NCBI GenBank assembly: GCA_031270805.1
Contig: JAISWK010000089.1
Span: 18,235-82,234 of the forward strand
Length of the DNA stretch: 64,000 nt
DNA from: Gracilibacteraceae bacterium
Lineage (GTDB): Bacteria > Bacillota > Desulfitobacteriia > Desulfitobacteriales > Syntrophobotulaceae
Reading direction: 5' to 3'
Shown: one piece after another, positions 1-64,000 of the stretch
How the letters are laid out: every line of letters begins with the position of its first letter
Position numbering within the stretch: position 1 is the first letter of the stretch
The notes under the pieces: generated by a model
What the model was told of the DNA's origin: nothing
The model's input: the letters and a program-made list of their open reading frames with translations, nothing else
Database searches by the model: none
Made by a program: the position numbers and the translations under genes

Positions 1-2
1 CG

Positions 3-845
3 GAGATCATCCTCGTCAGCACGGTAGCCAATTATCACGAAGAACTGGCGGCGGCCATCGCCCCTTATGTCCGGGACGATCAAGTCCTCGTCGTCTCCCC
101 CGGCAACGCCGGCGCCCTGATCTTCCATCAGGCTTTCCGCCGCCGGGGGGCGGGAGCGCCGCTGGTCGCGGAAACAGCGGGAAATCTCACTTCGGCCCGC
201 CTCACCGGCCGGGCCGAGGCGCTGGGGGCCCGACCGATCTCCATCCGAAAACTCGCCGCCTTTCCGGCCCGGGACACGGCGAAGGCGATCGCCGCCCTGG
301 ACGGAGTTTTTACCCCGGAACCGCTGAAGCATGTTTTTGAAACCACGCTGAACAGCCCGAATGTGGTCAACCATTTGACGGCCTCGCTGCTCAACGCCTC
401 CAAACTGGACGACCGGGGCGAGGAATTCCGCCTTTTCATCGACGGCCTGACTCCGTCCGTTTTTAAAGGACTGGAGGCCGCCGATAGGGAATGGCAGTCG
501 GTACTCGCCGCGCTGGGTTATTGGCAAATGCCGTCGCCCCTCCCTCATCTCCGGGAAGTCACCCAGCCGGAACTGTACCCGCAGCACGCCATTTTTCGCG
601 GCTTGCACGGCCCGGACGGCATCGGGCACCGCTATGTGGACGAGGACGCCGGCGCCGCCGTTACTTTACTGGTCTCGCTGGCCCGGCTGATTGGGACGCC
701 GGTTCCTTTCACGGAGGCGGTACTCCGGATCGCCTCCGCTCTGAACGACACGGACTATTACCGGAACGGGCGCAATCTGGAAAACCTCGGTCTCGGCGGC
801 AAAACCCCGGATGAAATACACCATATTCTGCAAGAGGGATTTTAA
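3..845 (+). CDS. opine (octopine/nopaline-type) NAD(P) dehydrogenase family protein, 5-prime end outside window
   Basis: Frame open from base 3 (EIILVSTVANYHEELAAAIAPYV...) and continuous with the 363..845 track ORF. Family call rests on recalled similarity of the C-terminal half (NSPNVVNHLTASLLNAS, HRYVDEDAGAAVTLLVSLA). Confidence 0.5.
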   Translation, partial: EIILVSTVANYHEELAAAIAPYVRDDQVLVVSPGNAGALIFHQAFRRRGAGAPLVAETAGNLTSARLTGRAEALGARPISIRKLAAFPARDTAKAIAALDGVFTPEPLKHVFETTLNSPNVVNHLTASLLNASKLDDRGEEFRLFIDGLTPSVFKGLEAADREWQSVLAALGYWQMPSPLPHLREVTQPELYPQHAIFRGLHGPDGIGHRYVDEDAGAAVTLLVSLARLIGTPVPFTEAVLRIASALNDTDYYRNGRNLENLGLGGKTPDEIHHILQEGF

Positions 846-1654
846 GACAATTCTATCGTCTCCAGGTCGTCGGGCACATGAACCCGGCCGGGAAAAACCT
901 CGCCCGCTTCCCGGCTGTAATCCCGCCGGCGCTCGGACAAATGATCATCTTCGGTGTGCACCAGCACCAAATTGGCGGCCCCCAGGCGGGCAGCCAGCAG
1001 GCCGGCGTCACGGGCGGTGCCGTGTCCTTTTTCCCCGGGCCGGTAAAACTCCCGATCCCGCTCCAAGCAGAAAGCCTCGCCCATTAACCAATCCGCCCCC
1101 ACCGCCCGGCTGTCTGCCCCGGCGTTGTAACGCCCGTCCCCGGTATAAACAAAACGACCGCCGGCCCAGGCGGCTTCCAGGCCGAATTGCCGCATCCGGT
1201 CGGCCTGGACGTCAAAAGCGCGCAGGTCAAGCCCGGCCGCCCGGAAAGTATCTCCGTCCGCCACTGTCCGGTAAGCCACCGCGCCCGAAACGCGCTCCTG
1301 AAAATCCGGGCCCAGGGTGGCGCGACAGATCAGGTGCAAAGCCGCCAGCACATCCGCATGACCGTAGATCACGCGCCGAGCGCCGTCCGGGGCATAAGCG
1401 AAACGCCGGAGCAGCCACGGCACGCCCAGGATATGATCGGTATGGGCATGGGTCAGGTAAACGGCCTCCAGGGCCGGCCAGGTCAGACCGGCGGCTTCGA
1501 TGCGGGTAAGAATCTGATTGCCGCCGCCTGCGTCGATCAGGATATAATTGCCGTCCGCATTGCCCGCCAGCGCGAAGCAGGTATTGTAACAGCGGGTCGT
1601 CATGGCGTGCCCGGTACCCAGCATCGTCAGGCGGACGCTCGTTTTAGCCAACAT
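842..1654 (-). CDS. MBL-fold metallo-hydrolase
   Basis: 270-aa ORF with HxHxDH zinc motif (LTHAHTDHILG) and a DAGGG element typical of the metallo-beta-lactamase fold. Confidence 0.75.
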   Translation of the reverse strand: MLAKTSVRLTMLGTGHAMTTRCYNTCFALAGNADGNYILIDAGGGNQILTRIEAAGLTWPALEAVYLTHAHTDHILGVPWLLRRFAYAPDGARRVIYGHADVLAALHLICRATLGPDFQERVSGAVAYRTVADGDTFRAAGLDLRAFDVQADRMRQFGLEAAWAGGRFVYTGDGRYNAGADSRAVGADWLMGEAFCLERDREFYRPGEKGHGTARDAGLLAARLGAANLVLVHTEDDHLSERRRDYSREAGEVFPGRVHVPDDLETIELS

Positions 1655-1667
1655 AGGTCGCCGCCTC

Positions 1668-2567
1668 TCAGAGCATTTGCAAAAGCAGCGTCTGCTCTAA
1701 GCGGGACATCTCGCTCTTTTTGTTCCGGAGGAGAAAGAATACATATTCAAAATCCCCTCCCCTGGAGCGCACCGGCACCGCTTTCAGATGATAGCGCTCC
1801 GAAATGGCGTTCTTTTCGGACATGCCTTCCATGGCAAAACCGACGGCGGCGCCTGAACTCACCGTTTCCCAGAACAATTGGCCGTTGCAGGTGGAAAGGA
1901 TGATATTGGGATCGCCGTGACGCCTCAGGGTGTCCATGATCCGAACGCTGTTGCACAGATACTCAAAACGGACAATGGGATGGCGCAGGACTTCTTGGAT
2001 TGAGGTGGATTTCTGCTTGGCGATCGGCAGCTTTTCGCTGGCAAACAGCACCAAGCGGTCATTTTTTGTCTTGACGACTTCCAGCCCCATATCGATATAT
2101 GCTTCTTCCCTATACTCCTTTTTCAGCTGCAGCAGCAACCCCCCCGCCAGCCGATCCCGGCGCAGGATCTCCAGGATTTCCTCCTGCTCCTTGTTGCTGA
2201 CGGTAATGCGATAGCCCGGATTTTTCCGGCAAAACTCACTGATCTTCTTACTGGTCAGTTCCGTATTGATGCTGAACGGCTGAAAGTAGCGAAAACGGTA
2301 AGCCTCATTCGGGGTTGGTTTCAATTGCTCCAGTTCCTTACATTTGAGCAGAATTTCCTCGGCGATGCGGACAAATTCCTCGCCCGCCGGCAGCAAAGCC
2401 ACCCCGCTTGAAGAACGGTGCAGGAGACACAAGCCATACTCCTTCTCCAACTTGCGGATGGCGTTGCTGATATTTTGCGGAGTTACGAAGACGCGCTCGG
2501 CTGCGCGACTGATGGATTTGGTCTTGTTGACTTCCACCAGGTAAACCAGTTGCTCGATTTGCATCAT
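1668..2567 (-). CDS. LysR-family transcriptional regulator
   Basis: N-terminal winged-HTH (MQIEQLVYLVEVNKTKSISRAAERVFVTPQNISNAIRKLEKEYG) followed by a roughly 200-aa substrate-binding domain. Divergent from the permease/ASST genes. Confidence 0.85.
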   Translation of the reverse strand: MMQIEQLVYLVEVNKTKSISRAAERVFVTPQNISNAIRKLEKEYGLCLLHRSSSGVALLPAGEEFVRIAEEILLKCKELEQLKPTPNEAYRFRYFQPFSINTELTSKKISEFCRKNPGYRITVSNKEQEEILEILRRDRLAGGLLLQLKKEYREEAYIDMGLEVVKTKNDRLVLFASEKLPIAKQKSTSIQEVLRHPIVRFEYLCNSVRIMDTLRRHGDPNIILSTCNGQLFWETVSSGAAVGFAMEGMSEKNAISERYHLKAVPVRSRGGDFEYVFFLLRNKKSEMSRLEQTLLLQML

Positions 2568-2612
2568 TAATCATCCTTACCTCATTAAGAAACCTCATAT
2601 TATTATATAGGA

Positions 2613-2631
2613 TTTTACAGCTTATGTAAAA
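2613..2631. promoter_or_regulatory. 7-bp inverted repeat TTTTACA-N5-TGTAAAA in the divergent LysR/permease intergenic region (candidate LysR box)
   Basis: ttttacagcttatgtaaaa read directly, about 46 nt upstream of the LysR start. AT-rich dyads of this kind are typical LysR operators. Confidence 0.3.
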
Positions 2632-2964
2632 CGCGCCGCCATAGTATTTCTCAATCCTGTCATTGTCGATTCTTATTTCGCCGCTCCCGGCGCCGGGACT
2701 TTTCTCTTAACCGGCGGAAATTGGGCATCTTCCGGCCTCCGCCGCTGCCGGCGCCAATCTGTCAGTTTTCTGAATTATGAATCTTCGCAAACAGCATTTG
2801 CTTCTTTTTGCCGCGATTGTTTTGTATTATGGTCTTGATAAGCTCGAGCAATTATCAACCGGCCCAACCGCCCCTCAACCCGGAGTAACTATCTGTTTCT
2901 TTAATCCCTGTCCGGCGGCAGGCAAGACTGCTGCCAATATTTATCAATTTAAGGGGGATTCTGC

Positions 2965-4524
2965 ATGGAGACTGTTGCAAAACTCAAGCTCGCCTACAGC
3001 AAGGAACTGCCTAAGTTTCTCATTTTCGTCGGCATTTGCGCCGCCGGCTGGCTGCTGTCTTTCGCCTTCCCGCCCTCGGCGGAGGATCCGGCGACCAACA
3101 TCGGCCTGACTCAAATCGGTATCCGAACTCTGTTCGTCTTTCTCGCCTGCGTCTATGGCTGGAGCATCACGACCGAAGTTTGGCCCAGTATGCTGGCCTT
3201 CTGCTTCCTGCCGCTCACGGGCAGCATCAACACCACCCAATTGCTGGCCGCGGGCTTCGGTTCCGATCTGGGCTTTTTCACCATCGTTCTGCTTGTTTTC
3301 ATCGCTTTTCTGACGGAGATCGGCGTACCGCGTTTTATCGCCAACTGGATGCTGACCCGCCGCATCCTGGCCGGACACCCCTGGCGCTTTTTCTTTACCA
3401 TTCTCATCATCACCTGGTTTTTGTCCACCATCAACACCTTCATGTCCGCTTTCCTGATGTGGAGTATCCTGTACGGCGTTTTTGAAAAGGCCGGTTACAA
3501 GAAACAGGACAAATTCCCCACCTATGTGTTCTTCGGCATCGGTCTCTGCGTGGGGGTTTCCCTCTCGGCCATGCCCTGGAGCATGAACGCCATCGTTTTG
3601 CACAATTTCCTCTCTACCTACCTGGGCATCCCTATTGACGTGGCTAAATACCTGGCCTTTTCGATTCCTTTCTCCCTGATTTCAATCATCGTCTACCTGA
3701 TTTTATGTAAATTTGTTTTCCGGGTTGACCTGCAGGGCTTGAAAAACGTGGACATGAGCTTCATCCCCAAAGAGGAGCTGGAAGTCACGCCGGACCGGGC
3801 CGTCGGTCTTTTATCCCTGGCGGCGCTCATCCTGATGATGATCGTGCCCGTTTTTACCCAGAATGTAGCCGCCCTGGCCGGTTTCAACGCGATCATGGCC
3901 AGTTTCGGCTACGCCGGTAAGGCCCTGATTATTCTGGGCGTCCTGATCATCTTCCGCGTGGGCGAAAAACGGCTGTTTGAGTATGACAAATTCTCCGGCC
4001 AGTTGAAATGGGGCGTTATCGGTATCATCTGGATCGTGGTGCCGCTGGGCTCATGCCTGACCAACCCGGCCGCCGGCATCCAGGCCTTCCTGCGGTCTAC
4101 CCTGATTCCTATGGTGCAGGACCTCAATTTCTTCGTCTTTGTCATCATCATTACCGCTCTGGTCGTCATTGTCACGAACTTCATGGCTAATATGCCGGTC
4201 GCCATGATGTTCGCTCCCATCGCTCTCGGCATGGCCGCCGCCAACGGCGTCGCCGAAGAGTCGGTCGGTTTTCTGCTCGTAGTAGCCTGCACCATCGCCT
4301 GGCTGGTACCCAGTTCCTCCCCGGCCGGCATTTTGCTCTATATGAATCCCGAATGGCTGAAACCGACGGATACACTGCGTATCGGCGCCGTAGCCATGGT
4401 CTGCTGCCTTGTTGTGGCTCTGGTCTGTTACTGGTTCATTCTCCAGCCCCTCTTCTCCGGCGTCCCGCCGGTGGCGGAGCGGTCGGCTCTCGATTCCGCT
4501 CTGGCACTGGTGCGACTCATATAA
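2965..4524 (+). CDS. polytopic permease, ion-transporter-superfamily-like (family not resolved)
   Basis: 519 aa, hydrophobic throughout (more than 10 predicted TM segments). ATG lies 7 nt after GGGGG. The internal SSSPAG loop resembles hairpin motifs of anion/carboxylate permeases. Confidence 0.55.
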   Translation: METVAKLKLAYSKELPKFLIFVGICAAGWLLSFAFPPSAEDPATNIGLTQIGIRTLFVFLACVYGWSITTEVWPSMLAFCFLPLTGSINTTQLLAAGFGSDLGFFTIVLLVFIAFLTEIGVPRFIANWMLTRRILAGHPWRFFFTILIITWFLSTINTFMSAFLMWSILYGVFEKAGYKKQDKFPTYVFFGIGLCVGVSLSAMPWSMNAIVLHNFLSTYLGIPIDVAKYLAFSIPFSLISIIVYLILCKFVFRVDLQGLKNVDMSFIPKEELEVTPDRAVGLLSLAALILMMIVPVFTQNVAALAGFNAIMASFGYAGKALIILGVLIIFRVGEKRLFEYDKFSGQLKWGVIGIIWIVVPLGSCLTNPAAGIQAFLRSTLIPMVQDLNFFVFVIIITALVVIVTNFMANMPVAMMFAPIALGMAAANGVAEESVGFLLVVACTIAWLVPSSSPAGILLYMNPEWLKPTDTLRIGAVAMVCCLVVALVCYWFILQPLFSGVPPVAERSALDSALALVRLI

Positions 4525-4543
4525 TTTTAAGGAGGCAATGACT

Positions 4544-5977
4544 ATGGGTTATCCGAGTGTCCACCCCAAAGGCGTTACCATTTACAAACCAGACAAATGC
4601 TGGAACGGTTACACCATCTTCGGCGTAACCGGCACAGGCGCGGTTCTCATGGACATGAACGGCGCGGAAGTGCGTGTTTGGAAGGGAGTTTACGGCTTCC
4701 CGAACAAGCTCTTTCCCGGCGGTTACCTGCTGGGCGCCCACGGCGAGCGCAATCCGGCCTACGGCTTCCAGGACACGCTGGACTTGGTGCAGTGGGACTG
4801 GGACGGCAATGTGGTCTGGCAATACGACCATACCGAGCATATTGAAGATCCGGGTGAACCCGCCGGTTGGCAGGCGCGCCAGCACCACGACTTTCAGCGC
4901 GAAGGCAATCCCGTGGGCTATTACGCGCCAGGACTGGATCCCCAAACCTCCGGCGGCAATACCCTGATTCTCTGTCATCGGAACATTGTTAATCCAAAAA
5001 TTTCCAATCACCTGCTGGTGGACGACATTATCGTGGAAGTGAACTGGCAGGGCGACCGGGTATGGGAATGGGCCGCCGCCGACCATTTCGAGGAATTCGG
5101 CTTTTGCCAGACCGCCAGAAACACCATGTACCGCAACCCCAACCTGCGCACCGGCGGCACGCTGATGGGCGACTGGATTCACATCAACTCCATGAGTACC
5201 CTGGGCCCGAACAAACGCTACGACGCTGGGGACGAGCGCTTCCACCCCGACAACATTATCTGCGACGGCCGCGAAGTCAACATTCTGTTTATCATCTCCA
5301 AAAAGACCGGCAAGATTGTCTGGAAAGTGGGCCCGGAATACAGTCAGGGCCCGGAGCAGAAGCTTGGCTGGATCATCGGCCAGCACCACGCCCACATGAT
5401 CCCTAGGGGTCTGCCCGGCGAAGGCAATATCCTGGTCTATGACAACGGCGGCTGGGCCGGTTACGGCGCCGTCAACCCCTCATCCAAGGACGGGACGAAG
5501 AACGCCTGGCGCGACTACACCCGCATCCTGGAATTCAACCCGCTGAATATGGAAATTGTCTGGCAGCATACCCCGGCGGAGGACGGTCACTCCATGCCCT
5601 TCAACAACAGCCACTTTTACAGTCCCTTCGTCAGCTCGGCCCAACGTCTGCCCAACGGCAACACCTTGATCTGCGAAGGCTCGGAAGGCCGCTTTCTGGA
5701 AGTTACAGCGGATCACGAGACCGTATGGGAATATCTCAGCCCTTACAGGAACCTGGGCAGCCTCAACATGGTCTACCGTTGTTACCGGACGCCTTATGAC
5801 TGGGCCCCTCAGGCCCGGCATACGCCGGAAACGGCCATTGAACCCATCGACTGCAACAACTGGCGCGTACCCGGCGCTTCCCGCGAACGCCTTTCCGAAG
5901 TGGAGATCGAGGGCTGTGTGACCCACGCCGCACAGGACCCTTCCCGTTCGCTCTGTATTGGCGGGGTTGAAGATTGA
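4544..5977 (+). CDS. aryl-sulfotransferase (ASST) family beta-propeller protein, no signal peptide
   Basis: Track ORF 4409..5977 trimmed to the ATG 8 nt after GGAGG (MGYPSVHPKG...; an ATG at 4538 is also in frame). Repeated His-rich propeller blocks (HHDFQREGNPVGYY, DWIHINSM, GQHHAHMIPRGLPGEGNILVYDNGG). Confidence 0.65.
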   Translation: MGYPSVHPKGVTIYKPDKCWNGYTIFGVTGTGAVLMDMNGAEVRVWKGVYGFPNKLFPGGYLLGAHGERNPAYGFQDTLDLVQWDWDGNVVWQYDHTEHIEDPGEPAGWQARQHHDFQREGNPVGYYAPGLDPQTSGGNTLILCHRNIVNPKISNHLLVDDIIVEVNWQGDRVWEWAAADHFEEFGFCQTARNTMYRNPNLRTGGTLMGDWIHINSMSTLGPNKRYDAGDERFHPDNIICDGREVNILFIISKKTGKIVWKVGPEYSQGPEQKLGWIIGQHHAHMIPRGLPGEGNILVYDNGGWAGYGAVNPSSKDGTKNAWRDYTRILEFNPLNMEIVWQHTPAEDGHSMPFNNSHFYSPFVSSAQRLPNGNTLICEGSEGRFLEVTADHETVWEYLSPYRNLGSLNMVYRCYRTPYDWAPQARHTPETAIEPIDCNNWRVPGASRERLSEVEIEGCVTHAAQDPSRSLCIGGVED

Positions 5978-7224
5978 CCGCATCTTCCCGATATCAGAAT
6001 TTTTGGCTCGTAACGGTTCTCCTGACCGCCTGCGCCATGACCACCGGGGTCAACATGTTCAAAATACCCATGATTCTGAACGATCTGGCCGCAGACTACG
6101 GCATGGAATTAACCGGCGCTTCCTGGCTGATGGCTGTGTTTACTTTTACCGGCATTTTCTGCGCCTGGCCGGCGGGGTCTCTGGCGCAAAAAATGAATCC
6201 TCTCCGCTTTATGCTGACCGGCGTTTACTTCGTGGCGGCCGGCTCTCTCCTGGGCGCCTTTGCTCCCGGCGCCGCCGCCCTGATTGCCACCCGCGCCCTG
6301 GAAGGCATCGGTTTTTGCCTGGTGACGGTTTCCGGCCCGCTGGTTCTGACCCGGGTTATCGCCCCGCAAAACCGGGGCCGGGCCATGGGGCTCTGGGGCA
6401 CCTGGCTCTGCCTGGGCCAGGTAATAACCTTCGCCTTGACCCCCACCATTTACCAGACCGGGGGACGCCCCCTGGTCTGGCTCCTCTACGCCGCTTTGGC
6501 GGCTCTGTTGGCTACCGTCTGCCTCGTGACACTCCGTCTGCCGGCGGCGGAAACCCTCGCCGCCGCAGCGCCGCCAAGCCCGCCTGCTGAACCATCCCCG
6601 CCGCGCCTTACGCCTTTGGCCGGCGTCCTCAAAAGTCCCTGTTTCTGGCGCCTGGGCTGTTCATACCTTATTTACAATATCCTGATCACGGCGGTTCTGA
6701 CTTTCGGGCCGACCTACCTGGAGGGCATCGGCATCAGTACGGCCCAGGCGGCGGCGCTGACCAGTCTGCCCATGCTGCTGGCCCTCGTTTCCTCCCCGCT
6801 TTTTGGCTGGCTGATGGATCGGCTGCAAACCAAAAAACCCCTGCTTTGCTTCGCCCTGCTGGGACTCCTGGGCGCCACCCTGTTTTTCCTGCCCGCCGCC
6901 CTCCCGCGCGGGGCCGGTATACTGCTCATCGGTTTGGCTTGCGGCGCCCCTTGCATTGTCCTGAATCTGATCCCGGATACCATCCTGAACCCCGCCGGTT
7001 ACGGCAACGCGGTGGGACTGCTTATGGTGCTGCAAAACATCGGCATGTTCCTCGGTTCCCTGAGCCTTTCCTACTTGCTCCTGCCCGCCGGCGGCAACTG
7101 GACGCTGGCCGGTCTGATGCTCCTGCCCCTCGGCTTCCTTGCCTTCCTCGGCGTTCTGCTCCTCCCACTGCCCAAAGCCGGAACCCAGGCGCGGCCGATT
7201 TCAGAAAGATCATTTAATCAATAA
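5974..7224 (+). CDS. MFS transporter
   Basis: 416 aa with about 12 hydrophobic segments and an MFS-like loop (GSLAQKMNPLRFM). The TTG start overlaps the ASST stop (TTGA); start codon is uncertain. Confidence 0.7.
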   Translation: MTASSRYQNFWLVTVLLTACAMTTGVNMFKIPMILNDLAADYGMELTGASWLMAVFTFTGIFCAWPAGSLAQKMNPLRFMLTGVYFVAAGSLLGAFAPGAAALIATRALEGIGFCLVTVSGPLVLTRVIAPQNRGRAMGLWGTWLCLGQVITFALTPTIYQTGGRPLVWLLYAALAALLATVCLVTLRLPAAETLAAAAPPSPPAEPSPPRLTPLAGVLKSPCFWRLGCSYLIYNILITAVLTFGPTYLEGIGISTAQAAALTSLPMLLALVSSPLFGWLMDRLQTKKPLLCFALLGLLGATLFFLPAALPRGAGILLIGLACGAPCIVLNLIPDTILNPAGYGNAVGLLMVLQNIGMFLGSLSLSYLLLPAGGNWTLAGLMLLPLGFLAFLGVLLLPLPKAGTQARPISERSFNQ

Positions 7225-7241
7225 AAAATGGAGGATTTTGT

Positions 7242-9104
7242 ATGACTATTGAACTGAAAAACGTCACCCACATAATTGACACTCAAGCCGCAGCGGAAGA
7301 AACAATGCTGCGGGAGATAAAAACCGGCGTCTACACCTTGGAAAACCCTTATGTTAAGCTGAATCCCTACCTGGTGGCTCCTTTGACGGCGCTGATCTAT
7401 TTCCAGACCCCGGAGGAGACGGAAACCACCGTCACCGTCAAAGGCAAAGAAGCGGCCGGCGACATGAGTTTCAGCTATCCCAAAGCCAAAGAACACTATA
7501 TCCAGGTGCTGGGCCTTTACGAAAACATGGCTAATACCGTGGAAATCTCCGCCGGGGCCGGCGGCCGGGAAATACTGACCATCCAGACGGAAAAAGCCCC
7601 CGCCAACGTGCTGAAACCCTCGAAGATCGAAACCAGCGCCGACTACCTGGGCAATCTTTGTATATTCCTCAGTCCCACTTCCCCGGCCGCTACAGCCGCT
7701 TATGATTACAAGGGGGACGTGCGCTGGTTCAGCACTTTGAACCACGCTTTTGACCTGAAGCGAATCAAAAACGGCCGCCTCCTGATCGGGACTCACCGCC
7801 TGCTGATGCCGCCGTACCATGTTACCGGCATTTTCGAGATGGGTCTGATCGGAAAAATATACAATGAGTTCCGGGTGCCGGGTGGTTATCATCATGACGA
7901 GTTCGAGATGGAGGACGGCAATATCCTGATTCTGACCCAGGCGCCGGCCCGCGGTACCGTGGAGGATATGTGCGTCCTGGTGGAGCGGCAGACCGGCCGG
8001 ATCATTGACCAATGGGACTACCAGACTGTGCTGCCTCAGTTCCCGGTCGGCGGCTCCGGCACCCAGGATCAGCATGACTGGTTCCACAACAACGCGGTCT
8101 GGTACGATAAAAAAACCCACAGCCTGACATTTTCCGGCCGCCATCAGGACATTATCATCAATATCGGCTATGACGACAAAAAGCTGAACTGGATCATCGG
8201 CGACCCCGAAGGGTGGCCGGAGGAGATGCAGAAGTATTTTTTCCAGCCCGTGGGCGACCTCTCCCGCTTTGACTGGCAGTATGAGCAACACGCTTGCGTT
8301 GTTCTGCCCGATGGTAGTATAATGTGTTTTGATAATGGTCATTGGCGTTCCAAGGTCAAGAGCAAATACCTTCCGGCCAAAGACAATTTTTCCCGCGGCG
8401 TGCGCTACCGGATCAACACCGAGAAGATGGAAATCGAGCAGGTCTGGCAGTTCGGCAAGGAGCGGGGCGCCGATTTCTACTCCCCCTATATCTGCAATGT
8501 GGAATACTACGGCGAAGGTCACTACATGGTACACTCCGGCGGCATCGGCTATGTAAACGGCGAGCCGTACGATCTGCCGGCGGTGGCGGCGCCCAAGGAC
8601 GCGGAGCTGCGCATGAACTCCGTCACAGTGGAGATCAAAGACGACAAGATTCTTTATGAAATGCAGATCCCCGCTAATTATTACCGGGCGGAAAAACTCA
8701 GCCTCTATTGTCCGGAAGACGTGCTGACTTTCGGTAAAGGTCAACTCCTGGGCACACTGGGCGTCACCGAGGAGTTTGATACGGTGCCGGATCTGCCCTC
8801 CGGCGGCCCGGTGCCGGATAAGTATGGCGTCAAGCTGGCGCAGGAAAAGGATCGCCTCGTCATGAAAGCCGTATTCGAACCCGGCCAGATGGTCATGCTC
8901 CTCCTGGAAGGGGAAGAGACCCACGCCTATTTCATCCCCACCACCAAACGCCCCTTCCTGGCCATGTGCGTCGGCACCTTCCTGGAAAACGACGAGCGGG
9001 CGGTGGAAATGCCCATCAGTTTTGAGGGCCTGAGCGGCAAGTTCAAGCTTTCTCTGATTATCGACGAATACAAATACGACACGGGCTGCGAAATCCAAAT
9101 CTGA
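7242..9104 (+). CDS. aryl-sulfate sulfotransferase (AssT-like), no signal peptide
   Basis: 620 aa. N-terminal ASST-type domain (NPYLVAPLTALIYFQTPEE...VLGLYENMANTVEI) then propeller blocks (HHDEFEMEDGNILILTQ, HDWFHNNAVWYD, QYEQHACVVLPDGSIMCFDNG). GGAGG lies 7 nt upstream of the ATG. Confidence 0.8.
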   Translation: MTIELKNVTHIIDTQAAAEETMLREIKTGVYTLENPYVKLNPYLVAPLTALIYFQTPEETETTVTVKGKEAAGDMSFSYPKAKEHYIQVLGLYENMANTVEISAGAGGREILTIQTEKAPANVLKPSKIETSADYLGNLCIFLSPTSPAATAAYDYKGDVRWFSTLNHAFDLKRIKNGRLLIGTHRLLMPPYHVTGIFEMGLIGKIYNEFRVPGGYHHDEFEMEDGNILILTQAPARGTVEDMCVLVERQTGRIIDQWDYQTVLPQFPVGGSGTQDQHDWFHNNAVWYDKKTHSLTFSGRHQDIIINIGYDDKKLNWIIGDPEGWPEEMQKYFFQPVGDLSRFDWQYEQHACVVLPDGSIMCFDNGHWRSKVKSKYLPAKDNFSRGVRYRINTEKMEIEQVWQFGKERGADFYSPYICNVEYYGEGHYMVHSGGIGYVNGEPYDLPAVAAPKDAELRMNSVTVEIKDDKILYEMQIPANYYRAEKLSLYCPEDVLTFGKGQLLGTLGVTEEFDTVPDLPSGGPVPDKYGVKLAQEKDRLVMKAVFEPGQMVMLLLEGEETHAYFIPTTKRPFLAMCVGTFLENDERAVEMPISFEGLSGKFKLSLIIDEYKYDTGCEIQI

Positions 9105-9125
9105 GACCCGACGAGGCAAAAAACA

Positions 9126-9153
9126 CCGGGGGAGGGCTCTTTGCCTCCCCCGG
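9126..9153 (+). terminator. perfect 10-bp GC hairpin between ASST2 and trxB (terminator/attenuator or mRNA-stabilising stem; no U-tract)
   Basis: ccgggggagg-gctctttg-cctcccccgg paired by hand. Confidence 0.35.
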
Positions 9154-9170
9154 ACTACCGGGAGGCGCTT

Positions 9171-10097
9171 GTGGACAACAATTATGATCTAATCATCGTC
9201 GGCGGCGGGCCGGCCGGCATGACCGCCGCTATCTACGCCGTTCGGGCCAATTTGCGCCTGCTGCTTTTGGATAAGCTGGCGGCGGGCGGCCAGATGATCA
9301 ACACTAACGAAATTGAGAACTATCCCGGCCTGGGGCGTGTAAGCGGCCCTGATCTGGCCGTTAAAATGTTCGAACACACTCAGGAGCTGGGGGTGGAGTT
9401 TGACTATAAAACCGTCGTTGATATCCGGACGGAAGGCGATATAAAACGGGTCGTCTGCGCGGAAGACGGCGCGGAATACACGGCGCCGGCCATCATTCTC
9501 TGTACGGGGACGAAGCCCCGGCGTCTGAATGTGCCCGGCGAGGATCGTTTTGCCGGCGACGGTATCAGCTGGTGCGCCATTTGTGACGGCCCGCAGTACA
9601 GGAACAAACGGACGGCGATCATCGGCGGCGGCAACTCGGCGGTGGAAGAGGCCCTCTACCTGTCGGACATCTGCGCCGAAGTGACGCTCGTGACCAACCT
9701 GGATCTGACTGCCGCGCCCAAAGCCTGCGAGCGGCTCCGGAGCCGGCGCAACGTGGAGATCCATGTCTGGCAGGAAGTGCTGGCTTTCGAGGGCGAGGAA
9801 TATCTGACCGGCGTCCGCTTCCGGGGGGCCGGGGAGGCGACGGAGCGCCGCGCGCCTTGTGACGGCGTGTTTGAGTATATCGGCTTCGAGGCATGTTCGG
9901 GCCCTTTTGCCGCTCTCGGCATTGTTGACCGGAGCGGCTGCGTCGTTGTGGACAGTCATATGCGAACGGCCGTTCCCGGAATATTCGCCGCCGGGGATAT
10001 TACGGCCAAACACTTGCGCCAGATCGTCACCTCCGTCGCCGATGGGGCCGTAGCCGCCAATAGCGCCGCGACCTACCTCCAGGAGTACCAGAATTAG
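9171..10097 (+). CDS. trxB: thioredoxin-disulfide reductase
   Basis: FAD motif DLIIVGGGPAGMTAAIYA, redox CAICDG, NADPH motif IIGGGNSAVEEA. Start moved to the GTG 5 nt after GGGAGG, because the track TTG at 9141 lies inside the hairpin. Confidence 0.88.
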   Translation: MDNNYDLIIVGGGPAGMTAAIYAVRANLRLLLLDKLAAGGQMINTNEIENYPGLGRVSGPDLAVKMFEHTQELGVEFDYKTVVDIRTEGDIKRVVCAEDGAEYTAPAIILCTGTKPRRLNVPGEDRFAGDGISWCAICDGPQYRNKRTAIIGGGNSAVEEALYLSDICAEVTLVTNLDLTAAPKACERLRSRRNVEIHVWQEVLAFEGEEYLTGVRFRGAGEATERRAPCDGVFEYIGFEACSGPFAALGIVDRSGCVVVDSHMRTAVPGIFAAGDITAKHLRQIVTSVADGAVAANSAATYLQEYQN

Positions 10098-10130
10098 TCA
10101 TAATATCCCGCGCAGAAAGGCTGTGACCAA

Positions 10131-10442
10131 ATGATCAAAGAACTGAATCAGGCCGCCTACGAGGCTATGGATAAAAGCGTCCCCATGGCGTTAGAGTTTT
10201 TTTCCAAAAACTGCGGCCCCTGCAAAATGTTGAGTTATGTCCTGAAGGACGCCGACAAGCAAACCCCCGATTTTCCGATTTACCAGATCGACTTTAACGA
10301 GAATACTGAACTGAAAGAACGCTTAGGCGTCAAGGGTTTCCCGACGCTCCTTTTCTTCAGGGATGGGGTGGAAGTCGAACGCATGGAGGGGTTGAAGCAG
10401 AAACCGGCAATCATCAAGGCGATTGAGAGGCTGCAGGCGTAA
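10131..10442 (+). CDS. trxA: thioredoxin
   Basis: 103 aa with active site CGPC (FSKNCGPCKM) and the cis-Pro region GFPTLLFF. Confidence 0.88.
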   Translation: MIKELNQAAYEAMDKSVPMALEFFSKNCGPCKMLSYVLKDADKQTPDFPIYQIDFNENTELKERLGVKGFPTLLFFRDGVEVERMEGLKQKPAIIKAIERLQA

Positions 10443-10509
10443 GGCGCCGGAGCAACCCGTCCGCGCCGGCGTAAGCGCCTTCAGGAAAACAGAGGAGGTC
10501 GTTTTAATA

Positions 10510-11448
10510 ATGAGTTTATTGGAACAGCAGCTACAGGTTTTCAAAGAAGTGGCGGAGGTAAAAAACATTACGCTGGCCGCGAAAAAATTGCACATGAGTC
10601 AACCGAGTATCAGTATTCAAATCCAAAATCTGGAACAGGAATACGGCGCCAAATTCCTTGATCGCACGAATAAGGGCGTGACCCTGACCCAGGCCGGGGA
10701 AGTCTTTTACCAACACATATGTAAAGTTTTGGATATTATGGGCGAAGCTACCGGGAAGATCAAAGATCTGACCGAGGATCAGCGCGGACTCATCCATGTC
10801 GGCGCGACTCTGACCATAGGGGAATATGTCCTGCCCCATATATTGGAATATCTGAACGAAGTTCGCCCGGAAATCGACTTCCGGGCCAAAATCGCCAATA
10901 CGGAGATCATCGCCCAGGATGTTTTGGAGAAGCGCATACACATCGGCCTGGTTGAAGGGCCGGTACACGTGAATAAGGAGTTAATCGTCCAGGGCTTTTG
11001 GCAGGATGAATTGGTCGTCGTCACGCCTTACCACCACCCCTGGGCGAATCGCCCTAATATTGCCCTGGCCGAACTGGCGGGCGAGCGGATGATAACCCGG
11101 GAGCAAGGCTCCGGCACCCGCCGGGTTATGGAGCTGGCTCTGGAGGAGCGGGGGCTCGATCCGGGCCAGCTGAACGTGACGATGGAGTTGGGCAGCACCC
11201 AGGCTGTGAAGCAGGTGGTGGCCGCCGGTCTGGGAATCGCGATTATCTCAGCTTTAACCGTTACCCAGGAATGTAAACAGCATCAGTTGCGTATGATCAA
11301 AATCCGGGACTGTCAGCTTTCCCGCCCGTTAAGCGTTCTCACCCATGCCAAAACTTACCAGACTAAAGACGAGCGGTTCTTTATTAATTTTCTCCATGAC
11401 CGTACTCAGCTGGAATCGGTTTTGGGTTCGAGTTTACTGATCAATTAA
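10510..11448 (+). CDS. LysR-family transcriptional regulator
   Basis: Track ORF trimmed to the ATG giving MSLLEQQLQVFKEVAEVKNITLAAKKLHMSQPSISIQIQNLEQEYG (HTH) plus a LysR substrate domain. Confidence 0.85.
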   Translation: MSLLEQQLQVFKEVAEVKNITLAAKKLHMSQPSISIQIQNLEQEYGAKFLDRTNKGVTLTQAGEVFYQHICKVLDIMGEATGKIKDLTEDQRGLIHVGATLTIGEYVLPHILEYLNEVRPEIDFRAKIANTEIIAQDVLEKRIHIGLVEGPVHVNKELIVQGFWQDELVVVTPYHHPWANRPNIALAELAGERMITREQGSGTRRVMELALEERGLDPGQLNVTMELGSTQAVKQVVAAGLGIAIISALTVTQECKQHQLRMIKIRDCQLSRPLSVLTHAKTYQTKDERFFINFLHDRTQLESVLGSSLLIN

Positions 11449-11502
11449 ATTAATAATTAACTCTTTACTTCCGCCGCCCGGCCCTGTATAATATCCAATG
11501 AA

Positions 11503-11856
11503 GGGGGCGTTTCAGATTCGCTCGGGAGAGCGGCGGCAAACGCAGCGTGCCGAGATGCCGTCTGACCTCGTTAAACAGACGGAAAATTTTTAATTGCCAA
11601 TAACGAATACGCCTTAGCCGCGTAAAGCGGCTACATCCCGCCTTTGTTACCTGTGACGAAGGAGTTGGGGTGCAAAAAGATCAGGTTGCCCGAATTAGCT
11701 TCTGTTCGTAGCTACTAGGGGAGATCAATCGAACTGACTTTCGCTCTATCCTGCTTCCGGGAGCGGGCCGAAGTGAGAATAAAACGGAAGCTACGCACGT
11801 AGACGCGGTTGTGGCGGCCTTTCGATACAGGGGTGCAAGTCCCCTCGCCTCCGCCA
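11503..11856 (+). ncRNA. ssrA: tmRNA (transfer-messenger RNA)
   Basis: 5-prime GGGGGCG pairs with 3-prime CGCCUCC including a G3:U70 pair, and CCA is encoded. T-arm is AGGGG-UGCAAGU-CCCCU. Internal tag ORF at 11596..11625 is GCC AAT AAC GAA TAC GCC TTA GCC GCG TAA (ANNEYALAA-stop). A TATAAT box sits at 11487..11492. Confidence 0.92.
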
Positions 11857-11900
11857 CTCGGATCAAATGCGAAAAAATTTATTTGACCCGCTTTATTGCC

Positions 11901-11929
11901 TTGACATTTCACTTAACCCCTGCTACACT
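11901..11929 (+). promoter_or_regulatory. sigma-A-type promoter of the str operon (TTGACA-17-TACACT)
   Basis: ttgaca tttcacttaacccctgc tacact counted by hand, about 155 nt upstream of rpsL. Confidence 0.5.
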
Positions 11930-12084
11930 ATCTAAGTCTCTGAAAAAACCGACTGAAAGCCATAGATTTGCCGTCTCCCCCAGGCATTTTCGTTGAAGGC
12001 GCCTCGGGCGGGGATTTTGCGGCCTTCGGCCGTAAAACGGCGGTATGAAAACCAGCAGACGACATGCGGAAAGGAGGTGTAAAA

Positions 12085-12507
12085 TTGCCGACAATTAACC
12101 AATTACTGCGCAACGGCCGGGAAAAAGTGGTGGTCAAGTCCAATTCCCCCGCTTTGCAATGGGGATTTAATTCTCTCTCGCGCAAGCAATTCCCCTCCGG
12201 CGGCTCGCCGCAAAAGCGGGGTGTTTGCACAAGGGTATACACGACGACGCCCAAGAAACCGAACTCTGCTCTGCGCAAGGTCGCCCGCGTTCGCTTGAGC
12301 AACGGCATTGAGATTACCACCTACATCCCCGGCATTGGCCATAATCTGCAGGAACACAGCGTGGTTCTTGTGCGCGGCGGCCGGGTCAAAGACATACCCG
12401 GCGTGCGTTATCATATAGTACGCGGCGCTCAGGACACGACGGGAGTGCAGGGCAGGAATCAATCCCGCTCCAAGTATGGAACCAAGAGGGCCAAGAAGAA
12501 AAAATAA
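12085..12507 (+). CDS. rpsL: 30S ribosomal protein S12
   Basis: [14 protein letters not shown]..., [42 protein letters not shown] start 7 nt after AGGAGG. Confidence 0.95.
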
Positions 12508-12537
12508 TATGTAACAAGGAACAAAGGAGGGAATCGC

Positions 12538-13008
12538 TTGCCGCGAAAAGGGTATATCGCCAAACGGGATATTTTGCCCGATCCGTTATTCAAGAACCGG
12601 ATCGTCACGAAGTTTATCAATCAGATCATGCTCGACGGCAAAAAGGGCGTGGCTGAGTCCATCTGTTACGGCGCCTTTGACTTGATCCGGCAGAAAACCG
12701 GCAAAGAACCGATTGAGGTTTTTGAAACGGCCTTGCGCAACGTCATGCCGGCGCTGGAAGTCAAGGGCCGCCGCGTCGGCGGCGCCAACTATCAGGTGCC
12801 GGTGGAAGTGCGGCCGGAGAGACGGCAGACATTGGCATTACGCTGGCTGGTCAGTTTTGCCCGCAAGCGCGGGGAAAAAACGATGCGGGAGCGCGTCGCC
12901 GGCGAACTGCTGGACGCCTCCAATAGCACAGGCGGCTCATTCAGGAAAAAAGAGGAAATGCACAAGATGGCTGAAGCCAACAGGGCTTTCGCTCATTATC
13001 GCTGGTAA
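12538..13008 (+). CDS. rpsG: 30S ribosomal protein S7
   Basis: [18 protein letters not shown]...[16 protein letters not shown]...AHYRW. TTG start after AAAGGAGGG. Confidence 0.95.
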
Positions 13009-13050
13009 AACAAAACGGAGCATCCAGAACGAGAGAAAGGCAGAATTTCA

Positions 13051-15126
13051 GTGACCAGGCAGGTTTCATTGGCCAAAGTCCGCAACATTGGCATTATGGC
13101 GCATATTGACGCCGGAAAAACAACGACGACGGAGCGTATTCTATTTTACACCGGCCGGGTGCATAAACCCGGTGAGGTTCACGATGGCGTGGCTACGATG
13201 GACTGGATGGATCAGGAGCGGGAGCGGGGCATTACTATTACTTCCGCCGCCACGACATGTCAATGGCGCGAGCATTCCGTCAACATCATTGACACGCCCG
13301 GGCACGTTGACTTTACCGCCGAGGTCGTCCGTTCGCTGCGGGTGCTGGACGGGGCGGTGGCCGTCTTCTGTTCCGTCGGCGGCGTAGAGCCCCAATCGGA
13401 AACCGTGTGGCGGCAGGCCGACAAATTCGGCGTTCCCCGCATCGCTTACATTAACAAAATGGACAGGGTCGGGGCTGACTTTTTCCGCGGCGTCGCCATG
13501 ATCGCCGAGCGCCTCGGCGCCAATCCCGTCCCATTGCAGCTGCCAATCGGCACGGAGGAAAATTTTAAGGGAATCGTCGACTTGGTGATGATGAAGGCGC
13601 TGATTTATACGGACGATCTCGGCACAACCAGCGAATTGACGGATATCCCGGCCGATATGGCGGCCCAAGCGGAGGAATACCGGGAAAAACTGATCGAGCA
13701 AGCGGTGGAAGAGGACGAGGCGCTGATGGAAAAATACCTCGAAGGCGAAGCGCTGACCGAGGCGGAAATCCGCAGCGGCATCCGCAAATCCACCCTGCGG
13801 AACAAATTTATCCCCGTCCTTTGCGGGTCTTCATTCAAGAACAAGGGCGTGCAGCCGCTCTTGGACGCGGTCGTCGATTACTTGCCTTCGCCGCTCGACA
13901 TACCGGCGATGATCGGCGAAGATCCGGATCGGGATAACGAGACAGTCCGTCATCCCAGCGACGAGGAACCATTTGCCGCGCTGGCCTTCAAAATAATGGC
14001 CGACCCCTACGTAGGCAAACTGACCTTCTTCCGCGTTTACTCCGGCGTTCTGCCGGCGGGTTCCTACATTTACAACTCGACCAAGGGCCGGCGGGAGCGG
14101 ATCGGGCGGATCCTGCGCATGCACGCGGACAAACGCGAGGACATGGCGGAGATTCGAGCCGGCGACATCGGCGCGGCGGTAGGGATGAAAGAGGTCAGTA
14201 CGGGGGACTCCCTCTGCGACGAAAAAAACAAGATCATTCTCGAATCGATTTCTTTCCCGGAACCGGTCATCGACGTGGCCATTGAACCAAAGACCAAGGC
14301 CGACCAGGAAAAAATGGGCGAAGCCCTGGCCAAGCTTGCGGAAGAAGACCCGACTTTCAAAATGCACACGGCCGAGGAGACCGGCCAGACCATTATTGCC
14401 GGCATGGGTGAGTTGCACCTGGAAATCATCGTCGATCGCCTGCAAAACGACTTCAAGGTCGGCTGCAATGTCGGGCGGCCGCAGGTGGCTTACCGGGAGA
14501 CGATCCGGCGTCCGGCCAAGGCCGAGGGCCGCTTTGTGCGCCAGTCGGGCGGTCACGGGCAGTACGGCCACTGCTGGATTGAGCTGGAACCGCTGCCCCC
14601 GGGCGAGGGTTTTGTTTTTGAGAGCAAGATCGTCGGCGGGGTTATTCCGCGGGAATATATCAACCCGATCGAGGCCGGAATCAAAGAAGCGATGCAGGGC
14701 GGCGTCACGGCCGGCTATCCCGTTGTGGACGTGAAAGCGACCGTCTACGACGGCTCGTACCACGAGGTGGACTCGTCGGAGATGGCTTTCAAAATCGCCG
14801 CTTCCATGGCTTTTAAGACCGCAGTGGCCCAGGCGCACGGGGTTTTGCTCGAACCGGTCATGAAGGTGGAGGTCACGGTTCCGGAAGAATACATGGGCGA
14901 CGTCATCGGTGATTTGAATTCCCGTCGCGGCCGAATTGAGGGCATGGAAGCTCATAGCGGCGCGCACACGATCCAGGCGGCCGTGCCGCTGGCGGAAATG
15001 TTCGGGTACGCTACGGAATTGCGCTCCCGCACACAGGGCCGCGGCAATTATGATATGCACTTTGAACGCTATGAGGAAATACCGAAAAATATCGCGGAAG
15101 GCATCATCACCAAGAGGCGGGGCTGA
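13051..15126 (+). CDS. fusA: elongation factor G
   Basis: 691 aa with GTPase motifs [17 protein letters not shown] and NKMD. Confidence 0.96.
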
Positions 15127-15202
15127 AGGCCCGGCGCCCCGGCGGCCGGATTGTCATTAAGACAGGTTGTTCCATTGTAATTAAAATAAGGAGTGAAAGA
15201 AA

Positions 15203-16405
15203 ATGGGAAAACAAAAATTTGAGCGCACGAAACCGCATGTAAACGTCGGCACAATCGGTCATATTGACCACGGCAAGACGACGACGACGGCCGCCATTAC
15301 CTATTGCCTGGCCAAGACAGGCGGCGCGGTCGCCACGGCTTTTGATCAGATCGACAAAGCCCCGGAAGAAAAAGCGCGCGGGATCACCATCTCCACCGCC
15401 CATGTGGAATACGAGACGGAAAAACGTCATTACGCGCATGTGGACTGCCCCGGCCACGCCGACTACGTGAAAAACATGATCACCGGCGCGGCGCAGATGG
15501 ACGGCGCGATTCTCGTTGTTTCCGCCGCCGACGGCCCGATGCCCCAGACCCGCGAGCATATTCTCCTGGCGCGGCAGGTCGGCGTGCCCTACATTGTGGT
15601 CTGGATGAACAAGGTGGACATGGTGGACGATCCGGATTTGCTGGAACTCGTTGAGGTGGAAGTGCGCGAGCTGCTGACTGAGTACGAATTTCCCGGTGAT
15701 GATATTCCGGTCGTGCCCGGTTCCGGCCTCAAGGCCCTGGAATGCGGCTGCGGCTCCCGGGAATGCGAATGGTGCGGGAAAATATGGAATCTGATGGATG
15801 CCGTCGACGACTATATTCCGCAGCCGGAACGTGACGTGGACAAACCTTTCCTTATGTCAATTGAGGATTCCATGACCATTACCGGCCGCGGGACGGTGTG
15901 TACCGGCCGGATCGACCGCGGGACGGTCAAGGTCGGCGACGAGGTGGAGCTGGTCGGTTTGCGGGAGGAATCGCGCAAGGTCGTTTGCACGGGTGTGGAA
16001 ATGTTCCGCAAACAGCTGGATGTCGGTATGGCCGGCGACAATATCGGCGCCCTGCTCCGCGGTATAGACAGAAAAGAGGTCGAACGCGGTATGGTGCTGG
16101 CCAAACCAGGCAGCATCAAACCGCATACCAAATTTATCGGTGAAGTATATGTTCTGAGCAAGGACGAAGGCGGACGCCATACCCCGTTCTTCAACAATTA
16201 TCGCCCCCAGTTTTATTTTCGCACCACCGACGTGACCGGAGTGATTAAATTGCCGGAAGGTACGGAGATGGTCATGCCGGGCGATAACACGACAATCGAG
16301 TGCGAACTCATCACCCCCATCGCGATGGAAGAAGGATTGCGCTTCGCTATTCGCGAAGGCGGGCGCACGGTCGGCTCCGGCGTCGTAGCCAAGGTAATAG
16401 AGTAA
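15203..16405 (+). CDS. tuf: elongation factor Tu (carries an extra Cys4 segment)
   Basis: [21 protein letters not shown]. 400 aa. See finding on [13 protein letters not shown]. Confidence 0.97.
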
Positions 16406-16413
16406 TAACGGAA

Positions 16414-16456
16414 GCGACGGCGGCGGGAGTAAGCTCCCGTCGGCCGCCGCTGTTTT
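16414..16456 (+). terminator. GC-rich hairpin plus short U-tract after tuf (terminator or S10-operon leader attenuator)
   Basis: gcgacggcggcgggag-taag-ctcccgtcggccgccgc followed by tgttttc; pairing checked by hand (two bulges). Confidence 0.45.
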
Positions 16457-16477
16457 CATATAAGGAATGAGGATGGT

Positions 16478-16786
16478 ATGAGTCAAAATCAGAAGATACG
16501 AATCCGCTTGAAAGCGTACGACCATAAAGCGCTTGATCAATCGGCGGAGCGCATCATTGATACAGCCCGCCGGACGGGCGCCGCTTTCAACGGCCCGATC
16601 CCCCTGCCGACGGAAAAAAGCGTTTACACAATCCTGCGTTCGCCTCACGTCAACAAGGACTCGCGCGAGCAATTCGAGATGAGAACCCACAAACGGCTGA
16701 TTATCATCGACCCTACGCCTAAAACAGTAGAAGCGTTGCTGCGCCTTGATTTGCCGTCCGGAGTGGAAATTGAGATAAAATTATAA
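16478..16786 (+). CDS. rpsJ: 30S ribosomal protein S10
   Basis: [17 protein letters not shown]...[23 protein letters not shown]. Confidence 0.95.
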
Positions 16787-16856
16787 TAAAATTATAAATT
16801 TTACAACGTTCTTGTACAGTCGGATCTGTACTGCAGAGCGTTCAGGAGGTGGCGTC

Positions 16857-17486
16857 ATGTCAAAAGGAATTCTGGGCCGTAAGGTGGGAATGACACAGAT
16901 CTTCACGGCAGACGGACGGATTTTGCCGGTCACGGCAATCCAGGCCGGGCCCTGTGTCGTCTTGCAGCGCAAAACCATTGCCACGGACGGCTATAACGCC
17001 GTGCGGGTCGGTTTCGAGGAATTGCGCCCCAACTTGCTCTCGAAACCCTTACTGGGGCAATTCACCAAGGCCAAGATCAAACCGCTGCGTTTTGTGCGGG
17101 AGTTTCGCGCGGAAAACGCCGAATCTTATACGATCGGGCAGGAGATTAAGGCGGATATTTTTGCCGTCGGGGATAAGGTGGATGTGACAGGGACATCCAA
17201 GGGCAAAGGCTTCAGCGGGATGCACCAGCGGCATGGCGGCCGCCGCGGCCCGATGGGGCATGGTTCCAAATACCATCACCGCACAGGTTCGATGGGAGCG
17301 AAAGGACCTGCCCGTGTATTCAAGGGAAGAAAATTGCCCGGGCGCAAGGGCGGGGAGCGCGTTACGGTGCAAAACCTTGAGGTCGTCCGCGTGGATGCGG
17401 ATAACAACCTGCTTTTGCTCAAGGGGCCCGTGCCCGGAGCGAAAAAGAGTCTGCTCATTATTAGAACATCGGTTAAAACCGTTTGA
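16857..17486 (+). CDS. rplC: 50S ribosomal protein L3
   Basis: ATG after AGGAGG gives [16 protein letters not shown]...; the track ORF starts further upstream. Confidence 0.93.
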
Positions 17487-17515
17487 ATCAATCCGGAAGA
17501 AAGGGGGAAATCGCT

Positions 17516-18145
17516 ATGCCTAAGGTACAGGTTGTGAACATAGCCGGCGAACCGGTGGAAGAAATTGAAATCAGTGCAGAAATTTTTGGCGTCGAGCCAA
17601 ATACGGTCGTTATGCATACTGCGGCGGAGGCCCAGCGCGCCAACGCGCGCCAGGGCACTCATTCCACGCTCGGACGCAGCGAAGTGCGCGGCGGCGGCCG
17701 CAAACCCTGGCGGCAAAAAGGCACGGGCCGCGCCCGCGCCGGTACGTCCCGTTCGCCGCTCTGGCGCGGGGGCGGGGTTATCTTCGGCCCCAAACCGCGC
17801 AGCTATCGTAAAGCCCTGCCCCGGAAAGTGAAGCGGCTGGCGCTTTGCTCGGCGCTCTCCGGTAAACTGCGCGAAGGCAACTGCATTATTGTTGATAAAC
17901 TCACCTTTGAGACCCCGCGGACGAAAGATATGCTCCAGGTACTCGGCGCCTTGGGCGTCACGGTGAAAGCCCTGCTCGTGCTGGACGGGAGAGCGGATAA
18001 TGTCCGCCTTTCCGCGCGCAACCTGCCCGCTGTCGGAACCGTTCGCGCCGAAAGCTTGAATATTCTCGACGTGCTGAAACACGACGTCCTTATTTTTACC
18101 AAAGACGCTATCGTCCGGACTGAGGAGGTGCTTGGCAATGCGTGA
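17516..18145 (+). CDS. rplD: 50S ribosomal protein L4
   Basis: [20 protein letters not shown]...[32 protein letters not shown] after AGGGGGA. Confidence 0.93.
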
Positions 18146-18425
18146 CGCGCGTGATGTTTTGATACGCCCCGTCATTTCGGAGAAATCCGTCGGGTTGCTG
18201 GAGCAAAACAAATACAGTTTCTGGGTGGAGCCCGCCGCCAATAAAATTGAAATTAAACACGCCGTGGAAAAAATGTTTAAGGTCAGCGTTATTGAAGTGC
18301 GGACGCTGAATGTGAAAGGCAAGTTGAAAAAAGTGGGCCGTTCGGCCGGAATGACCTCGGCGCGGAAAAAAGCCGTCGTCACGCTGCTTGAGGGGCATAA
18401 AATAGAAGGATTTGCCGGATTATAA
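18138..18425 (+). CDS. rplW: 50S ribosomal protein L23
   Basis: [17 protein letters not shown]...FWVEPAANKIEIKHAVEKMF. Overlaps the rplD stop. Confidence 0.92.
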   Translation: MRDARDVLIRPVISEKSVGLLEQNKYSFWVEPAANKIEIKHAVEKMFKVSVIEVRTLNVKGKLKKVGRSAGMTSARKKAVVTLLEGHKIEGFAGL

Positions 18426-18449
18426 TACAGCCGGCTAGGAGGGAAGAAC

Positions 18450-19277
18450 ATGCCGATCAGAAAATTCAAGCCGACTTCGCCCGGACGCAGGCAAATGACG
18501 GTCTTGACCTATGAGGAAATCACGCGAACCGAGCCGGAGCGTTCGCTGCTCCGCCCGCTAACGAGCAAGGGCGGCCGCAACAACCTGGGCAAACTGACGG
18601 TGCGGCACAAGGGCGGCGGCCATAAGCGCCGCTATCGCCTGATCGACTTTCGCCGGAATAAAGAAGGCGTTCCGGCCAAGGTCGCGAGCATCGAATACGA
18701 CCCGAACCGCAGCGCGAATATTGCCCTGCTCCATTACGCCGACGGGCAGAAAGCGTATATTATCGCCCCGCACGGGCTGAAAGTCGGGCAGGTAATCGTG
18801 AGCGGCCCGGACGCCGATATCAAGGTGGGCAACACGTTGCCGCTGAAAAATATTCCCGTCGGTACGCTTGTGCACAATATTGAGATGAAACCGGGCAAAG
18901 GCGGCCAGCTGGTGCGCAGTGCCGGCGGCTCGGCCCAACTCATGGCCAAGGAGGGGCGCTACGCCACTTTGCGTCTGCCCTCGGGGGAAATGCGCCTGAT
19001 TTTCAGCGAATGTCGCGCCACCATCGGCCAGGTCGGCAACTTGGACTATGAAAACGTCACGATCGGCAAAGCCGGGCGTAATCGCTGGCTGGGCAAAAGG
19101 CCGACTGTGCGGGGCGCCGTCATGAATCCTTGCGACCATCCGCACGGCGGCGGCGAAGGGCGCAACCCTATTGGGCGCAACCCGTGTACGCCCTGGGGTA
19201 AGCCGGCTTTGGGCGCCAAGACCCGGAAGAAAAAGAACCGCAGCGATAAATTTATCATAAAACGCAGAGGCAAATAA
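18450..19277 (+). CDS. rplB: 50S ribosomal protein L2
   Basis: 275 aa with [22 protein letters not shown] and [10 protein letters not shown]. Confidence 0.96.
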
Positions 19278-19295
19278 ACGAAAGGAGACCTCAGA

Positions 19296-19577
19296 ATGGG
19301 CAGATCCGTAAAGAAAGGTCCGTATGTGGACGAACGGCTCCTGGGCCGGGTGGAACAGATGAACCGGAGCGGCAGCAAACAGGTGCTGAAAACCTGGTCG
19401 AGGCGCTCCACGATATTTCCGCAGATGATTGGCCACACCTTCGCCATCCATGACGGCCGCAAACACGTTCCCGTATATGTCACCGAGGATATGGTCGGGC
19501 ATAAGCTGGGGGAGTTCGTCCCGACCAGAACATTCCGGGGTCATGCCGGCAGCGAAAAATCCAGCGGTCTGCGCTGA
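19296..19577 (+). CDS. rpsS: 30S ribosomal protein S19
   Basis: [16 protein letters not shown]...[29 protein letters not shown]. Confidence 0.95.
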
Positions 19578-19593
19578 GGGGGAGTGTTTAAAT

Positions 19594-19938
19594 ATGGAAG
19601 CAAAAGCGGTCGCCAGAAATATACGTGTTTCACCGCGCAAAGCGCGCCTGGTCGTCGATTTGATCCGCGGGAAAAAAGTGGACGAAGCGGAAGCTATCCT
19701 GCGTTTCGTGCCCGGGACGGCGAAAGAACCGGTGCGTAAGGCACTCAAATCGGCGGTGGCTAACGCCGAACACAACCTTGACCTGGAACCCGGCAGCCTG
19801 TACGTTACGCGCATATTCGTCGACCAGGGTCCCACGATGAAGCGCATTCAACCGCGGGCCCGGGGCCGCGCAGACAGAATCCGCAAACGCATGAGCCATA
19901 TTACGGTTATCGTCGGCGACAGAAAAGGGGAGGTATAA
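19594..19938 (+). CDS. rplV: 50S ribosomal protein L22
   Basis: Internal ATG gives [29 protein letters not shown]... Confidence 0.93.
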
Positions 19939-19946
19939 ATCAGTCT

Positions 19947-20627
19947 ATGGGCCAAAAAGTAAACCCGCACGGGTTGCGCGTAGGCATTATCCGTAACTGG
20001 GAAGGGCGCTGGTACGCCGATCGTAATTACGGAGAACTGCTGCACGAAGATATCAAAATCCGTAAGTTTATCATGAAGAGATTGAGTTCGGCCGGCGTTC
20101 CGCGGGTCGAGATTGAGCGGGTCGCCACTACCAATACCTCCGGGGCCAATCCGGTCAAGATTTTTGTCCACGCCGCCAAGCCGGGTATTGTCATCGGTCG
20201 GGGCGGAGCGGGGGTTGATCTGCTGACCAAAGAGCTCGAGGCTCTCATCGGCAAGAAAGTTAATATCAATATTCTCGAAATCAAACGCTTGGAACTGGAC
20301 GCCAGCCTCGTGGCCGACAGCGTGGCCCAGCAATTGGAAAAACGGATCGCTTTTCGCCGGGCGATGAAGCAGACCGTCGGGCGCACCATGCGTTCCGGTG
20401 CCCAGGGGATTAAGATTTCCTGCAGCGGGCGGCTGGGCGGCGCCGAGATCGCGCGCACGGAGTGGTATAACGAGGGCAAGGTGCCGCTGCATACTTTGCG
20501 GGCCGATATCGATTACGGTTTTGCCGAGGCCAATACCACTTACGGCAAGATCGGCGTCAAAGTGTGGATTTACAAAGGAGAGATTCTTCCGCCCAAAAAA
20601 GGCGGTAAGGCGGAAGGAGGGGTATAA
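19947..20627 (+). CDS. rpsC: 30S ribosomal protein S3
   Basis: [24 protein letters not shown]... with a KH domain. TAATG overlap with rplP. Confidence 0.95.
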
Positions 20628-21112
20628 TGCTGATACCAACGAGGGTAAAGCGCCGCAAGCAGCATAAACCCAGACTTAACGGGCGGGCGGCCCGGGGCAA
20701 TAAAGTCGTTTATGGCGAGTATGGGCTTATGTCGCTGGAAGCGGCCTGGGTTACGAACAGGCAGATCGAGGCGGCCCGTGTCGCCATGACGCGTTATATC
20801 AAGCGCGGCGGAAAAGTGTGGATTAACATTTTCCCGGATCGGCCGATCACGGCCAAGCCGGCGGAAACGCGCATGGGCAGCGGCAAAGGTTCGCCGGAAT
20901 ACTGGGTGGCCGCCGTCAAACCCGATCGCGTCATGTTTGAACTGGCGGGCGTATCGGAGGAAACGGCCCGTGAAGCTTTGCGCCTGGCGGCCCACAAGCT
21001 GCCGGTCAAGTGCAAATTTGTCCTGCGGGCTGACCAGGAGGGCGAGGCAGGCAGGACGGAAGCGGCCGGCGGGACGGAAGAGCCTGGAGGTGGCGACAAT
21101 GGCGAAGGATAA
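20627..21112 (+). CDS. rplP: 50S ribosomal protein L16 (with acidic/Gly-rich C-terminal extension)
   Basis: [21 protein letters not shown]...[16 protein letters not shown]. 161 aa. Confidence 0.93.
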
Positions 21113-21299
21113 AAAAATTCACGATATGACGGATGAAGAAGTGCTAAAGCAGATTGACCAGCTGAAAACAGAATTATTTAACCTGCGTTTCCAGTTAGCT
21201 ACGGGGCAGCTTGACAATCCGATGCGCATCAGGCAGGTGCGCAAAGACATCGCGCGGGGGTGGACCGTATTGCGCGAGCGCGAGTTGAAGCGCGCCTGA
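21099..21299 (+). CDS. rpmC: 50S ribosomal protein L29
   Basis: ATG after GGAGG gives [41 protein letters not shown]. Overlaps the rplP tail by 14 nt. Confidence 0.9.
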
Positions 21300-21323
21300 G
21301 CGGGAAAAGGAGGGAAGCCTGTT

Positions 21324-21584
21324 TTGGAAAGAACGCAGCGCAAGACGATCGTCGGCAAGGTCGTCAGTGACAAAATGGATAAAACAATAGTTGTGGCGAT
21401 AGAAACCAAGAAAAGCCATCCGCTGTACAAAAAGACGATGAAATTCACGAAAAAATACAAGGCGCATGACGAATATAACGAAGCGAAAACCGGTGATATC
21501 GTGGAGATAATGGAGATGCGCCATCTGAGCAAGGATAAATATATGCGGCTGGTCAAAGTAGTCGAGAGGGCCGTGGCGCTTTAA
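21324..21584 (+). CDS. rpsQ: 30S ribosomal protein S17
   Basis: TTG start after [31 protein letters not shown]...[23 protein letters not shown]. Confidence 0.92.
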
Positions 21585-21642
21585 CACATCCTAATCAATA
21601 TGGCGGACAGGCGCGCTTGTTCGCCGGAAACGGGGGATTCCG

Positions 21643-22011
21643 ATGATCCAGGCAGAGACGACTTTAAGGGTCGGTGATAACACCGGCGCGAAAAAACTGC
21701 TCTGTATCCGCGTGATGGGCGGTTCTAAACGGCGCTACGCTTCCATCGGCGACGTAATAGTCGCTGCGGTCAAAGAAGCAACGCCCGGCGGCGTGGTAAA
21801 AAAAGGCGAGGTAGTCAAAGCGGTCGTCGTTCGGACGAAGAAGGAAATCAAGCGGCCGGACGGTTCCTATATCCGCTTCAGCGAAAACGCCGCCGTCATC
21901 ATCAAGGACGATAAAAGCCCGCGGGGGACGCGTATTTTTGGCCCCGTGGCCCGCGAACTCCGGGAAAAGGACTATATGAAAATAGTGTCCCTGGCCCCGG
22001 AAGTCTTATAG
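21643..22011 (+). CDS. rplN: 50S ribosomal protein L14
   Basis: [28 protein letters not shown]... Confidence 0.96.
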
Positions 22012-22033
22012 AAAACGGACGGAGGTGAAGGGA

Positions 22034-22372
22034 ATGTCCGCCGCTCAGAAAATACATGTGAAAACCGGCGATACGGTCATGGTTATATCCGGCAAGGACG
22101 CCGGGAAAAAAGGCCGCGTACTCGCGGTGTACCCGGGTAAAGGCCGCATTGTAATAGAAAAAGTAAATATTGTCAAGAAACACCAAAAACCGACCAAAGA
22201 CCTGCCCCAGGGCGGGATCCTTGATAAGGAAGCTCCGATTGCCAGCTCCAACGTCATGCTCTATTGCACGGAATGCAACTCCGTTACGCGCCGCAGCATG
22301 AAACAAACGGCCGAAGGCAAGGTGCGCGTCTGCAAAAAATGCGGGCACAACTTGCCGGATAAACGCAAATAA
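22034..22372 (+). CDS. rplX: 50S ribosomal protein L24 (Cys4 variant)
   Basis: ATG 8 nt after GGAGG. KOW motif [22 protein letters not shown]-terminal CTEC...CKKC. Confidence 0.92.
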
Positions 22373-22395
22373 AAAACGGGAAAGGAGGTGCTTTG

Positions 22396-22941
22396 GTGGC
22401 CCGCTTAAAAGAGTTTTACTACAATGAACTGTCGAAAAATCTGCAGAAGGAATTCGGGTACAAAAACATTATGCAGGCGCCCCGGATGGAAAAGATCGTC
22501 GTCAATGTCGGTTTGGGCGAGGCGATCGCCAATCCGAAAGCAATCGACGGCGCGGTGAGCGATATTATGACCATCACGGGGCAGAAGCCTGTGATCACGA
22601 AAGCCAAGAGGTCCATTGCCGGTTTCAAATTGCGCGCCGGCATGTCCATCGGCGTGAAAGTCACGCTGCGCGGCGAAAGAATGTATGAATTCGCCGATCG
22701 CCTGCTCAATATTGCCTTGCCCCGCGTGCGCGACTTTCAGGGCGTTTCCGCCAAATCATTTGACGGTCGGGGCAATTATACCCTCGGCGTCAGGGAACAG
22801 CTTATTTTTCCCGAAATAAATTACGACAAGATCGATAAGATTCGGGGCATGGATATTGTTTTCGTGACTACGGCCAAAACTGACACTGAGGCGAGGGCGC
22901 TGCTCAAGGGTTTTGGCATGCCGTTCCGCGAGAAAGACTGA
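22396..22941 (+). CDS. rplE: 50S ribosomal protein L5
   Basis: GTG 8 nt after GGAGG gives [39 protein letters not shown]. Confidence 0.93.
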
Positions 22942-22952
22942 GGAGGAGCAAG

Positions 22953-23138
22953 ATGGCCAAAACATCAATGATCGTGCGTCAGACCCGCAAACCGAAACAC
23001 GCGGTGCGTTTTCATAACCGCTGTAAAATTTGCGGCCGGCCGCATGCCTATTTGCGCAAGTTCGGCCTTTGCCGCGTTTGCTTCCGGGAATTGGCCTACA
23101 AGGGTGAATTGCCGGGGGTTACGAAGGCCAGTTGGTAA
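22953..23138 (+). CDS. rpsN: 30S ribosomal protein S14, type Z (zinc form)
   Basis: 61 aa with [38 protein letters not shown]. Confidence 0.95.
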
Positions 23139-23164
23139 GACGGTGACAGAGAGAAAGGGGGAAA

Positions 23165-23569
23165 ATGGCCGTGTCTATGTCGGATCCTATCGCTGATTTC
23201 CTGACCAGAATCCGCAACGCCGGGATGGTATACCACGACAGGGTGGAAGTACCGGCTTCCGGCATGAAAAAGGCGCTCGCCGACCTGATGAAGCGGGAAG
23301 GTTTCATCCGGGACTATGAATATATTGAGGATAACAAGCAGGGACTTCTTCGTCTTTACCTCAAATACGGCGCGGAACGCAAGAGGGTGATCACCGGCAT
23401 GAAGCGGATCAGCCGCCCCGGATTGCGCGTGTACGCCAAAAAAGATCAATTGCCGAAGGTACTCGGCGGTTTGGGCGTGGCGGTTATCTCCACGTCGAAG
23501 GGTATCATGCCGGATCGCCAGGCGCGCAGGGAAGGTCTGGGCGGCGAAGTAATCTGCTACATTTGGTAA
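23165..23569 (+). CDS. rpsH: 30S ribosomal protein S8
   Basis: [17 protein letters not shown]...GGEVICYIW. Confidence 0.95.
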
Positions 23570-23581
23570 GGGAGGTTCAGT

Positions 23582-24124
23582 ATGTCCCGCGTAGGAAGAA
23601 AACCGATAGCGATCCCCGCTGAAGTGACGATAGAACGGGCGGGAAACGTTTTTACCGTGACCGGGCCCAAGGGAACGCTCGTGCGCGAATTGCGCCCGGA
23701 AATTGAAATAACCGTTGAGGAAAACCTCGTACACGTTACGCGGGCCAACGACGAGCCGCGTAACCGCTCGCTGCACGGGCTGACCCGAACCCTGCTTTTC
23801 AATATGGTCGAAGGGGTGACGAACGGTTTCCGCAAAAACCTGGAACTCGTGGGCGTCGGCTACCGCGCTTCCATGTCGGGTTCCAACCTTATTCTGACGG
23901 TGGGCAAGTCCCATCCGGTGGAAATGAAACCTCTCGACGGCATCGAAATCGAGGTTCCGGCCCAAAATAAGATCGTCGTCAAGGGTATCGACAAGGAAAA
24001 AGTAGGCGCTTTCGCCGCCAACGTGCGGGAGCAGCGCCCGCCGGAGCCGTATAAGGGTAAGGGGATCAAGTACGAGAACGAAGTGATTCGCCGCAAGGAA
24101 GGCAAAGCCGGAGGGAAAAAATAA
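23582..24124 (+). CDS. rplF: 50S ribosomal protein L6
   Basis: [17 protein letters not shown]...[21 protein letters not shown]. Confidence 0.95.
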
Positions 24125-24166
24125 GATCGGGGCCAAATCTCCGATCGCCTGAAAGGATGGGGCATT

Positions 24167-24535
24167 ATGATTAAGAAAAGCGATCGCCGCGCCTTACGCC
24201 GGCCCAAACACAAAAGCGTGCGGAAAAAAGTCAGCGGGACGCAAAGCAGGCCGCGTCTGGCGGTGTTCCGCAGCCTGAGCCATATCTACGCCCAATTGAT
24301 TGACGATGAGCGCGGCGTTACGCTCGCCGCTTCCTCCTCGCTTGATTCGGCTTTTAAGGAAGCGAACCTTGACGGCGGCAATATTGCCGGCGCCCAAAAA
24401 GTGGGCGAACTCATCGGGCAAAAGGCGCTGGCTCAGGGAATAACAAAAGTGGTGTATGATCGGGGCGGTTTTTTGTACCACGGGCGGGTGGCCGCGTTGG
24501 CTGAAGGCGCCCGGGCAGCCGGACTGGAGTTTTAG
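24167..24535 (+). CDS. rplR: 50S ribosomal protein L18
   Basis: [31 protein letters not shown]...[26 protein letters not shown]. Confidence 0.95.
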   Translation: [122 protein letters not shown]

Positions 24536-24559
24536 ACCGATAGCAAAGGAGGAATACTT

Positions 24560-25144
24560 TTGGCGAGTGATTTTGGCAGAAGAGAACGCGGCGGGCGGGA
24601 CGGCCGGCCGGACGGATCGCGTCCGCGGCGGGATTCCCGGCGGGACGACCGGAGGGAACCGGAAAAACCGGAACTGATTGAGACGGTAGTGGACATTAAC
24701 CGCGTGGCCAAGGTTGTCAAAGGCGGCCGGCGTTTCAGTTTCAGCGTGCTGGTCGTGGTCGGCAACGGCGGCGGTAAGGTAGGGGCCGGTCTGGGCAAGG
24801 CGGCGGAAGTGCCGGAAGCGATCCGCAAAGGCGTGGAAGACGCGAAGAAAAAAATGATTTCCATCCCGATTAAAGGGACGACGATACCGCACCCGATCAT
24901 CGGGCTGTACGGCGCGGGCCAGGTGCTGTTAAAGCCGGCTTCCCGCGGTACCGGCGTTATCGCCGGCGGGGCGGTGCGCGCGGTGCTGGAAGCGGCCGGG
25001 GTAAAGGATATCCTGACGAAATCCATCGGCTCCTCCAACCCGCACAACGTGGTGCACGCGACGATGGAAGGGTTGCGCTCGCTGAAGCGCGAGGATGAAG
25101 TGGCAAAACTCCGCGGTCGCACTGTGGCGGAAATATTGGGTTGA
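24560..25144 (+). CDS. rpsE: 30S ribosomal protein S5 (Arg/Asp-rich N-terminal extension)
   Basis: TTG 7 nt after [54 protein letters not shown]. Confidence 0.93.
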
Positions 25145-25183
25145 TCCGTCCGCCGCGAGTTATTTTAAGGAAAGGGGTGCGCT

Positions 25184-25632
25184 ATGAAGCTTCATGAATT
25201 AAAACCGGCGCCGGGCTCGAAAAAGCCGCGCAAAAGACTCGGGCGCGGTAACGGTTCCGGACTGGGCAACACGGCCGGCAAAGGGCATAAAGGACAGAAA
25301 GCCCGCTCCGGCGGCGGAGTGCGGCCGGGGTTCGAGGGCGGTCAGATGCCGGTGACGCGACGGCTGCCCAAACGCGGGTTTACGAATATCTTCGGCAAAG
25401 AGTATACGGTGATCAACATTTCCGATCTGGAGGAAAGATTTGAATCCGGCGCGGATATCACGATTGACGCCCTGTTTGAGGTCGGCCTGATCAAAAAGCA
25501 GCGGGACGGAGTAAAATTGCTCGGCAATGGCGAAACGAGCAAATCTTTTACCGTTCGCCTGGACAGAGCCAGTAAAGCCGCAGTAGAGAAGATTACGGCT
25601 GCGGGCGGTACAGTAGAGGCGGGTGGCGCAAG

Positions 25633-25636
<4 letters not shown>
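25184..25636 (+). CDS. rplO: 50S ribosomal protein L15
   Basis: [44 protein letters not shown]. Confidence 0.95.
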
Positions 25637-27577
<1,941 letters not shown>

Positions 27578-27580
27578 GCT

Positions 27581-28327
27581 ATGATTGAGCTGAAAAACAG
27601 GGAGCAAATTCAATTGATGCGCCGAGCCGGCGCCGTGGTGGGCGAGACGCTGGAGATGCTGCGCGGGATGGTGCGGGCCGGCGTGACGACCGGCGAACTG
27701 GATCAAGCGGCCGAGGACTATATCACTAAATGCGGAGCGAAGCCGGCCTTCAAGGGCTATGACGGATTTCCCGCCACGCTCTGCACTTCGATCAATGAAG
27801 AAGTGGTACACGGCCTCCCCGGCGCCCGCAAACTGCGTGAAGGCGATATTATCAGCATAGACTGCGGCGCCTACCTGAACGGGTACTGCGGGGATGCGGC
27901 CGTAACGTTGCCGGTGGGCGATATCGAGCCCGAACGGCAGCAGCTGATTGAAGTCTGCTCCCAGGCGCTGGCGCTGGCGATTGCCCAGGCCGAAACAACA
28001 AAACGTCTTTTTGATATTTCCAGCGCCATACAGGTTTATGTAGAAAAAAACGGTATGTCCGTCGTGCGGGAATATGTGGGACACGGCATCGGCCGGCAAA
28101 TGCACGAAGACCCTAAAGTACCCAACTTTGGCAGACCAGGCAGGGGACCGAGGCTGACGCGGGGGATGGTTCTCGCGATCGAACCGATGGTGAATCTGGG
28201 CGGGTATCAGGTGGAGAAGCTCAGCGATCACTGGACGGTCGTAACGGTGGATCGACGCCCGTCGGCCCATTTCGAGCACACAGTGGCCATTACCGACAAT
28301 GGCCCTGAGATATTGACGAAAGTATAG
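27581..28327 (+). CDS. map: type I methionine aminopeptidase
   Basis: [45 protein letters not shown]. Confidence 0.95.
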
Positions 28328-28359
28328 GGAACTACCGGCTGCACAAAGGGGGGAAAAGC

Positions 28360-28578
28360 ATGGCCAAAGAAGACGTCATAGAAGTAGAAGGCAAGGTGCT
28401 GGAGCCGTTGCCCAACGCGATGTTCACGGTGGAACTGCCGAACGGGCACAAAGTACTCGCGCATGTATCTGGTAAAATAAGGATGCATTTTATCCGTATT
28501 TTGCCCGGCGATCGGGTCACAGTGGAATTATCGCCTTACGATCTGACGCGCGGACGCATCGTATACAGATTCAAGTAA
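28360..28578 (+). CDS. infA: translation initiation factor IF-1
   Basis: [53 protein letters not shown]. Confidence 0.96.
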
Positions 28579-28605
28579 GATGAACGAATTATGAGGTGAT
28601 GATCA

Positions 28606-28719
28606 ATGAAAGTCCGGCCTTCCGTCAAACCGATTTGCGAAAAATGCAAAATAATCAAGCGACACGGTAAAGTTATGGTAATCTGTGAAAATCCCAAGCA
28701 TAAACAGCGTCAGGGATAA
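28606..28719 (+). CDS. rpmJ: 50S ribosomal protein L36 (zinc form); not in ORF track (37 aa)
   Basis: Hand translation gives [37 protein letters not shown]-stop. GAGGTG lies upstream. Confidence 0.93.
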
Positions 28720-28739
28720 AAAAAGGAGGTTTATTCAGT

Positions 28740-29108
28740 ATGGCACGTATCGCCGGTGTGGACATACCGCGAGACAAGAGAGTGGAAATATCTTTGACTT
28801 ATATCTACGGAATAGGCCGGGCCCAGTCGAACAAAATTCTATCCCAGGCCGGGATTAATCCCGATACGCGCGTCAAAGACCTGACGGACGACGAAGTCGG
28901 CCGTATCAGGGAAACAATTGACAAGGCCTACAAGGTAGAGGGCGATCTGCGCCGGGAAGTATCGCTCAATATCAAACGCCTGATGGAGATAGGCTGCTAT
29001 CGCGGTCTGCGGCATCGGCGCGGGCTGCCGGTGCGGGGGCAGAACACCAAAAACAACGCCCGCACGCGTAAGGGCCCGTCGCGCACGGTCGGCGGCCGGA
29101 AAAAGTAA
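28740..29108 (+). CDS. rpsM: 30S ribosomal protein S13
   Basis: [26 protein letters not shown]... Confidence 0.96.
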
Positions 29109-29123
29109 ACAGGGAGGTAAAAC

Positions 29124-29513
29124 ATGGCGCGCAGAGTCGTCCGCACACGGAGAAGAGAGAAAAAGAATATTGAGAGCGGCGTGGCCCATATCAAATCGAC
29201 GTTTAACAACACGATTGTCACGATAACGGATACGGGCGGCAATACCCTCTCCTGGTCCAGCGCCGGCGCCCTCAACTTTAAGGGTTCCCGGAAAAGCACG
29301 CCTTTTGCCGCGCAGATGGCGGCGGAAACGGCGGCGAAGACCGCGATGGAGCACGGGCTGAAAATAGTCGAGTGTTATGTGAAGGGGCCGGGCGCCGGGC
29401 GGGAAGCGGCTATTCGCGCCTTGCAGGCGGCGGGGCTGGAAGTGAGCCTGATTCGCGACGTAACCCCCGTGCCGCATAACGGCTGCCGGCCGCCGAAACG
29501 GAGAAGGGTATAA
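29124..29513 (+). CDS. rpsK: 30S ribosomal protein S11
   Basis: [30 protein letters not shown]...[13 protein letters not shown]. Confidence 0.96.
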
Positions 29514-29548
29514 ATGGGTATAAATGAACGCTGCCAGGAGGTGTAAGA

Positions 29549-30184
29549 ATGGCTAAATATACTGACGCTGTTTGTCGGTTGTGCCGGCGGGAAAGCCAGA
29601 AACTGTTCTTAAAAGGTGATCGCTGCTATTCCGGCAAATGCGCGATGGAACGGAAGCGCGGGCAGTTTCCCCCCGGCGCCCACGCGCAGGGCCGGGGCCG
29701 CAAACCGACTGAATACAGTCTGCAGCTCAGGGAGAAACAAAAAGTGCGCCGTATGTACGGCGTTTTGGAGAAACAGTTTCGCAACTATTTTACTACGGCC
29801 AGCCGGCAAAGGGGTATGACGGGCGAGAATCTGCTGCGCCTCTTGGAACGCCGCCTGGATAATGTGGTCTTCCGGCTGGGCTTTGCCGCTTCCCGGGCGG
29901 AAGCGCGCCAGATGGTGACGCACGGGCATATAACCCTTAACGGCAAGCGGGTCGATATTCCGTCTTACCTGGTGGAAGTCGGCGAAGTTATTACCTTCAA
30001 AGAATCGAGCCGGGGCAACAACCGGGTCAAGGAACTGACGGAAGCGCTGCGCGATCGGCAGGCGCCGGCCTGGTTGAGCGTGGATACCGCGAAAGCCAGC
30101 GGCACGGTGCTGGCGCTTCCCAATCGCGAAGATATTCAGGCGCCGATTGAAGAACACCTCATAGTTGAGAAATATTCACGCTGA
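29549..30184 (+). CDS. rpsD: 30S ribosomal protein S4 (zinc-finger form)
   Basis: [36 protein letters not shown]... with an S4 RNA-binding domain. Confidence 0.95.
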
Positions 30185-30213
30185 TTAATCTCCCGGAAAG
30201 AAGGTGCAATCGC

Positions 30214-31179
30214 TTGTTGGAACTCAATAACCCCAGTAAAATAACGAATCCCACGATCGAGGTCGTTGAGCGAGCGGAAGACAACACTTACGCGCGGTTC
30301 GTGATCGAGCCGCTGGAACGTGGCTATGGCATCACTCTGGGCAATTCTCTGCGGCGGATACTGTTATCGTCTTTACCCGGCTCGGCGGTGACCTCCGTAA
30401 AAATAGAAGGCGTACTGCATGAGTTTTCCACTATTCCCGGCGTGCTGGAAGACGTGACGGAAATCATTCTGAATATCAAGTCGCTGGCGCTCAAGGGGCA
30501 CACGGACGAGATGCGCTTTCTCCATCTGGAATGTGAGGGCGAAGGGGTGGTGACGGCCGGAGACATCATTGCCGGCTCTGATCTGGATATATTGAACCCT
30601 GATCTGAAAATCGCGACGCTGGATAAGGACGGACGCCTGTTTATTGAGATGACCGTGGAACGTTCGCGCGGATATTTGCCGGCGGAAAAAAATAAAAAGC
30701 CGGAATATGGAATCGGGGTGATTCCGGTAGACGCCATTTTCACGCCTATATATAAAGTGAACTATCAGGTGGAAGACACACGGGTCGGGATGGTCACCGA
30801 TTTCGACCGCCTGACCCTGGATGTCTGGTCCAACGGCAGTATAACGCCGGAGGAAGCCACCGGACTGGCGGCCAAAATACTGACGGATCGCCTGCGGATG
30901 TTCCTCGATTTGTCTGATAATCTGCCGGGAGTGGAGATTAAACCCGACCCGGTGGAGGATGAAAAAGACAAGGTTATGGAGATGACGATTGAGGAGCTTG
31001 ATTTGTCCGTGCGCTCCTATAACTGCCTCAAGCGGGCGGCTATCAACACGGTGGAAGAATTGACCCAAAAGACGCAGGATGATATGATCAAGGTGCGTAA
31101 TCTGGGAAAAAAATCCTTGGAAGAAGTTGAGCACAAATTACAAGATCTGGGGCTGAGTTTTCGCACGACGGAGGACTGA
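30214..31179 (+). CDS. rpoA: DNA-directed RNA polymerase subunit alpha
   Basis: 321 aa. [21 protein letters not shown]-terminal domain [23 protein letters not shown]. Confidence 0.95.
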
Positions 31180-31207
31180 GTAATTCATCGGGAAGGGGGG
31201 AACAGGA

Positions 31208-31552
31208 TTGCCGTATCGTAAATTGGGGGCGAATATGGGCCGGCGCAAGGCGCTGCTGAGAAATATCGTCACTTCTCTGCTGAAGCACGGGCGGATTGAG
31301 ACTACGGAAGCCCGGGCCAAAGAATTGAACGCTTTTGCGGAAAAAATGATAACGCTGGGCAAGAAAGGCGATCTGGCGGCCAGAAGGCAAGCGCTCAGAT
31401 TCTTGCTGGAGGAGGACGTCGTCAAATATCTGTTTGACGAACTGGCGCCGAAATTCAGCGAGAGGCAGGGCGGTTACACGCGTATTATCCGCAAGGGTTT
31501 CCGGCGCGGCGACGCCGCCCAGATGGTTCTTGTGGAGATGGTAGCGGACTGA
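31208..31552 (+). CDS. rplQ: 50S ribosomal protein L17
   Basis: TTG start. [38 protein letters not shown]. Confidence 0.94.
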
Positions 31553-31555
31553 GGC

Positions 31556-32389
31556 ATGGGCGGGATGGCGCTTGTTCTGTCTTACGACGGAACTGATTAC
31601 CACGGTTTTCAGTACCAGCCGCCGGAACGGGGGCGGACGGTACAGGGTGAAGTGGAGCTGGCCTGGCGGAAATTGTTTCGAGAAGATGTCCGCCTCGTGC
31701 CGGCCGGGCGAACGGATGCCGGTGTTCACGCCGCGGGACAGGTCGTCAGCCTGAAGACGGAGGCCCTGATCCCGGCGGCCAACCTGCCCCGCGCCATGAA
31801 TAACCTCTTGCCGCGGGATATTCGCGTCCTGAAGGCCGAGCGAACGGCGGAGGATTTTAACGCCCGGCGGGACGCGCGCTGGAAACGCTATGATTATTTA
31901 ATCGACAATACGCGGATTCAGGATGTTTTTTGCCGGCTTTACCGGCTGCACGAACCGGTTCCGCTGGCGGCGGAAAATATGCGGCGCGCGGCGGAGTTTT
32001 TTCAGGGGACGCATGATTTTCGCGCCTTTGCCGCAGCCGGCGCCACAGCCCGCCGTTTTGTCCGCACATTGTATCATTGCCGCGTGACGGCGGCGGACGG
32101 ACTGGTTCGCATCGTATGCGTCGGCGACGGGTTTTTGTACAATATGGTGCGTATTATCGCGGGGACGCTCATATCCGTCGGCAAGGGCAAGACGACGCCG
32201 GCGGTCGCCGCGGCCGCGCTGGCGGAGGGCCGTCGGGCCGGCGCCGGCATGACCGTGCATCCGCGGGGCCTGACGCTTACGTATGTCGAGTATGGGGCGC
32301 GGCGGCCCAGCGAGATTTTCCCGGATTTGGCGCCGAACGAGTGGGAAGAGGCGGGTTTTAGAAATGGACAAGGGAGGAAGCAAGGATGA
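31556..32389 (+). CDS. truA: tRNA pseudouridine(38-40) synthase
   Basis: [17 protein letters not shown], catalytic [22 protein letters not shown]. Confidence 0.9.
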
Positions 32390-32817
32390 CCACGCAATTT
32401 GCCAAAGCAGGCGAAACGGAGCGCAAATGGTACGTCATAGACGCCGAGGGCATAGCGCTCGGCCGGGTGGCGACGGAAGCGGCCCGTTTGCTGCGCGGCA
32501 AGCATAAACCTATTTATACGCCCAATGTGGACGCGGGGGATTTTGTTATTGTCGTCAACGCGGCGAAGGCGGTTTTGACCGGCAACAAGCCGGAGCAAAA
32601 ACTTTATCGCTGGCATTCCGGGTATCCGGGCGGCCTGAAATCAATGACATATAAAAAACTGATGCTCCAGCGCCCGCAAAGGGCTATGGAACACGCCGTC
32701 AAAGGTATGCTGCCGCATAATAAACTGGGCGCGGCCCTGTATCGGAAACTGAAAGTCTATGCCGGCCCGATCCATCCGCATCAGGCCCAGAAGCCCGAAG
32801 CTTGGATCATGAAGTAA
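32386..32817 (+). CDS. rplM: 50S ribosomal protein L13
   Basis: ATGA overlap with tru[37 protein letters not shown]. Confidence 0.95.
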
Positions 32818-32828
32818 GGAGGGAAAAA

Positions 32829-33224
32829 ATGGCGATGCAACTGCAATATTACGGCACCGGCCGGCGTAAAAACGCGGTGGCCCGCGTCCGGCTTGTGGCC
32901 GGCGAAGGCCGCTGTACGATCAACGAGCGCGATATGGCGGAGTATTTTGGCAAGAAAACGCTGGAAATGATAGTGCGCCAACCACTGGAAATTACCGAGA
33001 CACTGGGCAAGTATGACGTCCTCGCCCGCGTCCACGGCGGGGGCACGACCGGTCAGGCCGGCGCCTTACGCCTGGGCATCGCCCGCGCGCTGACCAAATC
33101 GGACGAAGCGTTGCGCCCGGCGCTGAAACGGGCGGGATTTCTCACCCGTGATCCGCGCATGAAAGAGCGCCGCAAGTACGGCCTGAAAAAAGCCCGCAAA
33201 GCGCCGCAATTCTCAAAACGCTGA
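32829..33224 (+). CDS. rpsI: 30S ribosomal protein S9
   Basis: ATG after GGAGGG gives [22 protein letters not shown]...[25 protein letters not shown]. Confidence 0.94.
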
Positions 33225-33236
33225 AATTATCGCCAA

Positions 33237-34055
33237 ATGTGTATCGGTATTCTCGACTCGGGTCTGGGTGGACTGACATTGCTGGCGGAGGCGCTGCAGT
33301 TACTGCCTCGGGAGGATTATTATTATTACGCGGATGCCGACCATGTCCCCTACGGTCTGCATTCCCCGGCCGAGGTGCAGGCATACGCGCTGGCCGCGGC
33401 GGATTTTCTGGCCCTCTGCGGCGTGCGGGCTCTGGTCGTGGCTTGCAATACGGCCACCGGCGCGGCCATAGGCCCCTTGCGCCGACGCTTCGCCTTCCCG
33501 GTGCTGGGAATGGAACCGGCAGTCAAACCGGCTCTGGTCGCCAAAAAAAACGGCCGTATCCTCGTGGCGGCGACGCCGCTCACATTGCGCCTGGAAAAAT
33601 ATCACAACTTGGTCGATAGCCTGCACGCCGCAGACGTGGTTGACTCGCTGCCGCTGCCGGAACTCGTGACCTACGCCGAGCGGGGACTGTTCGGCGACGC
33701 GGCGTTGCCCTACTTGCGCGCGGCCAGCGCGGATTTGGATTTGACCCGCTACACGACGGTCGTCCTGGGTTGTACGCATTTTCCTTTTTACCAAGCGCAG
33801 TTCCGCGCTCTCATGCCGGAAGCCGCCGTCATTGACGGCAACGCCGGCACCGTGCGCCACTTGGCCGGGACGCTCGCCCAGGCGGGTGGTCTCAAGGGAA
33901 GCGGTGGCGGGGCGGTGCGTTTTTTCCGTTCCGGCCGAGAGGAAATAGGCACCCCTTACCGCAGTCTGCTGGAACGCGCGCTGGCCTGGCAAATTGAATC
34001 CCAGTCCGCTCAAGCGCCGGTGAGATCAGTTTCAAAGGTGATCACCGCACAATAG
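33237..34055 (+). CDS. murI: glutamate racemase
   Basis: IGILDSGLGGLT, VVACNTAT and LGCTHFPF catalytic-Cys motifs. Confidence 0.9.
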   Translation: MCIGILDSGLGGLTLLAEALQLLPREDYYYYADADHVPYGLHSPAEVQAYALAAADFLALCGVRALVVACNTATGAAIGPLRRRFAFPVLGMEPAVKPALVAKKNGRILVAATPLTLRLEKYHNLVDSLHAADVVDSLPLPELVTYAERGLFGDAALPYLRAASADLDLTRYTTVVLGCTHFPFYQAQFRALMPEAAVIDGNAGTVRHLAGTLAQAGGLKGSGGGAVRFFRSGREEIGTPYRSLLERALAWQIESQSAQAPVRSVSKVITAQ

Positions 34056-35182
34056 CCGGGATTCTTGGCCCGGAGCGCTTCCGTCAGTTCCCGCTGGACG
34101 TCCGCCCGCCGGGAGGCGGCGGCTCCGTGTGCCAGCACCACGTCGAAAACCACCTTGGTGAGATGGGCGCCCCGAATCAGGCGCAGATCATGTATACCGA
34201 CGACCCCGGGCATCCGGGCTGTCAGATCCGTCAATTCGGCCCGCAGCGCGCGCGTGAGCGGGTCGTCCGTGTCCACGGGATCGGGGTGAATGACCAGGCA
34301 GACGCCCAGACGGGCGCCGGCCTCCAGTTCGATGGCGTCAATTATTTCATGGCAGTGCAGGAATTCGTTTTTCACGTCCAGTTCCGCATGGACGGAAGCG
34401 AGCAGACGGCCCGGCCCGTAGTCATGCACCACGAGATCGTGCAGACCCAGCACTTCGGGCGGAGAAAGAACCAAGGTTCGGATGGCCTCGACCAGAGCAG
34501 GGGCGGGGGCCCGACCCAGTAGCGGGCTGCCGGTTTCCCGGATCAATTTCAGACCGGAGTACATGATGAACAGGGCGACGACGGCCCCCAGCCAGCCGTC
34601 CAGGTTCAGGCCGGTCAGGCGGCCAAGCAAGAAACCGAGCAAGATCTGCCCCGTGGCGGCGACGTCGCTCCGACTGTCCGCTCCGGCGGCGCGCAGAGTG
34701 TCGGAGGCGATGAGATCGGCCAGGCGGTAATAAAAAAAGGTCAGCCATAATTTTGCGGCCAGGGAAAAAATAAGCGCGCCGGCCAGCAGGGGGCTGACGG
34801 CGACCGGTTGCGGACGCAGGATATTTTCTCCCGCGACGAAGAGCAGTTTGCCCCCCAAGAGCAGTATCATGGCGGCGGTGAAAAGTCCGGCCAGGTATTC
34901 GATGCGCGCGTGGCCGTAGGGATGCTCGCGATCGCTCGGCGCGGCGGCAAGTTTGAAGCCGATAAAAGTCACCAGAGAGGCGGCGGCGTCGGTCAGGTTA
35001 TTCAAACCGTCCGCCACTACGGCAATACTGCCGGCCGGCACTCCGACCAGCAGTTTCAGCGCGCAGAGCAGACCGTTGACCCCGATGCCCGTAATGCCGG
35101 CCAGCTGCCCGCAGCGCAGCCGCGCGGCCGGATCGGCGGCGGAAAAACCGGGGCAGAAAAGACGAAGCCATAAAGCGCCCAC
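34010..35182 (-). CDS. cation diffusion facilitator (CDF) family transporter
   Basis: SIAVVADGLNNLTDAAAS...DREHPYGHARIEY plus a C-terminal cytoplasmic domain. Start set at the GTG overlapping the upstream TAG (TAGTG); the track ORF extends to 35269 and the start is uncertain. Confidence 0.75.
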   Translation of the reverse strand: MGALWLRLFCPGFSAADPAARLRCGQLAGITGIGVNGLLCALKLLVGVPAGSIAVVADGLNNLTDAAASLVTFIGFKLAAAPSDREHPYGHARIEYLAGLFTAAMILLLGGKLLFVAGENILRPQPVAVSPLLAGALIFSLAAKLWLTFFYYRLADLIASDTLRAAGADSRSDVAATGQILLGFLLGRLTGLNLDGWLGAVVALFIMYSGLKLIRETGSPLLGRAPAPALVEAIRTLVLSPPEVLGLHDLVVHDYGPGRLLASVHAELDVKNEFLHCHEIIDAIELEAGARLGVCLVIHPDPVDTDDPLTRALRAELTDLTARMPGVVGIHDLRLIRGAHLTKVVFDVVLAHGAAASRRADVQRELTEALRAKNPGYCAVITFETDLTGA

Positions 35183-36239
35183 TAGATCAGGAAAATCCGG
35201 GCCAGGTGCAGCGGCAAACGGGGAAAAGCGAGACCGAGCGCAAAAGCGACTGCGGCCACGGCGATGCACTTGCCCTTGTGCAGGGATAAAAAGGCGATGT
35301 ACTCGCGCATCACGGCGTTGGGCACATAGTACCAGGCCGTTTTGGCCCCGGCGCCTTCCGTCCCCAGGCCGGCCTGCCGGGCGTAATGCGCTGCCCGCAA
35401 TAAATGGTAATTACTGGTAACAAACATGCAGGCCTGTGAACCGCCGCCGGCCTGCTTTTCGATAATTTGTTTGGAAAAACGCATGTTTTCCTCGGTGTTG
35501 ACGGAGCGATCCTCCGTCAAGATATAGTCGGCGCAGCAACCCTGAGCCAAAGCGAATTCTTTCATCGCTGCCGCCTCGGAACGCGATTCATCGGGCCCCT
35601 GTCCGCCGGACATGACGAGCAGGGGTTTTTTCCCGCCCCGGCGCACTTGAAGGCGAGCGCAAACCAGCGCCCGTCGCACCCGCTCCGCCAGCAGCGGGGA
35701 GACTGCCCCTCCTTTCAGGCCGCAGCCAAGGACGATGATATAATCCTTGTCCCCGCGCGGCCGGGCCAGGTTGAACAGGGTCAGCGCAGTCAAAAAAGCG
35801 AGTACATGGGCACAATAGAAAATCCCCAGACAGATCATCCCGCTCCAGAGCGTTTGCAGCCATAACGGGCGATCGCCGCGCATGAAGGAAGCGACGGCCA
35901 GCAGGACGACGAGGGCGCAGGCGGCCAGCAGCGTGAGACTGTTGGCCAGAGTTCTTTTTTCCCGCCGTAAAACGACGCGGGCATTCAGCAAGAGGAGGAC
36001 GACCAGGAAATAAGCGCCGAAGGAGAGGACAAAGAGAAGGGCGAAAAACATGGCGCCGAAGGAGAGACGGGCCAGCCAATGTTCGGACGCGGCCGCCGAA
36101 CCGAAGAACCAGGCCAGCAGCAGCGCCAGGACAAACGAAGCAAAGAAAGCGCCGGCGACGATACTGGCTTTATTGCGCCGGTAGACCAGCCAGAAACCAA
36201 GAAAAAAGATCGCCGCGGCGGCTAGAAAAGGTAGTATTC

Positions 36240-36243
<4 letters not shown>
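35182..36243 (-). CDS. membrane protein with YdcF/ElyC/SanA (DUF218) domain
   Basis: N-terminal TM bundle then [12 protein letters not shown]...[23 protein letters not shown]...[11 protein letters not shown]...[11 protein letters not shown]. Its ATG overlaps the uvrA stop (ATGA). Confidence 0.75.
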
Positions 36244-39071
<2,828 letters not shown>

Positions 39072-39073
39072 GT

Positions 39074-41035
39074 TCAGCCCCTCAGTTCGATGATAGCGTC
39101 CCGCAATTCGGCGGCCCGTTCAAAATCCAGGTCTTTCGCGGCGGCGCGCATGTCTTTTTCCAGTTTTTTGATGAATTTCTCTTTTTCGCTCCGCGTCATT
39201 TTTTGGCCCTTGGTCACATAGACGGCCGGTTCCTCCGCCACCATCGTCGCTTCGGGCATCTCGCGCAGGTTTTTGCGGATAGTCTGGGGCGTTATCCCGA
39301 ACAGGCCGTTATATGCTTCCTGGAGGCGGCGGCGGCGTTCCGTCTCGCCGATAGCCGCCTGCATGGAGGCGGTCATCGTGTCGGCGTACATGAGTACTTT
39401 GCCCTCCACATTGCGGGCCGCGCGACCGATGGTCTGGATCAGCGAGCGTTCAGCCCGCAGAAAACCTTCTTTGTCGGCGTCCAGGATGGCGACGAGCGAG
39501 ACCTCCGGCAGGTCGAGTCCTTCCCGCAGCAAGTTGATGCCCACAAGTACGTCGATCTGGCCCCGGCGCAGTTCCTGCAGGATTTGCAGACGTTCCAGCG
39601 TGGCGATATCGGAATGTAAATAACGCACTTTAATATTGAGCTGCTTCAAATAGTCGGTCAGATCTTCGGCCATGCGCTTGGTCAGCGTCGTCACCAGCGT
39701 GCGCTCGTTGCGGGCGATGCGGCGGCGGATTTCCCCGAGCAAATGGTCGATCTGCCCGGCGGACGGCCACACCTCTACCACGGGATCCAGCAGCCCGGTC
39801 GGACGGATGATTTGTTCGACCACTTCCGGGCAGTGTTCCAGTTCGTAGGGGCCCGGCGTCGCGCTCAAATAGATGCGCTGCGGCGTCATCAGGTCGAATT
39901 CCTCAAAGCGCAGGGGCCGGTTGTCCAAGGCAGAGGGCAGGCGGAAGCCGTACTGCACAAGCGTCGTTTTGCGCGACTGGTCGCCGACGTACATGGCCCG
40001 CACCTGCGGCAGCGTCTGATGCGATTCGTCAACGAAGAGGAGAAAATCACGCGGGAAAAAATGGAGCAAGGTGTACGGCGTTTCGCCGGGCCGGCGAAAA
40101 GTGATGTGGCGGGAGTAGTTTTCAATCCCGTTGCAAAAACCCATTTCGCGCAGCATTTCCACATCGTAGCGCGTGCGCTGTTCCAGGCGCTGCGCTTCCA
40201 GCAGCTTGTTTTCCCGCTGTAGTTCGGCCAGACGTTCCTCCAGTTCGGCCTCGATATTTTCCACGGCCGCGAGTACTTTACTCCGCTCCGTCACATAGTG
40301 CGAGTTCGGAAAAACAGAGACATGCCGGCGTTCGGACAATATTTCCCCCGTCAGAATATTGATTTCATACAGATGTTCTATTTCGTCACCGAACATCTCC
40401 ACCCGAATCGCCTCTTCGCTTGACCCGGCCGGGCAAATCTCCACCGTGTCGCCGCGCGCCCGGAATGTGCCGCGGGAAAACGAAGCATCGTTGCGGTCGT
40501 ACTGAATCTCCACGAGACGGCGCAGGATGGCGTTGCGGTCGATTTCCTGCCCCTGGCGGAGCGAAAGCACCATGTCGCGGTATTCATCCGGCGAACCGAG
40601 ACCGTAAATGCAGGAAACACTGGCGACGACGATAACGTCCCGGCGCTCAAAGAGGGCGGCGGTAGCCGAGTGGCGCAGTTTCTCTATTTCTTCGTTCACG
40701 GAGGCGTCTTTTTCAATATAGATGTCGCTGGAAGGCACATAGGCTTCCGGTTGGTAATAATCATAATAACTTACAAAATATTCCACAGAATTGTGGGGGA
40801 AAAATTCGCGGAATTCCCCGTAGAGCTGACCGGCCAGCGTCTTGTTATGGGCAAGCACCAGAGCCGGCCGATTCAGGCGGGCGATAATATTGGCCATCGT
40901 AAAAGTTTTACCGGAACCGGTCACTCCCAGCAGCGTCTGGTGCCGGCGCCCTTCCAGCACGCCCTGCAGCAGTTTTTCCACGGCCTGAGGCTGATCGCCG
41001 GACATGCCGTAAGGCGCTTGCAGTTGAAATTCCAT
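39074..41035 (-). CDS. uvrB: excinuclease ABC subunit B
   Basis: 653 aa with [14 protein letters not shown] box, and a C-terminal UVR domain ([19 protein letters not shown]). Confidence 0.97.
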
Positions 41036-41069
41036 ACTCGCCTCCCTGCGTCAAATATACCGCCAGAAT

Positions 41070-41098
41070 ATCATACAACAGGAGAAGAAGAAATACAA
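41070..41098 (-). promoter_or_regulatory. candidate uvrB promoter (TTGTAT-17-TATGAT on minus strand)
   Basis: The reverse complement reads ttgtat ttcttcttctcctgttg tatgat, about 35 nt upstream of GGGAGG-ATG. Confidence 0.4.
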
Positions 41099-41106
41099 GA
41101 CCTTGG

Positions 41107-41120
41107 CGAACATTTGTTTG
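41107..41120. promoter_or_regulatory. LexA (Cheo/SOS) box upstream of uvrB
   Basis: CGAACATTTGTTTG matches the Gram-positive consensus CGAACATATGTTCG at 12 of 14 positions. It lies 8 nt upstream of the putative -35. Confidence 0.6.
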
Positions 41121-41242
41121 CTAATATGGTGAAAAATATTCTAACGACGCCATACCTTCCAAATTTATGGAAAAAGGATTTTTGCCCGCCGCGTCGAACT
41201 ATTGCCTATGGTGTCTGTTTTCTAAATTGCCTATGAAAAAGG

Positions 41243-41315
41243 AGGAAAGAGTGGATAGGAAAGAGGAAAGAGTGAGACGAGAACTCTCTTTTCTATTTCT
41301 TCCCCTCTCTTTCCT
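41243..41315. repeat. imperfect 32-nt-arm purine/pyrimidine inverted repeat
   Basis: The arm aggaaagagtggataggaaagaggaaagagtg pairs with ctctcttttctatttcttcccctctctttcct. 24 of 32 positions are complementary (hand count). Confidence 0.6.
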
Positions 41316-41417
41316 AAAGTAAAGCATATAAATTATATAAAGTATACGACGATGACGACATGGCGATGCCGAAGGTAATGTTGTTCTACGCTGTCGGCAA
41401 GAGGAAGGGTCTACAGT

Positions 41418-41813
41418 ATGTCACTCGAACACGAACACGAACACGAGCACCTGCACGATCATGCGCACGATGATCTGCACGAACACGCGCACCCGCACAC
41501 TCACACTCACACTCACACTCACGCTCACACACACGAACACGAGCATGCACACGCGCACGAGCATCCGCACACAGACGAAGATTTATCCCCTCCGCCAAGC
41601 GGGCAGGGCCGCGAGGCGAATGACCCGGCTCTCTCCAGGGCCTTATTGAAATATGCGGCGGATCACAACCGGCAGCATGAGGCCGAACTGAGAGAATTAG
41701 AGGACAATCTGCGCGCGCAGGGCAAGACTGCGGCGGCCGGCAAGGTGGCGGCGGCGCGTTCCGCTTTCGCCGAAGGCAACGCCAAACTGGCCGCTGCGCT
41801 GGAGGAAATTTAG
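41418..41813 (+). CDS. histidine-rich metal-binding protein with C-terminal helical domain
   Basis: MSLEHEHEHEHLHDHAHDDLHEHAHPHTHTHTHTHAHTHEHEHAHAHEHPH then a predicted helical/coiled region (RQHEAELRELEDNLRAQGK...). Stop is 2 nt before the CooT ATG. Confidence 0.7.
   Translation: MSLEHEHEHEHLHDHAHDDLHEHAHPHTHTHTHTHAHTHEHEHAHAHEHPHTDEDLSPPPSGQGREANDPALSRALLKYAADHNRQHEAELRELEDNLRAQGKTAAAGKVAAARSAFAEGNAKLAAALEEI
41496..41519 (+). repeat. (CACACT)x4 hexanucleotide repeat inside the His-rich gene (encodes HTHTHTHT)
   Basis: Read directly. It is followed by degenerate CACGCT CACACA units. Confidence 0.9.
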
Positions 41814-41814
41814 T

Positions 41815-42006
41815 ATGTGCCTGTCCACGGCTTATCAGACGACGGCGGACGGCGAACAACGCCTGCTTTGCGAGCATGTTTGCCATTTGCGCATTGAGGG
41901 AAATACCATCTCTCTGGTCGATCTGTTAGGCAACAATGTGACTGTCGCCGGCGTCCTGCATGACGTCGATCTGCTGCAGAACATTATAACCATTCACCAA
42001 CAATAA
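41815..42006 (+). CDS. CooT-family (nickel-binding) small protein
   Basis: 63 aa starting MC (MCLSTAYQTTADGEQRLLCEHVCHLRIEGNTISLVDLLGNNVTVAGVLHDVDLLQNIITI). Matches the remembered CooT pattern MCxxxAY...E.V..L..EG..I.L.D.FG....V.G.I..VDL..N.I.I. Confidence 0.7.
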   Translation: MCLSTAYQTTADGEQRLLCEHVCHLRIEGNTISLVDLLGNNVTVAGVLHDVDLLQNIITIHQQ

Positions 42007-42049
42007 ACCACCAATAAATTAACAATAAATCAACAATAGACCAACAATA
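42001..42049 (+). repeat. five CAATA(A/G)A motifs at exact 11-nt spacing
   Basis: CAATA starts at 42001, 42012, 42023, 42034 and 42045 (hand-indexed). The series spans the CooT stop codon to the RBS of the next gene. Confidence 0.85.
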
Positions 42050-42065
42050 AAATAGGAGTAATTCG

Positions 42066-42854
42066 ATGCTTACAATTGGCATTGACAGCGGCAACCTGAA
42101 TACGAAGGCTGTGGCGTTGCGCAATGGCGAGGTAGTGGGCAGGGTAAAATCAGCCACCGGTTTCGACGCGCAACAGACGGCTGTGGCTGCGCTCGAAATG
42201 CTGCTCCGGGAAACCGGATTGCGGCGCGATAATGTGGACGCCATCGCAGCGACCGGAGTCGGCCGCCAACTGGCTGATTGCGCGACCGTGCGGATCAACG
42301 AGGTCGGTTCCGCCGCCCGCGGCGCCCATCTGGTCTGTCCCGCCCTGCGCATTGTGATCGACATGGGGGCCGAGGGCTGCCGGGCCGTGAAAATGGACGA
42401 TGCCGGCCGGCCGCAAAAATACGAGGTCAACGATCGCTGCGCCTCCGGCGCCGGAACTTTCGTGGAAAGCATGGCTCGCACGCTGCAGATTAAAACGGAA
42501 GAAATGGGCGCCTATTCCCTGCGCCACAGTAAAGATGTACCAATGAACGCTCAATGCGTCGTATTTGCGGAATCGGAAGTGATCTCGCTCATTCACCGCC
42601 GGGAGACAGTCGAGGATATCGCCCACGGCATCCACGCCGGGATAGCGAGCCGGGTCGCCGCTTTAATGCGCCGCCTCGGCGTCACGGCCGGCATCGGTTT
42701 TATCGGCGGCCCCGCCAATAACGCCGGCCTGGGGCAATGCCTGGAAGACGTACTGAAACAGCGCGTCGCCGTGCCGGATTTTCCCGAGTATATCAGCGCC
42801 CTTGGGGCGGCCGCTTTTGCCGCCGATCAACTGGAAACGGAGCAAAAGGAATGA
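42066..42854 (+). CDS. BadF/BadG/BcrA/BcrD-type ATPase (acyl-CoA dehydratase activase / BcrD-like)
   Basis: MLTIGIDSGNLNTKAV (ASKHA phosphate-1) and cluster-bridging Cys contexts NDRCASGAGTF and NAQCVVFAESEV. Confidence 0.8.
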   Translation: MLTIGIDSGNLNTKAVALRNGEVVGRVKSATGFDAQQTAVAALEMLLRETGLRRDNVDAIAATGVGRQLADCATVRINEVGSAARGAHLVCPALRIVIDMGAEGCRAVKMDDAGRPQKYEVNDRCASGAGTFVESMARTLQIKTEEMGAYSLRHSKDVPMNAQCVVFAESEVISLIHRRETVEDIAHGIHAGIASRVAALMRRLGVTAGIGFIGGPANNAGLGQCLEDVLKQRVAVPDFPEYISALGAAAFAADQLETEQKE

Positions 42855-43738
42855 GTGAACTGAATGTAAAAACTGTCGAATACTGGAAATGGCAGGAATC
42901 CAACTGGAAAAACCCGGATATAGGGGACTGGCGCGGCAGTCTCATCAGCGCCGGAGTGGATATCGGCTCCACCAGCACCCAGGCCGTGATCATGACGGAC
43001 GGCCGCCTCTATGCTTACGCCAGCATCCGCACCGGGGCCAACAGCCCGGACTCGGCCGTCGCCGCCCTGCGTTACGCCCTGGAAGCGACGGATTTGCGCC
43101 CGGAGGACATCGCTTGTACGGTGGGCACCGGCTATGGCCGCGTCAACGTTCCTTTTGCCGATAAAACGATCACGGAGATCACCTGCCACGCCCGCGGCGC
43201 CAACTATATTTACGGCCCCACCGTGCGCACCATCCTTGATATGGGCGGGCAGGACTGCAAGACGATCCGCTGCGACGAAAAAGGCAATGTCCTGTCCTTT
43301 ATGATGAACGACAAATGCGCCGCCGGCACCGGCCGCGGCATGGAGGTGATCGCCAATTTGCTGTCCGTACACGTGGAGGATATCGGGGCCATGTCTTTTC
43401 AAATCGATGAGGAACCGGGGGCGGTCTCAAGCATTTGCGTGATCTTCGCCAAGACGGAAGCGACCAACCTGATCCGGCAGGGCTGGACGGTGGAAAAAGT
43501 GCTTGCCGCCTACTGCCGGGCCATGGCTCAACGCGTGGTGCGCCTGCTGGAGCGCAACGGTATTGAGCCGGATTTTGCCATCACCGGCGGCATCGCCAAG
43601 AATATCGGCGTCGTGCGCCGGATTGAGGATATGATCGGGGCCAAGGTATTGCCCGCCCAATACGACACGCAGATCGCCGGCGCCGTGGGGGGCGCTCTCT
43701 TGGCCCGGGATCTGGCCTTGAAAGGCGGAAAACGATGA
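42851..43738 (+). CDS. BadF/BadG/BcrA/BcrD-type ATPase (BcrA-like second subunit)
   Basis: ATG overlaps the upstream stop (ATGA). ISAGVDIGSTSTQAV, NDKCAAGTGRGMEV, SSICVIFAKTEATNLI. The track ORF extends further upstream. Confidence 0.8.
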   Translation: MSELNVKTVEYWKWQESNWKNPDIGDWRGSLISAGVDIGSTSTQAVIMTDGRLYAYASIRTGANSPDSAVAALRYALEATDLRPEDIACTVGTGYGRVNVPFADKTITEITCHARGANYIYGPTVRTILDMGGQDCKTIRCDEKGNVLSFMMNDKCAAGTGRGMEVIANLLSVHVEDIGAMSFQIDEEPGAVSSICVIFAKTEATNLIRQGWTVEKVLAAYCRAMAQRVVRLLERNGIEPDFAITGGIAKNIGVVRRIEDMIGAKVLPAQYDTQIAGAVGGALLARDLALKGGKR

Positions 43739-43749
43739 AAGAGGTGGTG

Positions 43750-45822
43750 CTAATCTAGCAATTTGCGGGTGGAGGCAGCGCTGATGACGATCGTGGACGC
43801 ATTGTGCAGCACGGCCGACGTATTCGCGGCAACGGCGCCGCTCAACCCCAAGGCAAGCAGAGCCGAGTTAAAAGCGATTATGCCGCGGAAATTGCCGCGG
43901 ACGCGGCGCATGAGCCGCAGGCCCAGCCGCCGGACGACCACCAGGTCGCCCAGATCGGAGTTGAGCAAAGTGATGTCGGCCGTTTCCCGGGCCAGATCGG
44001 AGGCGTCCTTCATGGCTACCGAAACGTCGGCCGCAGCTAAAGCCGGCGAATCATTGACCCCGTCTCCCACCATGACGACCTTGCGCCCCTGCGCTTTCAG
44101 GGCGGTGATGATCGCGGCTTTATCTTCCGGCAAAACCTGGGAACGCCAGTCGGTAATGCCGATATGCTCCGCCACCGCCCGGGCCGTGGCCTCGCTGTCT
44201 CCGGTCAGCATGATCACATGCCGGAACCCCGCGCGGCGCAGATTTTCTACTACGGCCGCCGCTTCCGGCCGCGGCGGGTCACTGATGCACAAAAAGCCCA
44301 CCAGCTTGCCGTCCTGGGCCAGGTAGAGGACGGAATCGCCGCCCGCTTCCCGCTTCACGGCCTCCAGTTCCGCCGGGGCAAAACGAACGCCCTCGTCCTC
44401 CTCGACAAAATGACGGCTGCCGATGATGGTGCGCCGGTTCCGGTAATGAGTGGCAATGCCGTGCGCGACCACGTATTCGACTTCCGCGTGTTCTTCTTCA
44501 TGCCGGATTCCTTCTTCCTGGGCCCGCCGCACCACTGCCTGGGCGACGCTATGCGGAAAATGTTCCTCCAGGCAGGCCGCCGTGCGCAGCACTTCGTCCC
44601 GCTCCCGGCCGGCGAACGGCACGACCTTGCTGACCCGGGGACTGGCCACCGTCAGGGTGCCGGTTTTGTCAAAAACAATCGTGTCGGCTTCGGCCATGCT
44701 TTCGAGGAATTTGCCGCCCTTGACCATGATGCGGACGGAGGCGGCCTCGCGCATAGCGGAAATGACCGCGATCGGCGTGGATAATTTGATGGCGCAGGAA
44801 TAATCGACGAGCAGAACGGAAGCCGCTTTGTTCCAATCGCCGCTAAAGAGCAAGACCGCGGCGGAGAGGATAAAACTGTAAGGGACAATTTTATCGGCCA
44901 GCCGTTCGGATCGGGCTTGGATACCGGCTTTGAGGGCCTCGGATCGATCGATCATTTCCACCAGCCGGCCGATGCGGCTTTCATCCGCCAGCGCGCGCGC
45001 CTCCACGATCAGACGCCCTTCCTCCAGCACCGTCCCGGCAAAAACGCTGTGCCCCGCCGTTTTCAGCACCGCCAGCGGTTCGCCGGTCATGGAGGATTGA
45101 TTTACCCCCGCTTCTCCGGCTCGCACCGTTCCGTCCACCGGAATCAGCTGACCGGCCCCGACGATGACCCGGTCGCCGATGACCAGAGCGGTGGCGGGAA
45201 TAGAAAGCTCCCGTCCCTCTCTTTCCACCCACACCGTGTCAATATTGAGGGCCAGGCTCCGGGCCAGCGCGTTTTTGGCCCGGCGGCGCGTATAGTCTTC
45301 CAGCAGTTCCGAGAGGCCGAGCAGGAACATAATGGACGAGGCCGTGTCAAAATTGCCCTGCAGGATCGACACGCCGACGGCGGAGGCGTCCAGAGCCTCC
45401 ACGCTCAGCTTACCCGCGCGCAGACTGCGCCAGCCGGAAAAAATATATCGCAGGCCGCGCCAGACTGTCAGCGCGCTGCGGAGGGGCGCGGGTAGACACA
45501 ATTGCGCCGCGCGTTTCAGCACGGTTTTATACAGGCGCTCCTTAAAATCCAGATCGATGCCCAGCGGCGTTTCCGCGCCGGACGGCGCCGGAAGCAGAGC
45601 GTCCGGCCGCAGAGCGGACAGCGCCCGCAGCAGTTCACTCCGGTTATCGCCCTGATAGCAGATCAGGATGCTGCCCGTGAGATAACTCGTCCGTGCTTCG
45701 AGGACTCCCGGCAGCGCCGCCACCGCCGCGGCCAGGGCAAAGCCCTCTTCCCGCGAAAACGCGTAACGGCCGCAACGCACACGGAGGCGCTGCGGCAAAT
45801 CGCTTACAATCCTGTATTTCAA
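43750..45822 (-). CDS. P1B-type (heavy-metal-like) P-type ATPase with non-canonical TM metal motif
   Basis: DKTGTLT, GDGVNDSPALAAADV, TGEP. The CPC position reads VDYSCAIKLSTP. The N-terminal ferredoxin-like domain has no CxxC. Confidence 0.8.
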   Translation of the reverse strand: MKYRIVSDLPQRLRVRCGRYAFSREEGFALAAAVAALPGVLEARTSYLTGSILICYQGDNRSELLRALSALRPDALLPAPSGAETPLGIDLDFKERLYKTVLKRAAQLCLPAPLRSALTVWRGLRYIFSGWRSLRAGKLSVEALDASAVGVSILQGNFDTASSIMFLLGLSELLEDYTRRRAKNALARSLALNIDTVWVEREGRELSIPATALVIGDRVIVGAGQLIPVDGTVRAGEAGVNQSSMTGEPLAVLKTAGHSVFAGTVLEEGRLIVEARALADESRIGRLVEMIDRSEALKAGIQARSERLADKIVPYSFILSAAVLLFSGDWNKAASVLLVDYSCAIKLSTPIAVISAMREAASVRIMVKGGKFLESMAEADTIVFDKTGTLTVASPRVSKVVPFAGRERDEVLRTAACLEEHFPHSVAQAVVRRAQEEGIRHEEEHAEVEYVVAHGIATHYRNRRTIIGSRHFVEEDEGVRFAPAELEAVKREAGGDSVLYLAQDGKLVGFLCISDPPRPEAAAVVENLRRAGFRHVIMLTGDSEATARAVAEHIGITDWRSQVLPEDKAAIITALKAQGRKVVMVGDGVNDSPALAAADVSVAMKDASDLARETADITLLNSDLGDLVVVRRLGLRLMRRVRGNFRGIIAFNSALLALGLSGAVAANTSAVLHNASTIVISAASTRKLLD

Positions 45823-45833
45823 AACTAAGCCTC

Positions 45834-46124
45834 TTATTCCTGTTCGTTCGTACCGGCGCTTTGCTCAGCCTCGTCCGCGTCTTCGTCCCACGCTTCCGCC
45901 GCCGCGCTCTGTTTGGCCTCGGCGTAAATATCCTGCGCTTCCTCTTTTATGGATTCAAACGCCGTCATTATACTGTCCTGCAACTTCAGACCGCCGGCCA
46001 TGACCTGTACGGCCGCCTGGCGCGCCTGCCGGCTTTTCAGCAGCTTGCCGCCCAAAATCGTCGCCGCGCCGCCGCCGATGAAGGAGAGTACCCGCGGGTG
46101 AATGAGCAATTTGATCAAGCCCAT
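45834..46124 (-). CDS. small hypothetical protein (hydrophobic N-terminus, acidic tail), co-operonic with the ATPase
   Basis: 96-aa ORF 12 nt upstream of the ATPase start, with a consensus promoter upstream. No family recognised. Confidence 0.5.
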   Translation of the reverse strand: MGLIKLLIHPRVLSFIGGGAATILGGKLLKSRQARQAAVQVMAGGLKLQDSIMTAFESIKEEAQDIYAEAKQSAAAEAWDEDADEAEQSAGTNEQE

Positions 46125-46173
46125 TTTTCAGTTCCCTTCCCTTCCTTTGGATTGTAGATGGTCTCTCGAGTTT

Positions 46174-46202
46174 GACTGCTTCCATTATACAGCGGGCAGA
46201 TG
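46174..46202 (-). promoter_or_regulatory. consensus sigma-A promoter TTGACA-17-TATAAT (minus strand) for the small-protein/ATPase operon
   Basis: The reverse complement reads ttgaca gaaacatctgcccgctg tataat. Spacer counted as 17. Confidence 0.65.
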
Positions 46203-46243
46203 TTTCTGTCAAGCTACCTGCGGCTAATTTTGTGGCTACTCAC
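46203..46243 (-). promoter_or_regulatory. two 19-nt direct repeats, 22-bp period, abutting the -35 (candidate activator/response-regulator site)
   Basis: Minus strand reads gaaattagccgtgagtagc and aaaattagccgcaggtagc, 15 of 19 identical. Confidence 0.4.
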
Positions 46244-46252
46244 GGCTAATTT

Positions 46253-46344
46253 CCAATTGTCCCGCTCCTGCTCTAATTCCCCTCCTTTGGAGGGGTGCCG
46301 GCGAAGCCGGCGGGGTGGTTGCCAATTGTACATTGTACAATGCC
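46253..46344. repeat. mosaic intergenic repeat, family A copy 1
   Basis: ccaattgt...cccctcc-ttt-ggagggg t gccggc-gaa-gccggc ggggtggttg ccaattgtacattgtacaatg. Homologous in layout to 55350..55437. Confidence 0.7.
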
Positions 46345-48519
46345 TTAAGCCTTGCAAATCCTACACGGTATGCCATTATACGTCCACGTCCCCACATAGC
46401 TGTCCGAGGTTTCCATGTCGCCCGAGGTCAACACATTGGCGTTCGCCCGCCACATTCCGCCCAAATGCGGCTCGTTCCCCGTTTCCTCCGGAAACCACCA
46501 GCCGTATTCCACGGCGACGGTGTTTTTGGCCCCGGGCGTGATGTGGACGGTAAAAATCTGCTCGCCGCGCTCCGTCTGCACCAGGACGTCGTCCCCCTCG
46601 ACCAGACCGTGCGCCGCCGCCGTTTGGGCGGCCATCTCCGCCCACGGCGCCGGGTGCAGGCGGCGGAGCGCGGGCAGCCAGCGATGGCTGGAAGCGTAAT
46701 AGGGGTGGTAGCGCGAACCGGTCAGCAAACGCAAGGGAAAGCCCTCGGCTGCGGGCAGGGGCGCGGGCGGCGGAATCGCCGGTTCGGCCAGCGAACGCAA
46801 AAACTCGCTCGCCAGCTCGACCTTGCCCGTCCCGGTGGCAAAACCGCGCTCTTTCCCGTCCCCGGCCGGCAAAAGGTAGGAGAAATAGCTGTTGGCGGCA
46901 ACCGGCGCGTAAAGCCCCGTTTGGCAGAAACTATCCCAGCCGAGGCCCAAGGGCTCGAAGGCGGCCGCCAGCGCCTGTTCATAGTCCGGCCAGGGCCAGC
47001 GCCCTTCCTGCCCCAGGCGTTCGCCGAGACTCTTGAAAAAATCGTAGTCGGTGCGCCGCTCAAAATAGGGCGCCGCCGCCCCGTTGCCGCCGTAGGCAAT
47101 ATTGGCGATGCCCGCCTTTGTTTCCAGCACCGGTTTTTCCAGCGGCCCGGCAATCGGCAGGATATAATCCGCCAGCATGGCGGTCGGTGTGGGAAAAAGT
47201 TCCAGCGAAACCAGCAAGTCCAGGCTGTGGAGCGCCCGGTGTACCAGGCGACTGTCCGCCTGGGTCAGAAGGGGGTTGGCCGCCATGACGATCAGGGCCC
47301 GCACCGGATAGGGTTCGCCTTTGAGCATGGCCTGCCAGACGGCGTTCGGGTGCGCCGAGGTCAAATAGCGTTCCGGTGGGCGGAACCCGTGCCCGGCCAA
47401 AATCGCCGCCAGTTTTTCGTAGGCGGCGTAAGTTTGTAATTTGAGCCGGGGAGCGTTCAGCTGCGCCGCTTTAAGCTCGGCCCCCATCTCGGCGCTGAGC
47501 TCAAAATCCACTTCCGGCCGGAAGTCCGGCATGGCGGTGAGCAGCGACGCGCCGGGGTAGTCCAGGTTGCCGGTTATGGCGCGCAGGGCGGCGATGGCCT
47601 GGTGAGTCGGCAGACTGTTTTGGCCGAGTTGATCCAGCCCGCGCCCGGTATAGAGCGTGGAGGGCGGCTCTTTAGCGTAAAGCCTGGCCAGGCGGGTGAT
47701 TTCCTCCGCCGCCAGTCCGCAGACCCCGGCCACCTCGCCCGGCGAATAGGGCCCGGTGTGGGCCGTGAGCTCCGGGAAACCGTGGCACCATTCGGCCACG
47801 AAGTCCCGGTCATAGAGCTTTTCCCTGATGACCACATGGAGCAGAGCCAGGGCCAGGTAGGGGTCGGCCCCCGGCTGAATCGGCAGGTAGAGCGTAGCTT
47901 CCCTGGCCGTCGCGGTTTGGCGCGGGTCAATGACCACGAGTTCGCCCCCGTTCTGGCGGAACTGGCGCACGGTCTGCCAAAACAGCGAATTATCCGAATC
48001 GGCGGGGTTTACGCCCCAGAGCACGGCGCAATTCGTGATCCCGGGCATAAGCTCCATGTCTATGTGCCGGCCGTACATGAGCAGATTTGTCCAGACGCCG
48101 GGATTCCAGCAGATCTGCCCGATACCCATGTTGTTGGGGCTGCCGAACAGCGTCATAAAACGGTGCAGCGGCCAGTAGGTCGTGTGGGGGCCGCCGATGG
48201 CGCTGGCCAGCGTCTTGGCCCCATATTGCCCCTTGAGATCGCTCAAGCGGTCGCTGATCTCCGCCAGGGCCGTTTCCCAGCTGATTTGCTCGAACTGTCC
48301 CGCCCCGCGCTCCCCCGTCCGTTTGCGCGGAAAATTGATTCTGGCCGGGTGGGCCAAAAACTGAGGCGCCGTCGGCCAGCGGCGGCAGTGGCGCAATATA
48401 TTTTCGTCGTAGGGAAATCGCCCCGGATCGGGGCGCACCTTGATTAAGCGCCCGTCCTCCACGGTTGCGAGCAGTCCGCATTGATAGCCGCAAAAACGGC
48501 AATTTACATGTTTTTCCAT
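46345..48519 (-). CDS. molybdopterin (bis-PGD) oxidoreductase catalytic subunit, acetylene-hydratase/transhydroxylase-like clade, no Tat signal (MopB-2)
   Basis: Start trimmed to the ATG after GAGGG (MEKHVNCRFCGYQCG, the CxxCxxxC FeS0 motif). Blocks FPTPTAMLADYILPIAG, GTGKVELAS, GWWFPEE. Confidence 0.8.
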   Translation of the reverse strand: MEKHVNCRFCGYQCGLLATVEDGRLIKVRPDPGRFPYDENILRHCRRWPTAPQFLAHPARINFPRKRTGERGAGQFEQISWETALAEISDRLSDLKGQYGAKTLASAIGGPHTTYWPLHRFMTLFGSPNNMGIGQICWNPGVWTNLLMYGRHIDMELMPGITNCAVLWGVNPADSDNSLFWQTVRQFRQNGGELVVIDPRQTATAREATLYLPIQPGADPYLALALLHVVIREKLYDRDFVAEWCHGFPELTAHTGPYSPGEVAGVCGLAAEEITRLARLYAKEPPSTLYTGRGLDQLGQNSLPTHQAIAALRAITGNLDYPGASLLTAMPDFRPEVDFELSAEMGAELKAAQLNAPRLKLQTYAAYEKLAAILAGHGFRPPERYLTSAHPNAVWQAMLKGEPYPVRALIVMAANPLLTQADSRLVHRALHSLDLLVSLELFPTPTAMLADYILPIAGPLEKPVLETKAGIANIAYGGNGAAAPYFERRTDYDFFKSLGERLGQEGRWPWPDYEQALAAAFEPLGLGWDSFCQTGLYAPVAANSYFSYLLPAGDGKERGFATGTGKVELASEFLRSLAEPAIPPPAPLPAAEGFPLRLLTGSRYHPYYASSHRWLPALRRLHPAPWAEMAAQTAAAHGLVEGDDVLVQTERGEQIFTVHITPGAKNTVAVEYGWWFPEETGNEPHLGGMWRANANVLTSGDMETSDSYVGTWTYNGIPCRICKA

Positions 48520-48540
48520 AATGGCCCTCGCCGCCCGGCG

Positions 48541-48564
48541 CAACCGCAACCGCAACCGCAACCG
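48541..48564. repeat. (CAACCG)x4 tandem hexamer in the radical-SAM/MopB-2 spacer
   Basis: caaccgcaaccgcaaccgcaaccg read directly. It lies 22-45 nt upstream of the MopB-2 ATG. Confidence 0.9.
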
Positions 48565-48602
48565 CAGGAGTACGCCTGACGCCTCCGCGGCGTCCTCTTG
48601 TC

Positions 48603-49955
48603 TCAAGGCTCAACTCTCAGCCTGTTCCCCTCCGCATCGGTCAAATGGTAGAGGCAGAACGGCACTAAGCGCCCGTCGCGGCTCATCACCACCATGCTGC
48701 ATTCGCGGGTTTTCTGCAAATCCAGGTTATAACAGTCCATATAGTTCATCACCACTATGGCCAGCCCCGCCCGATGGCGCGGAAAACGCCGCCGGGCGAT
48801 GTCCGCCAGCACGGAACCCTGCGGGCTCTGGGGGTCGAAGGCCGCCAGATAGTCCGCTTCCGTAATCAGGCGCGTCAAGGGCGTCGGTTTGCCGCCTCTG
48901 GACAGCAGGTAGGTGGAAGAAGTGCAGAGGGGGTGCGAGCAGCCCAGAGACCAAAAGTCGCCGGGTTCGAGCAGCCCGCCGCTCTGCGCCGCCAGCAGCC
49001 GAATTACGTCGCCCTGGGTCAGCCTTTTTTGCCTGCGGGCGTCGAAGCGCCGAAATTCCGCCGGGGCGCCGCTTTGACCGACCTGGAACCGCCCGGAACC
49101 GAAGGCCGGTTGATAAGCGACGCCGGCCACAATATCCCGGTTGTCCAGGGCGAAGCGCAAGACGTCGCCGATCTGGCTCTCATTCACCCCTTCGATTATA
49201 GTCATAGCCAGGCAAATTTGCAAGCCGGCCCGGCGGCAATTGTCCAGCACGGCGAGCTTATCGGCCAAAAGCGCCGTCCCCCGCGTTTTTTGGAACACCG
49301 CGTCCGTCACGCCGTCAAATTGCAGGTAAATCCCGGTGGCCCCCGCCTCCGCCAGCGCCGCCGCGTAAGCCTCGTCCCGGGCGAGGGCGAGGCCGTTCGT
49401 GTTGATCTCGATGAACTCGAAGCCCACGGAGCGCCCCAGGCGGATGATTGCCGGCAAGTCGGGCCGGATGGTCGGCTCGCCGCCCGTCACCTGAATGGCG
49501 GTCTGGGGAGTCGTCGCCTGCATAATGTGTTCAAAGGTCCGGCCCAGTTCCTCCAGGGTCGGATCCGGCGGCGCCTCGCCCCGGCGTTCTTCTGCCGACA
49601 TGAAACAGACGGGGCAGCGCAGGTTGCACCGCTCCGTCACCTCGATTTCCACCAAGGTCGCCCGCCGGGCGTGGCGGGCGCAGAAGCCGCAGTCCAGTGG
49701 ACAGCCCCGCTTCGCCGCCGAGCGGAAAAAACGGGGCGGGGCAGGGGGCAGACGCAACGAATTCATTCGGAGAAAACTATCTTTGTCCGGCCAAAGACAG
49801 GATTCCGTCCGGCCGTGCTCCGGGCAGTCCTTGACCAGCCATACTTCGTTGCCCTGCGCCTCCACCCGGGCGGGGCTGCTTTTCAGGCAAAAGGGACAGA
49901 GCGCTTCCGTCGGCCAGAGGAGTTCCCCGTTCCCGGCCAAATCCGCAGGGCTCAT
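48603..49955 (-). CDS. radical SAM protein with N-terminal Cys knuckles and an additional Cx3Cx2C cluster motif
   Basis: Start is the ATG overlapping the NrfD stop (ATGA). CPFC...CPEHG, CPLDCGFC, canonical CNLRCPVC, TGGEPT. Confidence 0.8.
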   Translation of the reverse strand: MSPADLAGNGELLWPTEALCPFCLKSSPARVEAQGNEVWLVKDCPEHGRTESCLWPDKDSFLRMNSLRLPPAPPRFFRSAAKRGCPLDCGFCARHARRATLVEIEVTERCNLRCPVCFMSAEERRGEAPPDPTLEELGRTFEHIMQATTPQTAIQVTGGEPTIRPDLPAIIRLGRSVGFEFIEINTNGLALARDEAYAAALAEAGATGIYLQFDGVTDAVFQKTRGTALLADKLAVLDNCRRAGLQICLAMTIIEGVNESQIGDVLRFALDNRDIVAGVAYQPAFGSGRFQVGQSGAPAEFRRFDARRQKRLTQGDVIRLLAAQSGGLLEPGDFWSLGCSHPLCTSSTYLLSRGGKPTPLTRLITEADYLAAFDPQSPQGSVLADIARRRFPRHRAGLAIVVMNYMDCYNLDLQKTRECSMVVMSRDGRLVPFCLYHLTDAEGNRLRVEP

Positions 49956-50875
49956 TTCCCGGCGCGGATAAAGGCTTCGTCGCCGATCGGCAGACGCGAG
50001 CGGAACAATTGCTCGCCGGGCAGGAAGGTGCGGTTCTCGCCCCCTTTGATCACCCAAAGACGCATCAGCGCGCCGCCGCCCAGAGCGAGCAGGGCGCCGC
50101 CAACCTGCAGAGCCGGGGCGCTCAGCCCCACGAGCAGACCCGGCAGCACCATGCCGCCCGCGAGGAACAGCCCGAAGCCCGGGGCCAAATCGCCCTTGGC
50201 CCAGCGCTCCGCCGCCGCGACCTCATGCTCCGTGCCGGTGCTGCGCTTCACATAGACATAGGCGACCCAGAGGACGGCTTGGAGCAGGAGCAGGAGGGCC
50301 GTGCCGACAGCGAGCGGCTGAACTAGGGCCTGGTTCGGGGCGGGCAGGGCCGCGTTGCACAGCAGGTGCAGGGCTAAACCCGTCGCCAGGGAAGAAAGCA
50401 GGAACAGGGGAATTAACCCCGGCCCGTGCCAGAAAGGCCGCGCTTTGTGTCTGGCCAGCAGCACGCCCGGGTAAGCCGCGACAATGAGACCGCACAGCAC
50501 GCACAATCCCGCCACCAGCTTTTCCAGGATCGCCACCCCCGCCCAGGGGAAGATGGGGAAGGCGAAACTGGCGAGGACAAAGCCCAGCCCCGCCGTCAGC
50601 GTCATATTCCAGGCCCCGAAGGTCAGAATGGCTTTCGGGTTGGTGAACACCCGCCAGGCCCGCAGCGGCTTGCCCAATTCCAGAATCAGAAGCAGGGCGC
50701 CGATTCCGACGCCGACCGCGCCGACCGCGCCGACCAGGGGCGAGCTGAGTCCGGGCGCCGCGAAAGTCAGCACTCCCGCTGCGGCGACCGCCGCCGCGCC
50801 CATGCCGGCAAAGAAAAAATCCGCCGCCAACATCCAGCCCCAGTTGTCGTCATGATGTTTAACAGCCACAGTCAT
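49952..50875 (-). CDS. NrfD/PsrC/DmsC-type integral membrane subunit
   Basis: 307 aa with about 8 hydrophobic helices. Starts HHDDNWGWMLAADFFFAGMGA, typical of the NrfD family. The start may be the GTG at 50869 (better RBS spacing). Confidence 0.7.
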   Translation of the reverse strand: MTVAVKHHDDNWGWMLAADFFFAGMGAAAVAAAGVLTFAAPGLSSPLVGAVGAVGVGIGALLLILELGKPLRAWRVFTNPKAILTFGAWNMTLTAGLGFVLASFAFPIFPWAGVAILEKLVAGLCVLCGLIVAAYPGVLLARHKARPFWHGPGLIPLFLLSSLATGLALHLLCNAALPAPNQALVQPLAVGTALLLLLQAVLWVAYVYVKRSTGTEHEVAAAERWAKGDLAPGFGLFLAGGMVLPGLLVGLSAPALQVGGALLALGGGALMRLWVIKGGENRTFLPGEQLFRSRLPIGDEAFIRAGK

Positions 50876-50908
50876 ATCCTCCTTGCTTGGGACTCGTTCC
50901 CCGAATCC

Positions 50909-51445
50909 TCAATTGATATAGTAGACGCCGGGCTGCGTGTTCAGCTCGCCCAAAAGCCATTGTCCGCCCTTCGCGCCGACGAGCTGCGCCACCTCGCTGG
51001 CCGGGTCGTCCAAGTCGCCGAAAGAACGGGCTTTCTGATGGCAGGTATTCACGCAATAAGGTTTTTCCCCCGCGTCCACCCGCTCCTTGCAGAAGGTACA
51101 TTTCCAGGCGACGCCGTCATGGCTGCTTCTGGCCCCGTAAGGGCAGCTCATAATGCAGGCCTTGCAGCCGACGCACATATCCTGATCCACCCAGACGATG
51201 CCGTCTTCCCGCTGCTGGGAAGCCTTCGTCGGGCAGGCGTCCACGCAGGGCGTGTTCCGGCAGTGCATACACAGAAGCGGAACGTGGGTCATGTGGACAT
51301 GGGGAAAAAGCCCCGTCACCCCGTTGGTGACCACTGGATTGTAAATCACGCTCACCGGCAGATCATTGTGTACCCGGCAGGCGACGGTGCAGCTCTGGCA
51401 GCCCACGCATTTTCCCCGGTCGATAACCATTACATACTGCGGCAC
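50909..51445 (-). CDS. 4Fe-4S dicluster-domain electron-transfer subunit (DmsB/PsrB-like, four Cys groups)
   Basis: GTG start after AAGGGGGG. CVGCQSCTVAC, CMHCRNTPCVDACP, CVGCKACIMSCP, CTFC...C..C. Confidence 0.85.
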   Translation of the reverse strand: MPQYVMVIDRGKCVGCQSCTVACRVHNDLPVSVIYNPVVTNGVTGLFPHVHMTHVPLLCMHCRNTPCVDACPTKASQQREDGIVWVDQDMCVGCKACIMSCPYGARSSHDGVAWKCTFCKERVDAGEKPYCVNTCHQKARSFGDLDDPASEVAQLVGAKGGQWLLGELNTQPGVYYIN

Positions 51446-51458
51446 TTGCTTTCCCCCC

Positions 51459-53678
51459 TTACTCCGCTTTGTAAATCCGGCACAGGAGACCGCGGTTGGC
51501 CCAGCTGCCGCCCAAGGGATCGCAGTGGGCGTCCTCGGTGCTGGTCAGGACATTGGCGTTGGACTCCAGGCAGCCGCCCAGTTCCGGCAGCCGCATATCC
51601 CGCTCCGGGAACCACCAGCCGCGCTGGGTCATCACGACCCGGGGCATGACGGCTTCGGTCAGATTGGCCTTTTGCCGGATCCGGCCCCGCCGGGTCTCGA
51701 TCCACACCCAGTCGCCGTTCTTGATCCCATAGTGTCCCGCCGTGCGCGGGTTAATGTCCGTATAAGGTTCGTGGGCCAGAAAACGGACTGACGGCAGGTT
51801 AAAATGTTCCGAGTGGTGGTAGGGCATGAATCCGCCGGCGGTGGTCAGCACCAGCGGAAATTCCTCCGCCAGTTCCGGATTCGCCGTCTCGCTTTCCGCC
51901 GGGGGGACATACACCGGCAGGGGAGGATAGCCCAACTGTTCCAAAATGCTGGATTTGAGCTCGACCTTGCCCGAGGGCGTGCCGAACCCGTGCTCCAGGT
52001 AACGGTTGAACTCCCGCTCCGGATAGTGGAAGCGCGGCCACTCGACAAAGGCGTCGTAGCTCTCCGAGCCGTAGAAGTTCTCCGCGAGATTGGCGATCTG
52101 GTAAAAATAGGCGTCTTCCAAAGTTTCCCACGGCCAGTGTTCCGCCTGACCCAGCCGCAGCCCGAGCAGCCGCCAGAAGTCGAAGTCCGTCTTGCGCTGA
52201 TAAAGCGGGGCAATCGCCCGCTGCGACGCCACCAGGGCGTCGGAGACGCCGTAATTTGTGTGGACGGACGGGCGTTCCATCGAACCGGCAATCGGCAGCA
52301 CATAATCCGCCAGCATGGCGGTCGGGGTCAGAAAATAATCGCAGCAGGTCATGAACTCCACTTTTTCCAGCGCCGCCAGCACTTCCCGGCTGTTGCCGTA
52401 AGAATTGACCGGATTGGTGGCCGAAACCAGGAGGGCCCGCACCTGGTAGGGCTTGCCGCTCAGGATGGCCCGGTAAACCGACGGCGGGTGGGCCTCGCAC
52501 ATCCATTCGGCGGTCGGCGCCTTGCCCCAGAACTTCTTCGACTGCTCGGCGATCAGCGTGTAGCCCGGCCAGGTGGTCAGTTTGTATTTATCCGCCCCCA
52601 GCTGCTTGCCTTTCTGTTCTTCCGGCAAAAGGTCGTTGGCTTCCATTTCCTCGTCGGTCAGGTAGTCCTGGGCCGGGCCGGTCAGGATGTCGGCTCCGGG
52701 CCCGTCCAGGTTGCCGGTCAAGGCCCGGAGGATGGCGCGGGCGTGCATACATTCGCCGGCGGGAGGGCCCTGCTGATCCACTGCCGGCGCCCACTGGATA
52801 TTGCCCGGGGTATTGGCGGCGTACATGCGCGCCCCGGCCCGAATCTGCTCCGGGTCCAGCCAGGTCAGCTCCGCCGCCCATTCCGGCGTGAAATCCTTCA
52901 CATGCTTGCGCAACTCTTTGAAGCCTTCGCAGTAATTTTTGACAAAATCGGCGTTGTGCAGTTTCTCCGTAATGATGACATTGATCCAGGCCAGCGCCAG
53001 GGCCAGGTCGGAACCGGGCCGGATCGGCAGCCACAGGTCGGCCTTGGCGGCGCTCTCCGTGTAGCGGGGGTCGATGACGATGACTTTCAGGCCATTCTCC
53101 CGCTGCAGGTTGGTAAAACCGGCCTGGGCCGGCATACTGGAGGCGCCGGGATTCTGGCCCCACAGCACGATACAGCGCGCCTGGCCCACGTCGATCTCAA
53201 AAGGGCACCAGCCATAAACGGTCATTTCCACCATAAAAGTAGGAATCCAGCACAAATGAGCGTTATGGAAACTGTTCGGGCTGCCGAAAGCGTTCATAAA
53301 ACGCCGCCGGGCCCAATCGTCCGTGCGCAGGGTGCCGCCCGCCGTCGCCACCGCTTCGGCGCCGGATTCGGCCCTGATCTGCTCCAGCTTCGCGCCGATT
53401 TCGTCAATCGCCTGCTCCCAGGAAATGGATTCCCACTGGCCGCTGCCCTTGGGCCCGATCCGTTTGAGCGGGTGGTTGACCCTGTCCGGGTGGTGCAGGT
53501 GCTGAAGCTGCAAGTTGCCGCGGCAGCAAAGACCGCCGCTTGAAGCCGGGTGATCCGGGTCGCCTTCAAACCGCAGCAGTTCCCCGTCCTTGACGTAGGC
53601 GAGTACGCCGCAGTTATTATGACAGAAGTAGCAGCAACATTTCCGCACTTCCACGCCGGCTTCCGATTCGTTGCTCAT
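51459..53678 (-). CDS. molybdopterin (bis-PGD) oxidoreductase catalytic subunit, acetylene-hydratase/transhydroxylase-like clade, no Tat signal (MopB-1)
   Basis: Start trimmed to the ATG after GGGGGAG (MSNESEAGVEVRKCCCYFCHNNCG). Blocks RRFMNAFGSPNS, FLTPTAMLADYVLPIAG, GTPSGKVELKSSILEQLGYPPLP, RGWWFPE. Confidence 0.82.
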   Translation of the reverse strand: MSNESEAGVEVRKCCCYFCHNNCGVLAYVKDGELLRFEGDPDHPASSGGLCCRGNLQLQHLHHPDRVNHPLKRIGPKGSGQWESISWEQAIDEIGAKLEQIRAESGAEAVATAGGTLRTDDWARRRFMNAFGSPNSFHNAHLCWIPTFMVEMTVYGWCPFEIDVGQARCIVLWGQNPGASSMPAQAGFTNLQRENGLKVIVIDPRYTESAAKADLWLPIRPGSDLALALAWINVIITEKLHNADFVKNYCEGFKELRKHVKDFTPEWAAELTWLDPEQIRAGARMYAANTPGNIQWAPAVDQQGPPAGECMHARAILRALTGNLDGPGADILTGPAQDYLTDEEMEANDLLPEEQKGKQLGADKYKLTTWPGYTLIAEQSKKFWGKAPTAEWMCEAHPPSVYRAILSGKPYQVRALLVSATNPVNSYGNSREVLAALEKVEFMTCCDYFLTPTAMLADYVLPIAGSMERPSVHTNYGVSDALVASQRAIAPLYQRKTDFDFWRLLGLRLGQAEHWPWETLEDAYFYQIANLAENFYGSESYDAFVEWPRFHYPEREFNRYLEHGFGTPSGKVELKSSILEQLGYPPLPVYVPPAESETANPELAEEFPLVLTTAGGFMPYHHSEHFNLPSVRFLAHEPYTDINPRTAGHYGIKNGDWVWIETRRGRIRQKANLTEAVMPRVVMTQRGWWFPERDMRLPELGGCLESNANVLTSTEDAHCDPLGGSWANRGLLCRIYKAE

Positions 53679-53803
53679 TGGACTCCCCCTTTTTTCCCTG
53701 CTTTCCTTTTCGCGCCCTCTGCGGGCCGCGACCGCCTCACTTGCTTTGATTTTACCGCAACAGCGCGTCCCAGGCAAGCAGGTCTTTCACATTATACTTT
53801 CAA

Positions 53804-53819
53804 TGCAAGAAATGTGCCA
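53804..53819 (-). promoter_or_regulatory. sigma-54-type -24/-12 promoter element (TGGCAC-N5-TTGCA)
   Basis: The reverse complement reads TGGCACATTTCTTGCA, about 125 nt upstream of the MopB-1 ATG. GG-N10-GC spacing verified by hand. Confidence 0.55.
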
Positions 53820-53957
53820 CAAGCCGGCCAATGGCTTTAATAGCGTGTTGAGAGCGTTTTGCGCCCGGGCGCCGCCCTTCCTTTGTTACTCATTTTGCTA
53901 CATTGAGCGACGGTTGTATCATTTTGGGAATAGATGCGCCGCCGTCCGCGCAGCGCA

Positions 53958-53986
53958 TTGACAGTACGACCGCATTTTGCTAAAAT
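53958..53986 (+). promoter_or_regulatory. sigma-A-type promoter TTGACA-17-TAAAAT upstream of the Fe-S aldo/keto reductase
   Basis: ttgaca gtacgaccgcattttgc taaaat counted by hand. Confidence 0.5.
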
Positions 53987-54063
53987 CAGTCTCAATTGCG
54001 TGAGTATACCGCAGTCGCGCTGCGGCTTCCGGTGTCAGGCAAAATTTGTGCGGGGGGTTTGTT

Positions 54064-55206
54064 ATGGAATACGTCGACTATGGCCAGACCGGACTCCGGG
54101 TTTCCCGTTTCGGGTTGGGCGGCATGAGGTTTCCGGCGGACGCCGGCGAGGCGATTCAAATGATTCGCTTCGCCATTGATAACGGCGTCAACTATATCGA
54201 CACGGCCTATGTTTACGGCGACAGCGAAGAAATCATCGGCCGGGCGCTGAAAGACGGTTATCGCGAGCGCGTCGTCCTGGCGACCAAGAGTCCGCTCTGG
54301 ACCGTCCGCAGCCACGCCGACTTTGAAAAAGGGCTGGACGAGCAGCTCCGCCGCCTCGGGGTCGATTATATTGACATTTACATGCACCACAACCTGTTTC
54401 AAAAACACTGGCAAAGGGTCAAGGATTTGGACGGCCTGGGCTTCCTGGATGATATGGTAAAAAAAGGTAAATGCCGTTTCCGCGGTTTTTCCATTCACGG
54501 CACGCTGGAAGCATTCCGGGAAGTGCTGGACGCCTACGATTGGGACATGGCCCAGATTCAGCTGAACATAATTGACGCCTGCCAGCAGGCGGGAGTCGCG
54601 GGGTTGCAATACGCGGCCGCTAAGGGCGTGCCGGTCGCGATTATGGAATCCCTGCGCGGCGGCGACTTAATCAATTTCGCGCCGCCGGGCGTGGACGAGC
54701 TGATCCGGGCCTTCCCCACGCGGCGTTCGCTGGCGGAGTGGTGCTTTCGCTGGCTTTACAATATGCCGGCGGCGACGGTCATCCTCAGCGGCACCTCGAC
54801 TTTGGCCCAATTGCAGGACAATATCCGTATTTTCGCGAACTCGGCCCCGAACGTGATGAACGCGGCGGAATTGGATTTGATCGAAAAAATCCGGACCCTG
54901 TTCGAGGCGGCGGCCGGCGTGGGCTGCACGGCCTGCAATTATTGTATGCCCTGCCCCCAGGGCGTGGCGATTCCCGAAATTATCCGCATGTACAAGAACC
55001 TGCTCCGCAATCCGAACTATCGCATTGACAAAATGTATTACCACCGCTCCGTCATCCCCAAGGGCAATGGTGCGGATCAATGTATGGACTGCGGCGTTTG
55101 TGCGGAAAAATGTCCGCAGTCGCTGCCGATCGCCGAGGTTTTGCGCCAGGCGCATGAGGCGCTGGGAACCTACATGCGCCTGATGTATGAACCGGAAGAG
55201 GGGTAA
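54064..55206 (+). CDS. aldo/keto reductase with C-terminal 2x[4Fe-4S] ferredoxin-like domain
   Basis: MEYVDYGQTGLRVSRFGLGGMRF, IDTAYVYGDSEE. C-terminal CTACNYCMPCPQG...CMDCGVCAEKCPQ. Confidence 0.85.
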   Translation: MEYVDYGQTGLRVSRFGLGGMRFPADAGEAIQMIRFAIDNGVNYIDTAYVYGDSEEIIGRALKDGYRERVVLATKSPLWTVRSHADFEKGLDEQLRRLGVDYIDIYMHHNLFQKHWQRVKDLDGLGFLDDMVKKGKCRFRGFSIHGTLEAFREVLDAYDWDMAQIQLNIIDACQQAGVAGLQYAAAKGVPVAIMESLRGGDLINFAPPGVDELIRAFPTRRSLAEWCFRWLYNMPAATVILSGTSTLAQLQDNIRIFANSAPNVMNAAELDLIEKIRTLFEAAAGVGCTACNYCMPCPQGVAIPEIIRMYKNLLRNPNYRIDKMYYHRSVIPKGNGADQCMDCGVCAEKCPQSLPIAEVLRQAHEALGTYMRLMYEPEEG

Positions 55207-55349
55207 ATTCCCGCTGTACTTTTTCCCTGAATCATAGTATAGTTGATTTGGCGAAGAATATTGACGACGACTGGCAGCAACCAACCCGCTGTAACCCGCA
55301 TGAGATTCCCTCTCGCGCGCTCCCGGGACTGTCACGGGGACGTATCCCG

Positions 55350-55437
55350 CCCCCTTCTCAGAAGGGGGGTGCCCCGAAGGGGCGGGGGTTGTCCCTGCTC
55401 CAATTGTGCATCGTGCATTGTACATTGTGCATTGCAA
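55350..55437. repeat. mosaic intergenic repeat, family A copy 2
   Basis: cccccttc-tca-gaaggggg t gcccc-gaa-ggggc gggggttgtccctgctccaattgtgca tcgtgca ttgtaca ttgtgca ttgcaa. Confidence 0.7.
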
Positions 55438-55480
55438 CTTGCCCCTTGCCGCAACGTGAACATAAAAGGTGGGACTAAAC

Positions 55481-56236
55481 ATGACGAAAATAGGTGAGTT
55501 GATCCGGGAAGAAGCTGCGAACTTGCCCCTGGACGATTCGAGCCGGGAATCCGCCCGGGCGTTTGACCGCGCCCTCCGGCCGGAAGAAGCGGCCGCCTGC
55601 CTCCTCCGGATCGGTCTCGCGCCGGAGGACTTTCTCGGCGCCCCCCGGACGGGAGAAGCCCTCAGCCGCCTGGTGGCGGCGCACCAGCGGACAGTGCCGT
55701 TTGAAAACCTGGAAGCGGTGGAGGAAAGGCAGACGCCGTCCCTGCGGATCGATGATCTCTGGCAGAAGATCGTCCAGCGAGAGCGCGGGGGCTGGTGCTA
55801 TGAACTGAACGGCCTGTTCGCCGCTCTGCTGCGCGGTCTGGGCTACAGGACGACGGCCCATATCGCCAATATTTGCAAGAATGATCAGATCATCACCGGG
55901 CCGCCCCGGCACCGGATCAACCTGGCCTACCTGCCGGAAGGGGTCTTTTTCTGCGACGTCGGTTTCGGCGGCATCGCCGCGCCGGGTTTTGCGCCGTTTT
56001 ACACCGATCACGCCCTGCAGGCGGGGCCGGGAGGGACTTTTGTGTTCCGCCCGTTCGGCGCGGGGGGCAAAATCCTCTGCCAGAGCAAGGAGGGCCGCGA
56101 AACGCCGCTGATGGAGATTGAGCCCGCTCCGCGGGAGGGAACATTCTTCCTGCCTTACAATGAGTACAGCGCCCACGACCCCGGTTCCCCGTTCATCCGG
56201 CAGGCGATCAAGCGGCTGCCGGAATGGGCGGGTTAG
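55481..56236 (+). CDS. arylamine N-acetyltransferase (NAT family)
   Basis: RTVPFENLEAV, catalytic-Cys context RGGWCYELNGLF, His/Asp context HRINLAYL...FCDVGFGG. ATG after AAGGTGGG. Confidence 0.85.
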   Translation: MTKIGELIREEAANLPLDDSSRESARAFDRALRPEEAAACLLRIGLAPEDFLGAPRTGEALSRLVAAHQRTVPFENLEAVEERQTPSLRIDDLWQKIVQRERGGWCYELNGLFAALLRGLGYRTTAHIANICKNDQIITGPPRHRINLAYLPEGVFFCDVGFGGIAAPGFAPFYTDHALQAGPGGTFVFRPFGAGGKILCQSKEGRETPLMEIEPAPREGTFFLPYNEYSAHDPGSPFIRQAIKRLPEWAG

Positions 56237-56270
56237 TCCGGAAAATTCACAATTTAGGGGCGTCCTCCGA

Positions 56271-56435
56271 CTAAGGAACTGTCCTCAAATAACTTATACA
56301 TTTGACTTGCCCTTTTGCACCCTGGCTGCGTTGCCAGAACCCACAAATACAGCCAGTATTAGCGGAACCTGGCGCCTTGCCAGAGCACAAAATTGCTGCG
56401 TCAACTGCACAAGTTATTTATCAACAGTTCCTAAG
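56271..56435. repeat. 165-bp element bounded by 25-nt imperfect inverted repeats (MITE-like or large terminator structure)
   Basis: ctaaggaactgtcctcaaataactt pairs with aagttatttatcaacagttcctaag (20 of 25 complementary). The interior has two similar hairpins, ctggc-tgcgtt-gccag and ctggc-gcctt-gccag. Confidence 0.5.
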
Positions 56436-56502
56436 CGAGTCAAAAAATAGCGAAATAAGTCGAATCTCGTCGTGCGATAGTCACGAAGAATATTAAAAAC
56501 CC

Positions 56503-56531
56503 TTGACAATGCCGCAAACAAAGCCTACAAG
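56503..56531 (+). promoter_or_regulatory. promoter P1: TTGACA-17-TACAAG with A/T-rich UP-like stretch
   Basis: ttgaca atgccgcaaacaaagcc tacaag. Confidence 0.5.
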
Positions 56532-56582
56532 AAAAAGTCGAATCTCGTCGAGGGAAAGTCATGAGGAATATTTAAAAAACTC

Positions 56583-56611
56583 TTGACAACGGCGCGAGCA
56601 AAGACTACAAT
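56583..56611 (+). promoter_or_regulatory. promoter P2: TTGACA-17-TACAAT with A/T-rich UP-like stretch
   Basis: ttgaca acggcgcgagcaaagac tacaat. Confidence 0.6.
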
Positions 56612-56617
56612 GAAAAT

Positions 56618-56961
56618 GTAGCGTACCCGAGAGTGAACGGACTGACACCGGCCTCCGCAAGGAGGAAAATGGGACTGAGCCGGGTAAAACAAAACAAAGC
56701 TTAACCGGACGAAAGCCCAAGAACGAGCCGGCCATAGGCGGCAAAACAGGAAGAAACCGAATATAAGCAACTTTCGAGCTGACGGATCTAAAAGCAAGCG
56801 CTCATGAACGTCAGCCTGAGGCGGGGATCCGCTTCACGGGGCCGGCAGGGAAACCGGACGGCCTAACATTATTGTAAGAAAGTCAGCATCGTCCGACGCA
56901 ACTGCGCGCTGGGCGGGTGAATGCAACACACCTGATTTTCTTACGAAAACAGGTGTTTTTT
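56618..56961 (+). ncRNA. candidate structured non-coding RNA or long terminated leader (class unknown)
   Basis: Bounded by P2 and an intrinsic terminator, with no credible ORF. Hand-found stems include cctcc-GCAA-ggagg (56652..56665), gctgacg/cgtcagc (56778..56815), gcgg-ggat-ccgc and ggccgg...ccggacggcc. Confidence 0.45.
56928..56961 (+). terminator. rho-independent terminator
   Basis: acacctg(a)ttttc-ttac-gaaaacaggtgt followed by TTTTT. Confidence 0.75.
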
Positions 56962-57187
56962 GTTCTGTGGGGCAAGGGAAGGAGTGAGCGAATGAGTCTG
57001 AGTTTGAGACGCTGCGCCGTATGGCGCCCTCCGTAGCCCGCCGGATTGCTATCCGCGGTGTGCATGTTTTAAGGGGGTCGGAGGCGAGGAAATGAGGCGG
57101 CCGGTCTTGCTGCTGATTCCGCCGGACGCCGCGCGCTTCGTTCCCCGCAATGACAGTGAATCGGATGCAATGCAATGTACGTTGTGC

Positions 57188-57280
57188 GTATGTGGATTCT
57201 GCGACGGAGGCGCGACCCCCGGTAATGGAACCGGCGCGCCTCCGCGCAGGCAGTTCGGCTTGGGCGGCTCGGAGACTCGC
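57188..57280. repeat. mosaic intergenic repeat, family B copy 1 (62-nt core plus 29-nt module)
   Basis: The 62-nt core is 57 of 62 identical to 59750..59811. The 29-mer at 57252..57280 is the exact reverse complement of 59914..59942. Confidence 0.85.
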
Positions 57281-57326
57281 CGGGAGCCTGTTGCACTCGT
57301 TTTTTCTCGGAAAGGAGAAAAAAAAC

Positions 57327-59690
57327 ATGAAATTCCATTCCCAAAGAATCCACCGGCGCCGCAGGGTGGCGCTACTGACGGCGATACTGCTCTTTATCGG
57401 ACTGTTCGCCGTCCTGACCGTACCGGTGCTGGCCACTCCCGGCGCCTACACCGTCACATTCGCGGTCACCAACACCACGGTACAGGTTAACGGCTCCACC
57501 ACGCTGACCGCCACCTCGGACAGCAGCGGCGTCCTTAACTTCAACACCACGCCGGCGACGAACTACGCCGTATCCGTGGCGTCAATCGCCATCACCCCGT
57601 CGTCAGGTACTACGGACGCCGTAGTCCTCAAGACCGGGCCCAACGCCTTCCAGCTGCAGGCGGTCGACCAGGCAGTCACCTTAACGATTGTCGCCGACCC
57701 GCCCTTTACCGGCCAGACGACGGCCGGCGGCTACGCCATCAATAACGAGACTCAACTCCTGGCGTTAGCGACGGCTGTCAACGGCAGCACCGATCCTATC
57801 GCCCTCCCCGGCTATACCTTCACCTTGACGGACGATATCGCGCTCTCCGACCCCTGGACGCCCATCGGCGGGGCCGGCGGCGTCAGCGGGACAGTCCCGA
57901 GCAGCAACGGCTTTGCCGGCATCTTTGACGGACAGGACTTCACGATCAGCGAGCTTGATCTCAACCCGACCATCACCGGCAGCACGAACAACACAGGCTA
58001 CGGCCTGTTCGGTTTCGTGAACGGCGGCACGGTCGGCAACCTCACGGTCAGCGGCGAGATCATAATAGACGATACCAGCGTAGCGCAGGACATCGGCGGC
58101 GTCGTCGGCTACACCAACGGCAGTCTGTACAACCTGACGAGCGATGTCACAATCAGCGTTGGCAAAGAGTGCTCCAATGTCGGCGGGGTAGTGGGCGCGA
58201 TGGAGAACTTAACCACGCCGATCACCGCCCGCTACCTGGCCAATGTGGCTCAAATCCTGGCCGGCGGCCACGTCGGCGGCGTCATCGGCGGCATGTATTC
58301 CGGCCCGGGCAACCTTAACACCATCGACCGCTGCTTCAACACCGCAATGGTCGCAGGCCTCCAGCAAAGCAAGACCTATGTCGGCGGCGTCGTGGGTTAC
58401 GCCTGCGCCGCCATCACGAACACTTACAACACCGGCGAGATCCTGGTGGCCGGCGGCGACAATATTAAGTGCTACCTCGGCGGGATCACCGGTATCCTCG
58501 TTCACTATAGCACGCCCCGTTCCAGCCTGGCCAACTCCTACAGTACGTCCGGCTTCGTGGGCTATATGACCGATTACGCCCAGTATCTCTACGCCTCGGC
58601 GGACAACGACAGCACGACGCCGATCACGAACAGCTATTGGGTGGTGCCTTCTGCCGGCGCGCTCGGTTACGACCAGGCCGTCTTCGGCACGCACACCGAT
58701 GTGTCGGCTCAGGCTGCGTCCGCCCTGACCCCGACCCTGCTGGGCAGCGCCTTTACCGGCAGCGCCCCGGCAACCCTGGACTGGAGCGGCGCCTATACGG
58801 ATCTTCAGACCGGCACGCCTACCCCGCCCGCCGACACAGACGACCTGAACATGATATTCTTGGATGGCACGGCCACGGTAAACGGGACCGGCACGAAGGG
58901 AGACCCCTATAACAGCCTGACCAGCGCCCTCGGCGACCTTACCGCTACGCGGCCGGTCGTCTATATCCTCGGGAAACTGACGATCAGCGCCACGACCAAT
59001 ATTGATTCCTCCACCCTGCCGATCGGCAACGCCGTGATCACACGCAGCTGCTCGTACACCGGCGACCTCTTTGACGTGACCGGCGGTACCCTGACCCTGG
59101 GCGACGTCACGGTGCACGGCAACAGCGCCAATGTCGCCAATGCCAGCGGCGCTTTGGTCTGGATCGACGGCGGCTCGCTCGTCGTGGGCCCCGGGGCGAC
59201 CCTGCAAAAAAATGACACTCAGACCAACGGCGGCGCTATTCATATCTTCAACGGCGACGCGACCCTTGACGGTGGCCAGATCTCCAGCAACGAGGCCAAG
59301 ATCGGCGGCGCGGTCTATATTGACAGCGACGGCGTCTTTACCCTCAAGGACGGCGAGGTGGGCAACAATATCGCCGACCGCTACGCCCCCGGCATCTATG
59401 TGACCGCCAGCGGCACGGTGGTGCTTGATCCGGGCAACGCCACCACCTTAAGCATTGCGGGCGGTAACCCGATTTATCTGCCCTCGGGCGTATCCTTCAA
59501 TATCGATTCCTCTCTGGGAAGTCTGACCAATTCTGTACCGGTCGCCTTTGCCAGCCCGGCGAAATTTGACAGCGTCGCCTTCGTGGCCAACCCCTCTTAC
59601 ATTGGCGCGAGCAGAGCAAAGTTAGCGGCCCCGCAGGTTACTCTCGATGATGACGGCGATACGGAAATCTATATTGATTCGGTGCCGTAA
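57327..59690 (+). CDS. large secreted/surface protein with GLUG-like (GGVVGY) repeats and C-terminal beta-helix-like repeats
   Basis: ATG 9 nt after AAAGGAG. Signal-like N-terminus MKFHSQRIHRRRRVALLTAILLFIGLFAVLTVPVLA. Repeats IGGVVGYTNG, VGGVVGA, VGGVIGG, VGGVVGYA and GGAIHIFNGDATLDGGQISSNEAKIGGAVYI. Confidence 0.75.
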   Translation: MKFHSQRIHRRRRVALLTAILLFIGLFAVLTVPVLATPGAYTVTFAVTNTTVQVNGSTTLTATSDSSGVLNFNTTPATNYAVSVASIAITPSSGTTDAVVLKTGPNAFQLQAVDQAVTLTIVADPPFTGQTTAGGYAINNETQLLALATAVNGSTDPIALPGYTFTLTDDIALSDPWTPIGGAGGVSGTVPSSNGFAGIFDGQDFTISELDLNPTITGSTNNTGYGLFGFVNGGTVGNLTVSGEIIIDDTSVAQDIGGVVGYTNGSLYNLTSDVTISVGKECSNVGGVVGAMENLTTPITARYLANVAQILAGGHVGGVIGGMYSGPGNLNTIDRCFNTAMVAGLQQSKTYVGGVVGYACAAITNTYNTGEILVAGGDNIKCYLGGITGILVHYSTPRSSLANSYSTSGFVGYMTDYAQYLYASADNDSTTPITNSYWVVPSAGALGYDQAVFGTHTDVSAQAASALTPTLLGSAFTGSAPATLDWSGAYTDLQTGTPTPPADTDDLNMIFLDGTATVNGTGTKGDPYNSLTSALGDLTATRPVVYILGKLTISATTNIDSSTLPIGNAVITRSCSYTGDLFDVTGGTLTLGDVTVHGNSANVANASGALVWIDGGSLVVGPGATLQKNDTQTNGGAIHIFNGDATLDGGQISSNEAKIGGAVYIDSDGVFTLKDGEVGNNIADRYAPGIYVTASGTVVLDPGNATTLSIAGGNPIYLPSGVSFNIDSSLGSLTNSVPVAFASPAKFDSVAFVANPSYIGASRAKLAAPQVTLDDDGDTEIYIDSVP

Positions 59691-59702
59691 TTGCCCGGAG
59701 CG

Positions 59703-59740
59703 CACAACCAGAGAGACGCTGACGCGTCTCTCTGGTTGTG
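59703..59740 (+). terminator. perfect 17-bp hairpin 13 nt after the stop codon (terminator-like, no U-tract)
   Basis: cacaaccagagagacgc-tgac-gcgtctctctggttgtg paired base by base. Confidence 0.5.
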
Positions 59741-59749
59741 ATTGTGTAA

Positions 59750-60077
59750 GTATGTGGATTCTGCGACGGAGGCGTGACACCCGGTAATGACGCCGGCGCG
59801 CCTCCGCGCAGAATGACAATAAGAAAGACTATTGTCATTCTGCGCAAGCCGCCGACAGGCGGCGCAGTCGCAGAATCCACCCAGAAACGGGCGGATTGCG
59901 AGAGACTTACCCAGCGAGTCTCCGAGCCGCCCAAGCCGAACTACCATCCGCCCCTACGAAGAAACAGAGGCGCCCCGCAAGGGCGTGGAGACGCCCCCAC
60001 AAGGGCGTAGTAGGGGACGATGGCAATCGTCCCGCGTCTCCCGAAAAACGGGCGGATTACCATCCACCCCTACGAAG
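59750..60077. repeat. mosaic intergenic repeat, family B copy 2 plus nested units and hairpins
   Basis: Core at 59750..59811. Perfect 14-bp inverted repeat gtggattctgcgac / gtcgcagaatccac (59754..59767 and 59867..59880). Perfect 15-bp hairpin at 59806..59845. The unit aaacgggcggatt+accatccRcccctacgaag occurs intact at 60046..60077 and split by 45 nt at 59885..59961. Confidence 0.85.
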
Positions 60078-60096
60078 GAAGAGAGGAAAAAAATTT

Positions 60097-63000
60097 ATGG
60101 GCATTTACTTCGCCGGATCAATGAAAAACAGCCGCCTGATGGCCGTACTCCTGATCGCGGTCATGATTCTTGGTTTCTTCGTCCTGCCGGATTTCTCGGC
60201 GGGCGCGGTCGCCGATGATGTCGTGAGTCTCACCTTGACATTGAGTGAGAGGAACATAACAGTCGGTGGTAACACAGTTGGATTAGAATTTGATAAGACC
60301 GTGTTTTCTTTCGATTCCCTGGATACAAGCGTGTCCGAAGGTCGATGCACGGCGGAGTTTCGTGCCGAGACAGATCTTGGTTTTGAATATCGGGTTTACG
60401 CAGTCGGCGAGACTTTAAGAGAAGCAGGCGTTCCAGTTGTTGTTATCAATCTGAAAATAAACCCCGATGCGCCCCCGGGTGATTATACCATACTTACGAC
60501 CAAAGTGCCCAAAGGGCCGCAACTATCCGACCCGACCCCCTCCGTTATAACGGTGGAGGCCGGCGGCATTGACGTGGTCGCAGACTACGGCGGCCGCATC
60601 CGCAAAGGAGCGGACGGCGGCTACAACGTGGCGGTGGACAGCGACAAGCTGGGCGACGGCGATAAGGCGGGCTATGTGATCGACCAACTCTTTGTGGACG
60701 GGCAGGCCATCCCCGCCGCCTCAGGACAAACCTCATTCCAGGTGACGGCGGACGACGCGCCGACAAGGAGTATTGTCGCTCTCTTTGAGTACACGGTAAA
60801 TTTTAATTCCCCGCTTAACGGCACGCTCTCCGTTAAGCGGGGGGATACCGAACTTACGAGCGGAGATATTGTGCGCGGCGGCGAGGTGCTGACAGTCGAG
60901 GCCGTCGCGGATTCGGGTTATATCGCGGAGCTGCAATGTACGGGACTGACCCCCGCCGGCGACTCCGGCCAATATATTGTGACCGCGCTGCGCGGCGAAC
61001 CGGCGCCGGAAATCGGGGCCACGTTCTTCCCCCTCGGCAGTCTGTACAGCATCAGCTCCGACACCGTGGTACACGGCGTCCTGGGCCACCCCGCCCAGGC
61101 GGTGGTCGGGGCCGCCGTCACAGTGACGGCCCAGCCCAATTTTGGTTTTTACCTTGAAGACGGCAGCCTGGTCTACCGGGTCGGCGCGGACAGCGAAGCC
61201 TTCTTATTGACCGCCACCGCCACTCCGGCCGGGTATGAATTTGTCATGCCCGGGGACAGCGTGACCCTCTCCGCCGTCTTTTTGCCCATCGCCCGCACTA
61301 TCAGCGTGGACTGCCAACCGGCGCGCGGTTCCGTCGTCGTCAGCCGGGACACGGCGCCGGTGGGCGAGACGATCAGCCTGACGATTCAGCCTGATCCGGG
61401 CTATGTGACGGCGGGACTCGTCGTCAGGGGCGATGAGAGCCTGGCACCCGTCCCGCTGGCGGACAAGGGTTCCGGCGGCTATGAGTTTGTCATGCCGGCC
61501 GAGCCGGTCACCGTGAGCCTCGGTTTTGTCTACACCGTAGGCCAGCCGCCCCTCGGCGCGGACGGATTTTATCAGATCAGCACGGCGGAGCATTTCCTTT
61601 GGTTCGCCCGGACCGTGAACGACGGCGACGGCGGCATTAACGCCGTGCTGCTGAATGATTTGGATTTAACGCAGCTTCAGCCTTTTACCACCATCGGCGG
61701 CCAGTATGCGGCCTTTTCCAATACGCCCTTCAGCGGCACTTTTGACGGGGCCGGCCATACGCTGACTGTTGACATCGACCTGTCCTTTGAACCTGAGCCT
61801 CAGCGCCAGGACTACCACACCGTCGGAGTGTTCGGCTTCATCGGGCTGGGGGGAGTCGTCCGGGATTTGCATGTCGAAGGCAGCGTGAAGGGCCGGGCCT
61901 CCTACGTCGGCGGTATTGTCGGCTATCTCCAGGGCGGCGACATTATAGGCTGTACCTTCAGCGGTACGGTCACGAGCGAAGAAATCCCCTCGGGCAGCGG
62001 AAGTTGGCTGGCGGGCGGCATCGTTGCTAGTGTTAGTGCGGCGAACACCGGCGATCTTTCGGCGAATAGAGACGCTACCATCACCGATTGTTCCGTCAGC
62101 GGTGCGATCTGCGGCAGCGGCACCGGCAGCGGCGGCATAATTGGCCAGGCTATTGGCAACGGAACTTTCGATCTTAGCACAATTGTCAGCGGCTGCGTCA
62201 ACGAGGCGGATGTTTTCGGCGCCAGCGTTCGTGTGGGCGGCATCGTCGGCTATGCAAGCGATACAAAAATTATTGATTGCCGCAATGTCGGAACGATACA
62301 GGGGGCATCCAGCTTCGTTGGCGGCATCGTGGGTTACACCATGGGCGCTGATGAGATCAAGGATTGCGTGAACAGCGGCGCGGTGTCCGGTAGGAGTACA
62401 GTGGGCGGTATCGCGGGCCAGATGGGGGGCACCGGCTCCCTCAGCGCCTGCGTCAACAGCGGCCCTGTCGAGGCTGCCGCGGCTGACGCTGGCGGGATCG
62501 CCGGCCTTTTCGGCAGCCCCGGCTACTTGACCGGCTGCCTGAACACCGGCGCCGTCACGGCGACGCAGACCAGAGCCGGCGGTATCACCGGCTCTGTGGA
62601 CGCCGGCAAGCTTGAGGGCAATTACAACGGCGGCCCGGTCGCTCTGAACGCCGGGGCCGGGAGCGGCATCAGCTTTGTGGGCGGCATCGTTGGCTACTTC
62701 GATGGCTATGGGTTCAACTGGACCTATTCCCACTACGGCAGCCTGACGGGGAGCTACAATACCGGCCCGGTCGTCTACACGCTGGAGGGTGAGGACGTCA
62801 GCGAGAATGTGGGGCCGGTGGCGGGCGCCTATAACGATGAGAATAAGTCATATATTGCGGATAATTACTACGCCCCGGACGACGGGGCGGAGCATTGGGG
62901 CGCGGCGGCGGTGTCGGGAACCAACCTCAACGCGGCGCTGGCAATCCTCGAGAGCGTCAGCGACGAGGAAATCCGCTACAATGAAGGCGGCTACCCTGTA

Positions 63001-63999
63001 CCGCTCTCTCTCTGGGACGGGCGCGGCAGCGCGGTTGAGGGCGAACAGCCGGCCGCCCCTCTGCCGGTGCTTGTGACCTTCAACCTCGTTCCCACGAACG
63101 CCGGGGTGGTGGTCATAGGCGCCGACGACGCGGTCTTGCCGCCGGTAAGCGGACGCTCCTATCGCCTGACGCAGGGCGAGACCTATGCTTATAATATCAG
63201 CGCCGACGGCTACGAGACAGTCAGCGGCACGCTGGTTCCGGAGGCCGCCGAAACCATCGCGATCGGCTTGAAGCCGCTTTCGGCCGGGCAGTATGTACCC
63301 GGCTGGGATAAATGGCGGCCCTCCTTCGGCGTCTATCTTCTCTCCCGCGACGGCAAGAGCGGGACGCAGCTCGGCAACTGGAACTATGACGAGGCGCAGG
63401 GAACCTATGTAGGGCCGGATAGCGCCGCGCCTGATTTTATCGAAACCTTCTCCAGCCCCTATATCTACTCCGGTAACGACAACCTGCCGGGGGCCCGCCT
63501 GGGCGTGGTGCTGCGCGGCATACCCGCGTCGGAGCTGATCGCCTGGTATAACGGGCATAACGGCGCCGCCCCCGACGTCACGGCCGACAACTACCGGGAC
63601 TACGACGTCAAGCTCGGGACCAACTCCACATCCAGCGAGAATCCTTATGCCAGCAACGATCCGACGAAGCCCGGCCAGTGGGCTTGGCCGGGGGCGTTCG
63701 ACCAGTTCAGCGGCACATTACGCTACTACTACCCGGACTTCCTCACCGGCGCGAACAGCGGCTCCGCCATCACGACCAAGCTGCTGGGGGCGGGTGAATT
63801 GAGGGATTCCGTCATCGCGGTTCAGAGCTACAACGACCGGGTGAACCGGCTGCCTGAAGCCGTCGTCGGCGCCAACCTGCAGATCGACAATAAGAGCGAG
63901 CTGGACGCGGCGATTGCCTACATGGTGGGAGCGGCGGACACGGAACGGGCCCTCCGCAATTTTGAGGGCATGGCGCCGGGCGAGGACGGCCGGCTGAAC
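60097..63999 (+). CDS. very large secreted/surface protein with GLUG-like repeats, 3-prime end outside window (not in ORF track because it stays open)
   Basis: ATG after GAGAGGAAAAAAA. MGIYFAGSMKNSRLMAVLLIAVMILGFFVLP (signal/TM). The frame was checked stop-free at 17 sampled 60-nt stretches through to the window end. Repeats VGGIVGY (five copies), GGIAG and CVNSG. Confidence 0.75.
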   Translation, partial: MGIYFAGSMKNSRLMAVLLIAVMILGFFVLPDFSAGAVADDVVSLTLTLSERNITVGGNTVGLEFDKTVFSFDSLDTSVSEGRCTAEFRAETDLGFEYRVYAVGETLREAGVPVVVINLKINPDAPPGDYTILTTKVPKGPQLSDPTPSVITVEAGGIDVVADYGGRIRKGADGGYNVAVDSDKLGDGDKAGYVIDQLFVDGQAIPAASGQTSFQVTADDAPTRSIVALFEYTVNFNSPLNGTLSVKRGDTELTSGDIVRGGEVLTVEAVADSGYIAELQCTGLTPAGDSGQYIVTALRGEPAPEIGATFFPLGSLYSISSDTVVHGVLGHPAQAVVGAAVTVTAQPNFGFYLEDGSLVYRVGADSEAFLLTATATPAGYEFVMPGDSVTLSAVFLPIARTISVDCQPARGSVVVSRDTAPVGETISLTIQPDPGYVTAGLVVRGDESLAPVPLADKGSGGYEFVMPAEPVTVSLGFVYTVGQPPLGADGFYQISTAEHFLWFARTVNDGDGGINAVLLNDLDLTQLQPFTTIGGQYAAFSNTPFSGTFDGAGHTLTVDIDLSFEPEPQRQDYHTVGVFGFIGLGGVVRDLHVEGSVKGRASYVGGIVGYLQGGDIIGCTFSGTVTSEEIPSGSGSWLAGGIVASVSAANTGDLSANRDATITDCSVSGAICGSGTGSGGIIGQAIGNGTFDLSTIVSGCVNEADVFGASVRVGGIVGYASDTKIIDCRNVGTIQGASSFVGGIVGYTMGADEIKDCVNSGAVSGRSTVGGIAGQMGGTGSLSACVNSGPVEAAAADAGGIAGLFGSPGYLTGCLNTGAVTATQTRAGGITGSVDAGKLEGNYNGGPVALNAGAGSGISFVGGIVGYFDGYGFNWTYSHYGSLTGSYNTGPVVYTLEGEDVSENVGPVAGAYNDENKSYIADNYYAPDDGAEHWGAAAVSGTNLNAALAILESVSDEEIRYNEGGYPVPLSLWDGRGSAVEGEQPAAPLPVLVTFNLVPTNAGVVVIGADDAVLPPVSGRSYRLTQGETYAYNISADGYETVSGTLVPEAAETIAIGLKPLSAGQYVPGWDKWRPSFGVYLLSRDGKSGTQLGNWNYDEAQGTYVGPDSAAPDFIETFSSPYIYSGNDNLPGARLGVVLRGIPASELIAWYNGHNGAAPDVTADNYRDYDVKLGTNSTSSENPYASNDPTKPGQWAWPGAFDQFSGTLRYYYPDFLTGANSGSAITTKLLGAGELRDSVIAVQSYNDRVNRLPEAVVGANLQIDNKSELDAAIAYMVGAADTERALRNFEGMAPGEDGRLN

Positions 64000-64000
64000 A

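Follow-up and report, generated by a model that had tools for sequence, protein, structure and literature searches.

A five-gene cassette encoding a putative cytoplasm-facing Mo/W oxidoreductase, a Tes-like radical-SAM enzyme and a second MopB protein

Described relatives and the layout of the locus

PadBCD of Thauera/Aromatoleum, a membrane-bound Mo-Fe-S phenylacetyl-CoA:acceptor oxidoreductase of the DMSO-reductase family, oxidises a CoA-bound aromatic substrate in the cytoplasm, with oxygen taken from water and a quinone as acceptor, and can serve, by description, as a functional precedent: a hydroxylating MopB complex that faces the cytoplasm and is linked to quinone. We know of neither a radical-SAM gene nor a second MopB paralogue in the pad operon. 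Acetylene hydratase of Pelobacter (Syntrophotalea) acetylenicus (2e7z) is a cytoplasmic enzyme with no Tat leader. It holds an N-terminal [4Fe-4S] cluster, ligates its metal through a Cys and works alone, with no net redox reaction. PsrABC and PhsABC have the MopB, iron-sulfur and NrfD-type subunit plan of the cassette that we analyse here, and both termini of PsrC lie on the P-side (PMC8076601). SoeABC, the sulfite:quinone oxidoreductase of Allochromatium vinosum and Aquifex aeolicus, likewise has these three subunits; it lacks an export signal, and its peripheral subunits have been proposed to face the cytoplasm on an inverted 8-helix anchor (PMC8076601). Among bis-MGD enzymes, the catechol dehydroxylases (Dadh, Hcdh and the Gordonibacter Dodh/Cldh type) have been described as the clade nearest to acetylene hydratase; those of E. 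lenta are Tat-exported, and the Gordonibacter type is soluble, Tat-less and anchorless, with a small 4Fe-4S partner and adjoining MFS transporters (PMC7028382). We compare them by description only, and neither type has been reported with a radical-SAM gene.

The window, by which we mean the whole 64-kb stretch that was analysed, carries on its minus strand, at 46345-53678, five co-directional genes: in order of transcription MopB-1 (51459..53678, 739 aa), a four-[4Fe-4S] ferredoxin (50909..51445, 178 aa), an NrfD/PsrC-type membrane anchor (49952..50875, 307 aa), a radical-SAM enzyme (48603..49955, 450 aa) and MopB-2 (46345..48519, 724 aa). The cassette thus ties a membrane-anchored Mo/W enzyme, predicted to face inward, to a related second enzyme and a Tes-like radical-SAM enzyme, and we found no published paper on it. 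An earlier note on this DNA had placed the same reading frames on this strand at these coordinates, separated by 13-83 nt or by a 4-nt ATGA overlap, and the junctions as read from the sequence bear this out. The TAA stop of MopB-1 is followed by a 13-nt spacer with GGGGGG and the GTG start of the ferredoxin gene, whose own stop is followed by a 33-nt spacer with AAGGAGG and the ATG of the anchor gene. The stop of the latter and the start of the radical-SAM gene share the ATGA, and an 83-nt spacer, which contains a minus-strand tandem hexamer (TGCGGT)x4.5 at 48539..48566, separates the radical-SAM stop from the MopB-2 ATG. A ribosome-binding site precedes each of the five genes, that of MopB-1 being GGGGGAG upstream of its ATG.

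A putative sigma-54 (-24/-12) promoter, TGGCACATTTCTTGCA, lies at 53804..53819 on the minus strand, 125 nt upstream of the MopB-1 ATG; its promoter role is suggested purely by the consensus match, the site being the one exact occurrence of TGGCAC-N5-TTGCW in the 64 kb (0.07 expected). The motif also precedes the MopB-1 orthologue of L001, L005, L007, L012 and L015, and in 14 genome loci the cassette is flanked by sigma-54 activator genes. At the other end two GC-rich minus-strand hairpins, GCCGGC-TTC-GCCGGC and CCCCTCC-AAA-GGAGGGG (46279..46311, 34-68 nt past the MopB-2 stop), probably mark the end of the operon; the terminator scan did not call them because no T-run lies downstream, and directly beyond them, at 46184-46212, is a perfect sigma-70-type promoter of the next gene. 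The tight spacing, the one upstream sigma-54 promoter and the hairpins past the last gene agree with the single operon that had been claimed.

We propose, with a probability of roughly 0.55, that the cassette encodes a quinone-linked cytoplasmic Mo/W oxidoreductase together with a radical-SAM enzyme and a second MopB protein, as two linked modules of one sigma-54-dependent operon that handles an imported small organic substrate. Such a substrate would probably be imported on demand, and might possibly be a phenolic or aromatic acid.

The Mo/W subunits, their partners and their orientation

Pfam profile searches, which the earlier note had suggested, gave the MopB, Fer4_11, NrfD and Radical_SAM assignments, and both MopB proteins contain Molybdop_Fe4S4, Molybdopterin and Molydop_binding. 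Their sequences share 38% identity from end to end (E 1e-147), and the alignment contains all the shared blocks that had been quoted for their paralogy; the N-terminal sequences given for the two proteins were also correct. For both, the best PDB match is acetylene hydratase, which aligns over the full length, at 422 bits and 34% identity for MopB-1 (PsrA, 240 bits) and at 272 bits and 29% identity for MopB-2 (PsrA, 171 bits). Acetylene hydratase is therefore the best characterised relative of both, ahead of PsrA, as the earlier note had held. We read MopB-1 as a bis-pyranopterin Mo/W catalytic subunit of the acetylene-hydratase-like branch and MopB-2 as a further Mo/W catalytic subunit of that branch. 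The likeness to pyrogallol transhydroxylase that had been named with it is unsupported, because no PDB match at E<=1e-10 is the large subunit of that enzyme. In NCBIfam both proteins match PhsA best, with a score (315) less than half the cutoff (694), and neither reaches the threshold of any curated respiratory-reductase family, so that these searches do not place them in a respiratory-reductase clade, a placement that the earlier note would have counted against its own view.

The water-activating Asp13 of acetylene hydratase, which had also been said to be missing, aligns with an invariant His in MopB-1 (44/44 homologues) and with Gly in MopB-2 (53/53), and therefore neither protein is an acetylene hydratase. 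Most residues of the hydrophobic ring are altered as well: the Trp472 equivalent is Tyr in MopB-1 and Ala/Gly in MopB-2, the Ile142 equivalent is Trp, and Ile113 falls within an alignment gap. Invariant in both families are the four FS0 cysteines, the Cys metal ligand and an Arg at the position of acetylene hydratase Lys48, residues that suggest redox competence of both enzymes. Judged from the alignments, MopB-1 and MopB-2 are two distinct orthologous groups, each with its own invariant residues. MopB-1 orthologues are 62-71% identical across phyla, an unusual conservation in comparison with the diversified gut dehydroxylases. Moreover, while acetylene hydratase functions without partners, MopB-1 comes with its own electron-transfer chain into the membrane; MopB-2 has no FeS partner of its own.

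The partner genes are of the types that had been assigned to them, PsrB-like, NrfD-type and radical-SAM. The ferredoxin, which has Fer4_11, four Cys motifs and no signal peptide, is closest to PsrB, DsrO and TtrB, and its best PDB match, T. thermophilus PsrB (2vpw_B, 160 bits), aligns end to end from residue 1. The anchor matches Pfam NrfD (62 bits) and NrfD_2 (57 bits) and has 8 hydrophobic segments; phmmer with this anchor as query did not detect PsrC.

Could the complex nevertheless be a conventional respiratory reductase of the polysulfide/thiosulfate type that faces the periplasm, with an overlooked export signal and with the radical-SAM enzyme and the second MopB as unrelated neighbours? 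The PhsA top match and the PsrB-, DsrO- and TtrB-like ferredoxin would suit such an enzyme. However, no in-frame upstream extension of either MopB in the window supplies a twin-arginine motif with a hydrophobic leader, and no Tat motif occurs in 44 MopB-1 or 50 MopB-2 homologues, even in their longest ORFs, or in the Coriobacteriia orthologues, so that the claim of Tat-less enzymes holds for alternative starts in the window and for ~94 homologues. The charge bias of the anchor is, moreover, inverted: over 54 homologues the N-terminus, loops 2-3, 4-5 and 6-7 and the C-terminus contain on average 15.7 K+R and the remaining four loops 0.6, from which we predict that the termini and the long loops face the cytoplasm, opposite to PsrC with its P-side termini. 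The PhsA score stays far under its cutoff, acetylene hydratase scores nearly two-fold over PsrA, and the five genes co-occur over at least four phyla. Taken together, these observations contradict a periplasm-facing reductase, to which we give next to no probability.

The cytoplasm-facing orientation alone is not unprecedented, because SoeABC offers a described, though predicted, precedent, and its proposed orientation (PMC8076601) is the one that we infer for the cassette, the two being likened by description rather than by sequence. The cassette differs from SoeABC in its acetylene-hydratase-like catalytic subunit, in the extra MopB and radical-SAM enzyme and in having no sulfur-metabolism genes nearby. 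In our proposed two-module scheme, the first module, MopB-1 with the four-cluster ferredoxin and the NrfD anchor, would be a complex iron-sulfur molybdoenzyme of PsrABC-like plan but opposite mounting, its catalytic and iron-sulfur subunits remaining in the cytoplasm on an inverted anchor. Electrons would pass between the menaquinone pool and the Mo/W centre, at which a cytoplasmic substrate would undergo a redox step by oxygen-atom transfer: it would be either reductively deoxygenated or dehydroxylated, or hydroxylated in a water-dependent reaction.

The radical-SAM enzyme and the conservation of the cassette

The radical-SAM protein (Pfam Zn_ribbon_HMPTM and Radical_SAM) has the domain plan of Tes/GDGT-MAS, HMPTM and TrsS, with an N-terminal Cys/His zinc-ribbon, GCPxDCGxC, the CxxxCxxC cluster motif, SHxxC and a C-terminal PFC. 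It scores 382 bits against TrsS (cutoff 490) and 305 bits against Tes (cutoff 450), and aligns to GDGT-MAS (7tol) with every Cys motif included, although it is ~65 residues shorter between two aligned blocks. An AlphaFold model (pLDDT 77, pTM 0.84) superposes on 7tol with TM 0.79/0.73 and 30% identity, the runner-up being MoaA at 0.48, and on this model the protein adopts the GDGT-MAS/Tes fold. The NCBI annotation starts it 5 codons later (445 aa, P0001), which leaves the picture unchanged. Unlike Tes and TrsS, it stays under the curated cutoffs and sits among Mo/W enzyme genes, in hosts not known to make tetraethers.

This fold raises the possibility that the cassette modifies a membrane lipid or isoprenoid quinone, with the Tes-like enzyme coupling or alkylating tails, NrfD holding the lipid or quinone, and the MopB enzymes hydroxylating or reducing it. 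The enzyme has all the metal-site motifs, and in the window its translation is coupled to that of a membrane protein; in bacteria, homologues of Tes have been put forward as synthases of membrane-spanning lipids (PMC8941075; PMC11868695). However, such bacterial lipids are at present associated with Mss rather than with a Tes homologue (PMC13274423), our protein lies well under the Tes threshold and lacks the ~65 residues of GDGT-MAS noted above, and the loci of relatives contain PAS-containing sigma-54 activators, TetR, an MFS of the aromatic-acid/H+ symporter family and a second MFS, a set of regulators and solute transporters that indicates an inducible small-molecule system rather than housekeeping lipid synthesis. 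We thus regard lipid modification as very improbable.

A relative of the radical-SAM enzyme is encoded in 307 species genomes. All five genes occur together in 30 of the 42 well-flanked genome loci, which span Bacillota, Chloroflexota, Coriobacteriia and Desulfuromonadia and include Desulfitobacterium hafniense Y51; 8 more of the 42 have MopB-1, ferredoxin, NrfD and radical-SAM with a different MopB. The radical-SAM gene and the second MopB are thus kept in orthologous clusters across phyla, as the earlier view required, and are not a chance juxtaposition. In metagenome loci the ferredoxin and NrfD follow MopB-1 wherever there is enough sequence (60/60), while a search from MopB-1 finds the radical-SAM gene in 19/28 loci and MopB-2 in 19/28. 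The invariant core of the cassette is MopB-1/ferredoxin/NrfD. Some lineages have this core without the radical-SAM gene or MopB-2, and a few Coriobacteriales loci have the radical-SAM gene with DUF2064, DUF169 and GNAT genes and no MopB within 10 kb; the two modules are therefore separable.

In most loci MopB-2 adjoins or lies near the radical-SAM gene, and one may ask whether the latter is a maturase, acting not on a metabolic substrate but on the pyranopterin cofactor or on a residue within MopB-2, or within the two MopB proteins alike. In that case the operon would comprise one or two Mo/W enzymes and a dedicated maturation factor. The radical-SAM family in question includes HMPTM, which acts on a pterin, MoaA is the second-best fold match, and extended clusters contain MobA/CofC-like DUF2064, FmdE-like and ECF-transporter genes, with Moco biosynthesis genes often following the cassette. 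On the other hand, among solved structures the protein is by far closest to an enzyme that couples lipids through C-C bonds rather than to a cofactor enzyme, and the gene is kept in the 8 loci where a distant MopB replaces MopB-2 and in those without a nearby MopB, while the core exists without it. Some clusters also contain nucleoside hydrolase and MTR-kinase-like genes, whose products might serve to clear the 5'-deoxyadenosine that a high-turnover radical-SAM enzyme would release. A maturase therefore seems to us unlikely.

In the two-module scheme that we favour, the radical-SAM enzyme and MopB-2 would take the same substrate, or what the first module makes of it, through further steps: the former may activate an inert C-H bond, or make a C-C or C-heteroatom bond, and MopB-2 may then catalyse a second Mo/W-dependent hydration, hydroxylation or deoxygenation. 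That both modules serve one pathway is likewise a part of the proposal.

Neighbouring genes and the substrate

Of the extended system, the window has neither transporters nor activators nor accessory genes. The functional hint towards aromatics that had been drawn from its neighbouring genes does not stand, since NAT, AKR-FeS, BcrAD ATPase and P-type ATPase genes lie beside the cassette in 0/85 loci tested and, being absent there, carry no functional hint. The commonest accessory genes elsewhere (DUF2064, DUF169-ferredoxin, GNAT, a CCG/HdrD-like protein and PhnP-like MBL) give no sign of aromatic substrates.

A quite different substrate is suggested by a MopB-1 sub-lineage (L099/L138, L101 and L102) that has no Tes-like radical-SAM gene or MopB-2. 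Here MopB-1/ferredoxin/NrfD is followed by an MFS gene and then by four convergent genes. One of the four is a bona fide ArsS radical-SAM gene (432 bits against a cutoff of 300); the others are those of an ArsM-family methyltransferase, a MIP channel and an MTR-kinase-like protein. In L133 an ArsS-like gene lies immediately past NrfD. The cassette could then belong to an organo-metalloid system (arsenic, perhaps selenium or antimony) in which the first module reduces a pentavalent organoarsenical oxide in the cytoplasm and the radical-SAM enzyme makes or breaks a carbon-arsenic bond. The wider MopB branch takes in arsenate, arsenite, selenium and sulfur enzymes (NCBIfam), and the best match of the extended-cluster DUF2064 is the arsenosugar-associated TIGR04282. 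However, this last match (60 bits, cutoff 134) and that of ArsM are under threshold, the ArsS link occurs in only 5/160 loci, and ArsS, ArsM and MIP homologues are absent from the window. No ars gene is found among the annotated frequent neighbour clusters, a search that did not cover arsR, arsC, acr3 and arsB references or most rare neighbours, and genes that are neighbours in a single lineage might just share a detoxification island. We hold a metalloid role, too, to be unlikely.

For the small organic substrate of our preferred reading, the symporters and a third MopB with its ferredoxin in relatives hint weakly at an aromatic compound. The symporter-family MFS scores 339 bits against TIGR00895, under its 418-bit cutoff, and is found near the cassette in 11/80 genome loci and 7/80 metagenome loci. 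In Desulfitobacterium, Negativicutes and Desulfuromonadia a third Tat-less MopB, a 111-aa ferredoxin and an MFS adjoin the cassette, an arrangement that matches by description the soluble catechol dehydroxylase loci of Gordonibacter (PMC7028382), and the sigma-54 motif lies upstream of this third MopB in two Desulfitobacterium-type loci and in L001.

Operon layout and flanking genes

The ORF listing and translations place five co-directional genes on the minus strand where the earlier note had put them: the molybdopterin protein MopB-1 (51459-53678, 739 aa), a four-cluster ferredoxin or FeS protein (50909-51445, 178 aa, GTG start), the NrfD membrane anchor (49952-50875, 307 aa), the radical-SAM protein or rSAM (48603-49955, 450 aa) and the second molybdopterin protein MopB-2 (46345-48519, 724 aa). 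The junctions between them (spacers of 13, 33 and 83 nt, with an ATGA overlap of 4 nt where rSAM begins) are likewise as claimed, and in the window each of the five starts is preceded by a purine-rich ribosome-binding site. A scan of the window for the sigma-54 -24/-12 consensus found a fit, TGGCACATTTCTTGCA, 125 nt 5' of MopB-1; it is the only match in the 64 kb, where 0.07 would be expected. On the other side, two GC-rich hairpins 3' of MopB-2 are followed by a perfect sigma-70-type promoter (TTGACA-17-TATAAT, 46184-46212, minus strand) just 3' of the operon, which serves a separate and unrelated unit made up of genes for a DUF6110 protein (45834-46124) and a P-type ATPase (43750-45822). Spacing, ribosome-binding sites, sigma-54 match and 3' hairpins together lead us to read the five genes as one predicted operon, and the promoter match, taken with the activators found in relatives, indicates that it may be under sigma-54 control. 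From the rSAM stop codon to the start of MopB-2 there are 83 nt, and these hold about 4.5 tandem copies of the hexamer TGCGGT (48539-48566, minus strand).

Divergent from the operon promoter region, on the plus strand, lie two genes, one (54046-55206) for an aldo/keto reductase that carries a fused 2x[4Fe-4S] domain and the other (55469-56236) for an arylamine N-acetyltransferase, and about 5 kb downstream of the operon come uvrB (39074-41035) and uvrA (36240-39071), both on the minus strand, and further on a cation-efflux (CDF) gene (34010-35269). The earlier note had taken the N-acetyltransferase and BcrA/D-type ATPases as a hint of aromatic substrates. We found no counterpart of the N-acetyltransferase, the aldo/keto reductase fusion, the DUF6110 gene, the BcrAD ATPase or the P-type ATPase near the cassette in 85 other loci (L001-L085); these neighbours therefore say nothing on function, and the hint lapses. 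Nor could the neighbouring aryl-sulfotransferases be located: the large plus-strand ORF at 57150-59690 was rejected as one, being a secreted repeat or adhesin-like protein that has a signal anchor at its N-terminus, MKFHSQRIHRRRRVALLTAILLFIGLFAVLTVPVLA, and matches no Pfam family. Relatives do carry a GNAT gene, non-homologous to the arylamine N-acetyltransferase of the window, and this may be coincidence.

Subunits, active sites and orientation

Both MopB proteins score above the Pfam cutoffs for Molybdop_Fe4S4, Molybdopterin and Molydop_binding, and they are 38% identical to each other over their full length. Neither reaches any of the curated NCBIfam cutoffs for respiratory reductases (PhsA, DmsA/YnfE, TtrA, ArrA, NapA, FdhA etc.); the best match, PhsA, gives 315 bits for MopB-1 and 216 bits for MopB-2 against a cutoff of 694, and all others fall further below theirs. 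The top PDB match for each is acetylene hydratase (AH, 2e7z), at full length, with 422 bits and 34% identity for MopB-1 and 272 bits and 29% identity for MopB-2, followed by PsrA with 240 and 171 bits. The idea of two paralogous, AH-like proteins thus stands, and we take AH to be the nearest solved relative of both by sequence, and nothing beyond that. A resemblance to pyrogallol transhydroxylase, proposed at the same time, did not survive: its large subunit is not among the PDB matches at E<=1e-10, and its small subunit weakly matches the FeS protein of the cassette.

Alignment of 45 MopB-1 and 54 MopB-2 sequences to AH allows a closer comparison of the active sites. The four cysteines of FS0, the N-terminal [4Fe-4S] cluster, are invariant in both groups, as is the cysteine at the position of the metal ligand Cys141, and AH Lys48 is Arg in both. 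The water ligand of AH is activated by its catalytic Asp13, the neighbour of the second cysteine in the cluster motif. This residue, which had been noticed as missing on first reading, is indeed replaced, by His in 44/44 MopB-1 homologues and by Gly in 53/53 MopB-2 homologues. The substrate of AH is surrounded by a hydrophobic ring of Ile14, Ile113, Ile142, Trp179, Trp293 and Trp472, which as a whole, with some dependence on the alignment, is kept in neither the 45 MopB-1 nor the 54 MopB-2 sequences. Ile142 is Trp in both groups and Trp472 is Tyr in MopB-1 and Ala/Gly in MopB-2; in positions that depend on the alignment, Ile14 is Gln/Asn in MopB-1 and Tyr in MopB-2, Ile113 falls in a gap in both, Trp179 falls in a gap in MopB-1 and is kept in MopB-2, and Trp293 is kept in MopB-1 and is Ser/Thr in MopB-2. 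Judged from these alignments, MopB-1 and MopB-2 are two distinct orthologous groups, each with its own fixed active site, and both are shown to have cofactor sites predicted to be redox-competent. The function of AH itself was considered for the two proteins and is ruled out by the active-site residues.

In Coriobacteriia, the MopB-1 orthologues (860-990 aa; L071:1067-3967, homologues P0191-P0239) bear a C-terminal extension of about 200 aa, rich in Tyr, Trp and Asp, built from the repeat GWLxxPxTxxYHDAxxGxxYDAA...DExTGKxYxM, which Pfam labels OCRE. Although these repeats had raised the idea of an extracellular domain, no signal peptide was seen at the N-termini of these orthologues.

The FeS and NrfD partners named in the earlier note are both present. 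The translated FeS protein has four Cys groups, matches Pfam Fer4_11, aligns with PsrB over its whole length (160 bits) and, like mature PsrB, begins directly at the first cluster domain. The NrfD protein has eight hydrophobic segments and reaches 62 bits for Pfam NrfD (cutoff 25.8) and 57 bits for NrfD_2. A phmmer search of PDB sequences gave no PsrC match for it, the protein being too divergent for one, and we therefore argue its topology from charge bias rather than from structural alignment.

On which side of the membrane does the complex sit? An RR motif with a hydrophobic leader before FS0 was found on no in-frame extension in the window, nor on the ORFs of 44 MopB-1 and 50 MopB-2 homologues taken at their longest, nor in the Coriobacteriia orthologues, so that by this motif the MopB proteins are Tat-less, as first read, in the window and in 94 homologues alike. 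Moreover, in 54 anchor sequences the N-terminus, loops 2-3, 4-5 and 6-7 and the C-terminus have a mean Lys+Arg count of 15.7, against 0.6 in the other four loops, which by the positive-inside rule would make the termini and long loops cytoplasmic. Both termini of PsrC lie on the P-side according to a structure-based review, which also expects SoeC to be inverted since by prediction SoeAB face the N-side (PMC8076601). With termini opposite to those of PsrC and like those of SoeC, the cassette anchor appears to be inverted, as predicted from charge, and this is consistent with a cytoplasmic MopB-1 and FeS protein.

The Psr, Phs and Dms complexes follow the same plan as the cassette, with an FS0/bis-pyranopterin catalytic subunit, a four-cluster ferredoxin and an NrfD anchor. 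However, they have a Tat leader and periplasm-facing subunits, neither of which is predicted here, and we consider it extremely improbable that we have misread a periplasmic reductase. SoeABC, which also combines MopB, FeS and NrfD subunits without an export signal and has, by published prediction, an inverted anchor, is the closest known system in architecture and orientation, the likeness of the cassette being also a predicted one; by subunit sequence the closest would be PsrB for the FeS protein and AH for both MopB. The subunits thus show a PsrABC-like electron-transfer architecture with a predicted mounting on the cytoplasmic side.

The embedded radical-SAM gene is what it was taken for, with a Zn_ribbon_HMPTM and a Radical_SAM domain (Pfam). 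Its product falls below the curated NCBIfam cutoffs for TrsS (382 vs 490 bits) and Tes (305 vs 450 bits), though it shares both fold and Cys motifs with GDGT-MAS, the M. jannaschii Tes homologue (7tol), which it matches in sequence with E 1e-73 at roughly 30% identity. The CxxxCxxC cluster, the N-terminal zinc-ribbon and the auxiliary-cluster Cys motifs all align with those of 7tol, and none of C110/C114/C117, C20/C23/C44/H47, C85/C89/C92, C339/C344 and C419/C434 varies among 20 homologues. The AlphaFold model derived from these 20 homologues (pLDDT 76.9, pTM 0.84) matches 7tol in Foldseek with a TM of 0.79/0.73 (E 1e-35), and MoaA comes second at 0.48. The model shows a predicted Tes fold, with GDGT-MAS as its apparent closest fold. 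More generally, the cassette is a complex iron-sulfur molybdoenzyme that by prediction has the rare inverted orientation, joined by another catalytic paralogue and by a radical-SAM enzyme with the Tes fold.

Distribution and recurrent neighbours

A pattern scan based on the rSAM alignment, with one genome per GTDB species, found a relative in 307 genomes. For the 80 best loci of these 307 genomes we charted where the five proteins of the window have counterparts; 42 of the 80 have enough flanking DNA. All five genes are found in 30/42; in 8/42 (Geopsychrobacteraceae, Malonomonas, Trichloromonas) the place of MopB-2 after MopB-1, FeS, NrfD and rSAM is taken by a distant third MopB of 31-34% identity; 3/42 have MopB-2 alone near rSAM, and one has rSAM without any of the other four. 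The order MopB-FeS-NrfD-rSAM-MopB recurs across phyla, as the first reading had proposed checking, being shared with Bacillota (Peptococcaceae, Desulfitobacterium, Dehalobacter, Negativicutes), Geobacter and Chloroflexota, and D. hafniense Y51 has the full set (L085). In Coriobacteriia the order is MopB-1, FeS, NrfD, CCG, MopB-2, DUF2064, rSAM, DUF169/ferredoxin and GNAT. Five Coriobacteriales loci (L057, L062, L064, L067, L068) carry DUF2064, rSAM, DUF169/ferredoxin and GNAT with no MopB in the flank searched, which extended 10 kb upstream in L057 and L067 and less in the shorter loci; the tightest partners of rSAM there are therefore not molybdoenzymes.

An independent scan of metagenomes, anchored on MopB-1, found FeS and NrfD next in 60/60 loci with at least 1.7 kb downstream, and rSAM and MopB-2 each in 19/28 loci with at least 7.5 kb downstream. 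MopB-1, FeS and NrfD are therefore the invariant core, and the rSAM/MopB-2 pair is a frequent yet separable partner of it. AH, in contrast to the constantly accompanied MopB-1, is a stand-alone soluble enzyme; as a model for the cassette it fails on this point as well as on Asp13 and the hydrophobic ring, while the Cys141 ligand and FS0 are shared. A chance juxtaposition of the pair with the core is ruled out by synteny in both scans. Moco biosynthesis genes often lie 3' of the cassette in relatives, and rSAM might be pictured as a cofactor or enzyme maturase, which for a pair partner that is separable from the core we hold to be unlikely.

The carriers are strict anaerobes of soils, sediments, bioreactors and guts, and include Desulfitobacterium (D. 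hafniense Y51 among them), Dehalobacter, Sporomusaceae, Geobacter and other Desulfuromonadia, Anaerolineae, and Eggerthellaceae (Gordonibacter and Adlercreutzia, for example). Across the carrier phyla MopB-1 keeps 60-70% identity, which points to one conserved, probably common, substrate.

Clustering of all ORFs in the rSAM-anchored genome loci (L001-L083) revealed recurrent accessory genes: DUF2064 (42 loci; best match the arsenosugar-associated TIGR04282, below cutoff), DUF169 fused to a 2x[4Fe-4S] domain (36), a small GNAT (34), a CCG/HdrD-like protein (33), a PhnP-like MBL-fold hydrolase (26), a flavin-reductase-domain protein (18), a PAS-containing sigma-54 activator (14) and an MFS transporter of the aromatic-acid/H+ symporter family (11; 339 bits to TIGR00895, cutoff 418), together with a second MFS and a TetR regulator. 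The PhnP-like gene also occurs in 28 of about 67 MopB-1-containing metagenome loci (L086-L165), mostly directly 5' of MopB-1 and on the same strand. In six Chloroflexota loci (L018-L020, L025, L035, L069) NrfD and the CCG gene are separated by a second radical-SAM gene, and Chloroflexota clusters also have an FmdE-domain protein and an ECF-type transporter with a duplicated ABC ATPase, a CbiQ-like T component and a small Oxidored_molyb-like-domain protein. Sulfur-metabolism genes were not found among the conserved neighbours of the cassette in relatives, and the window, at 64 kb, holds no homologue of the accessory genes of relatives, including the PhnP-like hydrolase, the MFS and the small 4Fe-4S partner.

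A third Tat-less MopB, a 111-aa ferredoxin and MFS genes adjoin the cassette in Desulfitobacterium, Negativicutes and Desulfuromonadia, with a sigma-54 motif 5' of this MopB in two Desulfitobacterium-type loci and L001. This set matches the published description of the soluble catechol dehydroxylase loci of Gordonibacter, members of the clade reported nearest to AH (PMC7028382). The MFS and small 4Fe-4S partner of Gordonibacter type accompany the third MopB in relatives rather than MopB-1 or MopB-2, and are absent from the window.

A side branch links the core to arsenic. In the MopB-1 lineages of L099/L138, L101 and L102, where neither the Tes-like rSAM nor MopB-2 is present, a 249-aa ORF and an MFS gene come after NrfD, and then a convergent set (about 11.8-18 kb in L099) that comprises an MTR-kinase-like phosphotransferase (L099/L138 only), a MIP channel (L099/L138, L101, L102), an ArsM-family methyltransferase (183 bits, cutoff 263) and a radical-SAM gene that is bona fide ArsS (432 bits, above the cutoff of 300); in L133 an ArsS-like gene lies immediately 3' of NrfD, at about 10.4 kb. 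The core thus pairs with differing radical-SAM enzymes by lineage, one of them arsenic-linked. Could the cassette as a whole carry out organoarsenical chemistry? The presence of an ArsS/ArsM-type set just where the Tes-like rSAM and MopB-2 are absent keeps an organo-metalloid reading alive. However, the ArsS link is found in only 5/160 loci, and we regard organoarsenical chemistry as improbable.

Proposed mechanism and implications

As a general mechanism, to which we give a probability of roughly 0.55, we propose a quinone-linked Mo/W redox complex combined with rSAM and MopB-2 steps on one compound. MopB-1 would carry out redox oxygen-atom transfer, either deoxygenation or dehydroxylation or else water-dependent hydroxylation, and electrons would pass via the four clusters to or from menaquinone in NrfD, while rSAM and MopB-2 would act further on this compound. 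In NrfD proteins the quinone site adjoins the FeS subunit (PMC8076601), and here it would therefore lie on the cytoplasmic side, so that the reaction would in itself be electroneutral unless protons are moved by the anchor. The transporters, regulators and dehydroxylase-like third MopB in relatives favour an imported, inducible small organic substrate. This may be a phenolic or aromatic acid, a tentative guess.

A more specific version is possible, although we regard it as rather doubtful: the cassette would represent an unrecognised anaerobic metabolism in which the Tes-fold rSAM activates an inert C-H or carbon-heteroatom (e.g. C-As) bond of an imported compound, and two specialised AH-like Mo/W enzymes process the product, one of them wired via the inverted NrfD to the quinone pool. 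Such a transformation, acting from the cytoplasmic side, would either feed the respiratory chain or drain it.

The predicted arrangement would be a second, and much more widespread, inverted cytoplasm-facing NrfD-type complex beside SoeABC, and as such bears on energy conservation. Radical-SAM and bis-pyranopterin enzymes in one operon are a combination without description in the literature searched; our full-text search found no account of the five-gene combination, with Y51 searched by guessed tags, DSY3518-3522, that are perhaps wrong. D. hafniense has 53 molybdoenzymes, few with predictable function (PMC3306737). The cassette is widespread and strongly conserved in cultivable model anaerobes, and several carriers are cultivated isolates, which makes it experimentally tractable.

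The resemblance of rSAM to GDGT-MAS raises the question of a role in lipid or quinone modification. In relatives, the genomic context of sigma-54 motifs, activators and transporters argues for an inducible solute system, and we consider such a modification very unlikely. This matters for surveys of brGDGT producers, which have used M. acetivorans MA_1486 as query and accepted matches at E<1e-50 and >20-30% identity (PMC8941075, PMC11868695). Judged from its match to 7tol, a query other than that of the surveys, the cassette rSAM would probably be counted as a 'bacterial Tes homologue'. Its genomic context, which argues against a lipid role, warns against inferring brGDGT producers from such matches, and if the more specific metabolism sketched here is correct, a sizeable share of these marker homologues would belong to a Mo/W system unrelated to membrane-spanning lipids.

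Follow-up and report, generated by a model that had tools for sequence, protein, structure and literature searches.

A radical SAM protein of 450 aa, encoded at 48603-49955 on the minus strand of the 64,000-nucleotide stretch of DNA analysed here (the window) and called rSAM throughout, belongs to a clade which, judging from sequence and gene order, is a near-obligate part of a conserved Tat-less module, MopB1-FeS-NrfD-rSAM-MopB2. This module was found across at least five phyla, both of its MopB proteins fall in the acetylene hydratase (AH) clade, and no description of it was found in the literature searched.

The rSAM gene and its surroundings

The rSAM gene is a single unbroken ORF with Radical_SAM and Zn_ribbon_HMPTM domains. 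Its minus-strand location is absent from the original prediction; the plus strand of 48603-49955 is ruled out as coding by its many stop codons. The predicted 450-aa protein was recovered with all the named Cys motifs, each matched to window coordinates, and the proposed overlap with the NrfD gene is also present, the rSAM ATG (49955-49953) lying over the NrfD TGA stop codon (49954-49952) as GGGAAATGAGC on the minus strand, with the overlap itself reading ATGA. A public gene call (P0001) uses an alternative start five codons downstream, which gives a protein of 445 aa. While the overlap is real in the window, the coupling to NrfD which had been read from it is not conserved, with NrfD and rSAM separated by 30 nt or less in only 12/91 loci; co-transcription of rSAM with the genes of the NrfD complex is plausible. 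The genes and elements concerned are as follows:

46345-48519, minus strand: MopB2, 724 aa from ATG 48519, second and more divergent AH-clade MopB, without Tat signal (PDB 2E7Z)
48539-48566, unstranded: perfect hexamer repeat (GGTTGC)x4.7 in the 83-nt rSAM-MopB2 spacer (TRF, sequence)
48603-49955, minus strand: rSAM, 450 aa
49952-50875, minus strand: NrfD-type membrane anchor, 307 aa, stop codon overlapping the rSAM ATG (Pfam NrfD/NrfD_2)
50909-51445, minus strand: 4Fe-4S dicluster electron-transfer subunit, 178 aa, without signal peptide (Pfam Fer4_11; NCBIfam DsrO/ArrB/TtrB-like)
51459-53678, minus strand: MopB1, 739 aa from ATG 53678, AH-clade Mo/W-bisPGD subunit, without Tat signal (PDB 2E7Z)
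53749-53820, minus strand: promoter-like sites upstream of MopB1 (consensus scan only)

MopB1, the start of which is backed by a Shine-Dalgarno sequence, matches acetylene hydratase (PDB 2E7Z) with E 5e-125 and 422 bits, and MopB2 matches the same structure with E 1e-79 and 272 bits. The operon of five genes probably begins at the promoter-like sites, and terminator-like matches within it were at chance level (13 found vs 12 expected). The one Moco riboswitch in the window precedes another, divergent ORF, and not the rSAM operon. No transcripts of the window locus were found in public sequencing runs.

Metal sites and catalytic motifs of rSAM

The following motifs were located in the rSAM gene by translation and by alignment to homologues, including the solved tetraether synthase GDGT-MAS, the four-cofactor ligand set of which was taken from PMC9433317:

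49791-49913, minus strand: rubredoxin-like mononuclear metal site, residues 15-55, ligands C20, C23, C44 and H47 (Pfam PF23545)
49671-49703, minus strand: N-terminal auxiliary [4Fe-4S] site CPLDCGFCARH, ligands C85, C89, C92 and H95 (alignment to GDGT-MAS)
49605-49628, minus strand: radical-SAM Cx3Cx2C cluster motif CNLRCPVC, C110, C114 and C117 (translation, alignment)
49470-49487, minus strand: TGGEPT (GGE) SAM-binding motif, T157-GGEPT162 (translation, homologue conservation)
48813-48827, minus strand: SPQGS motif, S377-PQG-S381, private to the rSAM family (homologue alignment)
48654-48941, minus strand: C-terminal auxiliary-cluster domain with C339, C344, Met403, C419 and C434 (alignment to GDGT-MAS)

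The rubredoxin-like site, made up of C20-P-F-C23 and C44-P-E-H47-G, has a Cx2C-x20-Cx2H spacing identical to that in GDGT-MAS and coincides with the Zn_ribbon_HMPTM Pfam match at residues 15-55. C85, C89, C92 and H95 align with C73, C77, C80 and the His of GDGT-MAS, CNLRCPVC begins 17 residues past C92, and Met403 aligns with GDGT-MAS Met439 at the labile-ligand position. The C-terminal cluster site (three Cys and one Met) had been overlooked in the original prediction. Eleven Cys/His ligands make up the first three sites, and these, along with C344, C419 and C434, are invariant in 112/112 rSAM homologues from loci retrieved with two independent seeds; hence the motifs are not a product of chance. 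The SAM-binding residues F118, GGE, Q282 and R289 are retained across the family and are the same in GDGT-MAS. The Radical_SAM match (PF04055, residues 104-269) scores 90 bits vs a cutoff of 29.5 bits, and a structure search with the model matched the predicted fold to radical SAM structures. rSAM is therefore predicted to be a radical SAM enzyme with intact catalytic motifs and the four-cofactor architecture of GDGT-MAS/Tes, its predicted cofactors being three [4Fe-4S] clusters (N, RS and C, the last with a labile Met) and the Fe of the rubredoxin-like site.

Family placement

The motif layout had been described as unusual for MoaA, anaerobic sulfatase maturases and HemN-type enzymes, and this is correct for those three types, but it exactly matches that of the solved four-cofactor GDGT-MAS. 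The suggested membership in the COG1964/'HMPTM' group with the archaeal tetraether synthase was confirmed by HMM searches, by alignment to PDB 7TOL (E 1e-73, 29% identity) and by Foldseek, in which GDGT-MAS (7TOL) was the top match of the rSAM model (E 1e-36, TM 0.76). Tes/GDGT-MAS (M. jannaschii MJ0619; 7TOL/7TOM; NF045702; formerly 'HMPTM', COG1964) has its fold in common with rSAM, and the ligand spacing is identical at all four sites, including the His ligands and the labile Met. The two differ in that the position of Tyr459, an invariant residue of archaeal Tes, is occupied by Val in 104/112 (93%) of the rSAM family, and in that the C344-M403 segment, which flanks the two lipid pockets in GDGT-MAS, is about 37 residues shorter (58 aa vs ~95 aa in Tes-type, i.e. 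Tyr-type, relatives). In addition, rSAM is bacterial, has the private SPQGS motif and is encoded in a Mo-enzyme operon, not among lipid genes.

Scores were obtained for the window protein and for Gordonibacter, Anaerolineales and representative family members, and all were below the curated equivalog cutoffs. For Tes (NF045702, cutoff 450 bits) these were 305 bits for rSAM and 298–335 for the others, and for TrsS (NF045646, cutoff 490 bits) 382 bits for rSAM and 329–395 for the family, while genuine TrsS proteins score 503–572 bits. A neighbour-joining tree sets the rSAM family apart as a clade of its own; the family has at most 44% identity to outsiders and condenses to a single full-length representative among the 485 representatives with E<1e-30. 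Identity as Tes or TrsS is ruled out by the curated cutoffs, by the place of rSAM in the tree and by the genes around it, and on this sequence evidence rSAM appears as a compact, exclusive bacterial clade which is neither.

As originally proposed, rSAM is not MoaA (91 bits vs a 284-bit cutoff, TM 0.46, no Mob_synth_C (PF06463) match), nor is it of the anSME/SPASM type, since SPASM-family HMMs match only core residues ~100-270 with 37–50 bits, anSME 4K36 is only at Foldseek rank 50, and neither a SPASM nor a twitch domain is present. HemN-like class C enzymes (the menaquinone methyltransferases MqnK/MenK) were found neither among the Pfam matches nor among the best 25 of 48 NCBIfam matches. All three identities are thus ruled out by the HMM scores, the domains present and the order of the fold matches, and neither the HMMs nor Foldseek gave a confident match to a characterised maturase.

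Conservation of the module

In loci retrieved with rSAM as seed, a MopB gene lies within 1.5 kb of rSAM in 70/73 and a MopB1 orthologue is present in 55/61, while in the opposite direction rSAM is found in 32 of the 36 informative MopB1-seeded loci; the gene is therefore not absent from most orthologous Mo-operons, an outcome which the original prediction had named as counting against it. An identical gene set is found in Geobacter, Dehalobacter and Anaeroselena, the MopB1 orthologues are 55–71% identical across at least five phyla, and the median identity to the window proteins is 49% for rSAM vs 52% for MopB2. The spacing between rSAM and MopB2 is 30 nt or less in 43/51 loci, and the conserved tight junction of rSAM is thus on the MopB2 side, not with NrfD. 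The five proteins of the module co-evolve (mirror-tree r 0.80-0.92), although MopB2 is not favoured as the partner of rSAM, with a partial r of 0.41 for rSAM and MopB2 given MopB1 vs 0.54 for rSAM and MopB1 given MopB2. A twin-arginine (Tat) motif was sought in all MopB1 and MopB2 orthologues and was found in none, which indicates that the module faces the cytoplasm.

There are several variations on this arrangement. In the Geopsychrobacteraceae, a divergent MopB about 0.7 kb downstream takes the place of MopB2, one rSAM is followed by a tandem pair of MopB2 paralogues in seven loci of the Negativicutes type, and in some Coriobacteriales DUF2064-rSAM-FerDUF169 is a stand-alone cassette. The DUF2064 gene (CofC/MobA-like nucleotidyltransferase fold; PDB 3CGX-like) adjoins rSAM in 53/83 genome loci, and two relatives from TrsS-type cassettes (P0126 and P0130) are natural fusions of a MobA-like NTP-transferase with a radical SAM protein. 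Since no DUF2064, DUF169 or CCG gene was found within 10 kb in the window and most Bacillota loci, these are not obligatory local partners. Moco-biosynthesis genes border the cluster in Geobacter and Dehalobacter, chemoreceptor genes are inserted into it in Geobacter and Desulfuromonadaceae (of the dCache type in the latter), and MFS transporters and TetR or LuxR regulators are found near module loci. The module is transcribed in gut communities, and contigs assembled from pig-gut metatranscriptomes cover MopB2 and rSAM of the Coriobacteriia module at much lower depth, by a rough measure, than MopB1-FeS-NrfD.

Possible roles of rSAM

Our tentative preference, at somewhat less than even chances, is that rSAM is dedicated to the MopB2 branch as an enzyme of maturation or cofactor tailoring. 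It would act as a low-flux accessory enzyme dedicated to the module, using SAM-derived 5'-deoxyadenosyl radical chemistry beside the open-site C-terminal cluster on a target which could be the Mo/W cofactor, a nucleotide-linked precursor of this cofactor or the MopB2 active site, and coupling of lipid tails would not be part of its role. Low-potential electrons would enter at the rubredoxin and [4Fe-4S]N sites on the surface, donated by ferredoxin-DUF169, CCG (HdrD-like) and flavin-reductase proteins where these are encoded nearby, and MopB1-FeS-NrfD would be the redox arm that links this pathway to quinone. Maturation or tailoring over bulk catalysis is suggested by the DUF2064 adjacency, the MobA-like fusions and the flanking Moco-biosynthesis genes, as well as by the tandem MopB2 loci with one rSAM and the stand-alone Coriobacteriales cassettes. 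Furthermore, Tes consumes SAM in stoichiometric amounts, two molecules for each C-C bond (PMC9433317), and such consumption by rSAM would be hard to square with the flux of respiration or catabolism.

The mirror-tree analysis without a preference for MopB2, the replacement of MopB2 in the Geopsychrobacteraceae and the lack of DUF2064, DUF169 and CCG near rSAM in the window and most Bacillota loci count against this role. It is also weakened because, to our knowledge, canonical bis-PGD enzymes are made without any radical SAM enzyme other than MoaA, and because the only characterised homologue works on hydrophobic lipid tails, while translational coupling and operon position would fit a stoichiometric catalytic subunit equally well.

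Such a catalytic subunit is possible but rather unlikely. rSAM would here be a co-catalyst which attacks a small cytoplasmic substrate, probably hydrophobic or aromatic, by abstracting a hydrogen atom at an unactivated C-H bond, perhaps with the radical trapped on the C-terminal cluster as in GDGT-MAS. The product would then be processed by MopB2, an AH relative of hydratase/hydroxylase-like type, and by MopB1-FeS-NrfD as quinone-linked oxidoreductase. This would agree with the location of rSAM between structural genes, often translationally coupled, with its conservation at about the level of MopB2 and its co-evolution with the entire module, with the joint presence of chemoreceptors, MFS transporters and TetR/LuxR regulators, which suggests an imported small-molecule substrate, and with MopB2 having no electron-transfer partner of its own, like the non-redox acetylene hydratase. 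However, if rSAM used SAM stoichiometrically as Tes does, a catabolic or respiratory pathway could not afford the cost without regeneration of SAM, and the lower pig-gut depth of MopB2/rSAM, rough as that measure is, also argues against it. A more specific proposal, which we consider decidedly unlikely, is that the Tes-fold rSAM and the AH-like MopB2 make up a two-enzyme unit for anaerobic functionalisation of an unactivated C-H bond, in which rSAM would abstract a hydrogen atom, perhaps keeping the radical bound in a cluster-S-C intermediate, after which the Mo/W enzyme would add water-derived oxygen or hydrate the product, and electrons would pass to the quinone pool via MopB1-FeS-NrfD. If true, this would be a new oxygen-independent mode of C-H activation in gut, soil and sediment anaerobes.

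A Tes-like role in joining or functionalising the terminal carbons of membrane lipids, or of an NrfD-bound menaquinone tail, with membrane-spanning or brGDGT-type lipids as products, is very unlikely. Among solved structures the nearest is that of GDGT-MAS, which couples lipids by C-C bonds, the labile Met and all four cofactor sites are retained, the quinone-binding NrfD adjoins rSAM in the window, and bacterial Tes homologues have been proposed as brGDGT synthases (PMC8941075; PMC11868695), all of which would fit such a role. Against this, rSAM falls below the Tes equivalog cutoff, has mostly lost Tyr459 and lacks the ~37 residues flanking the lipid pockets, the adjacency to NrfD is not conserved, and the neighbourhoods contain zero lipid-biosynthesis genes and always Mo-enzyme genes. 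In addition, we know of no tetraether or membrane-spanning lipids in the cultured carriers Geobacter, Dehalobacter, Desulfitobacterium, Gordonibacter and Adlercreutzia. Finally, it is extremely improbable that rSAM is a redox-only or degenerate protein, serving as iron-sulfur electron wire for MopB2, or a chance neighbour: its four metal centres, two of them at the surface in GDGT-MAS, and the lack of a FeS subunit dedicated to MopB2 would suit a wire, but the motifs for SAM binding and for the radical-SAM cluster show no variation among the 112 sequences, and conservation of synteny over at least five phyla in both seed directions excludes a chance neighbour.

Significance

The function of the bacterial tetraether-synthase homologues is an explicitly open question (PMC9433317; PMC8941075), and with one large, separable bacterial clade now tied to a specific molybdoenzyme module, it becomes testable in the genetically tractable Gordonibacter, Eggerthella and Geobacter. 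As this previously unnamed bacterial branch is almost always found in the module, the bacterial "Tes homologues" probably include at least one large group that works for molybdoenzymes and not for membrane lipids. Tes homologues in Chloroflexota, Desulfobacterota and Acidobacteriota have been counted as potential brGDGT producers (PMC11868695), and the rSAM clade is present in lineages of all three. With E-values of ~1e-73 to 1e-90 vs Tes models it probably passes the usual BLAST thresholds, and since its gene context speaks against a lipid role, its members are likely false positives for palaeoclimate-proxy lipids. The module, for which the literature searched gave no description, joins a Tat-less NrfD-anchored MopB complex to a radical SAM enzyme and a further MopB. 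From the conservation of MopB1 and the transcription of the module in the gut, it may represent a widespread, as yet unrecognised metabolic function or a new form of Mo/W-cofactor tailoring.

Comparison with known systems

The three-subunit layout of MopB1-FeS-NrfD is shared with Psr/Phs (PsrABC/PhsABC-type) and the Eggerthella dehydroxylases, but these are Tat-exported, whereas the MopB1 and MopB2 orthologues have no Tat signal. The absence of Tat sets the module apart from the published descriptions of the Eggerthella-type dehydroxylases (Dadh/Hcdh/Cadh). rSAM was also considered as a known catechol-dehydroxylase accessory gene and rejected, because no radical SAM gene is mentioned for the published clusters (PMC7028382, PMC11887054, 10.1101/2025.01.17.632430, PMC11585353) and the characterised enzymes are Tat-exported. 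Acetylene hydratase is closest to both MopB1 and MopB2, with the FS0 cluster and the Cys metal ligand kept in both (Cys143 of MopB1 aligns with the tungsten ligand Cys141, as does Cys137 of MopB2 with the metal ligand), but its catalytic Asp13, located after the second FS0 Cys, is replaced by His in MopB1 and by Gly in MopB2.

For rSAM itself, the best-scoring named HMM is that of TrsS, reportedly a radical SAM (seleno)protein family (NF045646) of Haft and Tolstoy, 2025. The two are alike in length (~440 aa) and have the same cofactor ligands, and a CCG/dicluster protein as well as a MobA/CofC-like nucleotidyltransferase are recurrent companions of the Tes-like radical SAM protein in both systems. 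However, rSAM falls outside the TrsS clade in the neighbour-joining tree and contains no selenocysteine, and the TrsS cassette (DUF7479, methyltransferase, C_GCAxxG_C_C, TrsS, AMP-ligase, CobW or phosphatase) has no AH-clade MopB or NrfD; its genes, present around true TrsS, were not found beside the window rSAM or family members with annotated neighbourhoods. MoaA (GTP 3',8-cyclase) and the anSME/SPASM maturases, the classic radical SAM enzymes beside molybdo- and metallo-enzymes, have the radical-SAM core in common with rSAM. The tungsten-cofactor oxidoreductase radical SAM maturase TIGR04317 is of another, SPASM-type subfamily (50 bits, core only) and has a partner of the AOR family, but it is likewise a putative, context-defined enzyme conserved beside a pterin-cofactor oxidoreductase.

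The radical SAM gene and its operon

The original prediction placed a radical SAM gene (rSAM) at 48603-49955, which was correct as to position but left out the strand: the plus strand is non-coding here, and the minus strand contains a single uninterrupted ORF of 450 aa. The predicted overlap of its ATG (49955-49953) with the TGA stopcodon of the upstream NrfD anchor gene (49954-49952) is present as an ATGA junction; in one public gene call the start lies five codons further downstream, giving a protein of 445 aa. All Cys motifs and the TGGEPT motif predicted were found in the translation, but a C-terminal cluster site had been overlooked.

Motifs of rSAM (minus strand)
C20-PF-C23 and C44-PE-H47-G, knuckle motifs (translation, coordinates verified)
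C85-PLD-C89-GF-C92, N-terminal Cys motif (translation, coordinates verified)
C110-NLR-C114-PV-C117, radical SAM motif (translation, coordinates verified)
T157-GGEPT162, GGE-type motif (translation, coordinates verified)
C339/C344, Met403, C419, C434, C-terminal cluster site (additional to the original prediction)

Operon genes in order of transcription
53678-51459, minus strand, MopB1, 739 aa, first gene
51445-50909, minus strand, 4Fe-4S subunit (FeS), 178 aa
50875-49952, minus strand, NrfD anchor, 307 aa, stop overlapping the rSAM ATG
49955-48603, minus strand, rSAM, 450 aa
48602-48520, minus strand, rSAM-MopB2 spacer, 83 nt
48519-46345, minus strand, MopB2, 724 aa, last gene

Promoter-like sites are found upstream of MopB1, and a consensus promoter downstream of MopB2, ahead of a P-type ATPase gene. 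The nearest match of both MopB proteins is acetylene hydratase (AH; 422 bits for MopB1, 272 bits for MopB2), and both retain the FS0 cluster motif and the tungsten-ligating Cys, but the catalytic Asp13 of AH is replaced by His in MopB1 and Gly in MopB2. No twin-arginine signal was detected on MopB1, MopB2 or FeS of the window or on any orthologue examined, from which the module is predicted to face the cytoplasm. MopB1, which lacks this signal in the window and in every orthologue examined (L001-L163), is nevertheless encoded with an NrfD-type anchor. The 83 nt spacer contains a tandem repeat of the hexamer GGTTGC, perfect over 4.7 copies (48539-48566); rSAM and MopB2 abut or overlap in most other genomes.

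Conservation of the module

The annotated loci of Geobacter, Dehalobacter and Anaeroselena contain the same five genes in identical order, and in Geobacter and Dehalobacter the cluster is flanked by Moco-biosynthesis genes. A scan seeded with rSAM (one genome per species) gave 307 relatives, and the best 80 of these 307 loci came from Bacillota (Gracilibacteraceae, Peptococcaceae, Desulfitobacterium, Selenomonadales/Sporomusaceae and Syntrophomonadaceae), Desulfuromonadota, Chloroflexota, Acidobacteriota, Syntrophorhabdales and many Coriobacteriia (Gordonibacter, Adlercreutzia, Eggerthella, Raoultibacter, Enterorhabdus). Using tblastn with the window proteins, a MopB was found ≤1.5 kb from rSAM in 70/73 informative loci, and a MopB1 orthologue in 55/61. 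The reverse search, of metagenome contigs seeded with MopB1 (55-71% identity), recovered rSAM in 32/36 informative loci, bearing out the predicted place of the gene in the Mo-operon; in three of the four loci without it, the arrangement is inverted and runs off the locus edge. Based on these counts, rSAM is shown to be a near-obligate member of a two-MopB module of proteins lacking Tat signals.

MopB2 follows rSAM in 51 loci, and the order MopB2-DUF2064-rSAM was found in 39 loci, which are from Coriobacteriia or from similarly arranged metagenome contigs of gut or termite-gut origin. A distance of ≤30 nt was measured between rSAM and MopB2 in 43/51 loci, and between NrfD and rSAM in only 12/91, with intervening genes in 58/91. 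Median identity to the window protein is 65% for MopB1, 59% for FeS, 52% for MopB2, 49% for rSAM and 43% for NrfD. Distance matrices of all five proteins are correlated (pairwise r = 0.80-0.92), which indicates that the module evolves as a unit; partial correlations did not single out MopB2 as the partner of rSAM.

Chloroflexota and Coriobacteriia have the core within a bigger conserved gene set, which also encodes a hydrolase of the MBL fold, an HdrD-like Fe-S protein with a CCG domain, DUF2064 (nucleotidyltransferase fold resembling CofC/MobA and PDB 3CGX), a ferredoxin-DUF169 fusion and a flavin reductase. None of these genes was found in the 64 kb window, and most Bacillota loci lack them as well. 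DUF2064-rSAM-FerDUF169 occurs without a nearby MopB in a few contigs of termite-gut Coriobacteriales, and in Negativicutes-type loci one rSAM is followed by two tandem MopB2 paralogues. In Geopsychrobacteraceae, Malonomonas and Trichloromonas (L026, L027, L030-L032, L037, L049, L063, L101) the place of MopB2 is taken by a divergent MopB (~320/265 bits vs MopB1/MopB2) located ~0.7 kb downstream of rSAM, with no ORF ≥100 aa in the gap in L026. The MopB1 orthologue of Gordonibacter faecis (L070:520-3420) has a ~200 aa C-terminal extension with OCRE-domain matches, absent in other lineages. Between NrfD and rSAM, Geobacter and Desulfuromonadaceae have one or two genes for methyl-accepting chemotaxis proteins with dCache or 4HB sensors (L001:7727-9813, L016:5686-9780; also L033, L085, L086, L091), a hint that the module may be connected with a small-molecule signal.

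Other features of the window
54046-55206, plus strand, aldo/keto reductase fused to a 4Fe-4S dicluster domain, divergent from the operon
55469-56236, plus strand, arylamine N-acetyltransferase, divergent from the operon
56760-56897, plus strand, Moco riboswitch (RF01055, 55 bits, E 2e-10)
57150-59690, plus strand, 846 aa ORF downstream of the riboswitch
42066-42854 and 42737-43738, plus strand, BcrAD/BadFG-type ATPase gene pair, ~2.6 kb past MopB2
11503-11856, plus strand, tmRNA gene (RF00023, 151 bits)

The riboswitch and 846 aa ORF are on the opposite strand to the MopB operon, ~3 kb away; the ORF had no match in Pfam, NCBIfam or PDB, and represents an orphan protein controlled by Moco or else a spurious reading frame of GC-rich sequence. 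BcrAD/BadFG-type ATPases are activators of the 2-hydroxyacyl-CoA dehydratase or benzoyl-CoA reductase type, and this pair was not found in related annotated loci.

No public sequencing run containing the window was found. Pig-gut metatranscriptome contigs cover the orthologous Coriobacteriia cluster L156, suggesting that it is transcribed. Word depth in that assembly is 8-28 for MopB1-FeS-NrfD and 0-9 for the CCG-to-DUF169 part, including rSAM fragments, which may mean a lower abundance of the rSAM/MopB2 part, although contig depth reflects expression poorly and carried-over DNA may contribute.

Fold, cofactors and phylogeny of rSAM

Pfam recognises the Radical_SAM core (residues 104-269) and an N-terminal 'HMPTM' zinc ribbon (residues 15-55). 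Among solved structures, the one strong sequence match is to the archaeal tetraether lipid synthase (GDGT-MAS/Tes, MJ0619) of M. jannaschii (7TOL, E 1e-73), followed by MoaA (1e-13). MJ0619 was formerly named 7,8-dihydro-6-hydroxymethylpterin dimethyltransferase, which explains the 'HMPTM' and COG1964 labels. Foldseek comparison of an AlphaFold model (pTM 0.83) likewise placed 7TOL/7TOM far ahead of all else (E 1e-36, TM 0.76), with MoaA at TM 0.46 and anSME at rank 50, as the original prediction had anticipated. GDGT-MAS contains a rubredoxin-type site (C9x2C12x20C33x2H36), a [4Fe-4S]N cluster (C73/C77/C80 and His), the RS cluster and a [4Fe-4S]C cluster with labile Met439 (PMC9433317), and each of these ligands has an aligned counterpart in rSAM. 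In an alignment of 112 rSAM family members, C20, C23, C44, H47, C85, C89, C92, H95, C110, C114, C117, C344, C419 and C434 are 100% conserved and Met403 95%, and SAM-contact residues are retained. By sequence and comparison, rSAM is thus shown to be a radical SAM enzyme that is intact and has the Tes architecture. The predicted likeness to COG1964/tetraether synthase was thus right, but the rubredoxin-like knuckle and extra Cx3Cx2C motif, given the ligand-by-ligand match, belong to the known Tes layout and are not new.

The two best NCBIfam models fall below cutoff, TrsS (a radical SAM selenoprotein family) with 382 bits (cutoff 490) and Tes with 305 bits (cutoff 450). The Gordonibacter and Anaerolineales orthologues and the 50%-identity cluster representative score 329-395 (TrsS) and 298-335 bits (Tes), vs 503-572 bits for genuine TrsS proteins from an exhaustive search. 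Of the 485 representatives that this search gave at E<1e-30, a single full-length one (380 bits) stands for the whole family, the following matches being ≤297 bits. A neighbour-joining tree of the 112 members and 130 representatives has the family as an exclusive clade, outside the TrsS clade; identity is 43-99% within it (median 55%) and ≤44% to outsiders. The S377-P-Q-G-S381 motif is invariant in the family and not present elsewhere, the position of archaeal Tes Tyr459 is Val, and the C344-Met403 segment is fixed at 58 residues, vs ~95 in Tyr-type (Tes-like) relatives and ~73 in TrsS. Its counterpart in GDGT-MAS, in the C-terminal domain beside the lipid pockets, holds the flexible stretches 376-381 and 398-401, and the shorter segment would remodel substrate binding. 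The comparison shows the family as a distinct clade, and the sub-cutoff scores, exclusive clade and family-specific features rule out assignment to Tes or TrsS.

Possible functions

The likeliest reading, which we hold tentatively, is that rSAM would be a dedicated low-flux accessory enzyme serving the MopB2 branch, either to tailor the cofactor or to mature the active site. This is favoured because Tes-type chemistry consumes SAM stoichiometrically (PMC9433317), no conserved junction is tighter than that with MopB2, partners resembling nucleotidyltransferases are found repeatedly as neighbours and as fusions, and a single rSAM can precede two MopB2 paralogues. A role as co-catalyst on an imported small substrate is possible but rather doubtful. 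Bacterial Tes-like enzymes have two recurring partner classes, CCG/dicluster proteins and nucleotidyltransferases of the MobA/CofC type, from which we infer small-molecule or cofactor chemistry over lipid coupling. It is unlikely that the answer lies outside all four readings named here. Modification of lipids or quinone tails is improbable; bacterial Tes homologues are of unknown function according to the Tes papers, with brGDGT synthesis as hypothesised role (PMC9433317; PMC8941075), and are counted as markers of brGDGT potential in environmental work (PMC11868695). That rSAM is a redox-only protein or a chance neighbour is very hard to credit, with its SAM-binding and radical SAM motifs invariant in the 112 sequences and the synteny conserved across at least five phyla.

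Comparison with known systems

Papers on gut molybdenum-dependent dehydroxylases make no mention of a radical SAM gene, and the MopB1-FeS-NrfD-rSAM-MopB2 module was not described in the literature searched, so that as a whole it appears undescribed. A cytoplasm-facing NrfD-anchored molybdoenzyme is unusual, since complexes of the Psr/Phs/Ttr type are exported, as are the Eggerthella dehydroxylases. The TrsS cassette, recurrent at L168, L170, L164-L167 and L169, consists of a dicluster/CCG oxidoreductase, DUF7479, a methyltransferase, C_GCAxxG_C_C, TrsS, an AMP-ligase and CobW or a phosphatase (His_Phos_1), with an XDH-type Mo enzyme upstream at one of the loci L164-L170. Some close relatives in TrsS-type cassettes are fused to an NTP-transferase domain resembling MobA, in part together with an HD domain, and others to a methyltransferase, AMP-ligase or DUF5714. 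Unlike the rSAM module, this cassette lacks the AH-clade MopB and NrfD, and the rSAM enzyme is a new, context-defined variant inside a known fold family.

What the first reader, a model, noticed from the sequence alone, without database searches (positions are those of the whole stretch)
56457..56961. Duplicated near-consensus promoter module driving a roughly 340-nt terminated RNA of unknown class
A 78-bp unit is present twice in tandem. Each unit contains aagtcgaatctcgtcg, an A/T-rich UP-like tract, TTGACA, a 17-nt spacer and TACAAG or TACAAT, a layout reminiscent of rRNA-type P1/P2 promoters. From P2 the transcript would run about 340 nt to a clean intrinsic terminator at 56928..56961. The interval has no credible ORF and is rich in hairpins, including a GNRA-capped cctcc-GCAA-ggagg stem. 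It lies 365 nt upstream of the first giant surface-protein gene. I could not match it by eye to RNase P, SRP, 6S, tmRNA or the common riboswitch cores. It may be a stand-alone structured ncRNA or an unusually long terminated leader.
Basis: seen in the sequence. Interest (0 to 1): 0.62.

Follow-up and report, generated by a model that had tools for sequence, protein, structure and literature searches.

The report
Molybdenum-cofactor riboswitch before surface-protein genes
The "unknown" 340-nt RNA is a known molybdenum-cofactor (Moco) riboswitch with a built-in transcription stop signal, but it sits, unusually, in the long leader of a surface-protein operon instead of in front of molybdenum genes.

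Summary
An ~80-bp promoter module is duplicated in tandem (83% identical). P2 is TTGACA-17-TACAAT (11/12). An intrinsic terminator ends at 56961, 365 nt before the first surface-protein gene.

The interpretation "RNA of unknown class" does not hold. Positions 56760-56897 (+) match Rfam RF01055, the Moco/tungsten-cofactor riboswitch, at 55 bits (gathering 36, E 2e-10). All five stems are present, with the GAAA tetraloop and the P3 stem typical of Moco-type members. The 3' strand of P1 (56869-56886) can instead pair with the 5' arm of the terminator (56932-56949). That is a classical ligand-OFF termination switch.

The context is what is unusual. No Moco gene follows, and no other sigma-70-like promoter lies in the spacer. 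The next gene (57327) encodes a secreted two-beta-helix protein, followed by a giant GLUG protein. Homologues of this gene pair elsewhere are preceded by a sub-threshold Moco-like motif behind a far-upstream promoter (L033), by riboswitch-moeA (L028), or by tungsten-cofactor genes (L027). The closest homologue (L025) has none.

Best reading: a Moco-gated long leader of the surface-protein operon, probably inherited from a Moco-gene neighbourhood. It could also be an orphan relic. No transcript data or close relatives were available. This is a new member of a known kind, of moderate interest.

The parts
56454..56535 (+). Promoter module copy 1 (P1). 16-mer 56457-56472, A/T tract about 56488-56499, -35 TTGACA 56503-56508, -10 TACAAG 56526-56531. 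The -10 lacks the final T, so P1 is probably weak.
   Evidence: not listed by the promoter scan
56532..56617 (+). Promoter module copy 2 (P2). 16-mer 56535-56550, A-tract, -35 TTGACA 56583-56588, -10 TACAAT 56606-56611. Predicted start about 56617-56619.
   Evidence: (11/12 matches)
56618..56769 (+). A-rich 5' leader of about 150 nt before the aptamer. It contains the CCUCC-GCAA-GGAGG hairpin (56652-56665) and an 11-codon mini-ORF (56669-56704). No family match and a weak fold signal.
   Evidence: no hit at E<=10; z -1.44; AT skew +0.39 to +0.47
56760..56897 (+). Moco riboswitch aptamer (RF01055). P1 56770-56775/56878-56883; P2 56778-56784/56809-56815 with a CUAA/AUG receptor-like bulge; P3 56817-56824/56829-56836; P4 56839-56844/56859-56864 capped by GAAA 56850-56853; P5 56866-56868/56873-56875.
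   Evidence: 55 bits, E 1.9e-10 in the whole-window search, 3.6e-12 in the local one; MFE equals centroid equals the canonical fold, z -4.23
56869..56949 (+). Antiterminator. 56869-56886 (P5 3' side plus P1 3' strand) pairs with 56932-56949 (terminator 5' arm and loop). It excludes both P1 and the terminator.
   Evidence: I2: 18 nt, 83% complementary; present in the MFE of the full transcript; -74.0 against -79.2 kcal/mol for the terminator state
56925..56961 (+). Intrinsic terminator: stem 56925-56938/56946-56959 with a 7-nt loop, and U-tract 56956-56961.
   Evidence: (I4)
56962..57326 (+). 365-nt spacer, the read-through part of the leader. No sigma-70-like promoter at >=8/12. It contains mini-ORF 56992-57036 with an AGGAG Shine-Dalgarno, repeat elements A (57183-57249) and B (57249-57284), and the RBS AAGGAG at 57312-57317.
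   Evidence: no moeA remnant
57327..59690 (+). Gene 1, the presumed regulated gene. A 787-aa secreted protein: signal/TM helix, Ig-like domain and two beta-helix domains.
   Evidence: (P0121 is 100% identical, so this start is the called one); no Pfam, NCBIfam or PDB sequence hit
60097..64000 (+). Gene 2, a giant GLUG / Flg_new_2 surface protein that runs off the window. It forms a conserved pair with gene 1.

Best explanation
The RNA is a molybdenum-cofactor (Moco) riboswitch of the P3-containing type with a transcription-termination expression platform. It lies inside a roughly 716-nt leader that runs from tandem promoters to the first surface-protein gene.

Proposed mechanism:
1. RNA polymerase starts at P2 (about 56618). 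It may also start, more weakly, 80 nt upstream at the duplicated P1.
2. It transcribes a 150-nt A-rich leader and then the aptamer (56760-56897).
3. If Moco is bound, P1 (56770-56775/56878-56883) is held shut. The terminator hairpin (56925-56959) forms and transcription ends in the U-tract at 56961. This gives the roughly 340-nt RNA (about 420 nt from P1).
4. If Moco is scarce, 56869-56886 pairs with 56932-56949, so the terminator cannot form. The polymerase then reads through the 365-nt spacer into gene 1 (57327) and possibly gene 2.

Shown: the family match, the five-stem fold, the mutually exclusive terminator and antiterminator pairings, the promoter matches, and the absence of another recognisable promoter.

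Inferred: that the promoters fire, that the ligand is Moco, that read-through reaches gene 1, and that the arrangement descends from a 'Moco riboswitch - Moco gene - surface gene' neighbourhood like that of L028.
For: Identity of the RNA:
- RF01055 hit at 55 bits against gathering 36, full-length model 1-135.
- The aptamer alone folds (MFE equals centroid) into P1-P5, z -4.23.
- GAAA tetraloop on P4, CUAA/AUG receptor positions in P2, and P3 present. These are the features described by Regulski et al. 2008 (PMC2408646).

Expression platform:
- Terminator and antiterminator helices are found independently (I2 and I4).
- The two states are nearly isoenergetic: -79.2 against -74.0 kcal/mol. The antiterminator is the MFE of the whole transcript.

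Link to gene 1:
- P2 matches the consensus at 11/12.
- No sigma-70-like site at >=8/12 lies between the terminator and gene 1.

Recurrence at homologous loci (the gene1+gene2 pair is conserved):
- L033: an 11/12 promoter (TTGACA-17-TACAAT) lies about 694 nt upstream of the homologue. An RF01055 hit (26.7 bits, E 5e-4 in the local search, 0.03 in 51 kb) lies 191 nt upstream, with no gene between.
- L028: promoter, then an RF01055 hit (35.8 bits), then moeA, then the homologue. No promoter or terminator was detected in between.
- L027: AFOR, cysteine desulfurase and MoeB/ThiF lie directly upstream of the homologue.
- Two distant GLUG controls have no Moco motif.

Neighbourhood: two molybdopterin oxidoreductase genes lie 3-10 kb upstream in the window.
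Against: - The downstream gene has no recognisable link to Moco. It is a beta-helix, adhesin-like secreted protein.
- The closest homologue, L025 (52% identity, 864 nt of upstream sequence), has no Moco motif. L029, L030 and L034 have none either.
- The L033 motif is below Rfam's gathering score and lacks the inner P1, so it may be a decaying relic rather than a maintained sensor.
- L028 has no terminator-like site after its aptamer, and the 3' strand of its P1 reads AAGGAGA (my reading: an RBS-sequestering platform). The window has a terminator platform, so simple deletion of moeA does not explain the window. No moeA remnant is present.
- The aptamer departs from the consensus at conserved 3' positions: CCUAAC...GU-AAGAAAG against CCUCCC...GGAAAGGaG.
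- The promoter scans are simple consensus matches, so a non-sigma-70 or weak promoter in the spacer cannot be excluded.
- No RNA-seq run holds this DNA.
- No close relatives exist for a covariation test.
Confidence: 0.55

Rival explanations
1. Orphan or relic riboswitch. The promoters, aptamer and terminator are what is left of a Moco-gene operon, such as riboswitch-moeA as in L028, whose coding part was lost or moved. The element still makes a terminated RNA but controls nothing of consequence. Gene 1 is expressed from its own, unrecognised promoter in the spacer, for example in the element A shared by both surface-gene upstream regions.
For: - No Moco gene lies downstream.
- L028 and L027 show Moco/W-cofactor genes at the corresponding position.
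- The L033 motif is degenerate, as expected for decay.
- L025 lacks the motif.
- Gene 2 also lacks a good sigma-70 match upstream yet follows a strong hairpin after gene 1. The scans therefore probably miss whatever promoter these genes use. Element A (57183-57249 and 59745-59811) is shared by both upstream regions.
Against: - The aptamer (55 bits), antiterminator, terminator and an 11/12 promoter are all intact, which is unexpected for an unselected remnant unless the loss was recent.
- No pseudogene trace of moeA or other L027/L028 genes is in the spacer.
- The far-upstream promoter with a long leader recurs in L033.
Confidence: 0.28
2. Stand-alone riboswitch-derived small RNA. The abundant 340-nt terminated product (leader plus aptamer) acts in trans, by base-pairing or by binding and buffering Moco. 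This would resemble the terminated SAM riboswitches SreA/SreB of Listeria (comparison from my own knowledge).
For: - A near-consensus promoter with an A-tract, a 150-nt extra 5' leader not needed for the aptamer, and a clean terminator would give a discrete, abundant RNA.
- The whole transcript folds better than shuffles (z -4.10).
Against: - The leader alone shows no significant structure (z -1.44) and no family match.
- No conservation could be shown: neither the 16-mer nor the leader was found elsewhere.
- No target is known.
- The fold signal of the whole RNA is explained by the aptamer and platform.
Confidence: 0.07
3. One reading: a structured ncRNA of a new, unknown class driven by rRNA-like tandem promoters.
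For: - Only the 150-nt leader remains unassigned.
- The tandem promoter layout is real.
Against: - A full-length RF01055 match well above threshold explains the structured part and the terminator.
- P1's -10 is defective, there is no G+C-rich discriminator, and no rRNA follows.
Confidence: 0.03

Closest known systems
Moco RNA motif / Moco-Tuco riboswitch (Rfam RF01055; Regulski et al. 2008, PMC2408646)
   Same: - Five-stem aptamer with a GAAA tetraloop on P4, a receptor-like bulge in P2, and P3 present (Moco type).
- An intrinsic-terminator expression platform, which is one of the two platform types described for the family.
- Found in Clostridia.
- Ligand-OFF logic.
   Different: - The gene immediately downstream is not a Moco biosynthesis, molybdate transport or Moco-enzyme gene. 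It is a secreted beta-helix surface protein, 365 nt after the terminator.
- A 150-nt leader precedes the aptamer.
- The 3' conserved tract and P5 are variant (CCUAAC...GU against CCUCCC...GG).
E. coli moaABCDE leader (two transcription starts, S1 and S2, 87 nt apart, upstream of the Moco RNA; PMC2408646)
   Same: Two promoters about 80-90 nt apart feed one Moco riboswitch.
   Different: - In E. coli the promoters are distinct (ModE- and FNR-dependent) and control is translational, with the RBS inside P1.
- Here the two promoters are copies of one module and P1 is probably weak.
- No ModE- or FNR-like site was recognised.
- Control here is by termination.
Syntrophomonas wolfei triple Moco/Tuco RNA arrangement (PMC2408646)
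   Same: Terminators follow the aptamers, and a long gap separates the last element from the first ORF.
   Different: - Those RNAs lack P3 and precede MPT-synthesis and transport genes.
- The window has only one aptamer that Rfam detects.
- L033 may have a second structured element, but it does not match RF01055.
Riboswitches that end in non-coding products or act in trans: SAM riboswitches SreA/SreB; B12 riboswitch-controlled EutX/Rli55 (my own knowledge). Antisense-acting riboswitches, among which Moco is over-represented (PMC9943018).
   Same: A riboswitch whose terminated product, or whose read-through into non-cognate sequence, may be the functional output.
   Different: - There is no evidence here for a trans target.
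- There is no antisense gene: all downstream genes are on the same strand.
Long 5' leaders and multiple promoters of S-layer / abundant surface-protein genes (for example Lactobacillus slpA; my own knowledge)
   Same: - Strong, sometimes tandem, promoters far upstream of a surface-protein gene.
- L027 also has two TG-extended promoters, and L033 an 11/12 promoter about 694 nt upstream.
   Different: I know of no such leader that contains a metabolite riboswitch. A search of the held full-text library for riboswitch + molybdenum cofactor + surface protein gave nine papers, none on this topic.

Membership tests
Moco/Tuco riboswitch (RF01055) | Covariance-model score at or above Rfam's gathering threshold over the full model | tested here: met
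   55.0 bits against 36, model positions 1-135 of 135, E 1.9e-10 (window) and 3.6e-12 (local)
Moco/Tuco riboswitch (RF01055) | Five base-paired elements P1-P5 around a multi-stem junction | tested here: met
   The CM alignment and an independent MFE/centroid fold of 56765-56890 give the same P1-P5, z -4.23
Moco/Tuco riboswitch (RF01055) | GNRA (GAAA) tetraloop at the tip of P4 and a tetraloop receptor in the P2 bulge | tested here: met
   GAAA at 56850-56853. CUAA (56788-56791) and AUG (56804-56806) align to the consensus receptor positions. The tertiary contact itself cannot be tested.
Moco/Tuco riboswitch (RF01055) | P3 stem present (Moco type) or absent (Tuco type) | tested here: met
   8-bp P3 at 56817-56824/56829-56836, so Moco type by the rule of PMC2408646
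Moco/Tuco riboswitch (RF01055) | Conserved junction nucleotides | tested here: inconclusive
   CGAGC, GCC, GGG and GAAA are kept. The 3' tract reads CCUAAC-AUUAUU-GU-AAGAAAG against the consensus CCUCCC-gUauUU-GG-AAAGGaG, with one non-canonical pair flagged in P5. The alternative 3-bp P5 ACA/UGU is possible.
Moco/Tuco riboswitch (RF01055) | Expression platform coupled to P1 (RBS sequestration or intrinsic terminator) | tested here: met
   The terminator (56925-56961) and an antiterminator that uses the P1 3' strand are mutually exclusive
Moco/Tuco riboswitch (RF01055) | Located upstream of Moco biosynthesis, molybdate/tungstate transport or Moco-enzyme genes | tested here: not met
   The next genes are surface proteins. 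Molybdopterin oxidoreductases are nearby but upstream and on the opposite strand. The related locus L028 does have moeA after its riboswitch.
Moco/Tuco riboswitch (RF01055) | Gene control responds to cellular Moco | not testable with these tools
   Needs reporter genetics as in PMC2408646. No RNA-seq run holds this DNA.
rRNA-type tandem P1/P2 promoters with UP element | Two functional near-consensus promoters in tandem | tested here: inconclusive
   P2 matches at 11/12. P1's -10 TACAAG lacks the final T and fails the scan.
rRNA-type tandem P1/P2 promoters with UP element | G+C-rich discriminator after the -10 and an rRNA operon downstream | tested here: not met
   The sequence after the -10 is GAAAATG (P2) or AAAAAGT (P1). 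No rRNA hit in the window.
Trans-acting riboswitch-derived sRNA (SreA-like) | The terminated riboswitch transcript accumulates and base-pairs with a target mRNA | not testable with these tools
   No transcript data. No conserved seed could be defined, because no relatives were found.

The most novel reading that the evidence does not exclude
In a lineage of Oscillospiraceae-like Clostridia, Moco availability controls a conserved cell-surface operon: a secreted two-beta-helix protein plus a giant GLUG/SLH protein. Control is through a Moco riboswitch embedded in a roughly 700-nt leader. This would extend the Moco riboswitch regulon beyond cofactor metabolism to cell-surface remodelling under Moco starvation. 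The degenerate L033 element and the riboswitch-moeA-surface arrangement of L028 would be variants of the same circuit.
Probability: 0.3. Interest if true: 0.6.

Novelty: new member of a known kind. Interest (0 to 1): 0.36.

Why it matters
It settles the finding: the structured RNA is a known riboswitch class, not a new one.

What remains of interest is the wiring. Moco riboswitches are described upstream of genes that make, transport or use the cofactor. Here an intact one, fed by the only recognisable promoter, gates read-through toward a conserved pair of surface-protein genes. Moco-related motifs or genes recur at the same position in three other contigs.

If the link is functional, it would be a rare case of a cofactor riboswitch controlling cell-envelope proteins. 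If it is a relic, the set L028 - window - L033 is a small natural series. It runs from an aptamer with its gene, to an intact aptamer without a gene, to a degenerate aptamer, and shows how a riboswitch can be stranded and decay after losing its operon.

Tried and rejected
- **Locating the window's own genome.** Exact look-ups of gene 1, UvrB and the AKR protein returned nothing. The contig is only known to be 85,931 nt long and held by NCBI and JGI.
- **Close relatives through flanking genes.**
  - The N-acetyltransferase gave at most 40% identity over most of its length in 185k species genomes (one 66-residue segment reached 55%).
  - The best non-self AKR hit was about 60% identical.
  - Locus-level covariation was therefore impossible.
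- **Metagenome scan for the promoter module** (16-mer + N26-36 + TTGACA): 0 hits. The 16-mer is absent from the relatives' promoter regions. A regulon or operator role for the 16-mer could not be supported.
- **Metagenome scan with the surface-protein alignment:** only two weak GLUG loci, which served as negative controls.
- **RNA evidence:** no SRA run holds the region, tested with 1.1-kb and 10-kb queries.
- **Relic of moeA in the spacer:** tblastn found nothing, even at E<=10.
- **A second aptamer in the window's leader or spacer:** no RF01055 hit at E<=10. My by-eye resemblance of the leader's CCGAG...GCCUCC to a collapsed aptamer is unverified.
- **L033 element 1 (about 1091-1222) as a Moco variant.**
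  - It shares the 12-mer TCACGGGGCCGG with the window aptamer and has a multi-stem fold plus a terminator.
  - Rfam gives no RF01055 hit, even in a 251-nt search, so I do not count it as Moco.
- **My own single-sequence covariance model (R1):** it failed to find even the Rfam-detected L028 and L033 aptamers, so I discarded it. MAFFT misaligned the four elements.
- **One constrained fold** used a mis-registered P1 (-66.6 kcal/mol) and is disregarded.
- **Mini-ORFs at 56669 and 56992 as leader peptides:** the first has a 3-nt SD-AUG spacing, and neither could be tested for conservation. Not pursued.

Full report
**1. Observation**

The stretch 56454-56617 holds two copies of an ~80-bp unit in tandem. 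Start-to-start spacing is 78-80 nt. 68 of 82 positions are identical, with one 2-nt indel.

Each copy carries:
- the 16-mer AAGTCGAATCTCGTCG, which occurs exactly twice in the 64-kb window;
- an A/T tract;
- TTGACA, a 17-nt spacer, and TACAAG (copy 1) or TACAAT (copy 2).

The promoter scan lists only copy 2 (P2, 11/12 matches), with 2 sites found against 0.4 expected. Copy 1 fails because its -10 lacks the final T, so P1 is probably weak or a decayed duplicate. At 83% overall identity a perfect run of 16-19 nt is not in itself significant (my estimate). I therefore do not claim that the 16-mer is an operator. It was not found in metagenome contigs next to a TTGACA, nor in the relatives' promoter regions.

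The terminator is real. Its arms are 56925-56938 and 56946-56959, followed by six T at 56956-56961. The RNA from P2 would be about 340 nt, and the first surface-protein ATG (57327) lies 365 nt further on. The gene 1 start is confirmed, because the database's own copy of the protein has the same 787 residues. The region is noncoding: the only sizeable ORF across it has GC3 0.51, against 0.70-0.79 in the neighbouring genes. The plus strand is strongly A-over-T skewed.

**2. What it is**

Rfam places a full-length Moco/tungsten-cofactor riboswitch aptamer (RF01055) at 56760-56897 on the plus strand. The score is 55.0 bits against a gathering score of 36, with E 1.9e-10 in the whole-window search and 3.6e-12 in the local one.

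The aptamer alone folds into the family's P1-P5 architecture, with MFE equal to centroid and z -4.23. It has the GAAA tetraloop on P4, the CUAA/AUG receptor positions in the P2 bulge, and an 8-bp P3. According to Regulski et al. 2008, P3 marks Moco-sensing rather than tungsten-cofactor-sensing members (PMC2408646).

The 3' conserved tract is variant: CCUAAC...GU-AAGAAAG against CCUCCC...GG-AAAGGaG. P1 (ACUUUC/GAAAGU) and a 3-bp P5 are kept by compensating changes.

Positions 56869-56886 include the 3' strand of P1. They are complementary to 56932-56949, which is the 5' arm and loop of the terminator (I2). This antiterminator is the minimum-energy fold of the whole P2 transcript. The P1-plus-terminator state is the minimum for 56765-56968, at -79.2 kcal/mol against -74.0 for the forced antiterminator. 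Two nearly isoenergetic, mutually exclusive folds hinged on P1 are the standard design of a ligand-OFF termination riboswitch.

It has no significant fold signal (z -1.44).

**3. What it controls**

Nothing related to Moco follows.
- The spacer 56962-57326 has no moeA remnant.
- It has no sigma-70-like promoter, even at 8/12.
- It carries a repeat that is also found between gene 1 and gene 2.

Gene 1 has no Pfam, NCBIfam or PDB sequence match. Its model (pLDDT 76.6) shows a signal/TM helix, an Ig-like domain and two beta-helix domains. The nearest solved folds are a GLUG-type 'IgA1 protease-like' beta-helix and Antigen 43. Gene 2 is a giant GLUG/Flg_new_2 protein.

Upstream, on the opposite strand, lie two molybdopterin oxidoreductase genes with Fe-S, NrfD-like membrane and radical-SAM partners. 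So the organism uses Moco, and the neighbourhood is Mo-related.

**4. Related loci**

No close relative of this genome could be found. Homologues of gene 1 at 31-52% identity come from JGI/NCBI metagenome contigs. The gene1+gene2 pair is conserved in most of them.

| Locus | What lies upstream of the gene 1 homologue |
|---|---|
| L033 (Oscillospiraceae MAG) | A single 11/12 promoter (TTGACA-17-TACAAT) about 694 nt upstream, compared with 716 nt for P2 in the window. An RF01055 hit 191 nt upstream (26.7 bits, E 5e-4 local, 0.03 in 51 kb; inner P1 missing). No gene in between. |
| L028 | Promoter, then an RF01055 hit (35.8 bits, just under threshold), then moeA, then 309 nt, then the homologue. 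No promoter or terminator detected in between. |
| L027 | Aldehyde:ferredoxin oxidoreductase (AFOR), a cysteine desulfurase and MoeB/ThiF end 570-620 nt upstream of the homologue. Two TG-extended promoters and a short terminated leader, but no Moco RNA. |
| L025 (closest, 52%) | No motif in the 864 nt available. |
| L026 | No motif in the 292 nt available. |
| L029, L030, L034 | No motif. |
| L031, L032 (distant GLUG controls) | No motif. |

Two co-oriented Moco hits directly upstream of homologues, in about 91 kb of scanned sequence, plus the window itself, is far more than the few copies per genome expected (my estimate). The loci are not independent, however, if the arrangement is inherited.

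**5. Explanation**

Most likely (about 0.55): the duplicated promoter, the riboswitch and the spacer form one long leader of the surface-protein operon. Moco-replete cells terminate at 56961 and make the 340-nt RNA. Moco-poor cells read through into gene 1. The arrangement plausibly descends from a 'riboswitch - Moco gene - surface genes' neighbourhood such as L028.

Main rival (about 0.28): the element is a stranded relic, and gene 1 uses a promoter that the scans miss. In favour of this rival:
- gene 2 also lacks a detectable promoter;
- element A is shared by both upstream regions;
- the L033 motif looks decayed;
- L025 has none.

Against a simple deletion origin: the L028 aptamer has no terminator-like site after it and the 3' strand of its P1 reads AAGGAGA (my reading: an RBS-sequestering platform), whereas the window uses a terminator. 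The window's spacer also holds no pseudogene trace.

A trans-acting, riboswitch-derived sRNA (about 0.07) and a new RNA class (about 0.03) have little support.

**6. Comparison and novelty**

The element passes the structural membership tests for RF01055. It fails only the contextual one, a Moco-related downstream gene. Ligand response cannot be tested here.

Two points of comparison come from Regulski et al. 2008:
- the E. coli moa leader also has two starts 87 nt apart ahead of its Moco RNA;
- S. wolfei has terminator-type Moco RNAs with a long gap before the first ORF.

A full-text search for riboswitch, molybdenum cofactor and surface protein found no paper on a Moco riboswitch ahead of surface-protein genes.

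Verdict: a new member of a known kind in an atypical context. Interest is moderate (0.36). It would rise to about 0.6 if Moco-dependent control of the surface operon were shown.

Noticed in passing
window 57183-57284 and 59745-59945: A repeat is shared by the upstream regions of both surface-protein genes. Element A (67 nt, a strong hairpin CGGAGGCGCG...CGCGCCUCCG) is direct, at 90% identity. Element B (36 nt) is inverted between the two sites, at 94%. A partial inverted A' at 59860-59880 flanks an 85-nt segment together with 59754-59774. The repeat is absent from the rest of the window. It could be a REP-like element, an RNA-stability or processing hairpin, or an inverton-like switch.
   Followed up: partly
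window 56271-56435: A long imperfect hairpin directly after the N-acetyltransferase stop codon and before the promoter module. It has 36-nt arms, 78% complementary, with 93 nt between them and an internal 26-nt direct repeat (56328/56374). Fold z is -3.56. It has no credible Rfam match (only a chance-level hit far below threshold). It could be a terminator or insulator, or a MITE-like insertion.
   Followed up: partly
window 56669-56704 and 56992-57036: Two mini-ORFs lie in the leader. MGLSRVKQNKA sits right after the CCUCC-GCAA-GGAGG hairpin, with only 3 nt between the Shine-Dalgarno and the AUG. MSLSLRRCAVWRPP has a good AGGAG Shine-Dalgarno and starts 31 nt after the terminator. Conservation could not be tested.
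   Followed up: no
L033 1091-1313: A structured element lies between the promoter and the sub-threshold Moco hit. It has a closing helix GUUCCUCC/GGAGAAC, four hairpins (z -4.5), the 12-mer TCACGGGGCCGG shared with the window aptamer, and a terminator (1262-1300 plus a U-rich tail) with a possible antiterminator. It does not match RF01055 or any other Rfam family. It may be a diverged aptamer or an unknown leader element.
   Followed up: partly
L027 5472-5719: The gene 1 homologue in L027 also has two near-consensus, TG-extended promoters (TTGACA-17-TAGAAT and TTGACA-17-TAAGAT) 219 nt apart, with a terminator-like hairpin (5575-5594) between them. Its RBS 15-mer is identical to the window's (GGAAAGGAGAAAAAA). 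Tandem promoters with a short terminated leader may be a general feature of this surface locus.
   Followed up: partly
window 57327-59690; L025-L034: Gene 1 belongs to an unannotated family (no Pfam or NCBIfam hit) of secreted proteins with an Ig-like domain and two beta-helix domains. Members are nearly always followed by a giant GLUG/Flg_new_2/SLH protein. This is a conserved two-gene surface module in these Clostridia.
   Followed up: partly
window 46345-53777 (minus strand): The cluster holds two DMSO-reductase-family molybdopterin oxidoreductases (753 and 772 aa), a 4Fe-4S subunit, an NrfD-like membrane subunit and a radical SAM protein. The radical SAM protein's best NCBIfam match is the (seleno)protein TrsS (382 bits, below the cutoff of 490). 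No Moco riboswitch precedes this cluster.
   Followed up: no
window 41418-41813: A histidine-rich 131-aa ORF (HEHEHEH..HTHTHTH) is built on a 12-nt periodic repeat. It lies 1.9 kb from a P-type ATPase gene on the opposite strand and is a possible metal-binding protein.
   Followed up: no
window 11503-11856: tmRNA gene (RF00023, 151 bits), lying 200 nt upstream of the ribosomal protein S12/S7 - EF-G - EF-Tu genes.
   Followed up: no
L025 187-400: A promoter, a 29-codon hydrophobic mini-gene (MINYVTYENLFAFALVIIGVIALLQDKRK) and a terminator lie upstream of the closest gene 1 homologue. They are followed by several copies of a REP-like palindrome (CATTCCGGGCTTGTCCCGGAATCC).
   Followed up: no
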